This document shows, piece by piece, positions 1 to 39,892 of a stretch of 39,892 bases of DNA (its first letter is position 1; each line of letters opens with the position of its first letter). Location of the stretch: positions 1-39,892 of the IMG/VR virus record IMGVR_UViG_3300045988_061665; one strand, written 5' to 3'. The position numbers and the translations under genes were made by a program. The stretch comes from a virus. Under the pieces are notes generated by a model. It made no database searches. It was not told the DNA's origin and saw only the letters and a program-made list of their open reading frames with translations.

Positions 1-55
1 CACGGAATCGAACCGGAACCCAGGGCGCGACCCTGTCCATCTGCCATTGATGGTA
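1..55. repeat. Terminal direct repeat, copy 1 (identical to 39838..39892)
   Basis: cacggaatcgaaccggaacccagggcgcgaccctgtccatctgccattgatggta is present at both window ends. Confidence 0.95.
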
Positions 56-61
56 TGCTCC
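1..61 (-). ncRNA. tRNA-like element (degenerate cloverleaf) split by the contig junction; its 3' end lies at 39830..39837
   Basis: Minus-strand read: ggagcat ac catc aatggca gatg g acagg gtcgcgc cctgg gt tccgg ttcgatt ccgtg gtgttcc g. It has a 7-bp acceptor stem (2 G-U pairs), a D-arm with GG and a GGTTCGATTCC T-loop. Against a real tRNA: A8, a 2-nt variable region and a mismatched T-stem. Confidence 0.3.
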
Positions 62-188
62 ACATATACCGGATTGTCTCCGGTATTGCCCTTATTGATT
101 TTGTAAGGTCTATTAAGGAAGAACTTTTAGACCTTGCCGTAAAAGCGTGTCAGGGTTGTGTTTTATTGATACACTTTTCTCATTTTAA

Positions 189-197
189 ATTATAACA
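189..197 (-). promoter_or_regulatory. Candidate late promoter, extended -10 (TGTTATAAT on the minus strand) with no good -35
   Basis: The reverse complement of attataaca is tgttataat. It lies just downstream of the sigma-like regulator gene and upstream of the structured leader and terS. Confidence 0.4.
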
Positions 198-225
198 CAG
201 GTACCCCGGACGCGAACGGACACTT

Positions 226-678
226 TTATTTTTTTTCCAATTCCCTATTAATTTTCTTTCGGCAAGCCTCCCCGGTATATCCTTCTCCCATGGCGTCAGC
301 CACTTCATTCCATGTTTTTTCTTCGATAAAGAAGAATCTCATCATGCGCCGTGTCTCACTGTCTGGAATCTCGTTTATGTACTCCTCTACATCAAGGATC
401 ATATTTTCGATCCGGGCAAGACGTAATTCCTGCTTTGCTTTCCTTTCCCGCAGCCGGGCTCTCTTGCGATTAATCTGCGTATTGTCCTCATTTCCGTGTA
501 TCGTACAGATTCCGAGGGGTTTCTTCCCTCTTTTTCCCTTTGTTACCACGTCAGTGACTTCTTTGCAGATGGGAGCCATGGCCTGTATCTCTGTATCCAT
601 CTCCTGTATTCTTTTTTCCTCGTCTGCAAATTCCCGTTTAAGGCTTGCGCACTGCCGTAATATGCTCTTATCCATCAT
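226..678 (-). CDS. Putative late transcriptional activator, sigma-70 region-4-like HTH (DUF1492/RinA-ArpU-type position)
   Basis: The C-terminus IPDSETRRMMRFFFIEEKTWNEVADAMGEGYTGEACRKKINRELEK resembles a sigma region 4 HTH. The N-terminus is a coiled coil. The gene lies immediately upstream of terS across the junction. The start could be the second ATG (675). Confidence 0.6.
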   Translation of the reverse strand: MMDKSILRQCASLKREFADEEKRIQEMDTEIQAMAPICKEVTDVVTKGKRGKKPLGICTIHGNEDNTQINRKRARLRERKAKQELRLARIENMILDVEEYINEIPDSETRRMMRFFFIEEKTWNEVADAMGEGYTGEACRKKINRELEKK

Positions 679-684
679 TACCTC

Positions 685-1776
685 CTATGCCGCGAATAAC
701 TCATGTACCTGTTTCATTGATTCGTCGTCGTCGATGATATAACACTCTGACGTCGTATTGATATTGCTATGGCCGAGAATCCGCTGGATATCCTTAATTG
801 ACGCGCCATGCCTAGACATATATGTCGCAAGGTATGCCCGGAACATATGTGGGTGGAGATTAAGCCCGATCAGGCGTTTGTCAGACTCCACAATCGCATT
901 AAGCATGTGCCGGATACTATCATCACTCAGCCGTGTGTATATCCCACCCTTGCGGCGGAAGTTAAGGAACAACGCCGGATCGCAATCTGTGATCTGCCTG
1001 CGCTCCGCCAGATACTCCTCCAGGTGTACCAGCGCCCGCGGTGTGAAGAATGCCGGCCGCTCCTTGCGCCCCTTACCGTATATGATGCATTTCCCGGCCC
1101 TGATATCAATATCATTAAGGTCAAGCCCTACAAGCTCACTCACACGCATTCCAGTCGCGATAAGGACCTCAACGACCGCCCTATCTCGTATAGTCTGGCA
1201 ATCACACCGGATTATCTCGGCCTGCTCATCCGTCAGTACTGTACGCAACTTTTTCTCCGTCTTAACCTTGTTGATCTTGTCCATGGGATTCTTTTTCGGT
1301 TTCCTCATCAGACTGCCGCCGTCCTCGATCAAATCCTCCGACATGATCCACCGGTAAAAAGACTGTAAGGCGTGATACTTATTATTGATTGTCGTATCGC
1401 TGTTATGCTTAACGATCTGTCTCCAGGACAGGTATGCCCTTACGTCGTTGGTCGTTATATCTGCATAATGCTTTCTGCACCACTCGAAAAAGTTTCTGAG
1501 TTCCCCGCGATAGTTCTCAATTGTCCCGGCAGTCCGTTTCTCTAGCTGCATACACCGGAGCCACATTTCCACCACGCGCGGGGTATCGTCTATATACTCC
1601 GTCGGAAGCTGCCGGCCGGCGTAATCGTCTGCTAAGATCGTCTTGTCCATCAGATTCATGTAGAGGGCTGCCTTCACCTGATTAAGCCGTTCCTGCTCCG
1701 CCCACATGTCCATACTTGCCATCAATGTTTCCATCACCGTCATAACAAAATTGTCTGTATTAATCGCTGTCTGCAT
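685..1776 (-). CDS. Tyrosine recombinase, XerC/XerD-like (second recombinase, not in the lysogeny module)
   Basis: SAM-like N-terminal domain (ENYRGELRNFFEW, YHALQSFYRW). Catalytic residues are present: ATGMRVSEL (R), GKGRKER (K), HPHMFRAY (HxxR), LGHSN (H), ECY (Y). Confidence 0.9.
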   Translation of the reverse strand: MQTAINTDNFVMTVMETLMASMDMWAEQERLNQVKAALYMNLMDKTILADDYAGRQLPTEYIDDTPRVVEMWLRCMQLEKRTAGTIENYRGELRNFFEWCRKHYADITTNDVRAYLSWRQIVKHNSDTTINNKYHALQSFYRWIMSEDLIEDGGSLMRKPKKNPMDKINKVKTEKKLRTVLTDEQAEIIRCDCQTIRDRAVVEVLIATGMRVSELVGLDLNDIDIRAGKCIIYGKGRKERPAFFTPRALVHLEEYLAERRQITDCDPALFLNFRRKGGIYTRLSDDSIRHMLNAIVESDKRLIGLNLHPHMFRAYLATYMSRHGASIKDIQRILGHSNINTTSECYIIDDDESMKQVHELFAA

Positions 1777-1856
1777 ATTATAATCCTCCTCATGGTATGA
1801 TTTTCCAGTTGATTTATCACGCCTGAGTCGGTTATAATATACTCAGGCAATAGCTA

Positions 1857-1895
1857 AGCGGTGGCGCATATCTTCCCGGATATCCACCGCTTTTT
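1857..1895 (+). terminator. Intrinsic terminator-like hairpin followed by a T-run, functional orientation on the plus strand
   Basis: agcggtgg-cgc-atatc ttcccg gatat-ccaccgct followed by ttttt. On the minus strand no U-tract follows. Confidence 0.5.
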
Positions 1896-1930
1896 CATTT
1901 TCTCGCACATATGTTCTTTCTTTCGGTTTT

Positions 1931-2215
1931 TTATTTCCGGGGATTGCTCCCCGGATTCTTTCGCTGCCGCATCTGTAAAACCAGGTCCGGCAATAGCACA
2001 CTATCCAACACGCCACTCAGCAGCCTCACCAGCGCAAAGTACTTATACTTTGCCACGATTTTCCCTCGGTGCGCCTCTCCGGTGTGTCCCATAGCATCTA
2101 TACCTTGAGCCTTGTAGGTATGTACCATTACGTTGCGGCCGATCCGGTAGTACCGCTGGGCGGCCCGTATCTCCTTCTGACTTATGTACCCTGGCGGAAT
2201 CTCTTGTCGTTTCAC
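1931..2215 (-). CDS. Hypothetical protein
   Basis: 94-aa ORF. Its GTG start overlaps the upstream stop (GTGA), consistent with operon context. Confidence 0.5.
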   Translation of the reverse strand: MKRQEIPPGYISQKEIRAAQRYYRIGRNVMVHTYKAQGIDAMGHTGEAHRGKIVAKYKYFALVRLLSGVLDSVLLPDLVLQMRQRKNPGSNPRK

Positions 2216-2376
2216 TCAACATACCTCCTAACCTCTTCTACTGCATCATGCCAGCCGCGTGTATACAGTATATGATATTCGTGAGGCAACTCCATGCCGT
2301 TTATACGATCTCGTATCTCGGCGAGGCGCATCCGTAATGCCTCATTCTCACTTCTTAGCATATCTAACTCGTCCAT
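2212..2376 (-). CDS. Small coiled-coil hypothetical protein (54 aa, below the ORF-track cutoff)
   Basis: aaaggagg RBS 6 nt before ATG. Sequence MDELDMLRSENEALRMRLAEIRDRING... It is coupled to the next gene. Confidence 0.5.
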   Translation of the reverse strand: MDELDMLRSENEALRMRLAEIRDRINGMELPHEYHILYTRGWHDAVEEVRRYVE

Positions 2377-2399
2377 GTCTTCCTCCTTTAAATTACGAT

Positions 2400-2780
2400 T
2401 TAGGCACCGAAATGCCTTTCGATAAAAGCATCATTCTCGGCTTTCTTTTTTTGATAATAAGCCCGGTACGTTAACATTGTTCCCGTGTCTACTCCGTCCG
2501 GATTATTATCGCCACCTTTATACTTCACCGCGCCCGTTAATCTGTAGCCGTGATACGGCGGCGGTACTTCATTCTCCCAGGGAGGCATGAAGACGGCTCT
2601 TTCTGCTACTCCGATTCTCACAAGGTAATCCATGTACTTTTTTACTTGATACCGGCTCGTCCCCAGTATAGAAGCTATATTTACAAGGTTTATAATCCCG
2701 CATAATGGACACATGATATCAAGATCACATGATACGAGAACAGAAAACACCTTCCATGAATCTACTTTTTTATATTTCAT
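2400..2780 (-). CDS. Hypothetical protein (possible winged-helix)
   Basis: ORF with an aaggtg RBS before the ATG at 2780 (MKYKKVD...). Confidence 0.6.
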   Translation of the reverse strand: MKYKKVDSWKVFSVLVSCDLDIMCPLCGIINLVNIASILGTSRYQVKKYMDYLVRIGVAERAVFMPPWENEVPPPYHGYRLTGAVKYKGGDNNPDGVDTGTMLTYRAYYQKKKAENDAFIERHFGA

Positions 2781-2798
2781 TTTGCTCACCTTAATAAT

Positions 2799-3374
2799 TT
2801 ATTCATCTCTCAAGCGTACCGGTAAAACGATTTTCAAGTTCTCGCGTTCTCCCTTTCTTCCCGTTCTGATAATAACAGGGGATATAGGGTCGTATATGTC
2901 TATCTTAGCCATTTTCTTATCAGAGTCATAAGCACTTATGGAATCTAACGCATCTCTCAAATACTTTGCGTTAATTCCTACCGTAATCAATTTCTCTTTT
3001 CCCTGGTATTCCTTCAGCATCTTGTCAACGGGATAGTACTGTCCTTCCGGCTGCACATATCCCATTATTGACTCGCCTACCTGGACGTACAACCGGTTAT
3101 TACTCACTTCCAATTCCGCATAGTTGTCGTATTTTGTGATCTTCGGAATTGACGGCCTTATGTAACAAGTAAATGATTCGTCTGCTTCTACCAGATTTGC
3201 ATATTCAATTGAAATTCTATGTCCTTCCAATGCAGTAGCGCGAATTACCTTTTCTTTCGCGTCGATCTCCAGATATATCCACTGCATTAAAGTGGCGGTC
3301 ATTCCGTTTCCCACAAAACGCTTTGTGTTGTCAATGATTCTCTTAAATTCTCCAGCGTCTAATTTTGCTTTCAC
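2799..3374 (-). CDS. Short DnaN (beta sliding clamp)-like protein, about half the length of DnaN
   Basis: GTG start with an aaggagg RBS. The N-terminus (LMQWIYLEIDAKEKVIRATALEGHRISIEY) resembles clamp domain I. YYPVDKML...INAKYLRDAL...KIVLPVRL resembles the DnaN C-terminal domain and tail. Confidence 0.5.
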   Translation of the reverse strand: MKAKLDAGEFKRIIDNTKRFVGNGMTATLMQWIYLEIDAKEKVIRATALEGHRISIEYANLVEADESFTCYIRPSIPKITKYDNYAELEVSNNRLYVQVGESIMGYVQPEGQYYPVDKMLKEYQGKEKLITVGINAKYLRDALDSISAYDSDKKMAKIDIYDPISPVIIRTGRKGERENLKIVLPVRLRDE

Positions 3375-3400
3375 TTTTTCTTTCCTCCTTAGTGCTTCAC

Positions 3401-3550
3401 TTAATTAAGTGACCAATCCGGTGTTACTTCCGGCGTTACCTCATCACACTCGAATTCTGTGTCAACTATAATTTCAACATTAGCCCTATTTAATTTGAGA
3501 ATCAGGAGCTCAAAATCGCTAATGTGCGCCAGTGCATTAAAATCAACCAT
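3401..3550 (-). CDS. Small acidic hypothetical protein (49 aa), start uncertain
   Basis: ATG-initiated frame MVDFNALAHISDFELLILKLNRANVEIIVDTEFECDEV... filling the gap between two genes. Confidence 0.3.
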   Translation of the reverse strand: MVDFNALAHISDFELLILKLNRANVEIIVDTEFECDEVTPEVTPDWSLN

Positions 3551-3615
3551 TCCCCGGCCAAATAATGGGCGCCATTTTCCGTTCGGATCATATTTCGATA
3601 GTGTGAGATCAAATG

Positions 3616-3954
3616 CTAATCTAACTTAGCACCACAGTAAGGACAATAACCGATACCATGACCCTGATTACCTTTTTTATCGCTCCAGAATACCCATGTC
3701 CAGTACCCATTGATTTTCTCAATGCTTATGTTCTTAGCCTTATTTATAGTTTCACATTCATGATATTTACTTTCCTGCATATTGTTTTTCTCCTTCCAAA
3801 AATTCTCCTGAATAATTTTCTCTGTTTCTCTGGCTTTTTCTTCCAGTTTATTTCCTTGATGATACTCTAATTGATTTCCGTTTTTAAGCGAGGTCGCCAA
3901 TGAATCCATCAATAACACTTGATCCTCTAAAATTTTTTTCAGTAGTAAGTTCAA
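3616..3954 (-). CDS. Hypothetical protein with a C-terminal zinc-ribbon motif
   Basis: TTG start 6 nt after aggagg. Contains HEC...CPYCGAKL. Confidence 0.6.
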   Translation of the reverse strand: MNLLLKKILEDQVLLMDSLATSLKNGNQLEYHQGNKLEEKARETEKIIQENFWKEKNNMQESKYHECETINKAKNISIEKINGYWTWVFWSDKKGNQGHGIGYCPYCGAKLD

Positions 3955-4015
3955 TTATGTCCTCCTGTTCTGATGTTCTGAATTTTCTGGTAAATGATCG
4001 TTTTACGAATTAACC

Positions 4016-5053
4016 TTACGGTAATACTTCCGGAAAGTCTGTTATACTCATCTGCCCCTGTGCCTCCCATGTGGTCCATGGTATCCCTACATAATCCAAC
4101 ACTTCAGCCATACCCAAACCGCCCTTACATACTGGTTTCATGCAGAAATCATATTGATGCGGGTAAGAGGTTGCCATACGTTGGAATCTGTTAGGCTCTG
4201 GCTCCAGGTGTGCACCGAATGCGCAAAACATGCAGCCGGTCCGCTGCTCTCCAGTGAGGTAATACTCGCCGCATGGAGTCTGTTTGATATCGCCGTACAC
4301 AGAACAAATTTCAAGATCGTTTTCCACAACGTACCGTAGCACATCCTGTTTTGTCCAGAATCCCATAGGCTGGCTCTTGATTGTCTTGCCATCGTAGACG
4401 TTGCAGCCGGTATGTGCATATTGATGCGCCCTTTTAAAGCCTTCGTCCTGGGTGATCCCAATGTATGGATAACGTCCAGTTTCCCTTACAAACTTATCAA
4501 ATGGCTTCTTTTTCATCATTTCACAACACTTGTCCGTGGTCTCAAACGGTGCATTAATCAGAAATTGCCACTTGTCCGCCAACTTTCCAAAACTTCCTCT
4601 TTCATCTCCATTCAAGAGATAATTTCTGTGCCTGTCCGACAAATTACCATGTCGTAGCTTATACACCTTTCTGGCTGTTTCCTTGCTTATGAGCGGATAT
4701 CCATATGTAGTAATAACCTTACGGAATGTGATCCGCTTACCGTCTTTATCGACCGGATAAATTTCCCGAAATTCCCCACTGGCCTGCCGCGCAAACTTTA
4801 CAATTTCAGGGAATTCTAATCCTGTGTTGGAAAATACCGCCGGCACATCGTTTCCGACGGTCTCCCGAATCAGATGTAACAGGACCCGGCTATCCAGTCC
4901 TCCAGAATAACTCAGGTATACCATTCCTCCCCAGTTATCATACCATTCACGGATTCGTGTTTTGGTAAGCTGAAGCTTTATTTCCCATGGTAGGTATTTC
5001 CTCTGGCCGAACTGCCAGTCATTAAGTTTTAAATCGTCCTCTTTAATAAACAT
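4016..5053 (-). CDS. PAPS reductase-family (PP-loop ATPase) protein, IbrA/DndC-like
   Basis: PP-loop SYSGGLDS near the N-terminus. Cys-rich C-terminal region (CGEYYLTGEQRTGCMFCAFG). Confidence 0.8.
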   Translation of the reverse strand: MFIKEDDLKLNDWQFGQRKYLPWEIKLQLTKTRIREWYDNWGGMVYLSYSGGLDSRVLLHLIRETVGNDVPAVFSNTGLEFPEIVKFARQASGEFREIYPVDKDGKRITFRKVITTYGYPLISKETARKVYKLRHGNLSDRHRNYLLNGDERGSFGKLADKWQFLINAPFETTDKCCEMMKKKPFDKFVRETGRYPYIGITQDEGFKRAHQYAHTGCNVYDGKTIKSQPMGFWTKQDVLRYVVENDLEICSVYGDIKQTPCGEYYLTGEQRTGCMFCAFGAHLEPEPNRFQRMATSYPHQYDFCMKPVCKGGLGMAEVLDYVGIPWTTWEAQGQMSITDFPEVLP

Positions 5054-5110
5054 TTTCTGCGAAAGGAACCCGGCGCGCCTGTTTTCCGGAAAGGTTCCGG
5101 CTCCTTTCTC

Positions 5111-5431
5111 TTAATCAGTTTTTAGTGTATAAGTTTTTTCCGGTCGGGACCTCTGCGGATCAAAGTATATTTCATCAACAAGCCCGCGCTGCCGCTTTCC
5201 GTCATAATACACTAACCTACGGCGTCCACTATCCCCCTCTACAATCTTTTCTACCTGAACAACTTTGTACCAATTGTGACTTTCTGTGCTCATATCCATC
5301 ACAATCAATTTTCCCACCATATCCGTAATCTCGTTGAATGTTAATTCTCTTCCAAGGCAACATTCCTCGATCCAGTCCCCCGGCTGGAATTCCTTTGCCA
5401 TGAAATCAAACAGGCTTATTTGTCCTTCCAT
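5111..5431 (-). CDS. Hypothetical protein
   Basis: ORF in operon context. ATG preceded by a G-rich RBS; an alternative GTG lies at 5440. Confidence 0.6.
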   Translation of the reverse strand: MEGQISLFDFMAKEFQPGDWIEECCLGRELTFNEITDMVGKLIVMDMSTESHNWYKVVQVEKIVEGDSGRRRLVYYDGKRQRGLVDEIYFDPQRSRPEKTYTLKTD

Positions 5432-5466
5432 ATTTCCCACCCCCTTGTCCCTTCATACGGAAAATA

Positions 5467-5910
5467 TCAGTTTTGTGGATTAAGTAAATCCGGATTGTCA
5501 TAGATATTTCCAATTACCCGACAATCTTTTAATGCGTTCCAAAAGTCTTCATGACAATTATTCATTAACTCCACCACTTCGCTGTTATCACTTAAAAATT
5601 TGCCTAACTCAAACCTTCCATTATTCCACACAACAACAGCTCTATTTGTAAAATCAAATCCCTCTTTATATTCGTATCCTTCCTCTCCAGTGTCCTCAAA
5701 AGAAATAATATCGCCCTCAAAAATCTTCTTTGCATAATGGTCTAAGAGACTAGTATATTGACATACCGTGATAACATCTACCTCCATCCAATCCGTATAG
5801 CGTTCGTCAAAAACTGGCAGAATGTAGTGATGCCCTCTGCACCTCACGTAATACCCCTCTATCCACTTAGCCCCATCAATTTGTTTTCCACGAAATCTAA
5901 TGTTTCTCAT
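5467..5910 (-). CDS. YopX-family phage protein
   Basis: MRNIRFRGKQIDGAKWIEGYY... is a typical YopX N-terminus. ggagg RBS before the ATG at 5910. Confidence 0.75.
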   Translation of the reverse strand: MRNIRFRGKQIDGAKWIEGYYVRCRGHHYILPVFDERYTDWMEVDVITVCQYTSLLDHYAKKIFEGDIISFEDTGEEGYEYKEGFDFTNRAVVVWNNGRFELGKFLSDNSEVVELMNNCHEDFWNALKDCRVIGNIYDNPDLLNPQN

Positions 5911-5926
5911 GTTTTCCTCCAAAATG

Positions 5927-6316
5927 CTAATTTTTTAACTCAATCAGGGCATCGAATATATTTTTCGATAACTCATAATGTTTACAGCGCTTTGATTCAT
6001 TTTTTATAACCAGATCACCGGTTATTCCAAACATCTCCGAAACATCGGTTCGCTCCTGCTTATTTGTGCAATTTCCGTTCACATTCCATGCACAGTTAGC
6101 GCACTGTTTCTTTATCTGGATTTTTTCGGCAGCATGGCTTAGCTTGCCTAACATACAATCGCAGCCCTCGTCAACTGTACTTGACGGTATATACCGGCTG
6201 CGTCCGGTACCGTAATCCACTTCATCGTATCCATCACGGTAGGTATATGTTCGGGTTTTCCCGCAATACGGACATAATTTTTCAAGTGTCTTTCGCTGTG
6301 GTGTAGTACTATACAT
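5927..6316 (-). CDS. Cys-rich hypothetical protein (putative Zn-binding)
   Basis: CPYCG, CDC, CANCAWNVNGNC motifs. Confidence 0.6.
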   Translation of the reverse strand: MYSTTPQRKTLEKLCPYCGKTRTYTYRDGYDEVDYGTGRSRYIPSSTVDEGCDCMLGKLSHAAEKIQIKKQCANCAWNVNGNCTNKQERTDVSEMFGITGDLVIKNESKRCKHYELSKNIFDALIELKN

Positions 6317-6548
6317 TTTCCTGATCCCCTTTCCATTCGATCACCAGCTCCGGTACCGTTATACATCTCGGCTGCCCTGGCACCATCTTGATAATCCCGG
6401 CGTCTGCCATCTGCTTGAGATGCAGGTGTACACTGCTCTTGCTCTCCAGTCCTACGCCTTCCCCGATCTCTCTCACCGAGGGCGGCCAGCCGTGGGCTAT
6501 AGTGTACTGGACTATGTAGTCCCTGATCTGCTTATGACGCTCTTTCAT
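6309..6548 (-). CDS. LexA N-terminal DNA-binding-domain-only protein (no S24 peptidase domain)
   Basis: IRDYIVQYTIAHGWPPSVREIGEGVGLESKSSVHLHLKQMADAGIIKMVPGQPRCI matches the LexA winged-helix domain pattern. The ORF ends after 79 aa. Confidence 0.7.
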   Translation of the reverse strand: MKERHKQIRDYIVQYTIAHGWPPSVREIGEGVGLESKSSVHLHLKQMADAGIIKMVPGQPRCITVPELVIEWKGDQENV

Positions 6549-7323
6549 GGTCTGCCTTTCCGGCCTCGTGAAGCATCTCAGCTACGGTCTCCGCAAATTT
6601 CTTTTTCAGGCCTATATCATTGTCAACAAGTTCTTTACTTTTGATGCTCCGTTTGCTTCTGGTTTTCTCTCTGTACCTTGCCTCTGCCGCCTCGAAGTCA
6701 GCACCATTTTTTCGCATCTCCCGCCATACTGCCGCATAGGTTGAGCAGCCGTTTGTACTCCTGTCTGCTCTCGCCTCAATAAGTGGTTGAATGATCTCCT
6801 GTCTTGTCAACGCAAGTTTTGCAGCTTCCGCCGCCTGAGCTTTCTCTTCTCGTAATCTGCATTCCTCCTCAAAATTGAAAAGGATTGATTCGAAAAGATT
6901 CCTTAACTTCTCGCTCTGTGAAATGGCCTCAAGTGTTGATGGTTTTTTATCCGATCTGCCTTTACAGTCTTTTACTTCCTGCGCCAGGCAGACCCCATAC
7001 TTCCGATCCATCTTAAGATATATTTTCCGCAGCACGGTATTTAACGAATCATTCTGCTTCGGATATCTCTTCGCCAGTTCAGTACCTCTTTTATTCATGT
7101 TCATTTTCCAGATCATGCACGGGTCCGGCTCCCCTTCCTGTTTTCTGACCGGCCCTGCTGTCTTCTTTTTTTCCGCCGGAGGCTCCGACTCTGTATTTAT
7201 CATTTCCTGCAGCTCCCGTAATCTGCCGTCAAAGTATGTAATCAATTCCGTTCTGAGTTCCGCAAATTTGGAATCCATGTATACCCTGTCAACAAAGTTT
7301 TCGGGATTATATCTCTTTCCCAT
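6532..7323 (-). CDS. Hypothetical replication-module protein
   Basis: 263-266 aa ORF downstream of the replisome organizer. No NTPase motif seen. Confidence 0.6.
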   Translation of the reverse strand: MGKRYNPENFVDRVYMDSKFAELRTELITYFDGRLRELQEMINTESEPPAEKKKTAGPVRKQEGEPDPCMIWKMNMNKRGTELAKRYPKQNDSLNTVLRKIYLKMDRKYGVCLAQEVKDCKGRSDKKPSTLEAISQSEKLRNLFESILFNFEEECRLREEKAQAAEAAKLALTRQEIIQPLIEARADRSTNGCSTYAAVWREMRKNGADFEAAEARYREKTRSKRSIKSKELVDNDIGLKKKFAETVAEMLHEAGKADHERAS

Positions 7324-8110
7324 GTTCACCATCTCCCATATTCTGTAGTCCCTGCATTACCAGAGCGTCATAATCAACCTCACGCTGTGGGAACTGCTGG
7401 AACTGGTTTGTTTTCTGTTTTCCTGTCCTTCCTTTGTCCTTCTGCTCAGCTTCTTTCACCGCATTTATCACCCATTTGCGGATTGCCAAATAATGACTCT
7501 TTGCTTTATAGCCTTTCATCTCGATATACTCATCAAGAAACGTGACTGCTTTTTCCGCCATCCCCTCGCTGTACTCAGCCTGTAGTTTTCCCTTTTCATC
7601 ATCTGTTAACATAACATGTTTATATTCGCCATATTTGTGTTTTACTTTAACGTCAGGTGAGGGTGGAGCGTCAGCGGAAGCCGGTATATTATTATTAATC
7701 TTATCTATACTAATCTTATCTAATCTAATCTGAGAAGCCGAAATGGATACAGGCTGTACACATTCTGTATCCAAAGTGTATACGCCGGTCTCTGTCTGGG
7801 TCAAAAGTGCCTTTTCTTCGAGGTGGATTGTCTCCTTGTAGCGGTCCCTCTGGATGTAGTTATGGACCCACCAATGTGTGATTACACAAATCCCTTTTTC
7901 CATCTGGATTATGTAATTTTTTGCCACCAGAATCTTATAATCATCCTCACTGGCTCCAATGCTACGCATGATCTTTTTTGCATTGTCAAGGAATCCATCG
8001 TCATCCGCCCTCATACCAAGATGGAAGTAAAGCGCCTGGGCTGATTTCGGCATATCCAGGAACATATCGCTGTCAATAATTGCCTTTGAGAACATTCTCT
8101 TGTTTGCCAT
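7307..8110 (-). CDS. Phage replisome organizer (DnaD-like)
   Basis: The N-terminus MFSKAIIDSDMFLDMPKSAQALYFHLGMRADDDGF is the typical replisome-organizer N-terminal signature. The C-terminus has KYGEYKHVMLTDDE...YLAIRKW. Confidence 0.8.
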   Translation of the reverse strand: MANKRMFSKAIIDSDMFLDMPKSAQALYFHLGMRADDDGFLDNAKKIMRSIGASEDDYKILVAKNYIIQMEKGICVITHWWVHNYIQRDRYKETIHLEEKALLTQTETGVYTLDTECVQPVSISASQIRLDKISIDKINNNIPASADAPPSPDVKVKHKYGEYKHVMLTDDEKGKLQAEYSEGMAEKAVTFLDEYIEMKGYKAKSHYLAIRKWVINAVKEAEQKDKGRTGKQKTNQFQQFPQREVDYDALVMQGLQNMGDGEHGKEI

Positions 8111-8112
8111 GT

Positions 8113-8592
8113 CTACACCTCAATTCCTGTTTTTCTGGCGTTCTGTGCCGGGGTAACGATCCGCAGGTTGTCTTTCCGGTTGTCCGCCCGATTATGGTTG
8201 ATATGGTCAATCACAAGCCCATCACCGCGATACTGGCCGACTAACAGCTCATGCATTCGCATCATTTTTCCGTTTACCCTGGCCTGTGGGTATCCATCTA
8301 TTCCGATCGACCATGAATGTTTTGACAGCCGGTCTACATCTTCGGCATCTACGTTAATTTCATCACCCTTGTGGGTACGTATAACATAGCTATTTGTATC
8401 CCTCTTTCCGCGTGTCTCCTGCTCTTCCTTCAAGCAGCCACAGGACTTTACATTCCCCAGTCTAAGATGCTCTCCTTTGACCAATTTGTCTTTTCCGCAG
8501 TTAAGACATTGACACTTCCAGTATCCCTTTCCTGCATATTCCCGAGCCACCAGAAACCCAAAATGCATACCGCTTAAATCTATATAACTCAA
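8113..8592 (-). CDS. HNH homing-type endonuclease
   Basis: DHINHNRADNRKDNLRIVTPAQN and CxxC pairs. TTG start 7 nt after aaaggagg; an alternative ATG lies at 8568. Confidence 0.8.
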   Translation of the reverse strand: MSYIDLSGMHFGFLVAREYAGKGYWKCQCLNCGKDKLVKGEHLRLGNVKSCGCLKEEQETRGKRDTNSYVIRTHKGDEINVDAEDVDRLSKHSWSIGIDGYPQARVNGKMMRMHELLVGQYRGDGLVIDHINHNRADNRKDNLRIVTPAQNARKTGIEV

Positions 8593-8721
8593 TTGTAATT
8601 CCTCCTTTGTTCCCCCGCCGCTAGACGAAAGACGGCGGAGGCAGTACCATGGCAATTATTATGTTCGTGACACATTAATTCTTGCCCCCTATCTAAAGGC
8701 TCGTTTCAGAGCCGACAAGGC

Positions 8722-9348
8722 TTATTCTTTATATTTGATACCGTATACCTTATATTTCTCTGCAAAGCTGTTAAAACCGGTTGTATGAGCCTCTGTATGA
8801 TGCACACGGCACAGACATATCTTTCGATGATCCGAATCATCAAGCGTCCTGCGATCATTTCCCATCCCGATTGCATCAACATGGTGGACTTCTCCCGGCC
8901 TTCCGCAGATAGCGCACTTTTTAAGCTTCAGACATGCATACAGGTAATGTCCAATATCATCAGTGCGGTTAAGCGCGAAATCTAATAGCGGTACTCCAGC
9001 TTCCAGCGCATAATCCAGTATCGTGTTGATATATTCCCGGGCCGTATCCATAGAGCAAGATGAGAGCGAAAAGTACTCGCAGCCTGTACGGTAAATATGC
9101 AGATACTTAAGCCACTCTTTCATGACTTCCGGCATCTCTCCTGTGAAAGCTGCAATGTCGTTAATCGTTGCGTATGCTTTCTTCCGCTGCTCTGCGCTTA
9201 TGTGCCGTCCATCGTCAAGCCAGACGTTACATGTCCGCATGTGCTTTTCCTCCAGCGGACCCATAAGGTTTTTACCTGGAATGAACACCTGCAAATACGT
9301 CCCTTCCTCTACTGGCTTGTAAGCCGTTATATGTGCAAATTCATACAT
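8722..9348 (-). CDS. Putative HNHc-type nuclease associated with the recombination module
   Basis: CAICGRPGEVHHVDAIGMGNDR...CLCRVHHTEAH motif. Positioned next to Erf. Confidence 0.65.
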   Translation of the reverse strand: MYEFAHITAYKPVEEGTYLQVFIPGKNLMGPLEEKHMRTCNVWLDDGRHISAEQRKKAYATINDIAAFTGEMPEVMKEWLKYLHIYRTGCEYFSLSSCSMDTAREYINTILDYALEAGVPLLDFALNRTDDIGHYLYACLKLKKCAICGRPGEVHHVDAIGMGNDRRTLDDSDHRKICLCRVHHTEAHTTGFNSFAEKYKVYGIKYKE

Positions 9349-9360
9349 GCCATCACCCCA

Positions 9361-10008
9361 CTAATTAAACGGTAATCCATTATCATCTGGCGGCGATAAT
9401 TGTTTCATTTCATCGTCTGAGACTGGAGGTGGTATCTTCTCTTTATCCGGCTTCGATTTAAGCACCTTTACAGCTTCGCTATACTGGTCAGCCTCCATCT
9501 CCTCCAGAGTCTTAAGACCATAGTTCTTTAAAAGCCCCTTTATTCCAACGCCTGTTCTTTTCAGCTCCTCTATAATTTCGTTTCGCTGGTCCTCATTGAT
9601 TTTCCCGTTGGAGTCAGCATCTTTGTTATCATCGATACAGAACAGGCCATTAAGCGCATATTTTCGGGCGTAACTGCTTGTACTTCCAGTTATTTGAGAA
9701 GCGTCCATGCCCTTCTTTTCTTCCTCTTCCCGTGCATATGCCTTATTGGTAATTTCGGCCCCGGTCTCGCAATCAACAAATTTTGCAATGCCCTTAACAT
9801 AATACCGGTCCCCTATCTGCTCTATCTCATCGTTGAGGAAAAGCACAGCATTCACAGATTTTAAAAGCGGTTTTACGGCCTCCTGTATGTCCTCGCAGTT
9901 ACGATAATAATATTTCCCAAAGAGATTATACTGGCTTTTCGGTACTTTGAGTTCCTGCTGTACTTTCAGCAACTTCTCATACACATTCATTACACGGCTA
10001 TCGCCCAT
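9361..10008 (-). CDS. erf: Erf-family single-strand annealing protein
   Basis: NVYEKLLKVQQELKVPKSQYNLFGKYYYRNCEDIQEAVKPLL and GSTSSYARKYALNGLF motifs. An alternative start lies at 9990. Confidence 0.8.
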   Translation of the reverse strand: MGDSRVMNVYEKLLKVQQELKVPKSQYNLFGKYYYRNCEDIQEAVKPLLKSVNAVLFLNDEIEQIGDRYYVKGIAKFVDCETGAEITNKAYAREEEEKKGMDASQITGSTSSYARKYALNGLFCIDDNKDADSNGKINEDQRNEIIEELKRTGVGIKGLLKNYGLKTLEEMEADQYSEAVKVLKSKPDKEKIPPPVSDDEMKQLSPPDDNGLPFN

Positions 10009-10904
10009 TACACATCTTTCCTCTCAAAATACAGTCCCAGACTGTTGAGCGCAGTTTCCAGTTCTTCCAGTTCCGATTCAGTACCGAGAACCGTATATAT
10101 AACTTTTTTTGCTTCCGGTGCAACCGGCCAGACTCCGGCAAGTGATTCATCAACAGATTTCAACTCATCTACCGTCTCCCGGCGCGTCTCTTCTCTGATC
10201 TGCTGTTCCTGAGCTACCCGCTCACGTTCCTCACGGCGGATTCTCTCGATTTCAAGATCACGTTTTTTCTCTTCCTCTCTGCGGAGGATTTCGAGACGCT
10301 GGGATTCGTAATTGTTGATATATCTAACAGCGTTCGCAAGACTCAGGTCACGCTTGTACATTTCAAGCGCCTTCGGAACCACTTCGGAATCCATATTTTT
10401 AATGGTTGTAACCTCTTCGTATGACTTGCCGATCACCTCGATCATAGCCTTTTTAACCGCTGGTAATTTGACAGATGCATTTTCCCATTTTGGATCATAA
10501 ATCTTTTCCAGGGGAAGGTATTCCAGCATCTCCCCGATCACGCTGTCATATAACGCCTGGATATCTGTCTTTCTCTTTGCCACCCTGACAGCTTCCATTT
10601 CCTTAAGCTGGCTGTCGATGAGATTGACCGGCTTGTCTACGATTTCAAGCAGCCCATCAACCCGTACCTTAAAGGCTTCATATGGCTTCATCCACTCTGC
10701 CTTAACCTGCTTCCGGCTGTCTTCGATCTCTTTTCTCAGCTTCCGGAGGTTCGCAAGCTCACCCTTCGCCGTGGTTCTCGATTCCTCGGTAAACACAGCG
10801 CCTTCATACTCGGAAAGCTTCTCCCGCAAGCCCTTTTCCAGTTCTTCAAAATTAACTTTTATAATTCCATTGGTCTGTGCGACCTCAAATTTTAATCCCT
10901 GCAT
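10008..10904 (-). CDS. DUF1351-like phage protein (Erf partner)
   Basis: MQGLKFEVAQTNGIIKVNFEELEKGLREKLSEYEG... with ggagg upstream of the ATG at 10904. The long N-terminal extension in the ORF track overlaps the upstream gene. Confidence 0.65.
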   Translation of the reverse strand: MQGLKFEVAQTNGIIKVNFEELEKGLREKLSEYEGAVFTEESRTTAKGELANLRKLRKEIEDSRKQVKAEWMKPYEAFKVRVDGLLEIVDKPVNLIDSQLKEMEAVRVAKRKTDIQALYDSVIGEMLEYLPLEKIYDPKWENASVKLPAVKKAMIEVIGKSYEEVTTIKNMDSEVVPKALEMYKRDLSLANAVRYINNYESQRLEILRREEEKKRDLEIERIRREERERVAQEQQIREETRRETVDELKSVDESLAGVWPVAPEAKKVIYTVLGTESELEELETALNSLGLYFERKDV

Positions 10905-11062
10905 AATAGCATATCCTCCATCTTCATTTCGTACTGGTTCCCGTTCAGCCGTATCCGTTCCGTGATCCTGTGCCGCTGCTCTGCTTTCCGCTGGCACTCG
11001 TCACACCTTCGGCCTTCTACGGGGTCGAGATAGCAACCACACTGGTCACACCGATATCTCAT
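10892..11062 (-). CDS. Small zinc-ribbon protein
   Basis: MRYRCDQCGCYLDPVEGRRCDECQRK. agagggtg RBS. Confidence 0.45.
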   Translation of the reverse strand: MRYRCDQCGCYLDPVEGRRCDECQRKAEQRHRITERIRLNGNQYEMKMEDMLLCRD

Positions 11063-11246
11063 TTTTCTCACCCTCTTGATTTTCTGTGGCCCGTATGGTA
11101 TCATGGGCCTGTAAAGTTTTTTCGTATTTGCCGCTGTGAGTTCGCACCTCGCGCGGCTTTTTCCTTGCTTTTCCGTTTCCCCAGCCGTACGGGTTAAGCC
11201 CGGCCGCCGCAGCGGCTCTGTATGTACCGTTCTTTCTCTTGCTCAT
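11046..11246 (-). CDS. Small basic hypothetical protein
   Basis: MSKRKNGTYRAAAA... starts directly after the upstream stop. Weak evidence. Confidence 0.35.
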   Translation of the reverse strand: MSKRKNGTYRAAAAAGLNPYGWGNGKARKKPREVRTHSGKYEKTLQAHDTIRATENQEGEKNEISV

Positions 11247-11254
11247 CCCACACC

Positions 11255-11917
11255 TCAAATCTGTGCCAGTGCACGGCACCCAATAATATTACCGCCCTCA
11301 TCCCTCACCATCTCATCAACTATGTATAAGTCCTTGCGATCCGGCGCGGCCTGTGCAGTCAGTACAGATACAATGTAGGCAATTCCCGCTTTTGGATTCG
11401 GAAGATTGACCACCTTGCCGTACCCTGTCTTAGATACCGGGATACCGCCGATGTCTCCGATCCGCTCCCGTGTCTGTTCCGCTCTGGCGATACCGGAAGA
11501 AGGAATTGTCAATATGACATTGTCGTCCTTGTCTAATATGGTAATTGCGTGTGGTGTCAGATTGATAAGCTCGGTATCGAGGAGACTCTCCAAATATCCG
11601 ATCAACTCGTCCAGCCCCGTACCACCATCGTTTGTGAGTACGTCCATATAGTCGAGGCATCTAATCATGTCTGACGGAAAGCTTGATTCAGAATGAGCAA
11701 AAAATGTTATCCTAGCGTCTTCAACATCAAAGAAAAGGTATGCTCCGTCGGTGTCTCCGTCCGTATCATAGTCGTCATCGGCCTCGAGCAGTGTCTTAAA
11801 AATAGTCTGCTTGTCCCTCTTCCGCAGATCCGAAAAGTCCTTCGCGTCATCGGCCTGCATGATTTCCTTTGTTGCCTTCGCCCATTCCAGTACTCTGTTA
11901 ATAGTCTCTTTCTTCAT
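11255..11917 (-). CDS. Hypothetical protein (acidic N-terminus, conserved-looking C-terminal domain with an LNLTPH motif)
   Basis: 220-aa ORF with a taaaggag RBS. No domain confidently recognised. Confidence 0.7.
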   Translation of the reverse strand: MKKETINRVLEWAKATKEIMQADDAKDFSDLRKRDKQTIFKTLLEADDDYDTDGDTDGAYLFFDVEDARITFFAHSESSFPSDMIRCLDYMDVLTNDGGTGLDELIGYLESLLDTELINLTPHAITILDKDDNVILTIPSSGIARAEQTRERIGDIGGIPVSKTGYGKVVNLPNPKAGIAYIVSVLTAQAAPDRKDLYIVDEMVRDEGGNIIGCRALAQI

Positions 11918-11929
11918 CTTTTTTCTCCT

Positions 11930-12079
11930 TTATTTTGTTAAAATAATAATTGCCATCAGTGCCACAATCACCACAGCCTCGACCTGCGCCGCCGTCCGGT
12001 AACTCCTACGGCCCTCATACGCCTCGTGGAACATACGGTTCCAGTAGCGGGCGCTGAAGCCTGCAAAATAGTTCCGCAT
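11930..12079 (-). CDS. Small membrane protein (49 aa, below the ORF-track cutoff)
   Basis: MRNYFAGFSARYWNRMFHEAYEGRRSYRTAAQVEAVVIVALMAIIILTK, with a C-terminal hydrophobic helix. It fills the gap between genes exactly. Confidence 0.4.
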   Translation of the reverse strand: MRNYFAGFSARYWNRMFHEAYEGRRSYRTAAQVEAVVIVALMAIIILTK

Positions 12080-12084
12080 CGGTA

Positions 12085-12432
12085 TCACCCCTTCCCACCA
12101 AAAACAATATCCTTCATGGTTACTTCTTTCTCAGGCCCTCTTTTCTTTTGCGGCCGGATCATCGATTCAGATTCCGCGCCTGTTCTCTCGGCTTCTGAAT
12201 CCTCTTTGTAAAACTGGCTCGTCGGTATCCTCCAGTCCCCTAACTTCCGCGTGGCCTGTATCCTGCCACTCTTAATATAGTTGAGTACGGTTGACTTCGA
12301 GCAATGCATTTTAATCGCTATGGCTTTCGGGGGAAGAAACTCATCCAGCCCTACGGCTTCCAGGTACGCAACGCGGTCTTTCAACGCTGCATTTTCTTCC
12401 TCCAGTCGGTTAAGACGGTCTTCGATTCCCAC
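12085..12432 (-). CDS. Excisionase/MerR-type HTH DNA-binding protein
   Basis: LPPKAIAIKMHCSKSTVLNYIKSGRIQATRKLGDWRI resembles an excisionase-family HTH. GTG start 8 nt after aaggagg. Confidence 0.6.
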   Translation of the reverse strand: MGIEDRLNRLEEENAALKDRVAYLEAVGLDEFLPPKAIAIKMHCSKSTVLNYIKSGRIQATRKLGDWRIPTSQFYKEDSEAERTGAESESMIRPQKKRGPEKEVTMKDIVFGGKG

Positions 12433-12452
12433 GGTTATCACCTCCTTACATC

Positions 12453-12481
12453 TTGTATAATTTTCCTTCTCCCTCTATAAT
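12453..12481 (+). promoter_or_regulatory. Near-consensus sigma-70-type promoter TTGTAT-17-TATAAT
   Basis: ttgtat (12453-12458), 17-nt spacer, tataat (12476-12481), 48 nt upstream of the plus-strand ORF. Confidence 0.5.
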
Positions 12482-12529
12482 GTAAATATCAGCACTGCCA
12501 TGCTGAAATACTAAAGAAAGGAGATTTCT

Positions 12530-12739
12530 ATGGAAGTCAATTTATCTAATACAGATGCTCTTTTCATTTACGGACATTTTCGTAAAGAGGCCCACAAACT
12601 TGAAGCACTAAAAGCTATACCAGATTGTCCAATCTCAAAAGAAAATCTGGATCAGGATATTCAGCTCTACAATTCTATTGCCGACAAATTCCGTGATGCA
12701 TATCCTGAGCTATCTGGTCTCGACAATTACAGAATCTAA
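12530..12739 (+). CDS. Hypothetical small protein on the opposite strand within the early operon
   Basis: aaaggag RBS and its own promoter. 69 aa, no recognisable domain. Confidence 0.6.
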   Translation: MEVNLSNTDALFIYGHFRKEAHKLEALKAIPDCPISKENLDQDIQLYNSIADKFRDAYPELSGLDNYRI

Positions 12740-12740
12740 T

Positions 12741-12911
12741 TTAAGAAGCCTTGGATGCTTCAGCCTCCAGGGCTTCTTTCATTTTTCTAATAAGCATATC
12801 TGTAGATTCATATTTTTCAATTTTAACAACGTAAGTCATGCCTTGATGCTTAACCGCTTTCACGTAATCGTGTTTCTTACAGTTCAAAAGCCAAATAAAT
12901 ATTTTCCACAT
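12741..12911 (-). CDS. Small hypothetical protein (56 aa, below cutoff)
   Basis: aggaggtgagagag-ATG. MWKIFIWLLNCKKHDYVKAVKHQGMTYVV... Confidence 0.45.
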   Translation of the reverse strand: MWKIFIWLLNCKKHDYVKAVKHQGMTYVVKIEKYESTDMLIRKMKEALEAEASKAS

Positions 12912-12923
12912 CTCTCTCACCTC

Positions 12924-13049
12924 CTATTTAATTATCAATGTGCGTTTATCATTATGGAACTCATCGTGCTTATCCACGATGCGGCTGTAACGAATAAAGT
13001 TAATGCAGGTTATTGCAGCGGCTATAACAGTTAATGCTACTCTTATCAT
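12924..13049 (-). CDS. Small membrane protein (41 aa, below cutoff)
   Basis: ggaaggaggggg RBS. MIRVALTVIAAAITCINFIRY... Confidence 0.4.
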   Translation of the reverse strand: MIRVALTVIAAAITCINFIRYSRIVDKHDEFHNDKRTLIIK

Positions 13050-13088
13050 TCCCCTCCCCCTCCTTCCTGTGATGCGGGGTTGTCCTAC

Positions 13089-13352
13089 TTAACTTCTCAG
13101 CCCCACCAATCCGTCCTCTGTCGGGAGCCGCGACTGGCCATCATATATATAGACAGTGATTCCCATATTCCAGAGCTCTTTAAGAGAGAACTCCTCCGGC
13201 GTTTTCATTCGCCTATCTAACGTAGGAGCAGATAAACGTGCTTTTGCTGCCAACTGTTCATCATTCCAGCCATTCAGAGCTTTTTTACTGGCAATGCAGG
13301 CAAGGACTGTCCGACGACGTTCCTCAAGATTGGATAATCCTACTTTTGGCAT
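13089..13352 (-). CDS. Putative small DNA-binding regulator
   Basis: aaggagg RBS before the ATG at 13352. MPKVGLSNLEERRRTVLACIASKKALNGWNDEQLAAKARLSAPTLDRRMK is HTH-like. Confidence 0.6.
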   Translation of the reverse strand: MPKVGLSNLEERRRTVLACIASKKALNGWNDEQLAAKARLSAPTLDRRMKTPEEFSLKELWNMGITVYIYDGQSRLPTEDGLVGLRS

Positions 13353-13458
13353 CTCTCTCACCTCCTTAAATTTTCAACGTACTTTTCCACCATTCCCCAT
13401 TGACGCTTTCACATATCCGATGTAAAATAGTCTTACGAATCGAAAGTATGTTCGATCG

Positions 13459-13644
13459 TTATTCAAGGAAATACTCGATTGGAACTCCGAAGTAATCAGC
13501 AAGGATTTTAAGCTTATCAACCTTTGGCTTACTGCGACCCGATTTCCAATCGGTAAATGTTGATTTTGTAATTCCGGTATCAGCGGCAACCCGATAATCC
13601 GTTATCCCCTTTTCATCTCGAAGGGTTTCATATTTTTCATACAT
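13459..13644 (-). CDS. Cro-like XRE-family HTH repressor (early operon leader gene)
   Basis: GITDYRVAADTGITKSTFTDWKSGRSKPKVDKLKILADYFGV. Divergent from the cI-like gene. Confidence 0.8.
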   Translation of the reverse strand: MYEKYETLRDEKGITDYRVAADTGITKSTFTDWKSGRSKPKVDKLKILADYFGVPIEYFLE

Positions 13645-13655
13645 ATTTTTCCTCC

Positions 13656-13812
13656 TTTCCGAACTTTACTATTGATTTTAGTTCGGAAATCAGTTACAAT
13701 GTATTTACCAGATAAATTGTACAAGCATGGCTTGTTTTGATTTCCGAACCTTGTGTTTATTATAAAACGGATTTCAGAACTTGTCAATAGTTTTTGTACG
13801 GATTTTCAAACT
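13656..13812. promoter_or_regulatory. Immunity switch region with divergent promoters and repeated operator half-sites TTTC(C/A)GAAC(T)T
   Basis: Inverted pair tttccgaact (13656) / agttcggaaa (13680). Direct copies start at 13741, 13772 and 13803, exactly 31 bp apart. Confidence 0.55.
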
Positions 13813-13830
13813 TTTTATAGAGGTGAAATT

Positions 13831-14256
13831 ATGTATGAAATATATTGCAAGCTGAGAGATGAGCGAGGTGTCAAAGATGCCGATGTGGTTAAAGAAACAG
13901 GCATCACAAAATCCACTTTCTCCGATTGGAAAAACGGGAGAAGTAAACCAAAAAATGACAAGCTTCAAAAAATTGCCGATTACTTTGGTGTTACCCTTGA
14001 TTATTTAACAACGGGGAAAGAATCATCAGAAAAAAAAGAAATCACACTCACCCAAAAAGATGAACGTGATATTGCTAAAAAACTAGCTGGAATCATGCGG
14101 GATATCAAAACTCAAGAAGATGGCCCTTTATATTATAATGGCCAGGAAATAGATCAAACATCCTTAGAGCTACTTGAGTCCGCCTTAAACAACGCTATGC
14201 ACCAAATGAAAATTATTAATAAGGACAAATATAATCCACACAAAAACAAAAAGTAG
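13831..14256 (+). CDS. cI-like/ImmR-type XRE-family repressor
   Basis: MYEIYCKLRDERGVKDADVVKETGITKSTFSDWKNGRSKPKNDKLQKIADYFGV. No S24 domain. Followed by an ImmA-type protease gene. Confidence 0.8.
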   Translation: MYEIYCKLRDERGVKDADVVKETGITKSTFSDWKNGRSKPKNDKLQKIADYFGVTLDYLTTGKESSEKKEITLTQKDERDIAKKLAGIMRDIKTQEDGPLYYNGQEIDQTSLELLESALNNAMHQMKIINKDKYNPHKNKK

Positions 14257-14267
14257 GTGGTACAGGT

Positions 14268-14714
14268 TTGAATAAAAAAATAAGCCGTCTGATTGCCTAT
14301 TATGAAAGAACATATGGCACCAGGGATCCTTTTAAAATTGCAAGGTATTTAGGAATTTATGTAGGATTATATCCATTGGGAAATGTTGCTGGAAATTATC
14401 GCTACCTTGAACACGCTAAATGGATTTTTTTGAACTCTGAAATTCAAGACGAAATCTTTCTTCGAGTAGTAATGGCTCACGAATTAGGTCATGCTGTTTT
14501 ACACTGGAAAGAAAACTGTTGTTTTATGGCTCACAAAACGCTACTATTAACGTCTAAAATCGAAAGACAAGCAAATCTATTTGCTGCTTATCTGCTTATA
14601 GATGATGCTATGCTACAAGACTATGTCGGGTGTACACAAGAACAATTCTGTATCTGTACGGGATTTCCTGACGAGCTTATAGAACTACGTCTTAAAAATT
14701 ATGATTGGAGGTAA
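14268..14714 (+). CDS. ImmA/IrrE-family zinc metalloprotease (anti-repressor protease)
   Basis: HELGH motif (VVMAHELGHAVLH). TTG start after aggtgg. Confidence 0.85.
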   Translation: MNKKISRLIAYYERTYGTRDPFKIARYLGIYVGLYPLGNVAGNYRYLEHAKWIFLNSEIQDEIFLRVVMAHELGHAVLHWKENCCFMAHKTLLLTSKIERQANLFAAYLLIDDAMLQDYVGCTQEQFCICTGFPDELIELRLKNYDWR

Positions 14715-14719
14715 CCATC

Positions 14720-15005
14720 TTGAAGTACAAAGAATTTTTAGAGTAACTGGAAAAGAACCTTACCGGCTATCAAACTTTTATGTTTAAGGCCATGCAATTT
14801 TAGCGAGTCAAAAATGCCAAGCGGCAGAAAAAAGACCGCTGGCGAGATGTGGAAAAAAGCAATGGAGACATTATATAATAATTTGAGGCGAGAACTCAAA
14901 TCAGACATGGCTTCGGCCTGGATCTCTTACATTGAAAAACATGAGATTTTGGAATCTGTCAACGAGAGTATCAATGAGTTGGATTTTTATGATGACGCAG
15001 CATAG
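14720..15005 (+). pseudogene. Possibly decayed gene: a coding-like frame interrupted by TAA and TAG, then a +1 shift into a 63-aa ORF (14814..15005)
   Basis: TTG at 14720, 8 nt after ggagg. LKYKEFLE*LEKNLTGYQTFMFKAMQF*RVKNAKRQKKDRW..., then MPSGRKKTAGEMWKKAMETLYNNL... in another frame. Confidence 0.3.
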
Positions 15006-15031
15006 ATATAATTCTTAATTGGAGGGTTTTT

Positions 15032-15958
15032 ATGAGTATAAAAGGAACTACTAAAGAACTTTTTGTCGGAAAAGAAGAAATTAATCTTATTACTTTTATC
15101 GGGAATAAGATAACAATTCCTTATTCTGTTATGAAGGGGGTTAATTATTCCTATGCGTCTCGACTTAAAACCGGATTTCTGCTATTTAAAAGAAATGATA
15201 ATACTAATATACGCTTTGATTTTGGATACAGCGTTAATGAAAAAATCACTCAGACTATCAATTTTATTAATGAACATCAGCCTTGGCTTGAAACAAAAGA
15301 ATTTGATATTAACGAGTTCAAAAACAATCGTTCTGTCTCATTGACGCCAATTTCAGGTTATAAAGAATTAGGTTTATCATCGTTAGCCTTGTCTATTCAC
15401 CAAAGAGTAGATGGCAGCGTTTATTTTAATTCTGACACATCAAAACTTTACACTATTTCATCGTACGAATGGAACGGGCCAGAATATAACGTGATTACCA
15501 ATACCACCGCCAACGAAACCGGAAAAAATACCACCAAAAAGCAGGGAAAAGCACTGAAAATTGGTGCCGGGGCGTTATTGGGAAATTTGGTAGCGCCTGG
15601 TGTTGGCACGCTTGTTGGTGCTGCTATGGGTGCAGGCAGCAAAGGAAAAGAAAAAACGAAGGGACATAAAACGACTAACTCTCAACAAATAGAAAAAAAA
15701 GTTGAAAATAGTACCGTCGCTTTTCTCACCCTTATCAGTATTGATACAAAAAAGGTGTATAAAATTTCCTTTAAATGCAACACAAAATTGGATGCCACCC
15801 TAAGGTGTTTCGACATAGTAACACCAGATACAAAAGAGTCTATTGTAATAGATACCCAAAAATCATTAGAAGGCATCAAGGCATTAAAGGAATTGCTCGA
15901 TATGGGGGCTATCACCCAAGAAGAATTTAATAATAAGAAAACACAACTACTTCAATAG
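15032..15958 (+). CDS. SHOCT-domain protein with a glycine-zipper hydrophobic segment (lysogeny-module cargo; candidate exclusion/defence factor)
   Basis: The C-terminus LEGIKALKELLDMGAITQEEFNNKKTQLL is SHOCT-like. Central GAGALLGNLVAPGVGTLVGAAMGAG. The gene is visibly AT-rich relative to its flanks. Confidence 0.75.
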   Translation: MSIKGTTKELFVGKEEINLITFIGNKITIPYSVMKGVNYSYASRLKTGFLLFKRNDNTNIRFDFGYSVNEKITQTINFINEHQPWLETKEFDINEFKNNRSVSLTPISGYKELGLSSLALSIHQRVDGSVYFNSDTSKLYTISSYEWNGPEYNVITNTTANETGKNTTKKQGKALKIGAGALLGNLVAPGVGTLVGAAMGAGSKGKEKTKGHKTTNSQQIEKKVENSTVAFLTLISIDTKKVYKISFKCNTKLDATLRCFDIVTPDTKESIVIDTQKSLEGIKALKELLDMGAITQEEFNNKKTQLLQ

Positions 15959-15964
15959 CATGTA

Positions 15965-15997
15965 AAAAGCCCCTGTGCTGGTAACACAGAAGCTTTT
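15965..15997 (+). terminator. Rho-independent terminator after the SHOCT gene
   Basis: aaaagcccctgtg ctggtaa cacagaagctttt. Confidence 0.6.
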
Positions 15998-16106
15998 CAC
16001 ATAATACTCTTACCGGAATGCTCCGATAGATATAATCATCTTAATCACTTGAATTATATCATTTCTGGAGCGTCCTGGCAAGGGGCGTATTTTTTATACC
16101 CAAAAA

Positions 16107-16124
16107 AGTTGTGATGTCACAACT
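16107..16124. promoter_or_regulatory. Palindrome upstream of the integrase start (agttgtga tg tcacaact)
   Basis: 8-bp inverted arms with a 2-nt spacer, 23 nt before the int ATG. Confidence 0.3.
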
Positions 16125-16146
16125 ACAACACGAAAGGAATGATATT

Positions 16147-17310
16147 ATGGCAAAAGCAAAGAAATTACCCTCCGGATCCTGGAGGTGTCTGGCCTACAGC
16201 CACACTGAACGGATCCTGGACGAGAAGACAGGAAAATGGAAGGATAAGAGGGTCTACGAATCCTTTACGAGCGATGACCCCAGCCCCCGAGGGAAGAAAG
16301 AGGCGGAATACGCCGCCGCTGAATTTCAGCTTAACAAAAAAGCTGCTACAGCGAAAAAACAGCATGCAAATAGAAACAAGAAGCTGACCGAAGCAATAGA
16401 CGAATACATAGAATCCAGGGTGCCTCTAAAACGATCTCCTACAACGATACAGGATTACCGCTGTATCCAGCGTAACGGCTTCCAGGACCTCATGCAGACA
16501 CCCCTGAAGGATATTGACGAGATTATCATGCAGGAGGCTATCAACGTCGAGGCACGACGTAAGTCCAATAAGCGGAGCAAGACTCCTCAACCGATCTCTG
16601 CAAAACGTCTGAAAAATGAATGGATCCTGATAAGTGCAGTCCTCCATAAGTATTGTAAGGATTTTGATTTCAGTGAGATCGAGCTCCCGCAGGTTACACC
16701 GCGCGTCGTAGAGCTGCCGCCGGCGCAAAAAGTTCTGGACATCATACGTGGCACAGACATAGAACTGCCGGTTCTCCTGGCTGCCTGGTTGTCCTTCTCG
16801 ATGTCAGAGGTCCGCGGCCTCACAAAATCAAAATCTATTCGGGGCAACTGTATCATGATCCGGGAGGTGGTCGTTGACGTTGACGGCCAGCCGATCAGAA
16901 AGGATATCGCCAAAAACCCTACACGTAACCGCCGTCACCGGATCCCGCCATACATTATGTCCCTGATCGATCAGGTGGAAGGCGACGCACTCGTACCGAT
17001 CAGCGGCAAGGCGCTGTATCATCGCTGGATTAAGCTACAGAACGACAACGGCATGGATCATATTACCTTCCACGATCTCCGGCACCTCAATGCTTCGATT
17101 ATGGCCCTCCTGCGGGTGCCAGATAAATATGCAGAAGAGCGCGGCGGATGGGATAATGATAAGGTCATGAAGCGGGTGTACATGCAGACATTTTCGGAAG
17201 AGAGGGAACGTTTTGATAATCTCATAGATGGGTATTTTGATGATCTTTTAGGAGGTGGCGCAGATGCCATGCAACATGAAATGCAACACAAAGAAAAAAG
17301 AGCCTTGTAA
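16147..17310 (+). CDS. int: Phage integrase, tyrosine recombinase family
   Basis: MAKAKKLPSGSWRCLAY arm-binding-type N-terminus. Catalytic SMSEVRGL (R), HDLRH (HxxR) and VYMQ (Y). Adjacent to the attP-like site. Confidence 0.9.
   Translation: MAKAKKLPSGSWRCLAYSHTERILDEKTGKWKDKRVYESFTSDDPSPRGKKEAEYAAAEFQLNKKAATAKKQHANRNKKLTEAIDEYIESRVPLKRSPTTIQDYRCIQRNGFQDLMQTPLKDIDEIIMQEAINVEARRKSNKRSKTPQPISAKRLKNEWILISAVLHKYCKDFDFSEIELPQVTPRVVELPPAQKVLDIIRGTDIELPVLLAAWLSFSMSEVRGLTKSKSIRGNCIMIREVVVDVDGQPIRKDIAKNPTRNRRHRIPPYIMSLIDQVEGDALVPISGKALYHRWIKLQNDNGMDHITFHDLRHLNASIMALLRVPDKYAEERGGWDNDKVMKRVYMQTFSEERERFDNLIDGYFDDLLGGGADAMQHEMQHKEKRAL
17269..17292 (+). repeat. Tandem arm-type repeat pair ATGCAACA(T/C)(G/A)AA, left of the att core (inside the int 3' end)
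   Basis: atgcaacatgaa atgcaacacaaa. Confidence 0.5.
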
Positions 17311-17327
17311 TTACAAGACTCTTTACG

Positions 17328-17352
17328 AGCGCGAGACGGGGATCGAACCCGT
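17328..17352 (-). other. attP core candidate: mimic of a tRNA 3' end (T-arm plus 3' acceptor strand)
   Basis: Minus strand: acggg ttcgatc cccgt ctcgcgc t. No matching 5' acceptor strand, so this is a fragment and not a gene. Lies 18 nt after the int stop. Confidence 0.5.
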
Positions 17353-17441
17353 AAAGGCAAAATCCCTGAAACCCGCATAAATACGGGAATGCTGATAAAC
17401 ACTACACTTCCGGGATATCAAAAATGAGTCATATCACTCAA

Positions 17442-17500
17442 ATTTGATAGTAAAAACATCATATTTGATAGTGCTATGCAACACAAAAATGCAACACGAA
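17442..17500 (+). repeat. Arm-type repeats right of the att core: 2x atttgatagt and 2x atgcaacac(a/g)aa
   Basis: atttgatagt at 17442 and 17463. atgcaacacaaa at 17476 and atgcaacacgaa at 17489. Confidence 0.5.
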
Positions 17501-17512
17501 AATCACTACTTA

Positions 17513-17533
17513 GGCGGCCCATTGCGGACCGCC
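17513..17533 (-). terminator. GC-rich hairpin just after the endolysin stop (candidate end of the late operon)
   Basis: Minus strand: ggcggtcc gcaat gggccgcc, 8 bp including one G-U. U-tract weak. Confidence 0.45.
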
Positions 17534-17543
17534 CTTAATACAT

Positions 17544-18323
17544 CTAAAACTGCCCCGGCCCCTGTGCCCCGCTGCTATCTGTCACATACAGCGCGCACTC
17601 CAACGGGTGCCCAGCCCGCGGTTCAAAGTAATACCACTGGCCGCCGATCTCCTGCCAATTGGTCAGGGCGTAACCATCAGGGTTAAAATAATACTTATGA
17701 TGGTTGATGATCTGCCAGCAGGACTTGTAATAGCTGCGGTCAGTATCAGCATACCACCAGCCATTATTGTCATGGTGCCATCCGATCTCATACTTCGGCG
17801 TATCCACAATAGACCAGTCTGGCCGGCCATAGCCGTCAATGCGGCTGTTGCTCAGACTATACTCCTTAGCACAGACTGCGCCTCCATTGGGGATCACCTC
17901 GGCCCCGTCGCTGGTGTTGCCCTCAATGGTCCGCACCTTGGTCAAGGTTACCTCTGTGACTATGCCAGTGTGGTTGATTCTACTACTGCCCCGGAAGAAT
18001 ATCTGATCTCCCGGCTGAGGATCCGTCTTGTGGTACTGGCCTCTTGCCTTATAATACTGTGCTGACGTCGGGGTATAGGCGCTGAAACCACCGCCTATAA
18101 GCTGCTGAGCGGCCACGCGGCCAAATGCCTGCACCATACACCAGTCCACGAACATATCACACCATGGCTGCCCCTGAAGCGATGGGTATAAGTCTCTGGC
18201 ATACTTAGTGTAGTTGTTGCTGCCGGCATTGGCTGTCTTGCTGTCCAGCTGGCTGTTGCTCCTCTTTTCCAGATATCCCAATTCCGATCTGGCTATGGCA
18301 ATTACTTTTTCTTTTCCTGTCAT
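17544..18323 (-). CDS. Endolysin: N-terminal CHAP-type amidase/peptidase plus C-terminal choline-binding-type cell-wall repeats
   Basis: NNYTKYARDL...GQPWCDMFVDWC (catalytic Cys context), INHTGIV (His). Repeats GWHHDNNGWWYAD, HHKYYFNPDGYALTNWQEIGGQWYYF. ggagg RBS before the ATG at 18323. Confidence 0.85.
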   Translation of the reverse strand: MTGKEKVIAIARSELGYLEKRSNSQLDSKTANAGSNNYTKYARDLYPSLQGQPWCDMFVDWCMVQAFGRVAAQQLIGGGFSAYTPTSAQYYKARGQYHKTDPQPGDQIFFRGSSRINHTGIVTEVTLTKVRTIEGNTSDGAEVIPNGGAVCAKEYSLSNSRIDGYGRPDWSIVDTPKYEIGWHHDNNGWWYADTDRSYYKSCWQIINHHKYYFNPDGYALTNWQEIGGQWYYFEPRAGHPLECALYVTDSSGAQGPGQF

Positions 18324-18336
18324 GTCTGCCTCCAAC

Positions 18337-18364
18337 AAAAAAGGCCCAGGATCACTCCCAGGCC
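18337..18364 (-). terminator. Terminator-like hairpin followed by U6 between holin and endolysin
   Basis: Minus-strand RNA: ggccuggg agugau ccugggcc uuuuuu. The 2 G-U pairs make it strand-specific. Confidence 0.4.
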
Positions 18365-18456
18365 CGTAAAAAGGTTTTGATGATATAACCGTTGCGATAT
18401 CGCAACAGCTCCGGACCTTACCCCTCCGGCGGGAGATGCGCGGATCACCTCCAGCG

Positions 18457-18945
18457 TTACCGGCCGCCACCCTGATAGTCTGTATTGTCGATCTTATCTT
18501 TCAACACCGCAATATATCTAAGCAGCCATTCAGGCACCGCAGCGCCCATTCTGCCGGCATTCTCGATGATAGACAACAACTCATTGAGCAAGTACCATAC
18601 TGTCACCAAAAGCCCGAAAAACGCGCCCGCAGGAATCCCTAATCCCAGCGTTCCGGATACCGTGGCAATCACATAATCAACCACCATAGCCACGGCGATA
18701 ACACAGAGATAACCGACCTTCTTAATGATCCCTTTCGCGCCCCGCTTACTGCTCCAGCCATAATCAGGATCAGCCGGATGGTCAATCGCTTCTGTCTTAC
18801 TTGCCAGCATACCGGTTATGTAGTCCACAACCATCATGGCTGCCAGCGCACACAGAACCGGAAACAGGATCCCTAACTTATTACTCAGGTAGGCACCGGC
18901 TGCCGCCAGTACCCCCTGAATCCCGATAACATATTCTCTTTTCAT
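18457..18945 (-). CDS. Holin (phage_holin_4 / toxin-secretion-lysis holin type)
   Basis: Multiple TM segments. MVVDYITGMLASK ... WYLLNELLSIIENAGRMGAAVPEWL motif. Confidence 0.8.
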   Translation of the reverse strand: MKREYVIGIQGVLAAAGAYLSNKLGILFPVLCALAAMMVVDYITGMLASKTEAIDHPADPDYGWSSKRGAKGIIKKVGYLCVIAVAMVVDYVIATVSGTLGLGIPAGAFFGLLVTVWYLLNELLSIIENAGRMGAAVPEWLLRYIAVLKDKIDNTDYQGGGR

Positions 18946-18961
18946 ATTCTCAATCCTCCTA

Positions 18962-19090
18962 TTAATAATCCGTTCCGGTGATATCTCGGAACTCCTCCGC
19001 TGTGATCCAACGCCCTACTGCATTGCGTACCATGCCGATTGACCAGTACCCATCACCGTAATATCCCTTGACCTTGTTATACTTACTCAT
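18962..19090 (-). CDS. XkdX-family small phage protein (42 aa, below cutoff)
   Basis: MSKYNKVKGYYGDGYWSIGMVRNAVGRWITAEEFRDITGTDY. Confidence 0.7.
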   Translation of the reverse strand: MSKYNKVKGYYGDGYWSIGMVRNAVGRWITAEEFRDITGTDY

Positions 19091-19093
19091 ATC

Positions 19094-19516
19094 CTACACC
19101 TCCTCTAAGTCAATGCCACCCATCATAGCTACATACTCCAGTTTTGCCTCCGTGGCTGCCAGCTGCTCCCTCAGGTCCGGCGTCCGGAACTCGGCGATCA
19201 TCACGGTGCCGATCACATCCCGCGTCTCTGTTATAGGTTCATTGGTCTCTGGATCAGTCCCTGTCTGGACGTTCTCGTTACCCACAACATAATTATCGTC
19301 TTTTGCCAATCTCCCAGCATACACGAGGTCTGAGCGCGTCAGGATAGGCTCCCCTGCGTCGTCCAGTACGGTAATAGCCCTCGTGGCCTTAACGTCAGCC
19401 TCGATCTCCGCAAACGTGGCGGACGCCGGCTGGAAGATCACCTTCCCGCCCTGGTCCGTGAGCTGTACTCCGTTGACTACGAGGTCATACACTTTCTCAT
19501 TGATTTTGATTTTTTC
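19094..19516 (-). CDS. XkdW-like/tail-associated hypothetical protein
   Basis: aaagga RBS before the ATG at 19516. C-terminal LEYVAMMGGIDLEEV. Positioned before XkdX. Confidence 0.6.
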   Translation of the reverse strand, partial: EKIKINEKVYDLVVNGVQLTDQGGKVIFQPASATFAEIEADVKATRAITVLDDAGEPILTRSDLVYAGRLAKDDNYVVGNENVQTGTDPETNEPITETRDVIGTVMIAEFRTPDLREQLAATEAKLEYVAMMGGIDLEEV

Positions 19517-19562
19517 CATGGTTAAATTCCTTTCCGCCTGCCGGATCATGCCGGACGCAGGC

Positions 19563-19588
19563 AATAAAATAAGCCCTGTAAGGGGGCT
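19563..19588 (-). terminator. Terminator-like hairpin downstream of the fibre locus
   Basis: Minus strand: agccccc ttac agggct followed by tattttatt. Confidence 0.45.
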
Positions 19589-19631
19589 GGTCAAAATGTT
19601 ACACTCTCAAATTGTTATGATTTCTTTCCCG

Positions 19632-19649
19632 GTTAAATAGTGATTTAGC
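19632..19649. repeat. Left inverted repeat of the putative invertible fibre segment
   Basis: gttaaatagtgatttagc; 17/18 match to the reverse complement of 20256..20273, with a 16-bp perfect core. Confidence 0.85.
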
Positions 19650-19899
19650 AAAAGCAGTCTACTCAAGTAATCTTATGGCTCCTAGTGATGGCCCTGTTTT
19701 TCTCCGCTGGGATGTTGATACGTTAAATACACCCTTCAAAGCAGGACTTACATATAATACTGCTGGATTTGCCTTTGTGTATGGCGATTATTCTAACTAT
19801 CAAACGGTAGTGGCCTTTGTTCAAGGACAAAGTTACTTTTTTATTCATAGTGTTGATAGCGGAAATGTTCATGGATGGAAGAAATTCCCTGCTAATTGA
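19633..19899 (+). other. Silent alternative tail-fibre C-terminal cassette (promoterless and start-less, opposite strand)
   Basis: The frame LNSDLAKAVYSSNLMAPSDGPVFLRWDVDTLNTPFKAGLTYNTAGF...HGWKKFPAN* shares LNSDLA with the expressed fibre in the same codon phase. Confidence 0.65.
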
Positions 19900-19903
19900 T
19901 CAT

Positions 19904-20500
19904 TTAATTTGTTGAATATGAAAAGCTTGCAATTATATTTCTTGTGTTTTCTCCATATGTAGTTGCTTTGATTTTTCCTTCAAAAAGTATTATTCCGACA
20001 GGGTGGTTTATCGCACCGGGCTCTTCACCTATGCCTGATGCGCCTGTTGGATATATAGGAAGGAACCCATCAGGTAAAATACCGATATCAACATAAGTGT
20101 TTGTATTAATTACACTATTATCAGCTTTTCTTATTGCCAGATTGATAACACATATCCCTGAAGATTTATCTTTTATGATCCGGGTGGCCCATGTTCCATA
20201 GATGGCATAACCAGGGTTTAATGTAATATCTTTGACAATTAATCCAGTTATGCTGGCTAAATCACTATTTAGCTGAGTAACGGCCTGATTAACACTATAC
20301 AGCGAGGCCATACTGGCTATCTTATTGGGATCATTCACAATCTGGCTCACCACCGCCGCCGCTATCTTCTCGATGGCGTCACTGTTGCCCTTGATACCAT
20401 CTTCCAGATGCGTGAGCCTGGCCGCAGACAGCGGCGTGCTGGTATCCGGTTTGTTTTTCCATGCCTGCTTTACGTAGGCCACAAAATTACTTATTGTCAT
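19904..20500 (-). CDS. Tail fibre / receptor-binding protein (currently expressed variant)
   Basis: The N-terminus ...PDTSTPLSAARLTHLEDGIKGNS is typical of Firmicutes phage fibre N-termini. The C-terminal part is AT-rich. Confidence 0.8.
   Translation of the reverse strand: MTISNFVAYVKQAWKNKPDTSTPLSAARLTHLEDGIKGNSDAIEKIAAAVVSQIVNDPNKIASMASLYSVNQAVTQLNSDLASITGLIVKDITLNPGYAIYGTWATRIIKDKSSGICVINLAIRKADNSVINTNTYVDIGILPDGFLPIYPTGASGIGEEPGAINHPVGIILFEGKIKATTYGENTRNIIASFSYSTN
20256..20273. repeat. Right inverted repeat of the putative invertible fibre segment (inside the fibre gene, codons L77-A82)
   Basis: gctaaatcactatttagc, itself a 7-4-7 palindrome. Confidence 0.85.
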
Positions 20501-20721
20501 TCTGACATTCCTCCTTCTATTGGGTATACATTGGTCCCAGGGAATATCTCCTCCTGCGGGAAGAGTCCGAACAAATCTTCTCCGGGATATAAATCAAGCG
20601 CCGGATATAAATCCGCCGCAGGGAATAAGGTATATATCTCAACCTCTATCTTAAATTGTGCCTTCGTTGTCACTGGATTTGGTGTAATCTTGACTGACTG
20701 TATATACAAATCTGCCATCAC
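20497..20721 (-). CDS. Small fibre-module protein with LYPx/FPG repeats
   Basis: 74-aa ORF with overlapping start/stop couplings at both ends. Confidence 0.6.
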   Translation of the reverse strand: MMADLYIQSVKITPNPVTTKAQFKIEVEIYTLFPAADLYPALDLYPGEDLFGLFPQEEIFPGTNVYPIEGGMSE

Positions 20722-21311
20722 ACCACCACCAAATCCAGTTGCTCCACCAGAGTCTCGTCATTGATCTTATAGATAACGCGAAGAATATAAGACGTTTTAC
20801 CGGGCGGGGCCTCGATATATGCATCAATAATATGTTCATCTATCTCGCATTCCCCGGAAGCTTCCAGGGTATTTCCTCGCAACAGCTCCCATGATGCGGA
20901 CTTTATACGAAATGGTGCGTCCTGTGCTGCATGGATTTTTAAACGGACGTGGCGGTGTTCTCCAATATCAAATATAATTTTCTGCATATTTACCCCCCCC
21001 CCACTCTGGCAACACGGTTCTAACAGCTCCGCGGAAAATAATGCCGGGAGCACATCAGCGTGGTATATGCTGTCAAGGAGCTCGGCAAAATACGGGATCG
21101 GAAGTACTTGCACGCATAGCCCGGAGGAGTCCACACAAAACAGCATCTTAGCCATATATGACTGGTTACCGGCGCCGTCCTCCGCGATTATCTCCACTAC
21201 ATACTCACCGTCATAGTCCAGGGGTACCGGTACTGACCATATGTCCCCCTGTGTCTGCTCCATAACCACCTCTGCACCATCTACGCGGCCAAATACTCGC
21301 GCTACTGCCAT
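20718..21311 (-). CDS. Fibre-module protein; as assembled, a fusion of two segments across a G10 tract
   Basis: N-terminal part with an Ig-like DGEYVVEIIAEDGAGNQS motif. The second part starts MQKIIFDIGEHRH 5 nt after the tract. Confidence 0.6.
   Translation of the reverse strand: MAVARVFGRVDGAEVVMEQTQGDIWSVPVPLDYDGEYVVEIIAEDGAGNQSYMAKMLFCVDSSGLCVQVLPIPYFAELLDSIYHADVLPALFSAELLEPCCQSGGGVNMQKIIFDIGEHRHVRLKIHAAQDAPFRIKSASWELLRGNTLEASGECEIDEHIIDAYIEAPPGKTSYILRVIYKINDETLVEQLDLVVV
20993..21002. repeat. Homopolymer C10 (G10 on the coding strand)
   Basis: tacccccccccccact. With G9 the upstream frame ends at TAA immediately after the tract. Confidence 0.9.
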
Positions 21312-21323
21312 GGTATCGCCTCC

Positions 21324-22235
21324 TTAGTCTGTAACCTCCACGCTGATTACATAGGTCTTACCGGCATCTACCGGATTAGGTGTGAGCGTTACGGCCCTGA
21401 TCGTCGGAGCCACGGTATCGAGAGTTACTGTCCTGACCACCGTCGTAGACTTGCCCGCGCTGTCCGTTGCCACAACCGTGATTGTGTTGCTTCCGGCAGC
21501 CAGTGTCAACGCCTTGCTGAACGATCCATCTGCGCCAACCGGAACCGCCTCTGCTGTGCCGCTGTTAAGTTTAACTGTCACAGTAACCGGGCTTGAGGTG
21601 ATATCATTGGTTGTACCTGTTACGGTGCAGGCGGCCTTATTGGTGATCAGACCATTAACCGGAGCCGTCACGTTAAGAGTCGGCGGTACGGTATCAATCT
21701 TAAATGTTACGCTCTTCTGCGTCGCGGCATTGCCATCGTTGTCAGCTGCGTCAACCTTAATGGTATGGCTGCCGTCAGCCAGGGCCGCCGTAGGTGTATA
21801 AGTACAATCGTATCCACCCGTAATCGGTGTCTTTACAATCCCTGCGGTAACAGCCTCCCCTGTATCAATCGTGATTTTGATGCTATCAGGATTAACACCA
21901 GAGTCATTATCCGTAACTTTCCAGCGGATCGCCGGCTTATTATTGACGATCAGTGCACTGGCTGTCGGATATGTAATTAGGATAACCGGAGCCACTTTCT
22001 CCTTAACGCGGAGACGCAGGCTGCCGCCCAGTGTCACATCTGTATCGTTCTTTGTAGTCGCATTCCCGGCCTCATCTGTGGCCTTAATCGTCACCGGGTA
22101 ATAGTGCCCGTCGTTATTGTTGTAAGACGATGTTGACGGCGCTGTGACCGTGGCTTCCCACTTCCCTGTGCTGCTGTTCAGCGTCAGGGTAGTCGTAACA
22201 CCGTTGATAATTGCCTGTACTGTTCTTACTGCCAT
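21324..22235 (-). CDS. Ig-like-domain repeat protein (fibre/adhesin component)
   Basis: Repeated beta-rich T/V/A segments: ATDEAGNATT, AADNDGNAATQKSVTFKIDTVPPT, VATDSAGKSTTVVRTVTLDTVAPT. Confidence 0.75.
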   Translation of the reverse strand: MAVRTVQAIINGVTTTLTLNSSTGKWEATVTAPSTSSYNNNDGHYYPVTIKATDEAGNATTKNDTDVTLGGSLRLRVKEKVAPVILITYPTASALIVNNKPAIRWKVTDNDSGVNPDSIKITIDTGEAVTAGIVKTPITGGYDCTYTPTAALADGSHTIKVDAADNDGNAATQKSVTFKIDTVPPTLNVTAPVNGLITNKAACTVTGTTNDITSSPVTVTVKLNSGTAEAVPVGADGSFSKALTLAAGSNTITVVATDSAGKSTTVVRTVTLDTVAPTIRAVTLTPNPVDAGKTYVISVEVTD

Positions 22236-22244
22236 AGTTTCCTC

Positions 22245-23114
22245 CTATTCAAATTTAACCATTCTAATTTTCGAAGTTACCGCAGGCGAAATAAACAGTA
22301 AGTAGAGATACGCAGTTCCGCTCACACTGCTTAGATTAAGAGTATAATCCCCCCCGGTTCCTGATGTATTCATTCCGGCTACTTTATCTCCCAGGTTAGG
22401 GTTTCTTTTCAGGCTGCTGGATTTTTCGTTATCAAAAATATAATCTGTTACCTTATTCCGGAATAATTCGATGTTATCAAGTGCCGATCCGCTGTATTCC
22501 AATCTTACAATCAACCTGTTTAAATTTGTCAGGTCTATGGGTTCATTGAATACAACCGCTGTATAATATGTATTATTTCGTACATAGACTTTGATATGAT
22601 CTCGTTCCAATGATACAGTTCCAACATTATCCCATAATAGGTGTTTAAAGGCTGTTATACTTTGTATTCCATTAAAAGCACCATAATAATATGGTACTTT
22701 AGGATCCTTGTTTACATATCCCTCCCAGGTTCCAGGTCCTACACCGCCGACGTACTGCCCTTTTTTTATTACTGATGTGGAAAGATTTTTCACTGCCCGA
22801 ATTGTAATATCTCCAGTCATGTACTTACCCGCTGTTGGGATTGTGATCATACGAGCGCCTGGTCCGATACTCTGAGCCGCCATAGTTTCGATAGTTTGCT
22901 TCACTTTCCCCCCGGTATAATTTCCAGGCGGAAGCTTCTGTACGCCATTAATCGGCAGGGCATATTCAGGACTACCGCGCTGTACGATTTTTCCCACCTG
23001 CGGCTCCTCGCTTCCGGTACCTATAAATTTCTCGGCAGCCAATACATCCCCCGGGTCTGCCGTCAACTCTGATATATTAGGGCCTCCCCCCACTTTTCTA
23101 ATAGGTAGTATCAT
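22245..23114 (-). CDS. Baseplate/fibre protein, long paralog (shares its N-terminal module with 23132..23554)
   Basis: ggaggg RBS before the ATG at 23114. LPINGVQKLPPGNY...TAGKYMTGDITIRAVKNL. AT-rich C-terminal half. Confidence 0.65.
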   Translation of the reverse strand: MILPIRKVGGGPNISELTADPGDVLAAEKFIGTGSEEPQVGKIVQRGSPEYALPINGVQKLPPGNYTGGKVKQTIETMAAQSIGPGARMITIPTAGKYMTGDITIRAVKNLSTSVIKKGQYVGGVGPGTWEGYVNKDPKVPYYYGAFNGIQSITAFKHLLWDNVGTVSLERDHIKVYVRNNTYYTAVVFNEPIDLTNLNRLIVRLEYSGSALDNIELFRNKVTDYIFDNEKSSSLKRNPNLGDKVAGMNTSGTGGDYTLNLSSVSGTAYLYLLFISPAVTSKIRMVKFE

Positions 23115-23131
23115 TCTGATTGCCCTCCATA

Positions 23132-23554
23132 TTAATCGAAAAATCCCTGACATGTTCCAGTAACAGCTCCTTCACCTTCGCCAACTACTTCTCCAAATTT
23201 GATGTTCTCGGCTGTAAGGTTTTCCACAGCGTAAACAATTATATCGCCGGTCATGTACTTGCCTGCGCATTGAATTACTACCGGTCCGGCACCAGGTGTT
23301 ACAATCTGTCCGTCCATGGTATCAATCTCCTGATCCACTGTGTCCTCAGCATTGTGGATCCCAGCTGGTATGTTATACGTACCATTGATCGGCAGCTTAT
23401 AGCTTGTTGCATTTTTCTCCTCCAGGTTCCCGGTTCGGATGTCCGAGGATCCCCGACCGATAAATTTTTTCCCTTTGCGGACCAGATTTTCCACTGCGGT
23501 AAGCCCGCTGAAATCCACGCTTTGTCCCCGGAAAAATAATGGTAATATTGCCAT
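23132..23554 (-). CDS. Baseplate/fibre protein, short paralog
   Basis: LPINGTYNIPAGIH...CAGKYMTGDIIVYAVENL. Confidence 0.65.
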   Translation of the reverse strand: MAILPLFFRGQSVDFSGLTAVENLVRKGKKFIGRGSSDIRTGNLEEKNATSYKLPINGTYNIPAGIHNAEDTVDQEIDTMDGQIVTPGAGPVVIQCAGKYMTGDIIVYAVENLTAENIKFGEVVGEGEGAVTGTCQGFFD

Positions 23555-23557
23555 GGC

Positions 23558-24037
23558 CTACACTCCTTTCAGCCCCAGGCGCAGGGCAATTACAGGCTTC
23601 TTAAATCTACAGGTTACTTTCACCTTGCTGTCCAGCGTCTCAATTGTTGTTATCATATTGGCGCTCTTGTCAATCTGGGCCTGCAATGCCTCAGTGAGAT
23701 TGTCTGGATACACCAGCCCCGGTACAGGTCTGTCGCTTGCCAGCATACCTGGCACAGATACCGTCTGAATGTAAGGAGCCGTCGCAGACCAACCAGATAC
23801 TGGAAGATTAATTTCAACATACCGGTTCGCCCGGCTGATCCCCTCCGCATACTCCTCGTATAATTCATTTACAGCAGCATTTGTTTCGTTGATATCGTCC
23901 GCCGAAAAAATGTCTCCCTCTTCGGCGTATATCGTTATATCATCAAGATTAACCGTATCCGCTGAGACATTGGTGACTCGGTACAGGCGCTTCCCTGTAT
24001 ATTTGTCATTCTTATAATTTGTTCGTAGTTTCTTCAA
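23558..24037 (-). CDS. Tail/baseplate structural hypothetical protein
   Basis: ORF in the structural operon with coupled stops and starts. Confidence 0.6.
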   Translation of the reverse strand: MKKLRTNYKNDKYTGKRLYRVTNVSADTVNLDDITIYAEEGDIFSADDINETNAAVNELYEEYAEGISRANRYVEINLPVSGWSATAPYIQTVSVPGMLASDRPVPGLVYPDNLTEALQAQIDKSANMITTIETLDSKVKVTCRFKKPVIALRLGLKGV

Positions 24038-24474
24038 AGGCTCACACTCCTGTTTCCGATACCGCGGCAGCCAAGTTTAAATTCCAGATGTGGTATGCTG
24101 GGTATTAAATTCTCAACCAATATTCCAATATCATAAATGATCTTTTCAATAAAATTTGCCTGATAGATAGACGTGTATGTAATTCTTTCCGGTGTCTGAG
24201 GCGTGCTGGGCGGCGTGTAAAAGGCTGATCGGATTGCAATAAGGTTCTTCCTGATCCGTTCCATTTCGCTTTCTGTACGGCGATCCTCTGGCTGCCAGAT
24301 AGCCCCCTCAATAATCGTATTACGATATCCATAGCAATTGAGCACATGCGACACCCACTTAATAGCATCCTCAACTCGGTTAAGGTCCTGATAATCAATA
24401 TATGCCTTGTCAGTCATAGCATCTATGTCAGCCTGTACGCGGTCAAATATTAAGCTGTCCACAATATCACTCAT
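24034..24474 (-). CDS. Tail/baseplate structural hypothetical protein
   Basis: ORF in the structural operon with overlapping starts and stops. Confidence 0.6.
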   Translation of the reverse strand: MSDIVDSLIFDRVQADIDAMTDKAYIDYQDLNRVEDAIKWVSHVLNCYGYRNTIIEGAIWQPEDRRTESEMERIRKNLIAIRSAFYTPPSTPQTPERITYTSIYQANFIEKIIYDIGILVENLIPSIPHLEFKLGCRGIGNRSVSL

Positions 24475-26245
24475 GGATCGTCACCTCCGCTCTAATTGCC
24501 TGTGCAATCCCACTATAATTGATTCGCTCTATCGTTCCTACTTTCACGCCGTCGTAATCTGTATCTATTCCTACAACCTGGCCGATCACTTTATCCTCCA
24601 GGATTACCTCACAGGTTACATTTTCAGCCCGCTGATAATACTCATAGACTCGATCAAGAGCCTGCTGTGCATTTTCCTTGTTGATCAGCGTGGCTTCCTT
24701 CACTTCCTTGATATTTTTATTAAAAAAGATATTTGGATTCTCACGAGAAATCATAAACATATAGTGATGATACTTTTTCCCGGTGAGCACTACAGCTCCA
24801 CCAGTTCCTTTGATGATGGCATAATTATCACCAGACTGCGAAATCACTCCACCAGAGATAGACAAAGAGTGATGGGCCTCCGAAAAGGTGACCTGCACAG
24901 TGCCAGACAACTCATCATTGTATAACTCTTCTGACTCTTCCGATCGCTGGTAGCTATGGCCGGTTAATCGGATCCCAGTAACCACGTCGCTGTGGTCCAG
25001 CGTCAAACCCTCAAATACTTTTTCAAAATCGCCAGTCTTTTCGTTTTGCTTAGGATAGATGACCACTCCGTCATAGTTGCTCGTATCAACTACGGCGCCG
25101 ATCGCAAAGGCTATTTGCATCAGAGCTGCCCGCTTTGTGGTGTAAGGTATATATCCGGTTAAGGTGATACCATCAAAAACATCATCGAGAAGGTAATTAA
25201 AATCTTCCCCGTCGAATATCTGAGCAATTATGTCTGTAACCTTCTGTCCAGTATATATTCCGCCTGGAAAATCGTTGCCGTCCAGCAGACCAATAGCGTC
25301 GTGGGTATCCATGTAGTAATCCGTTCTGCTCTTGCGTGCACCATTTTTAAGATAAAAATTACCAATCAGACCGCCATTGAAATAAAGTGACAGCTTCTGC
25401 TTTTTTTGCAAATCAAACGGTACAGACGACTTTGTCCGCACTGTAAAATCCATGGTATTAATGCTTATGCTCTCAGAGATTGCGTTGATCTCCTGCAGAC
25501 AGTTGATCTCCTTAATCTCATCGCCTAGAAAATCTCTGTAGATTCCGTAGTCGATCCGTGTCAGGAAAACCGGACGGCATGGTTTTGACGTCTCCAAGAA
25601 GGTAATAATAATGCGATCATAAAGCTGCACATAATTGCTGCAAAAATATTTTGTTTCGTTCGGTTCGAAATTCAAATCCGAAAGAAGCTGCTCACCAGAG
25701 TACCATTTAACATTTATCCGGCTTGCATAGTCACTTGACATATCATTAAAAGTAAGCAGGAGACCAACACTCGTAAATTTACGGTTAAATGTGATCTCAA
25801 GTGTTGGCGCTTTGATCTCCTTTTCCAAGCCCGGCGAAGGGTATAAAAATATTGATGGATACTCACCTGGCAATGTCGGTTCCTGAGTCATCGTATATTC
25901 AAAGCGTCCATTGGAATCTGATATCTCATCACTGATAAAACCATATCCCTGCGCATCATCCGGAAAGTTTATATAGTCACCATTGAGTAACGCAAACCGG
26001 GGCAGACACAACGCATACCCCGGATATTTTAAATCGTCACGTTTGAGATCCGGAAACGTATTTCGAATGACCGTCGGAGCCGGAAACACATCTTGCCCCG
26101 GAAATGTATCTGCCCCCGGGCATAGACCAGCATCGATTACCTGTGGATTGCTGTTTTCTTTGGCATATGGCGCCACATCATCGTAGACGATTTTTATACC
26201 ACTCTGGTCCGCCGCATCAGACCGGATTGACTGCTTTAAAAACAT
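24467..26245 (-). CDS. Tail-associated (Tal-like) minor structural protein / baseplate hub
   Basis: 592 aa, second gene after the tape measure, the typical siphovirus position. Confidence 0.7.
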   Translation of the reverse strand: MFLKQSIRSDAADQSGIKIVYDDVAPYAKENSNPQVIDAGLCPGADTFPGQDVFPAPTVIRNTFPDLKRDDLKYPGYALCLPRFALLNGDYINFPDDAQGYGFISDEISDSNGRFEYTMTQEPTLPGEYPSIFLYPSPGLEKEIKAPTLEITFNRKFTSVGLLLTFNDMSSDYASRINVKWYSGEQLLSDLNFEPNETKYFCSNYVQLYDRIIITFLETSKPCRPVFLTRIDYGIYRDFLGDEIKEINCLQEINAISESISINTMDFTVRTKSSVPFDLQKKQKLSLYFNGGLIGNFYLKNGARKSRTDYYMDTHDAIGLLDGNDFPGGIYTGQKVTDIIAQIFDGEDFNYLLDDVFDGITLTGYIPYTTKRAALMQIAFAIGAVVDTSNYDGVVIYPKQNEKTGDFEKVFEGLTLDHSDVVTGIRLTGHSYQRSEESEELYNDELSGTVQVTFSEAHHSLSISGGVISQSGDNYAIIKGTGGAVVLTGKKYHHYMFMISRENPNIFFNKNIKEVKEATLINKENAQQALDRVYEYYQRAENVTCEVILEDKVIGQVVGIDTDYDGVKVGTIERINYSGIAQAIRAEVTIHE

Positions 26246-26246
26246 A

Positions 26247-26633
26247 TCACGGCCTCCTTTGCGGTGACATGGCTACAAAATACACTGACAGGCCATGCCA
26301 CAGATTCTTTCCGTTCCTGCGTTGCAAGCTGTCTTTGCCTTTGGTCACGTAAGCCTCAAACTCAAGCGTTTTCTGCGCATATGGAACCACCAAACGGTGC
26401 TTTATTTCCGGTGCTGATATCATCTGGTAAAACGTATCATAGTCATCGCGGTACTGAGTGATTGGCTCGATCTCCAAGGTATAATTATAAAAGGTCCCGG
26501 CTATCTCCCTGTACATTTCATAGTTTTTCAGACGACCGGAGTTTTCGGTATCTGTAACAGAAAACTCTCTTTCCAACTTTGTAACATTCAGCCTTAGATC
26601 CACGCCGTCGATGGAAAAAACATTTTCAGTCAT
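26247..26633 (-). CDS. Putative distal tail protein (short)
   Basis: Position immediately after the tape measure; 128 aa. Confidence 0.5.
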   Translation of the reverse strand: MTENVFSIDGVDLRLNVTKLEREFSVTDTENSGRLKNYEMYREIAGTFYNYTLEIEPITQYRDDYDTFYQMISAPEIKHRLVVPYAQKTLEFEAYVTKGKDSLQRRNGKNLWHGLSVYFVAMSPQRRP

Positions 26634-26635
26634 AC

Positions 26636-29431
26636 CTATCCCTCCGTAACCATTCTTACACCTACACGCTGTTTCTCCTGATTGTTCGCTTCATAGACAG
26701 CCCGAGCAAACCGCTGCCCGTTAACAATTAAGTCAATCTGCATAGGCCGCCTATTGCCTCCCTCCCCCATATACTTCGCCATGACATTATCAAGAGCTTG
26801 TTCTATGGTCGACAGAGGAGATACCACCTCTGTTTCCCGATTATTATCTCCCAGGATCGCGGCAAACTCACCAGCGCGCGGCGGAACCACCGTACCTGTT
26901 GCGAGGCGCGGCATTCTGTAACTGCTCACATCTCCAGGGCTATAAGCATTATATGGGCTGTATGATCCGCTCGAATAAGCCCCCGCCGATGAACGCTTAC
27001 CAGCATTAACGGCTACCATAGCCGCACCTATTCCAAGGGCAATTGCTCCAGCTATCAATGCCGCTTTCGCTGCTCCCCCTGTCGCTGCTCCTAATGCAAC
27101 AGCCAAAATAGTAATTGCGGAGGCGGCCGCCATTATTGAACTTATTACCTTTTCTGGAACAGTCATGTTATCCCAGTTTTTATAAATCTCATATACTGCC
27201 CCAAGCAGAATACCAATTGCCGAGGCTATGCCCAAATATGCCAATTGTGTTGTATCAAGATTTTTATTTAATAATTTCAAAATACCAATAAAACCATTTG
27301 CACCCGAAAGTACGTCAATAATATTCTTGACCTTTTCGACAAATTCGATAGCTTTCCAAGCCATGAAAAAACCTGCTACAGTTACAGCCGCAAATCGAAT
27401 TTCTTCTTCATGTTCTGATATCCAGTCAGAAAACTTTGTAAGCCATTCTGTAACTTTTTTCAATGCCTCTATAATTATTTTTCCAGTCCATTCACCGAAT
27501 GGCTGCAAGAAGTCTTCCCACAGCCATATGGCTAATGGTTTCAGTGCTTCTAATATACTATTTAAAGCTTTTAATGCCGCAGAAATTAGATCAAACGCTG
27601 CCGGAATACCATTCTCTATCCCCCATTTAGCTATAGGAAGAAGAATATCTGTTAGGAGCCAAAGCAAGACATCACCTATTTTACTTACGATTGGCCTTAA
27701 GCTCACCAGTACCTCATCAAAAGAAGACAATAACGGGTAAAAATCTAAGCCGGCAGACCAATCCCTGATTGCTTCAGAAGCTTCACGGAAAAATCCAGTT
27801 ACCTCAAGCACCAGGTCACCCAGATGTCTCATAATTGACACGCCCAGATCTCCGCTTGTCCAGGCTTTATCCAACTGATCGCACAAATTAGCTGCTGTAA
27901 ATGCGAGGTTCGCGAAAGTAATCAGCAGATCGTCTGTTATTTTCTGTCCATAGCTCTCATTCTTCCATACCTGTAAAAATGATGTTCCGACGTCCATGGC
28001 AAGGTTTTTCATACTGTTGAGAGCCGCATGGACAGCCTCATTTACTTCTGGACCATTCTCCAGCCAGGATTGCTTCATCGGGTCAAACAGATCAGAAAAG
28101 ACTCTTTTTACTACATCTGCAAAATCTTTAATATCATTCTCGATCTCCACCGTTTCAAACATCTGATCCGGTGTTGGACCTATATAGCCATCTTCTGATT
28201 TTTCCTGTGCCTGGATCAGATCATCGAAGGAAAAAGCTAACTTTTGATTCAGCTTCTCCTTCTTTTTCAGTTCCGAATTACTGTCTTTTAATGCCTCTCC
28301 ATAATTTTCCTCAACATCTACAGCCTTCACAAATGTTGCTTTTCCGGTTAAGGCTGCTACAAGCTGTCCCGCGTAGGTTGCCCCCGTCGATAGAAGATCA
28401 ATCATTTCCTTTAACGCTGGGGCTGCGGCATCAAGAGCGGGAGCAAATGCTGTAGCAAAGCTGTTTTTCAGTCGGGTATTGGCAGAAACGAGCATGGAAA
28501 TACTTTTGTTCGTCTCGTCCGAATACTGGGCTAGATTTTCGAATCCCTCTTTAGCTGCCTTTATGGCCGCTCGCATTGCCATACGGATCAGCATCAGCTT
28601 AAACATATTGGATAACTTTAAAATACTTTTGGTAAGCGGGATTGCTGTCTTATTTGTAGCAGCCAGCGTTTTATTCATTTTTTTGCCTGATGAATCTACC
28701 TTCTTCTGAACGGTTCTAGTCCCTTCCAGTTCCTTCTTATAAGAATTCAGTGCGACTATTGCTTTCTGCAATTCTCCATAGGTCTTATCATATTCAGGAT
28801 CTCCGAAATAAGATCCTGATTTCTCAAGAGAATACAGATGCTCCTTCAACAGGTCAATCTTATCCACCAGCGCTATTACACTTTGATTTCCAGAATTGAA
28901 CGCACCCATAATTACATGGCCTGTTGACGATGCAATAGTTGGTATGTCTGATATTGTCCGCTTGAGGATTTCAAGTGTCTTCTGTAACATGGTAGGCCCC
29001 TGCTTTGCTTCTTCAAAAGCCTTATTCTCCGCAGCGGCGGCCTCTCTGGCTGATTCTTCAATAGTCTTATTTCTGGCAATTATTTCGTCAACATCGTTAC
29101 CATAAATATCATATCGTTTTCCGTCATCCGGAATGGAAGAAGGCGAAGCGTTATTGTTTGTGATCGTTCCTGTAAATGTTGCAGCCTTTTCTTTGTTCAG
29201 GCGTTCTACTTCTTCTCGTGCCTTCTTCGCTGACTCCGCGACGGTATCAATATCTTTCGCGGTGGAGGCGGCCGTGTTACCTGCTCCGGTAAATCCTCCA
29301 TCCATTTTTTTAGACAAGTCTTCGATTAATCCTGAAAGCCTTTCAACTGCTTTTGTTAGCGTACTCATTCCAGCATCGAAGCCTTCTGTATTAACCTTTG
29401 TGTCAAATTTTAAGCTTCCATCAGCCGCCAT
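26636..29431 (-). CDS. Tape measure protein
   Basis: 931 aa, alpha-helical and coiled, with Gly/Ala-rich hydrophobic segments. Positioned after the chaperone genes. Confidence 0.9.
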   Translation of the reverse strand: MAADGSLKFDTKVNTEGFDAGMSTLTKAVERLSGLIEDLSKKMDGGFTGAGNTAASTAKDIDTVAESAKKAREEVERLNKEKAATFTGTITNNNASPSSIPDDGKRYDIYGNDVDEIIARNKTIEESAREAAAAENKAFEEAKQGPTMLQKTLEILKRTISDIPTIASSTGHVIMGAFNSGNQSVIALVDKIDLLKEHLYSLEKSGSYFGDPEYDKTYGELQKAIVALNSYKKELEGTRTVQKKVDSSGKKMNKTLAATNKTAIPLTKSILKLSNMFKLMLIRMAMRAAIKAAKEGFENLAQYSDETNKSISMLVSANTRLKNSFATAFAPALDAAAPALKEMIDLLSTGATYAGQLVAALTGKATFVKAVDVEENYGEALKDSNSELKKKEKLNQKLAFSFDDLIQAQEKSEDGYIGPTPDQMFETVEIENDIKDFADVVKRVFSDLFDPMKQSWLENGPEVNEAVHAALNSMKNLAMDVGTSFLQVWKNESYGQKITDDLLITFANLAFTAANLCDQLDKAWTSGDLGVSIMRHLGDLVLEVTGFFREASEAIRDWSAGLDFYPLLSSFDEVLVSLRPIVSKIGDVLLWLLTDILLPIAKWGIENGIPAAFDLISAALKALNSILEALKPLAIWLWEDFLQPFGEWTGKIIIEALKKVTEWLTKFSDWISEHEEEIRFAAVTVAGFFMAWKAIEFVEKVKNIIDVLSGANGFIGILKLLNKNLDTTQLAYLGIASAIGILLGAVYEIYKNWDNMTVPEKVISSIMAAASAITILAVALGAATGGAAKAALIAGAIALGIGAAMVAVNAGKRSSAGAYSSGSYSPYNAYSPGDVSSYRMPRLATGTVVPPRAGEFAAILGDNNRETEVVSPLSTIEQALDNVMAKYMGEGGNRRPMQIDLIVNGQRFARAVYEANNQEKQRVGVRMVTEG

Positions 29432-29476
29432 GCTCTCACCTCACTTCCGGGCATAAAATAAGACGCCATACGGCGC

Positions 29477-30037
29477 CTATCCCAATAGCTTATTCCAATA
29501 ATCAATTTCTTCCTGTTCTTCTGCGGTATACTTCGTTTTAATGTCGCACATGGCTTTATTCGCCTGATAAAATTCCTGTTCCCATTTCTCCAGTTTCTTT
29601 CCCCTTGCCCGTTTCTGTCGTATACCGAGGACCATAGAAAAGGTTCCGTCGTCAATCTCCATAAAGTACCCCATAAAGGTCCACCAATGCATATATTCTG
29701 CTGCACGGACCTCACGGCCGGCCACCTTATTGATTGCAGGAAATAAAATTGGTTCGTCCTGCTCCCAATCCATTACCTTACGAGATGGCTTCTTGTCATC
29801 TGCTTCCTGACCGCAGTCGAGGAACCATAATGCCTGACGAACTGCCTCCGGATATGCGCTTTCTGGTATCTCTTCCGGAGTCATAAACAATATTTCAAGC
29901 ATTACCTCGTATTTCTCTTCTGGAAGAAGTTCAGGATCATTAAAAGCCTGCATAATTACCAAAATGTCACGGAAATCGGTTCGAATCTCCATTTTCTTCC
30001 CGGCTACCTCCAGGGTCGTCGGCAGCCGGCCGATCAT
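29477..30037 (-). CDS. Gp15-family tail assembly protein
   Basis: LPTTLEVAGKKMEIRTDFRDILVIMQAFNDPEL is a typical phage Gp15-family N-terminus. Confidence 0.7.
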   Translation of the reverse strand: MIGRLPTTLEVAGKKMEIRTDFRDILVIMQAFNDPELLPEEKYEVMLEILFMTPEEIPESAYPEAVRQALWFLDCGQEADDKKPSRKVMDWEQDEPILFPAINKVAGREVRAAEYMHWWTFMGYFMEIDDGTFSMVLGIRQKRARGKKLEKWEQEFYQANKAMCDIKTKYTAEEQEEIDYWNKLLG

Positions 30038-30483
30038 TTGCTGTACTCCCTGGTATATTTCTCGATGCGGCGCTGACTTCCAACGTTGAATTCATCGACA
30101 CCTTCCCGAATAATTGGCATGGCCGCTTTCAAAAATGCTTCAAACAAAAATTCTTTCTTTTCTCCTACAATACACAATGGGGACTGCCCGGCAAATACAG
30201 TATCATATACATCAGAATTAAAAATGTAGTTAATCTCTTCGCGAATCAGATCATCAAACTCTTTCAGAAGCCTTCTGCCCTGCTCCGTTGGTTTTTCAAC
30301 CGGTGCACCATCAGGCATCAGCTTAACAGCATCTATTTGACTTTGCTTTTCCGTAATTCTCCGCTGTGCCGCATCTGCACGAACAAGAATATTAGGGTCA
30401 GCCGGGTTGAAACGAATTACCCGGCTCTCATCTCCATTAATCGAAAAAGACTTAAGGTTATCAGAAAAATTAATACTATGCAT
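30034..30483 (-). CDS. Tail assembly chaperone-like protein
   Basis: Position between the major tail protein and Gp15. Acidic, 149 aa. Confidence 0.6.
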   Translation of the reverse strand: MHSINFSDNLKSFSINGDESRVIRFNPADPNILVRADAAQRRITEKQSQIDAVKLMPDGAPVEKPTEQGRRLLKEFDDLIREEINYIFNSDVYDTVFAGQSPLCIVGEKKEFLFEAFLKAAMPIIREGVDEFNVGSQRRIEKYTREYSK

Positions 30484-30494
30484 ATGTTACCTCC

Positions 30495-31004
30495 CTATGC
30501 TCCGGCCCCAGACTCTGCCGTAAAGGTTTTAGTTGATAAATCAAACGTCCCCTTCACTCTGTTTCCGGTATGGTGTACATTGTACGGGATCTGATAGCCG
30601 GTTGTATCACCGCCATAACTTACTACCTCGATGATCGCGTCCTCTTTGTAAGCTGCATATTTACCGGCCGTTGCTGTTTCCCAAAGATGTACTTCTACAA
30701 CGCTGGTTTTCAACTCATCGAGAGTCTGCCGCTCATCTGCAATTGCCTGTAAGCGTTCAAACATCGGATCCCCGATCTCCGCATAATTGGGATCAACGCT
30801 TGACTGCGGCTGGTAGCTATCCAAAGTAACATTTGTTTCCCCCAAAATATTGTTCATGGTTTCTACATTGGCGTTCATTTCAATCGTATACTCTTCCAGG
30901 TATTTTCCCAACCTGACGTATTCCGGTTTTGCTGTTGTCGGAAGAGCAGCATCAATGTAATGTGCCATAAACTTTCTTTTAATCTTTCCTGTAATGTCTG
31001 GCAT
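30495..31004 (-). CDS. Major tail protein
   Basis: 169 aa, in the position before the chaperones. MPDITGKIKRKFMAHYIDA... Confidence 0.7.
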   Translation of the reverse strand: MPDITGKIKRKFMAHYIDAALPTTAKPEYVRLGKYLEEYTIEMNANVETMNNILGETNVTLDSYQPQSSVDPNYAEIGDPMFERLQAIADERQTLDELKTSVVEVHLWETATAGKYAAYKEDAIIEVVSYGGDTTGYQIPYNVHHTGNRVKGTFDLSTKTFTAESGAGA

Positions 31005-31462
31005 TAAAAAAACTCCTCACTTTCTATTTTATACTGAGCGTAGATCTGTATCTGGTACAGCACGCCGTCGTTAATATCTTCCGTCATGGGCTGCATAGCC
31101 ATGGCATTAGCCGTTGTGGCTTTTAAAAATCTTCCGGTGAACGTCTGGCCGTCAATCTCTACTGACAGCCCGTCCTCTTCCGGCAGTCGCTCCAGCCAGT
31201 AGGCCAGCTCAAGCAAAAAGTTACTGTTCGCCAGCCGATTATAATCGGTAAATGACTGAGCTACCGCGTACATGACAAAATTATGCTGCCGGATCTGGTT
31301 CCCCAGCACGTCCTCCCGGATCAAGCTATCTCCGGTACTGGACAAGCCGTAATTCGTAGGATCCGGATCTGTAAAGTCAATGTGGATATCCGCACCGGCC
31401 ATAAATTCCGATATCTTCGGGTACTCCGTCAACTTCTGGCGCATAAAGTCTATGATCGTCAT
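31004..31462 (-). CDS. Head-tail joining / tail completion protein (minor capsid 3-like)
   Basis: Gene order and size. Confidence 0.6.
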   Translation of the reverse strand: MTIIDFMRQKLTEYPKISEFMAGADIHIDFTDPDPTNYGLSSTGDSLIREDVLGNQIRQHNFVMYAVAQSFTDYNRLANSNFLLELAYWLERLPEEDGLSVEIDGQTFTGRFLKATTANAMAMQPMTEDINDGVLYQIQIYAQYKIESEEFF

Positions 31463-31884
31463 ATCTTTCCCCCTCTATCCACTACAGCCTGAGCCGCCTC
31501 TAATATGTCTCCTTTGTGGTCTGCCTTCATACGGTCAAACCATTTCTTGCCGCGCATTGGAGCGCCAGTGTATTTAAGTTCCCTTTCCGTTGGTACCTTG
31601 ATCTCGTTTCTCTTAGCCCACGCACTGCCGGTTGTCGGTGACACGTACAAGATCCCCTCGTGTAAGCAGTGTGCATACGGTCCAGGTGTATTAATCTCTC
31701 CGGATCCGATCACCGTAGACATAACCATCATGTGCTCCAGCTCCCCGGCCTGGCGCCGAGGCATGTATGCACTCATATACCTCATAGTCTCACTGTCAAC
31801 CACTTTCTGGACCGGGCCACCAGGCTGTAACCCATGCTTTGATATGAGGGCATCACGCGGCAGTATATCAAGTTCTACCTTCAC
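31459..31884 (-). CDS. Head-tail joining protein (minor capsid 2-like)
   Basis: Gene order and size. Confidence 0.6.
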   Translation of the reverse strand: MKVELDILPRDALISKHGLQPGGPVQKVVDSETMRYMSAYMPRRQAGELEHMMVMSTVIGSGEINTPGPYAHCLHEGILYVSPTTGSAWAKRNEIKVPTERELKYTGAPMRGKKWFDRMKADHKGDILEAAQAVVDRGGKI

Positions 31885-31900
31885 CAGATCACCTCCTTAC

Positions 31901-31929
31901 TTGCGGTATTCTCCTCTTCGCCTTATACT
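31901..31929 (+). promoter_or_regulatory. Candidate promoter TTGCGG-17-TATACT for the plus-strand inserted gene
   Basis: Hexamers at 31901-31906 and 31924-31929, about 50 nt upstream of the ATG at 31979. Confidence 0.4.
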
Positions 31930-31978
31930 ATAATTACAGGCCGTCACATGGCCGAGTACAATGGAAGGAGAAATTATC

Positions 31979-32185
31979 ATGTTAAGTCAAGAAGCTAAAA
32001 GTTTTATGGAATTTTGCATATCCGCTTACAAAGAGAGCGGTAAAAACGAATTTTATATTTCTGATTATATGCATATTCCAAACTATGAAGCCGCTATATC
32101 AGAATTAATTGAAAAGGGGCTTTTGGACAAGAAAATGGACATTCTGGAAACTATATCAATCAACCTTGATGCATTAAAAAGCTGA
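31979..32185 (+). CDS. Opposite-strand inserted gene (moron-like) within the head-tail module; small acidic protein
   Basis: aaggag RBS 8 nt before ATG. MLSQEAKSFMEFCISAYKESGKNEFYISDYMHIPNYEAAISELIEKGLL... AT-rich. Confidence 0.6.
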   Translation: MLSQEAKSFMEFCISAYKESGKNEFYISDYMHIPNYEAAISELIEKGLLDKKMDILETISINLDALKS

Positions 32186-32191
32186 TATCAA

Positions 32192-32224
32192 TCCGGAGTT
32201 GAACTATTCTGGTTCGACTCCGGA
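32192..32224. terminator. 13-bp-stem hairpin between convergent genes (no clear U-tract)
   Basis: tccggagttgaac tattctg gttcgactccgga. Overlaps the 3' end of 32204..32455. Confidence 0.5.
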
Positions 32225-32455
32225 CAGCATCTCTCTCGCTTCTCCAATGTCCTTAAAAAATTCTTCCAGGCTCTTCCCACTTTCAAGAGAGAACTCATTT
32301 ACATCCACTTCTAATAACTTTAATGTCGGTTTTAAATTCCCCTCTTTGTCCCGCGCTGAATATACTAAGCCTTTCACACCTTTTCCGATCTGCTTACCTT
32401 CCAAAAACACATTCGTTTTATTACCCAAAGTTGCAATTACTAATTTAGGTATCAT
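32204..32455 (-). CDS. Hypothetical head-tail module protein
   Basis: 83-aa ORF in operon context. Confidence 0.55.
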   Translation of the reverse strand: MIPKLVIATLGNKTNVFLEGKQIGKGVKGLVYSARDKEGNLKPTLKLLEVDVNEFSLESGKSLEEFFKDIGEAREMLSGVEPE

Positions 32456-32469
32456 ATAATCCTTCCTCT

Positions 32470-32850
32470 CTATTTACATGACAGTTCATAATGCTGCATG
32501 GACTCGCTACCATACAATTTATCATCTACCGTCATAACCGTCACACAGTCATGGCGCCGCTTCAGTTCTTGTAATGATTCAGACATTGTTTTCTGGTTGG
32601 TACAATCAATCACATGGTTGCACTGACCTTTCACAATAAGGTCTTTTCCTCCTGTGAACTGGATCGGCTCAAACAGGCTCTCCAGCGGGATCACCAGAAG
32701 GACAGAGTCAGAGTCACGCTGGCCGGTCTTCAGTACATTGGATTGCTTCACATCGTCCCAGAATACGTCTTCCACATATTCTCGTCTGTATGACTCCTGT
32801 TTTCCACATTTTGAATACAGATACAGTGTTACATCAGCATTCGTATACAT
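32470..32850 (-). CDS. Head-tail joining protein (minor capsid 1-like)
   Basis: Gene order. MYTNADVTLYLYSK...YRREYVEDVFWDD. Confidence 0.6.
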   Translation of the reverse strand: MYTNADVTLYLYSKCGKQESYRREYVEDVFWDDVKQSNVLKTGQRDSDSVLLVIPLESLFEPIQFTGGKDLIVKGQCNHVIDCTNQKTMSESLQELKRRHDCVTVMTVDDKLYGSESMQHYELSCK

Positions 32851-32851
32851 A

Positions 32852-33220
32852 TTATGCCCCCTGATAGCATAGGCCAGTGTCAGCCAGCCATTTCATGACG
32901 ATACCGCGTTGTTCCCGGTCTGCCGCCTGTCTGGCCTCGGATGCAGAAGAGAAAGAGACCGAATAGGTCCCTACCTTCTCCGATGTCTTCCCGGCAGCTT
33001 CCCGGTTTTGCTTTTCTTGCTGGCAGATAGCTTCTGCCAGTTCACAGCAACACAACCGGACAGGTTCCGGCACTTCAGGAAGAGTTTTTACCCGTCCGAA
33101 AGTATAAATATCTATTACCTGACCAGCCTGCCGTGCATAATAATCAAAGCCGGTACGAATGACCGACTTACGTCCCATAAGATACTCATTCAGATAATCT
33201 TGCTCTGTTGCATATGCCAT
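32852..33220 (-). CDS. Head-tail connector protein
   Basis: aaggag RBS before the ATG at 33220. First gene after the major capsid gene. Confidence 0.6.
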   Translation of the reverse strand: MAYATEQDYLNEYLMGRKSVIRTGFDYYARQAGQVIDIYTFGRVKTLPEVPEPVRLCCCELAEAICQQEKQNREAAGKTSEKVGTYSVSFSSASEARQAADREQRGIVMKWLADTGLCYQGA

Positions 33221-33234
33221 TCGCACCGTCTCCT

Positions 33235-34425
33235 TTACTGTTTAATCAATGTTACCTCTTTATCAACAGCTGCTTCTGCTACCACTACGGTCTCAGTAAT
33301 CGTTCCATAGCCTGCCTTCTTAATCTTTGCCGGGTACGATCCTTCACGCAGGTTAAACTCTGCAATACCAGTGGAAGAGGTCTTCTTTCTCGATCCGTTG
33401 ACGTCCACCACTGCACCAGCGACAGCTGCCGGAGCATCTGCATTATCCTTAACCGTAAAGGTTACCTTCTGAGTAGTTGCCGGAGTAGCTGGCTCTAGGT
33501 ATGCAAACGGACAGCCCAAACGATCCGTGTCCATACGTGTAGCTGGATTCGGGAGCGCCCACCCCATGCGGAATACAATACGCAATGCAACCATGTCCTG
33601 CTGAGCCAGATTATACGTAATCTCTTTTGTAATCGGGTCCTGGATAACACCCTGGTCAAGAATCTTAACTGTGACATCCTGTCTGATCGAGTAAACCGCC
33701 TGCTTGAAGTCTCCTACAATCAGCTGGGCAATAGCATTATCATAAGCCCCATTCTGTGGAAAATACAGCGGTGCCCCGTCCAATGCATAGTTGGTGGATC
33801 CCTGCATATCGCTCTTAAAGATCAGGCTGCCGTCCGTGGCCCTGATCCCTCTTAACTTTGCTCTCATGCTCATAGACGCCAGGGCTCCGGTTGCCATGAA
33901 CCCGTCTTCCTCTACTTTGGAAATAACGCCGCCTTCTCCAAGTAACAGATTGTAATAATCCGGATTGGATCCTACTGCTACATTGTTTCCTGCCTGTCTG
34001 GCAAGGGTGATAATATCATTCGGCCAGTTTGCCGGGCGGTTGATTCCGAAGATAATAGCGCTGTCAACTCGCTGCCCGATTGCCTCATTCACCCTCGGTG
34101 TAATTTCTCCAAAGATATCAAACTCTGCATCGTCCAGCACCGCCTCCGGAATCGGAACAATAACTGCCAGTTCTGCGGCATTCATGTAGACGTTATCCCA
34201 CGCTTGCCTAGTTGTCTGCTTCATGCCGGTATCGCCGTCTACCCAGTAGGCAGTCGGGAGGAAATCGAGTACCCTCATGCGAGTCTGGTTACTGGTCATG
34301 TTCGGAAGTTTCCGCGCCATACTCATAAATGTGGACTGCTTCGGTGCGTCCTGAAAAATTGTTGAAATTACCTGTTCGCGAATAATGGCCTCCGCGTCAG
34401 ATCTGCTTGTAATGTGTACTGCCAT
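33235..34425 (-). CDS. Major capsid protein with a C-terminal Ig-like/beta-sandwich extension
   Basis: Position after the scaffold gene; 396 aa. The C-terminal TFTVKDNADAPAAVAGAVVDVNGSRKKTSSTGIAEFNLREGSYPAKIKKAGYGTITETVVV resembles a decoration-type domain. Confidence 0.85.
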   Translation of the reverse strand: MAVHITSRSDAEAIIREQVISTIFQDAPKQSTFMSMARKLPNMTSNQTRMRVLDFLPTAYWVDGDTGMKQTTRQAWDNVYMNAAELAVIVPIPEAVLDDAEFDIFGEITPRVNEAIGQRVDSAIIFGINRPANWPNDIITLARQAGNNVAVGSNPDYYNLLLGEGGVISKVEEDGFMATGALASMSMRAKLRGIRATDGSLIFKSDMQGSTNYALDGAPLYFPQNGAYDNAIAQLIVGDFKQAVYSIRQDVTVKILDQGVIQDPITKEITYNLAQQDMVALRIVFRMGWALPNPATRMDTDRLGCPFAYLEPATPATTQKVTFTVKDNADAPAAVAGAVVDVNGSRKKTSSTGIAEFNLREGSYPAKIKKAGYGTITETVVVAEAAVDKEVTLIKQ

Positions 34426-34437
34426 CTTTTAATCCTC

Positions 34438-34971
34438 CTATTCTTTTCCTAAAATGCTTCTAAGCGCTTCATTCGCTCTTGTCTTTGTATCATCTATCGC
34501 CTGACCGCCAGGGCCAGGAGTTGGTGCAACCACCCGTGGTATCTGTGTGTCCTGAAACAGATAGGAATTATCCTTTTTTACCGCCTCAATAGCCGCTTTG
34601 ATATCAGACTCCTGATTCTTACTCCCCTTTAACTTATCTACATCCAGAAACGGCATGACTGCTTTTAAATCTCTGGGCTTATATCCTTCGGCTGTGGCCT
34701 TCAGAAGGTCGTTAAAATCCCGATCAGCCAGTTGCCTTTTATACTCTGCCTCTTTGGTTGCAAGGTCATTTGTAAGTGTTGTCACTTTAGTCTGAAGCTC
34801 TGAGATATTCACACCTTCAAAACTTTTCAGCGTTGTCTGTGCCGTCTCTAACTGTCCTTTGTAATTATCCCGTTCCTGTTTGATGGCCTCAATATCATTT
34901 CCATTCTCGGCCATAATGCTGTCTACCTGTTCTTTTGTCAGTCCCATGTCCTCTAAAAATTTACGTTTCAT
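34438..34971 (-). CDS. Scaffolding protein (GP20-like)
   Basis: MKRKFLEDMGLTKEQVDSIMAENGNDIEAIK..., coiled coil. Positioned before the capsid gene. Confidence 0.75.
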   Translation of the reverse strand: MKRKFLEDMGLTKEQVDSIMAENGNDIEAIKQERDNYKGQLETAQTTLKSFEGVNISELQTKVTTLTNDLATKEAEYKRQLADRDFNDLLKATAEGYKPRDLKAVMPFLDVDKLKGSKNQESDIKAAIEAVKKDNSYLFQDTQIPRVVAPTPGPGGQAIDDTKTRANEALRSILGKE

Positions 34972-35046
34972 CCTGCTCCTTTCCCGCTACGCTTTTATAC
35001 GGGGTTGCTTCCCATGCGCTGGTAGTTTTACGCCGTGCCGGGCAAT

Positions 35047-36231
35047 TTATTTCTTTGCTATTCGCATTCTCTCCCTCTGTTCCGGGAGCCGCATTTGTTT
35101 TGAAAACTCTGTATATGTTTTATCCGTTAATCTCAACCTGCACTTAGCCGCCGTAATGTCGTCCGAATCAACTTCTGCCTCCTGGAGTAACTTAATATCC
35201 TGTTTCTGCTTTCGAATCGTGCGTTCAAGCCTCCGCTGATACTGCAATGCTCCGTATGTATCGTATTCCCTGCCGCGGTAAATCCTTTTTTCATTCTCTT
35301 TCCGGTTCTGCTCCTCTAACCACTCATCAGAGTACTTACGTTTACTGATCCCCGGAAGAAACGGAAACTTAATATGATAGCAATTGATACCGGCGAATCC
35401 CAGCAGTTCACCCTCTCCGCAGATGGTCCGCATTTCCTCCGAGCTGTAAACCTTTCCTTGCCAGCTTTGGTGATTTAGGTATCCCGTACCGGTGTTACGG
35501 GCTCCCATATGCCAGTCTACTTCCCAGTGATCCGTTCCCAGCTCTTCCGCATTCTTATTACTTACCTGCTTCGTCATCTGTGCCACTCCGGTCATCACCG
35601 CCCGCCTGGCCGCCACCTCGATACGGTCTGACTTGCCAGATGCATAATCCACGGTGCGAATCCCACTGTCCGTCATTTCGTCGATCACGTCACCGATCGC
35701 CTGATTATAGGTTTTGGCTCCTGTAGTAATCCCTAGCATGGCCCTGTCCAGACTCTGCTCCAGGTACTCCGAAAGCGGTGTGAATGCCTTCTTTCCAGCA
35801 CCCATAGGCACATTAAAACCGGTGGTCTGAGTAATATTCTCCATCGGCCGCAGCGTGTCCTTTGTCTGCCGCCTGGCCGCGTCTACTGCCTGTTGCAGCC
35901 ATTGATTATCCTCATAGCGCTGATAATCCTTTCCTGCCTCTTCGTAAATTGTCTTATTACGCACGTAATCCGACCGGGCAGCCTGCTCATAGATATCATC
36001 AATTTGTAGATCAGCTTCCTTGATTGCCTCCCCGATCAGCTGCTTAATCCGTGTCTTACTCTCACCGATTGCAGTGAGTCGCACCAGCAGCCAGTCAATA
36101 ACCGGTGTAATCTGTGCTGCCTCCTTAATGCGATCCACGATCTCGGACATAATAGACAGCTCCAGCGCCGTCATAGTGCGCTCCAATGGCTTCGGCAGCT
36201 TCTCCAATTCATCAGGCGTCATCAATCTCAC
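35047..36231 (-). CDS. Minor capsid / head morphogenesis protein
   Basis: Position after the portal gene. N-terminus LPKPLERTMTALELSIMSEIVDRIKE is typical of phage minor capsid protein 2-type. Confidence 0.75.
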   Translation of the reverse strand: MRLMTPDELEKLPKPLERTMTALELSIMSEIVDRIKEAAQITPVIDWLLVRLTAIGESKTRIKQLIGEAIKEADLQIDDIYEQAARSDYVRNKTIYEEAGKDYQRYEDNQWLQQAVDAARRQTKDTLRPMENITQTTGFNVPMGAGKKAFTPLSEYLEQSLDRAMLGITTGAKTYNQAIGDVIDEMTDSGIRTVDYASGKSDRIEVAARRAVMTGVAQMTKQVSNKNAEELGTDHWEVDWHMGARNTGTGYLNHQSWQGKVYSSEEMRTICGEGELLGFAGINCYHIKFPFLPGISKRKYSDEWLEEQNRKENEKRIYRGREYDTYGALQYQRRLERTIRKQKQDIKLLQEAEVDSDDITAAKCRLRLTDKTYTEFSKQMRLPEQRERMRIAKK

Positions 36232-37607
36232 TCCTCTGTCAGTGCCGGCTCAGGCAGATTCTTTTCTGCCTCCTCCAACGTTTCACCATACCACTTAGCC
36301 CGGTACTCCTCCAGACGCATCACTCCCATGGCTACATCCTGTCTGTCTTCCTGACGTTCCAGTTCTGCATCCACGACGATGCTGTCATCCCAGTCAAAGG
36401 AAACCTCATAATTATCACCAGCTGGTACCAGCCCGTAAAGTACCGCCCAGAAGTTCATGGCGTAAACCAGGTCTTCTAATGCTGCCTGTAATGCCATCTG
36501 GGTGTCTGACACCATTGTGTAAGACCGCTGCTTGCTGGCCTTAATCTCAGTAGCCGTTTTATCTACGCTCTGAGGATCTGACAGGGTGCCATAAGCCAGA
36601 CAGCTGTTAAACTCAATCAGCTTCAGCTGGTTATTGAACCCGTTAAACAATGCAGTGTCCCGGATATCCGGGCTGAAAGTATCAATAAACGGCTTATCTG
36701 TGGCGCCTGTATTGTACTCCAGGTTACGATACAGCCGGTCTTTCCCGCCTGGATATTCAAATTTGTCCTGATCTTTGTTGTACTTAAGGAGCGATGTTGC
36801 CACATGCACAGCCAACTGTGTCCCGTCATACTCCCAGCAGATATTAGAGTATCGCCGGTCTGCCTCCTTAATCAGATTGACCGCTCTGGAATAGACCGAT
36901 ACCCCCAGCGGGCTGTCCGAATCGTAAGCATTCGCCATTGGGATCTTGAAATACCCCAGCAGCAGCCGGTCAGTGCCTTCAAGGACAATATCCGGCGCCA
37001 GTTCCGACCATCTGTCGATGGAGTTTACCGGTACCTCGCTTCCAAGGCTGTAATCATTGGTTGCTACAAAAGCCCTGTTGATAATGTGTACCGCAGTCTC
37101 ACCCAGCGTGTGAATCTCCAGTCTGGTATATATCTTCTGTCCTTTCCTGAATTGCTCCGTAAACACGCACTGTGTAATTCTCCCGGAGCTGTCAAAAGAC
37201 AACGGAAAGAAACAGTCTGCCTGGACAAACTGGACCTCTAATCCCTGCTGAGTGATATATGGCTTCATGGCCAGGCCGCCCTTTGCGCATCCATACTCCA
37301 CATACCGGCGCAGGTCTTTCAGCACCTTACTTTTGTATGCCGCGTTCAGGTAATCCGCAGATGCTCCCCCGGTGATCTCTGACTTCATTTCCAGCGTCAC
37401 CAGCCGGGCCAGCTCTGAGGCAATGGCCGGCGCCAGGTTCGCGCTTAACACGTCCTCGTTATTTACCCACGGGGACCGGTTCTCATACATTCTGGTCCAT
37501 AGTTCGATCTGGTTCGCCATCTGTGAGGTCAGACAGACATCTACCTGAGTATCGGAATCCCGATTCAGGATATTGGTCACCAGATCCAGCATTTTTGTAA
37601 ACTTCAC
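36228..37607 (-). CDS. Portal protein (SPP1 Gp6-like)
   Basis: 459 aa, following terL. GTG start 7 nt after aaggagg. Confidence 0.85.
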   Translation of the reverse strand: MKFTKMLDLVTNILNRDSDTQVDVCLTSQMANQIELWTRMYENRSPWVNNEDVLSANLAPAIASELARLVTLEMKSEITGGASADYLNAAYKSKVLKDLRRYVEYGCAKGGLAMKPYITQQGLEVQFVQADCFFPLSFDSSGRITQCVFTEQFRKGQKIYTRLEIHTLGETAVHIINRAFVATNDYSLGSEVPVNSIDRWSELAPDIVLEGTDRLLLGYFKIPMANAYDSDSPLGVSVYSRAVNLIKEADRRYSNICWEYDGTQLAVHVATSLLKYNKDQDKFEYPGGKDRLYRNLEYNTGATDKPFIDTFSPDIRDTALFNGFNNQLKLIEFNSCLAYGTLSDPQSVDKTATEIKASKQRSYTMVSDTQMALQAALEDLVYAMNFWAVLYGLVPAGDNYEVSFDWDDSIVVDAELERQEDRQDVAMGVMRLEEYRAKWYGETLEEAEKNLPEPALTEE

Positions 37608-37619
37608 TCCATCACCTCC

Positions 37620-38879
37620 TTATTCACACCGTATAAACCGGCTTATATCGCGCTCAAAGGTATATTCAAATGCGTCCAATGTATCAATATCGCTTGTACC
37701 ATCATCTAAGCGCGCGTCCTCAACCAGGCTCTTTTTTTCATCCCATAAGGCCGTAGTCAAGGCATCTTCCAGCGTCTGGCATTGACCTGCCATATATCGA
37801 TACCGGCGCTGGCTGAGCATACGCTGTGTGAAGCGTATCCGGTCATTGATCGTCGTCTTAAGCGCGTTTTCAATTCTGATCCAGGACAATCCGGCTTTTC
37901 GCGCCGATGTCCGGAGCCCGGCAATCAGGGTCTGCTCTGCGTTATCACAATACACATGGGTAATGTACCCGTACAGGTTGATTATCTTAAGGCAGAAGTC
38001 CACGAACAGATCCCCCAGTATGTTTGGGTCTATGCTGCCGTTTTTGCTCATGTGCCGCTCACTGGCCAACGCCACTAATGCCCCGTAGCCCCTGGTCGTT
38101 GCCGTAGCAACAAATGCATGACCGGAACCGCTCCCCCCAAAGTCGACGCCTATGTTAATCTCCATCAGGTTCTTAGGCTTTTCATGAATAATGTACGGAT
38201 TATCCCGGGTATCACTTGACACCGCGTCACACATCAGCTTATAGATGGATCCCTCTGCTGCCACCCATAAGCCACGGATATACCGGTCATACAATACGGT
38301 ACCCTTGTACTCCTTGCACAGCTCCGTCACAAAGTTCTGGTCAAGAAATGGATTGTCAAATATCTCATACTTTTGAAGGTATATGTCCGCATCCGAATCC
38401 AGAAACTTTTTAAACCAGTGCTGCGGCGCGTCCGGATTGCAGGCCCCATCAAAACAGGAATATGGTTTATCCAAACGGGACTTAAGCATATCGAATACAT
38501 CTTTGTTCCAGTCTGTCACCTCGTCACCGTAGCAGTATTTAAGCCCGGATCCCCGAAGCTTTGAAACCTGGCTGATCTTTTCCGCACCCAGGCAGTAAAC
38601 ATCTTCCCCGAACATAGGACAAATGTTCTGTGAATTGATATCGCCAACGAGCCGCGTTCCCCATATACCTTGCAGAGGTTCAACGATATTTCTTTGGATT
38701 GTGCCCTTAGACACCCCCAGGATGGCGGTCAGCCCTTCTTTCCCAACTCTCGCCCGGATACGCTTCGGAATTACATAATAGTCCATGTAGGTTTTCCCTG
38801 ATCGCGTAGCCCCAGACTTTATGTTCCAACGATGGTTCGCGTTCTCAAAAAATTCCTGCTGTTTTTTTGAAAAAGGCAT
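37620..38879 (-). CDS. terL: Terminase large subunit
   Basis: Walker A GATRSGKT near the N-terminus. Size and position. Confidence 0.95.
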   Translation of the reverse strand: MPFSKKQQEFFENANHRWNIKSGATRSGKTYMDYYVIPKRIRARVGKEGLTAILGVSKGTIQRNIVEPLQGIWGTRLVGDINSQNICPMFGEDVYCLGAEKISQVSKLRGSGLKYCYGDEVTDWNKDVFDMLKSRLDKPYSCFDGACNPDAPQHWFKKFLDSDADIYLQKYEIFDNPFLDQNFVTELCKEYKGTVLYDRYIRGLWVAAEGSIYKLMCDAVSSDTRDNPYIIHEKPKNLMEINIGVDFGGSGSGHAFVATATTRGYGALVALASERHMSKNGSIDPNILGDLFVDFCLKIINLYGYITHVYCDNAEQTLIAGLRTSARKAGLSWIRIENALKTTINDRIRFTQRMLSQRRYRYMAGQCQTLEDALTTALWDEKKSLVEDARLDDGTSDIDTLDAFEYTFERDISRFIRCE

Positions 38880-39743
38880 CTATATGACCCCCTTAATCTC
38901 AGACAGTACCTGGTCAAGCTTCTGCAATTCCCCGGTACTTTTCGCACCGTTGAGTCTATTGGTGTTTGCCTTAAGCTGCGCGATCCTCGCCCGCTGCTCC
39001 TCTGTTGCCATATCCATATGATTCGCGATCCAGTCCAGCGCCTTCATGCGGTCCGCCAGCTTTATACTGGCGCCATCCTTTCCCTGCTTTACCTCAGTAA
39101 TGAGAGTACCGTCTACCTCACCAGATTCACGGAAGCGAACACTGTTGATTGTTTTCATGAGCGGTATTTTACCATCACCGTTCGGATCATCTACTTGTAC
39201 CGGCCCGAATGCTCCCATTACCTGGACCTCTTCCCGGCCAAAATCCACATAGTCGGTAATATCTGAAAAGGCAATGTCCATGTACTTCTGGAAAATATCG
39301 TGTTCGTCCAGCATCTCGCGGTTGAGGCGCGCTTGCTTCAAGTGAGTGATTTCCTCCCTGATACGAGCATTTCTGAGCAGCCGCGGACCATTGACCACTG
39401 CTGTATTGTAATCAACACCATACGCATTCTGGTAAGCTTTCGTCGCATTGAAACATCGGATATACCGAATACAAAAAAGCCGCTGCTTATCGGTAAGGTC
39501 AGGATTTTCTATTACCTGCATCACCTCTTCAGCAACAGCTTTCTTCTCTTTCCGAACGTTCGCTTTTTTTTCCGAACGCTCGCTATTGTTTTCCGAACGT
39601 TCGCTTACCCATTTATATGTTGATTTCCAGCGCCGTACCGTTCCTTCTGGTAGATTTAGTTCGTTCGCAATCTCCACTAACTTTTTCCCAGAAAGAAACA
39701 TTGCTTCTGCCTGCTGTACTCTCTGATCTGGCGCTCTTGCCAT
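38880..39743 (-). CDS. terS: Terminase small subunit
   Basis: N-terminal HTH (LVEIANELNLPEGTVRRWKSTYKW). LTDKQRLFCIRYIRCFNATKAYQNAYG is a Terminase_2-like motif. gaggtg RBS before the ATG at 39743. Confidence 0.85.
   Translation of the reverse strand: MARAPDQRVQQAEAMFLSGKKLVEIANELNLPEGTVRRWKSTYKWVSERSENNSERSEKKANVRKEKKAVAEEVMQVIENPDLTDKQRLFCIRYIRCFNATKAYQNAYGVDYNTAVVNGPRLLRNARIREEITHLKQARLNREMLDEHDIFQKYMDIAFSDITDYVDFGREEVQVMGAFGPVQVDDPNGDGKIPLMKTINSVRFRESGEVDGTLITEVKQGKDGASIKLADRMKALDWIANHMDMATEEQRARIAQLKANTNRLNGAKSTGELQKLDQVLSEIKGVI
39549..39605. repeat. Three phased direct repeats TTTCCGAACG(T/C)TCGCT inside terS (candidate pac/TerS-binding array)
   Basis: Copies at 39549, 39569 and 39590, spaced 20 and 21 bp. 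Copies 1 and 3 contain the 10-bp palindrome cgaacgttcg; copy 2 has cgaacgctcg. Confidence 0.5.
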
Positions 39744-39760
39744 GGTATCACCTCTATTCG

Positions 39761-39798
39761 CATAAAATAAAGGCACCCGTTTGCCGCCGGATGCCTTT
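39761..39798 (-). terminator. Strong intrinsic terminator 25 nt upstream of the terS start codon
   Basis: Minus strand: aaaggcatccg gcggcaaa cgggtgccttt (11-bp stem, one G-U) followed by attttatg. Confidence 0.55.
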
Positions 39799-39837
39799 TA
39801 CAAGAAGGAACAAAAAATGAAAGAAAAAGCGGAACAC

Positions 39838-39892
39838 CACGGAATCGAACCGGAACCCAGGGCGCGACCCTGTCCATCTGCCATTGATGGTA
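39838..39892. repeat. Terminal direct repeat, copy 2 (identical to 1..55)
   Basis: Exact 55/55 identity with the window start. Confidence 0.95.

Follow-up and report, generated by a model that had tools for sequence, protein, structure and literature searches.

A glycine-zipper SHOCT protein in an exchangeable prophage cargo slot is a candidate anti-phage factor

In phage lambda, rexAB is co-transcribed with cI. RexAB and the mycobacteriophage Sbash proteins gp30/gp31 are encoded next to the repressor and expressed in the prophage, and their membrane component is proposed to collapse the membrane potential on superinfection. In the Lactococcus phage Tuc2009, the region between int and the repressor gene encodes Sie2009, an exclusion protein that is small and associated with the membrane. 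In the Streptococcus thermophilus phage TP-J34, the gene for Ltp is part of the lysogeny module and is transcribed in the prophage; Ltp blocks DNA injection (PMC3952083). Here we analyse a gene that is located between the repressor/ImmA pair and the integrase gene in a viral DNA of 39,892 nucleotides (IMG/VR record IMGVR_UViG_3300045988_061665, the window) and that encodes a protein of 308 amino acids, termed X.

An Ltp-family protein fills the slot of X in a phage with a related integrase (E 2.9e-78), but X itself has no Lipoprotein_Ltp match and no sequence similarity to Ltp, and it is predicted to face the cytoplasm. Its N-terminus (MSIKGTTKELFVGKEE...) contains no hydrophobic leader, no lipobox cysteine and no signal peptide. 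In Sie2009 (orf2 of Tuc2009), a hydrophobic segment at the N-terminus precedes a tRNA_anti-like OB domain (E 3.5e-11), and OB-domain proteins are also found in the slot of X, one of them together with the N-terminal domain of X (PH1, see below). Homology between X and Sie2009 was ruled out, X having neither a tRNA_anti-like match nor an N-terminal hydrophobic segment. RexAB and gp30/gp31 are two-protein systems with polytopic membrane proteins, whereas X consists of one polypeptide chain, in which a single short segment is hydrophobic, and no homology of X to either system was found. With the glycine-zipper families DUF1269, Gly-zipper_Omp, Gly-zipper_YMGG and C19orf12 it has a GxxxG-type zipper in common, but in X the zipper is predicted to be an insertion in a cytoplasmic beta-domain and not the N-terminal anchor of a lipoprotein. 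The best Foldseek matches of the full X model in the PDB are the tandem-PH histone chaperones Rtt106, Spt16-M and Pob3-M (E 3e-4 to 1e-3). Since X and these chaperones resemble each other in fold alone, with 6-11% identity, TM values of 0.3-0.46 and an rmsd above 10 A, we draw no functional inference from it.

The genes at the locus are all encoded on the + strand, in the order cI-like HTH repressor (13753..14256; Pfam HTH_3 E 5e-11, Phage_CI_repr E 5.6e-5, and PHROG transcriptional regulator/repressor families), ImmA-like M78 metalloprotease with an HELGH motif (14268..14714; Pfam Peptidase_M78 E 4.4e-14, phrog_87 metallo-protease E 2.7e-23), X (15032..15958) and tyrosine integrase (16111..17310; Pfam Phage_integrase E 6.4e-7, phrog_1 E 8e-28). 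The repressor gene is the first gene of this co-oriented lysogeny operon, and a cro-like HTH gene (13459..13644) is located divergently on the - strand. The true start of the repressor may be the ATG near 13831, and the integrase likely starts with the ATG at 16147. X is encoded by a single ORF with a GGAGG ribosome-binding site at 15021-15025 and is most likely transcribed together with the repressor in the lysogen. The phage is a temperate phage of a gut bacterium, probably one of the Lachnospiraceae. A first-pass annotation of the window had reported a gene for a 308-aa protein at this position, co-oriented with the repressor; the ORF and the Pfam and PHROG assignments of its neighbours agree with this. 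The interval also contains a second, 63-aa ORF (orf63, 14814..15005, + strand), which matches positions 47-102 of the 103 positions of phrog_7823 (E 2.2e-11). It is what is left, at the 3′ end, of a truncated 104-aa gene: the frame upstream is interrupted by stop codons in the window, and an intact 104-aa copy is present in the related loci L101-L103. orf63 was found only in the lineage of the window.

Altogether, 238 homologues of X were found, with 109 representative clusters at E<=1e-30, and the family comprises about 100-300 clusters at 50% identity. X is a real, functional gene under purifying selection, with dN/dS values of 0.11-0.20 against its homologues; gene-wide positive selection on X was not seen. 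The family is already catalogued without function in PHROGs 4431 and 888 ('unknown function'), which match X over residues 100-260 (E 1.1e-30) and 129-307 (E 2.9e-19), respectively. Precomputed Pfam matches to PF27000 (PH_gly_zipper), all weak or faint, exist for the homologues P0011, P0022, P0045, P0048, P0105 and P0115, which are 36-52% identical to X, and the precomputed domain list of the closest homologues (P0001-P0010) contains SHOCT only. Of these, P0001 is 97% identical and is carried by a [Clostridium] symbiosum strain. Compared to the PH_gly_zipper and PHROG entries, the 308-aa protein has an additional N-terminal PH-like domain that is absent from most family members. Members of the family were encountered almost exclusively in prophages or prophage remnants and not in stress operons.

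Searches with X in Pfam, NCBIfam and PADLOC yielded nothing beyond SHOCT. A match to the NCBIfam model pdsO was rejected (26 bits against a cut-off of 152, low-complexity zipper region only), a PDB sequence-profile match was at chance level (E 0.26), and BFVD contained no match below 1e-3. X matched 0 families of PADLOC-DB v2.0.0 at E<=0.1. Among 70 homologues, PADLOC gave scattered weak matches and nothing consistent; the commonest was LeoB (seven members, best E 4.7e-4), and isolated stronger matches were found in single homologues, e.g., PDC-M09B (E 7.4e-7). Full-text literature searches that combined SHOCT or glycine zipper with terms for prophages or defence returned no functional study of X-type proteins. 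The first impression that this architecture is not a described defence system is therefore upheld by the PADLOC and literature searches. The cultured-phage records of INPHARED contain no nucleotide match to the X module and three partial protein matches (Dulem virus 35, Javan235 and CDMH1). A profile search of genome contigs gave mostly SHOCT-only matches and a few extra members of the family from Bacilli.

To describe the domain layout, we used an AlphaFold2 model of X (mean pLDDT 77.8). Residues 1-95 (15032..15316) adopt a PH-like fold in this model, with seven strands and a helix at 66-82 (pLDDT >90; 89-96 for residues 1-90). Foldseek matches this domain (PH1) to two single PH domains, 5umr with a TMt of 0.70 and an rmsd of 2.8 A and 6l1r with a TMt of 0.65 and an rmsd of 2.4 A, as the first-pass annotation, which had called for such a search, suspected; the Pfam bPH models give no match to X at E<=0.1. 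PH1 is an optional module of the family: it is missing in members of 239-263 aa, and other members have a helix or a zinc ribbon in its place. Downstream of PH1 follows the conserved core, a beta-domain at residues 96-262 (96-160 and 217-262; 15317..15817), which is the part covered by phrog_4431 and is modelled as strands plus a helix at 251-258. Q124, Y145, W147, G149 and E225 of the core are invariant in all 70 homologues, and C249 and D254 are kept in at least 90% of them. In the models of X and of a short family form, the core has seven strands and a C-terminal helix, a topology that would agree with a PH fold. Because Foldseek found no PDB match for the short-form core model at E <1, we do not claim the core as a proven PH fold.

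The core is interrupted by an insertion modelled with low confidence (residues 161-216, 15512..15679) that carries the glycine-zipper hydrophobic segment (residues 177-202, 15560..15637). The glycine-zipper string noted earlier, GAGALLGNLVAPGVGTLVGAAMGAG, is indeed present in these residues, but the 26-residue segment is an insertion inside the second beta-domain and not a linker between soluble parts. It contains G180, G184, G192, G196 and G200 in i+4 spacing and a central P189-G190, with each of these residues conserved to 94-100%. Across the 70 homologues, the Gly and Pro positions are conserved to 93-100%, the flanks are Lys-rich (net charge +3.4 and +2.9), and the segment is 25-26 residues long in 63 of them. 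With a Kyte-Doolittle(19) peak of 1.57 the hydrophobicity is borderline for a membrane segment, and two independent AlphaFold2 models show the zipper unstructured (pLDDT about 31), so that its membrane insertion is putative. The zipper of X stays below the Pfam gathering cut-offs of DUF1269 (21.1 vs 26.9 bits) and Gly-zipper_YMGG (14.2 vs 28.9 bits), and C19orf12 is among the sub-threshold matches as well. In the family, DUF1269 matches are found in 47 of the 70 members and Gly-zipper_Omp matches in 22.

The C-terminus consists of a SHOCT domain (residues 282-307, 15875..15952; Pfam PF09851, E 4.6e-9), which scores 36.2 bits against a cut-off of 27 with the 28-position bi-helical Pfam model and is modelled as helices at 268-290 and 296-307. 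It is matched in 66 of the 70 homologues. The assignment as SHOCT thus stands, but to call it an oligomerisation domain was an overstatement: in the paper that defined SHOCT, the authors' own experiments gave no support for oligomerisation (PMC3581485).

We determined the position of the gene in 21 distinct locus types of the X family (<=90% identity), a sample in which viral contigs and loci from integrase-anchored searches are over-represented. An HTH gene is located upstream on the same strand in 16 of them, an M78 gene is present in 10, and an integrase follows downstream in 14 (11 tyrosine and three serine integrases). Both the upstream and the downstream mark are present in 13 of the 21, in which relatives of X occupy the same slot. 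The gaps between the M78 gene and the X gene are 16-63 nt long, which suggests an operon. X is also found without an M78 neighbour (L015, L110) and beside tyrosine or serine recombinases alike. In L005, L006 and L008 it is followed by integrase fragments of 78 aa and 147 aa and is thus kept in a decayed element. Two family members are located elsewhere: in Enterococcus hirae the gene adjoins the endolysin gene at the other prophage end, and in phage CDMH1 it is located within the tail module.

Nucleotide comparisons showed that X is exchanged between phages as a recombination cassette. The X gene of the window is 97.7% identical to that of L101, whereas the ImmA tail is 49% and int 64% identical. 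The window becomes similar to L101-L103 at 14721 and to L126-L128, whose cargo is different, at 15954, by the stop codon of X. These are the edges of the exchangeable cassette (14721..15954, + strand), which comprises the orf63 remnant and X. Comparison of L101 with L102 shows flanks of 94-100% identity and only 72-86% identity in the 3′ two-thirds of X.

The content of the slot was surveyed in IMG/VR phages with integrases related to that of the window. Altogether, 41 unrelated cargo families were found between repressor/ImmA and integrase, which bears out the earlier description of the slot as a classic cargo position, and X is replaced by unrelated cargo even in phages whose integrase is 97% identical. 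The slot is a defence hotspot, in which sister phages carry known genes for exclusion and defence. Besides the Lipoprotein_Ltp protein, its cargo includes PD-Lambda-1 (E 4.5e-160), the candidates PDC-S02/03/19/25/57, a ThsA-like SIR2 protein (SIR2_2), Mrr_cat, PemK/MazF, Uma2, HSDR_N and DUF4041-T5orf172, as well as two proteins whose tRNA_anti-like OB domain is the one detected by Pfam in Sie2009, too. Cargoes without a defence signature include a LytTR response regulator, choline-binding proteins and secreted lipoproteins. Because many of the slot cargoes are such non-defence genes, the association with defence is suggestive only. PH1 connects X to two slot proteins, being 41-42% identical to the N-termini of L131 and L129. 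The former has the layout PH1-FtsK_gamma-Mrr_cat and is a nuclease protein, the latter is a membrane protein of the layout PH1-TM-tRNA_anti-like (E 2e-20 and 8e-19). Judged from these sequence comparisons, the architecture of X is modular.

The company that X keeps makes it a good candidate for a protein that protects the host cell against other phages, an argument of guilt by association. We consider it about an even chance, or slightly less, that X, as an accessory (moron-type) gene, protects the lysogen from other phages, and within this reading abortive infection and exclusion are about evenly balanced. In the favoured model, X would act at the membrane as a single-protein sensor-effector. 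PH1, the beta-domain and SHOCT are predicted to be cytoplasmic, with the 26-residue zipper tethering them to the inner face of the membrane. Both ends of the zipper segment would be on one side of the membrane, so that it would form a re-entrant or in-plane hairpin. The PH-like or the core domain might sense a cue from the incoming phage, upon which the glycine zippers would pack helix to helix, possibly with help of SHOCT. The packed zippers might then perturb the membrane (abortive infection) or block the DNA entry route from the inside (superinfection exclusion). More tentatively, with roughly one chance in three, the beta-domain/Gly-zipper/SHOCT proteins could form an anti-phage family of gut Firmicutes prophages that works with a single gene and has not been described before. 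The cytoplasmic domain would control the zipper, and PH1 would be a portable module for sensing or targeting, combined in different slot proteins with the zipper-SHOCT core, with an Mrr nuclease or with an OB domain of the Sie2009 type. The lack of a consistent PADLOC match, the non-defence cargoes of the slot and the borderline hydrophobicity of the zipper count against an anti-phage role. In addition, purifying selection and the invariant core fit a conserved partner and not a fast-evolving phage target, and the experimentally shown exclusion proteins of Gram-positive phages are outward-facing, whereas X is predicted to face inwards.

The same purifying selection and invariant core would suit a conserved host target, as expected if X were a lysogenic-conversion factor for the host envelope, i.e., a scaffold beneath the membrane or a stress protein by which the cytoplasmic membrane is stabilised or organised, e.g., against bile, bacteriocins or holins. 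Envelope-stabilising glycine-zipper proteins are known, SlyB being one example. Another is the E. coli lipoprotein YfgH, described in a preprint as an outer-membrane-stabilising factor in envelope stress (10.64898/2025.12.22.696046), and SHOCT or SHOCT-like domains have been proposed as inner-leaflet anchors and as companions of PspA/band-7 stress systems (PMC11237479; PMC3581485). The slot cargoes without a defence signature are also in line with such a function. The X family is, however, found almost only in prophages and their remnants and not in stress operons, no psp, lia or band-7 genes were seen in the neighbourhoods of X, and PH1 is common to a nuclease and to a protein with the OB domain of Sie2009. 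We regard an envelope function as unlikely.

The linkage and co-orientation of X with HTH, M78 and integrase genes in 13 of the 21 locus types, the short distance to M78 and the low GC and GC3 common to cI, ImmA and X could also indicate a part in the lysogeny switch. X would then be a membrane-tethered modulator of ImmA/repressor (induction) or of the integrase (excision), perhaps linking the state of the membrane to induction. This is very unlikely, considering that X moves independently of its neighbours, that it is replaced by unrelated cargo next to a 97%-identical integrase, that it is found with both types of recombinase, beside an endolysin gene or in a tail module, and that it has been retained in a remnant whose integrase is broken. 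The loci without M78 together with the independent movement rule out that X is an obligate partner of ImmA. The zipper itself allows yet another reading, since glycine zippers are also found in pore-forming peptides and toxins such as VacA. X might be a membrane toxin that serves the phage, as an addiction/kill-switch element or as an auxiliary lysis or holin-like factor; the T6SS effector Tde1 needs its glycine-zipper motif for membrane translocation (PMC10240207), and a MazF-type toxin is located in the same slot of another phage. But X has no conserved antitoxin-like partner gene, orf63 being lineage-limited and truncated, in the prophage gene order it lies far away from the lysis cassette, which is encoded on the other strand, and its large conserved soluble domains are atypical of holins, which makes a toxin function highly improbable. 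Protection of the lysogen against other phages is accordingly the reading we prefer.

The lysogen-expressed genes of the abundant gut Lachnospiraceae prophages are almost unstudied, and the cassette edges at 14721 and 15954 define a precise cargo slot in one phage group. X is a concrete and cheap-to-test candidate for a new membrane-acting anti-phage protein, and PH1 provides a handle on how slot proteins are targeted or triggered. If X proves to be anti-phage, the widespread SHOCT domain would gain a tested biological role; if it has no such effect, the family nonetheless points to a conserved lysogenic-conversion function associated with the membrane, which deserves to be identified.

The region around X differs from the rest of the window in base composition. 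The stretch 13500-16000 has a GC content of 0.359 compared to 0.456 for the window and is its lowest-GC 2.5 kb, so that the AT-richer block described previously is real, but it spans cI and ImmA too and is not limited to the cargo. The GC contents are 0.345 (cI), 0.353 (ImmA), 0.355 (X) and 0.494 (int), with the step located at the X/int border, and the three low-GC genes are alike in GC3 as well. Because cI and ImmA are equally AT-rich, AT-richness is not a mark of X as separate cargo, and it was ruled out as a sign of separate acquisition.

The cargo had also been credited with a terminator of its own (15965..15997), and this claim had to be dropped. Just 3′ of the stop codon of X, we find a hairpin at 15960..16002 (+ strand; -14.5 kcal/mol, z -3.07) that is a weak terminator candidate: its tail is only UUUU, part of which lies within the stem, and it was not among the calls of the terminator scan. 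The hairpin is also present in loci with other cargo. In six sequences, two of the four inner-stem pairs show changes on both sides, and the consensus RNA fold of the X-int spacer from six sequences has almost no covariation (covariation term 0.17). Rfam gave no match in 14600-16300. The terminator scan identified a canonical terminator-like hairpin followed by T6 further downstream, at about 16070..16098 (+ strand) upstream of int. Since phages with different cargo share the block from 15954 onwards, both hairpins belong to the conserved int-side block and neither is X's own. The hairpin with T6 is located inside an element (~16055-16100) that is invariant across the six aligned loci.

The 308-aa ORF studied here, X (15032..15958), lies in a short plus-strand lysogeny block together with a cI-like HTH repressor (13753..14256), an ImmA/M78 protease (14268..14714), a 63-aa ORF (14814..15005) and a tyrosine integrase (int, 16111..17310). 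Its position between the repressor/protease pair and int, as given in the first-pass annotation, is thus confirmed; a cro-like HTH gene (13459..13644) is divergent from the repressor. Judged by sequence comparison with related phages, X is an exchangeable cassette. It has 97.7% nucleotide identity to the IMG/VR locus L101, whereas the ImmA tail and int show 49% and 64%. The loci L126-L128 encode an integrase 97% identical to that of the window, yet carry unrelated genes where X stands, and homology to the window restarts exactly at the stop codon of X (position 15954). The 63-aa ORF 5′ of X is what remains, at the 3′ end, of a 104-aa gene (phrog_7823, labelled unknown function). L101-L103 have this gene intact, whereas in the window the frame further upstream contains stop codons. 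The stretch with the remnant (14721..15005) falls at the left recombination joint of the cassette. Comparison of L101 with L102 showed flanks that are 94-100% identical, but only 72-86% identity in the 3′ two-thirds of X (window equivalent 15351..15950; dS about 1, dN 0.07-0.17). Since this 14-28% nucleotide difference is confined to one part of the gene, it indicates that a diverged allele replaced part of X by intragenic exchange. The dN/dS of X (0.11-0.20) shows that selection preserves the gene.

The AT-rich block reported earlier is real but not specific for X, since cI, ImmA and X are alike (GC 0.345, 0.353 and 0.355). It is the entire immunity region (13500 to 16000) that stands out in composition, rather than just the cargo: cI, ImmA and X have a GC of 0.35 and a GC3 of 0.26-0.32, and the step occurs at the border to int (GC 0.494); int, lysin and holin have a GC of 0.49-0.54 and a GC3 of 0.57-0.63. 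A terminator of its own had also been assigned to X. The hairpin is present (15960..16002) and beats shuffled sequence (z -3.07); it has no proper U-tract and was not called in the terminator scan, which found a canonical hairpin with T6 at 16070..16088. Both hairpins fall in sequence that the window shares with other-cargo phages from 15954 onwards and therefore belong to the right border of the slot, the cargo position in front of int, and not to X. Approximately 45 nt just upstream of int (16055..16100, ATTATATCATTTCTGGAGCGTCCTGGCAAGGGGCGTATTTTTTATACCC) are almost invariant in six loci, the integrase genes of which are merely ~64-90% identical at the nucleotide level. This element includes the terminator-like hairpin with T6 on the plus strand; a sigma-70-like promoter with an 11/12 match (TTGCCA-17-TATAAT with TG) lies on the minus strand (16081..16053) and is directed antisense into the cargo gene.

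In ~60 loci whose integrase is related to that of the window, 41 unrelated cargo families were found in the space between HTH/M78 and int. Pfam identified Lipoprotein_Ltp (E 2.9e-78), two proteins with a tRNA_anti-like OB domain, which Pfam also finds in Sie2009, as well as Mrr_cat, SIR2_2, PemK/MazF, Uma2, HSDR_N, DUF3644 with an EC042_2821 nuclease-like domain, DUF4041-T5orf172 and bacterial PH domains. PADLOC identified PD-Lambda-1 (E 4.5e-160), PDC-S02, S03, S19, S25 and S57, and a ThsA-like SIR2. Other cargoes, among them a LytTR regulator and choline-binding proteins, have no defence signature. By its matches, the slot is a hotspot of defence and exclusion genes.

The family of X is already catalogued, without function: X has matches to PHROGs 4431 and 888, which both carry the label unknown function. 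We detected 238 homologues; in an exhaustive profile search, representative clusters numbered 109 at E<=1e-30 and 331 with the threshold relaxed to E<=1e-10. From annotated contigs together with a local HMM survey, a sample biased towards viral contigs, we obtained 21 distinct family types. A same-strand repressor-like HTH gene is located upstream in 16 of the 21 and an M78 gene in 10, with X typically starting 16-63 nt after M78; an integrase follows downstream in 14 (11 tyrosine, three serine), and 13 types have both HTH gene and integrase. Exceptions are an Enterococcus hirae member, which adjoins the endolysin at the opposite end of the prophage, gp21 of phage CDMH1, which is an inserted gene within the tail module, and the widespread allele P0115 (listed for the assembly collection in 98 of its index blocks), which survives in an element with the integrase cut to fragments. 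In L005, L006 and L008 (about 6001..7500) this element contains DUF4143 and IS110 genes, and P0115 is followed by integrase fragments of 78 and 147 aa. It looks like a decayed prophage that kept the gene.

SHOCT (residues 282-307) is the sole Pfam match above cut-off in X. An AlphaFold2 model built with 70 homologues (mean pLDDT 77.8) predicts a confident N-terminal beta-sandwich with a capping helix (residues 1-82), a second beta-rich domain formed jointly by residues 87-160 and 217-258, a low-confidence insertion that holds the glycine zipper (residues 161-216, pLDDT ~31), and two C-terminal helices corresponding to SHOCT. Foldseek against the PDB returned tandem-PH histone chaperones with likeness at the fold level only (E ~3e-4, TM 0.3-0.46); the N-terminal domain fits single PH domains well (5umr, TMt 0.70; 6l1r, TMt 0.65). 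The model of a 240-aa family member without the N-terminal domain has the same split beta-domain, unstructured insertion and SHOCT helices, and a fold search with it gave no match at E below 1. Because of these results, domain 1 is termed PH-like. The second, core domain is a conserved beta-domain, whose PH-likeness comes from its topology and from the name of Pfam entry PF27000, "PH_gly_zipper", which gives weak matches to homologues. SHOCT had been taken for an oligomerisation domain, which experiments by its discoverers did not support (PMC3581485); later comparative work proposed anchoring to the inner membrane leaflet (PMC11237479).

Residues 1-95 of X (PH1) share 41-42% identity (E 2e-20 and 8e-19) with the N-terminal parts of two further cargo proteins from the same repressor-integrase slot, a PH1-FtsK_gamma-Mrr_cat nuclease (L131, 3910..4824) and a PH1-transmembrane-tRNA_anti-like OB protein with a SAPI domain (L129, 3354..4841). 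Shorter family members have a helix or a zinc ribbon in its place. Being common to the former and swapped out in the latter, PH1 is a portable module joined to various presumptive effectors.

The zipper spans residues 177-202; its length, 25-26 residues, is kept in 63 of 70 homologues. G180, G184, G192, G196 and G200, with i+4 spacing around a central P189-G190, are each 94-100% conserved. Both flanks are basic (net charge +3.4 and +2.9), hydrophobicity is borderline (Kyte-Doolittle(19) 1.57), and X has no signal peptide. Since one domain contributes the strands on both sides of the insertion, the segment would have to enter and leave the membrane on one side. From this and the absent signal peptide we infer a topology in which X faces the cytoplasm and is attached to the membrane through the zipper segment, either re-entrant or in-plane. 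A 175-aa protein in the same slot of another locus (L138, 2542..3069) has a similar Lys-flanked Gly-zipper insertion without SHOCT (hhalign probability 75% over 31 columns) and may be distantly related to the core domain.

The data are consistent with a lysogen-expressed accessory protein with a predicted anti-phage action at the cytoplasmic membrane, and its context makes activity against other phages a plausible, if tentative, candidate role for X. In the sensor-effector model, which we favour, the soluble domains would control zipper packing. This would either perturb the membrane (abortive infection) or, about as likely, stop DNA entry from within the cell (exclusion). That X is instead an envelope-fitness factor seems unlikely. 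A component of the lysogeny switch is a markedly poorer candidate, as X behaves as a cassette and occurs without ImmA, and we give a self-serving membrane toxin slightly less credit still.

X would belong to a known kind, the prophage-encoded protection genes in the lysogeny module. In line with the first-pass annotation, its architecture is not recognised as a described defence system: X matches no PADLOC model and has no homology to Ltp or Sie2009. If true, the use of this architecture for defence or exclusion would be new, as would the modular use of PH1.

The window is an entire temperate phage genome, circularly permuted, and the nearest named homologue of X is from [Clostridium] symbiosum (97% identity). 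The lysogeny block sits between the early genes (minus strand, below ~13400) and the structural and lysis genes, likewise on the minus strand: large terminase (37620..38879), portal (36228..37607), major head protein (33235..34425), tape measure (26636..29431), holin (18457..18945) and endolysin (17544..18470). Int is followed by a 233-nt gap (17311..17543) and then the opposite-strand endolysin, so that the window has the layout of a phage in excised or circular form. The similarity shared with other integrase blocks ends at 17351-17374, a likely position for attP; no tRNA genes were found within the window. Distant from the lysogeny module, among early/late genes, lies a second tyrosine-recombinase gene (685..1776, minus strand; phrog_1, E 1.6e-46). 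An early-region ORF (4016..5053, minus strand) matches phage phosphoadenosine-phosphosulfate reductase-like proteins (phrog_424, E 3e-49). In the head-gene region, an Rfam GP20-b cis-regulatory RNA motif (34988..35044, minus strand; 53.7 bits, gathering score 36.2) is placed between the ORFs 34438..34971 and 35047..36231.
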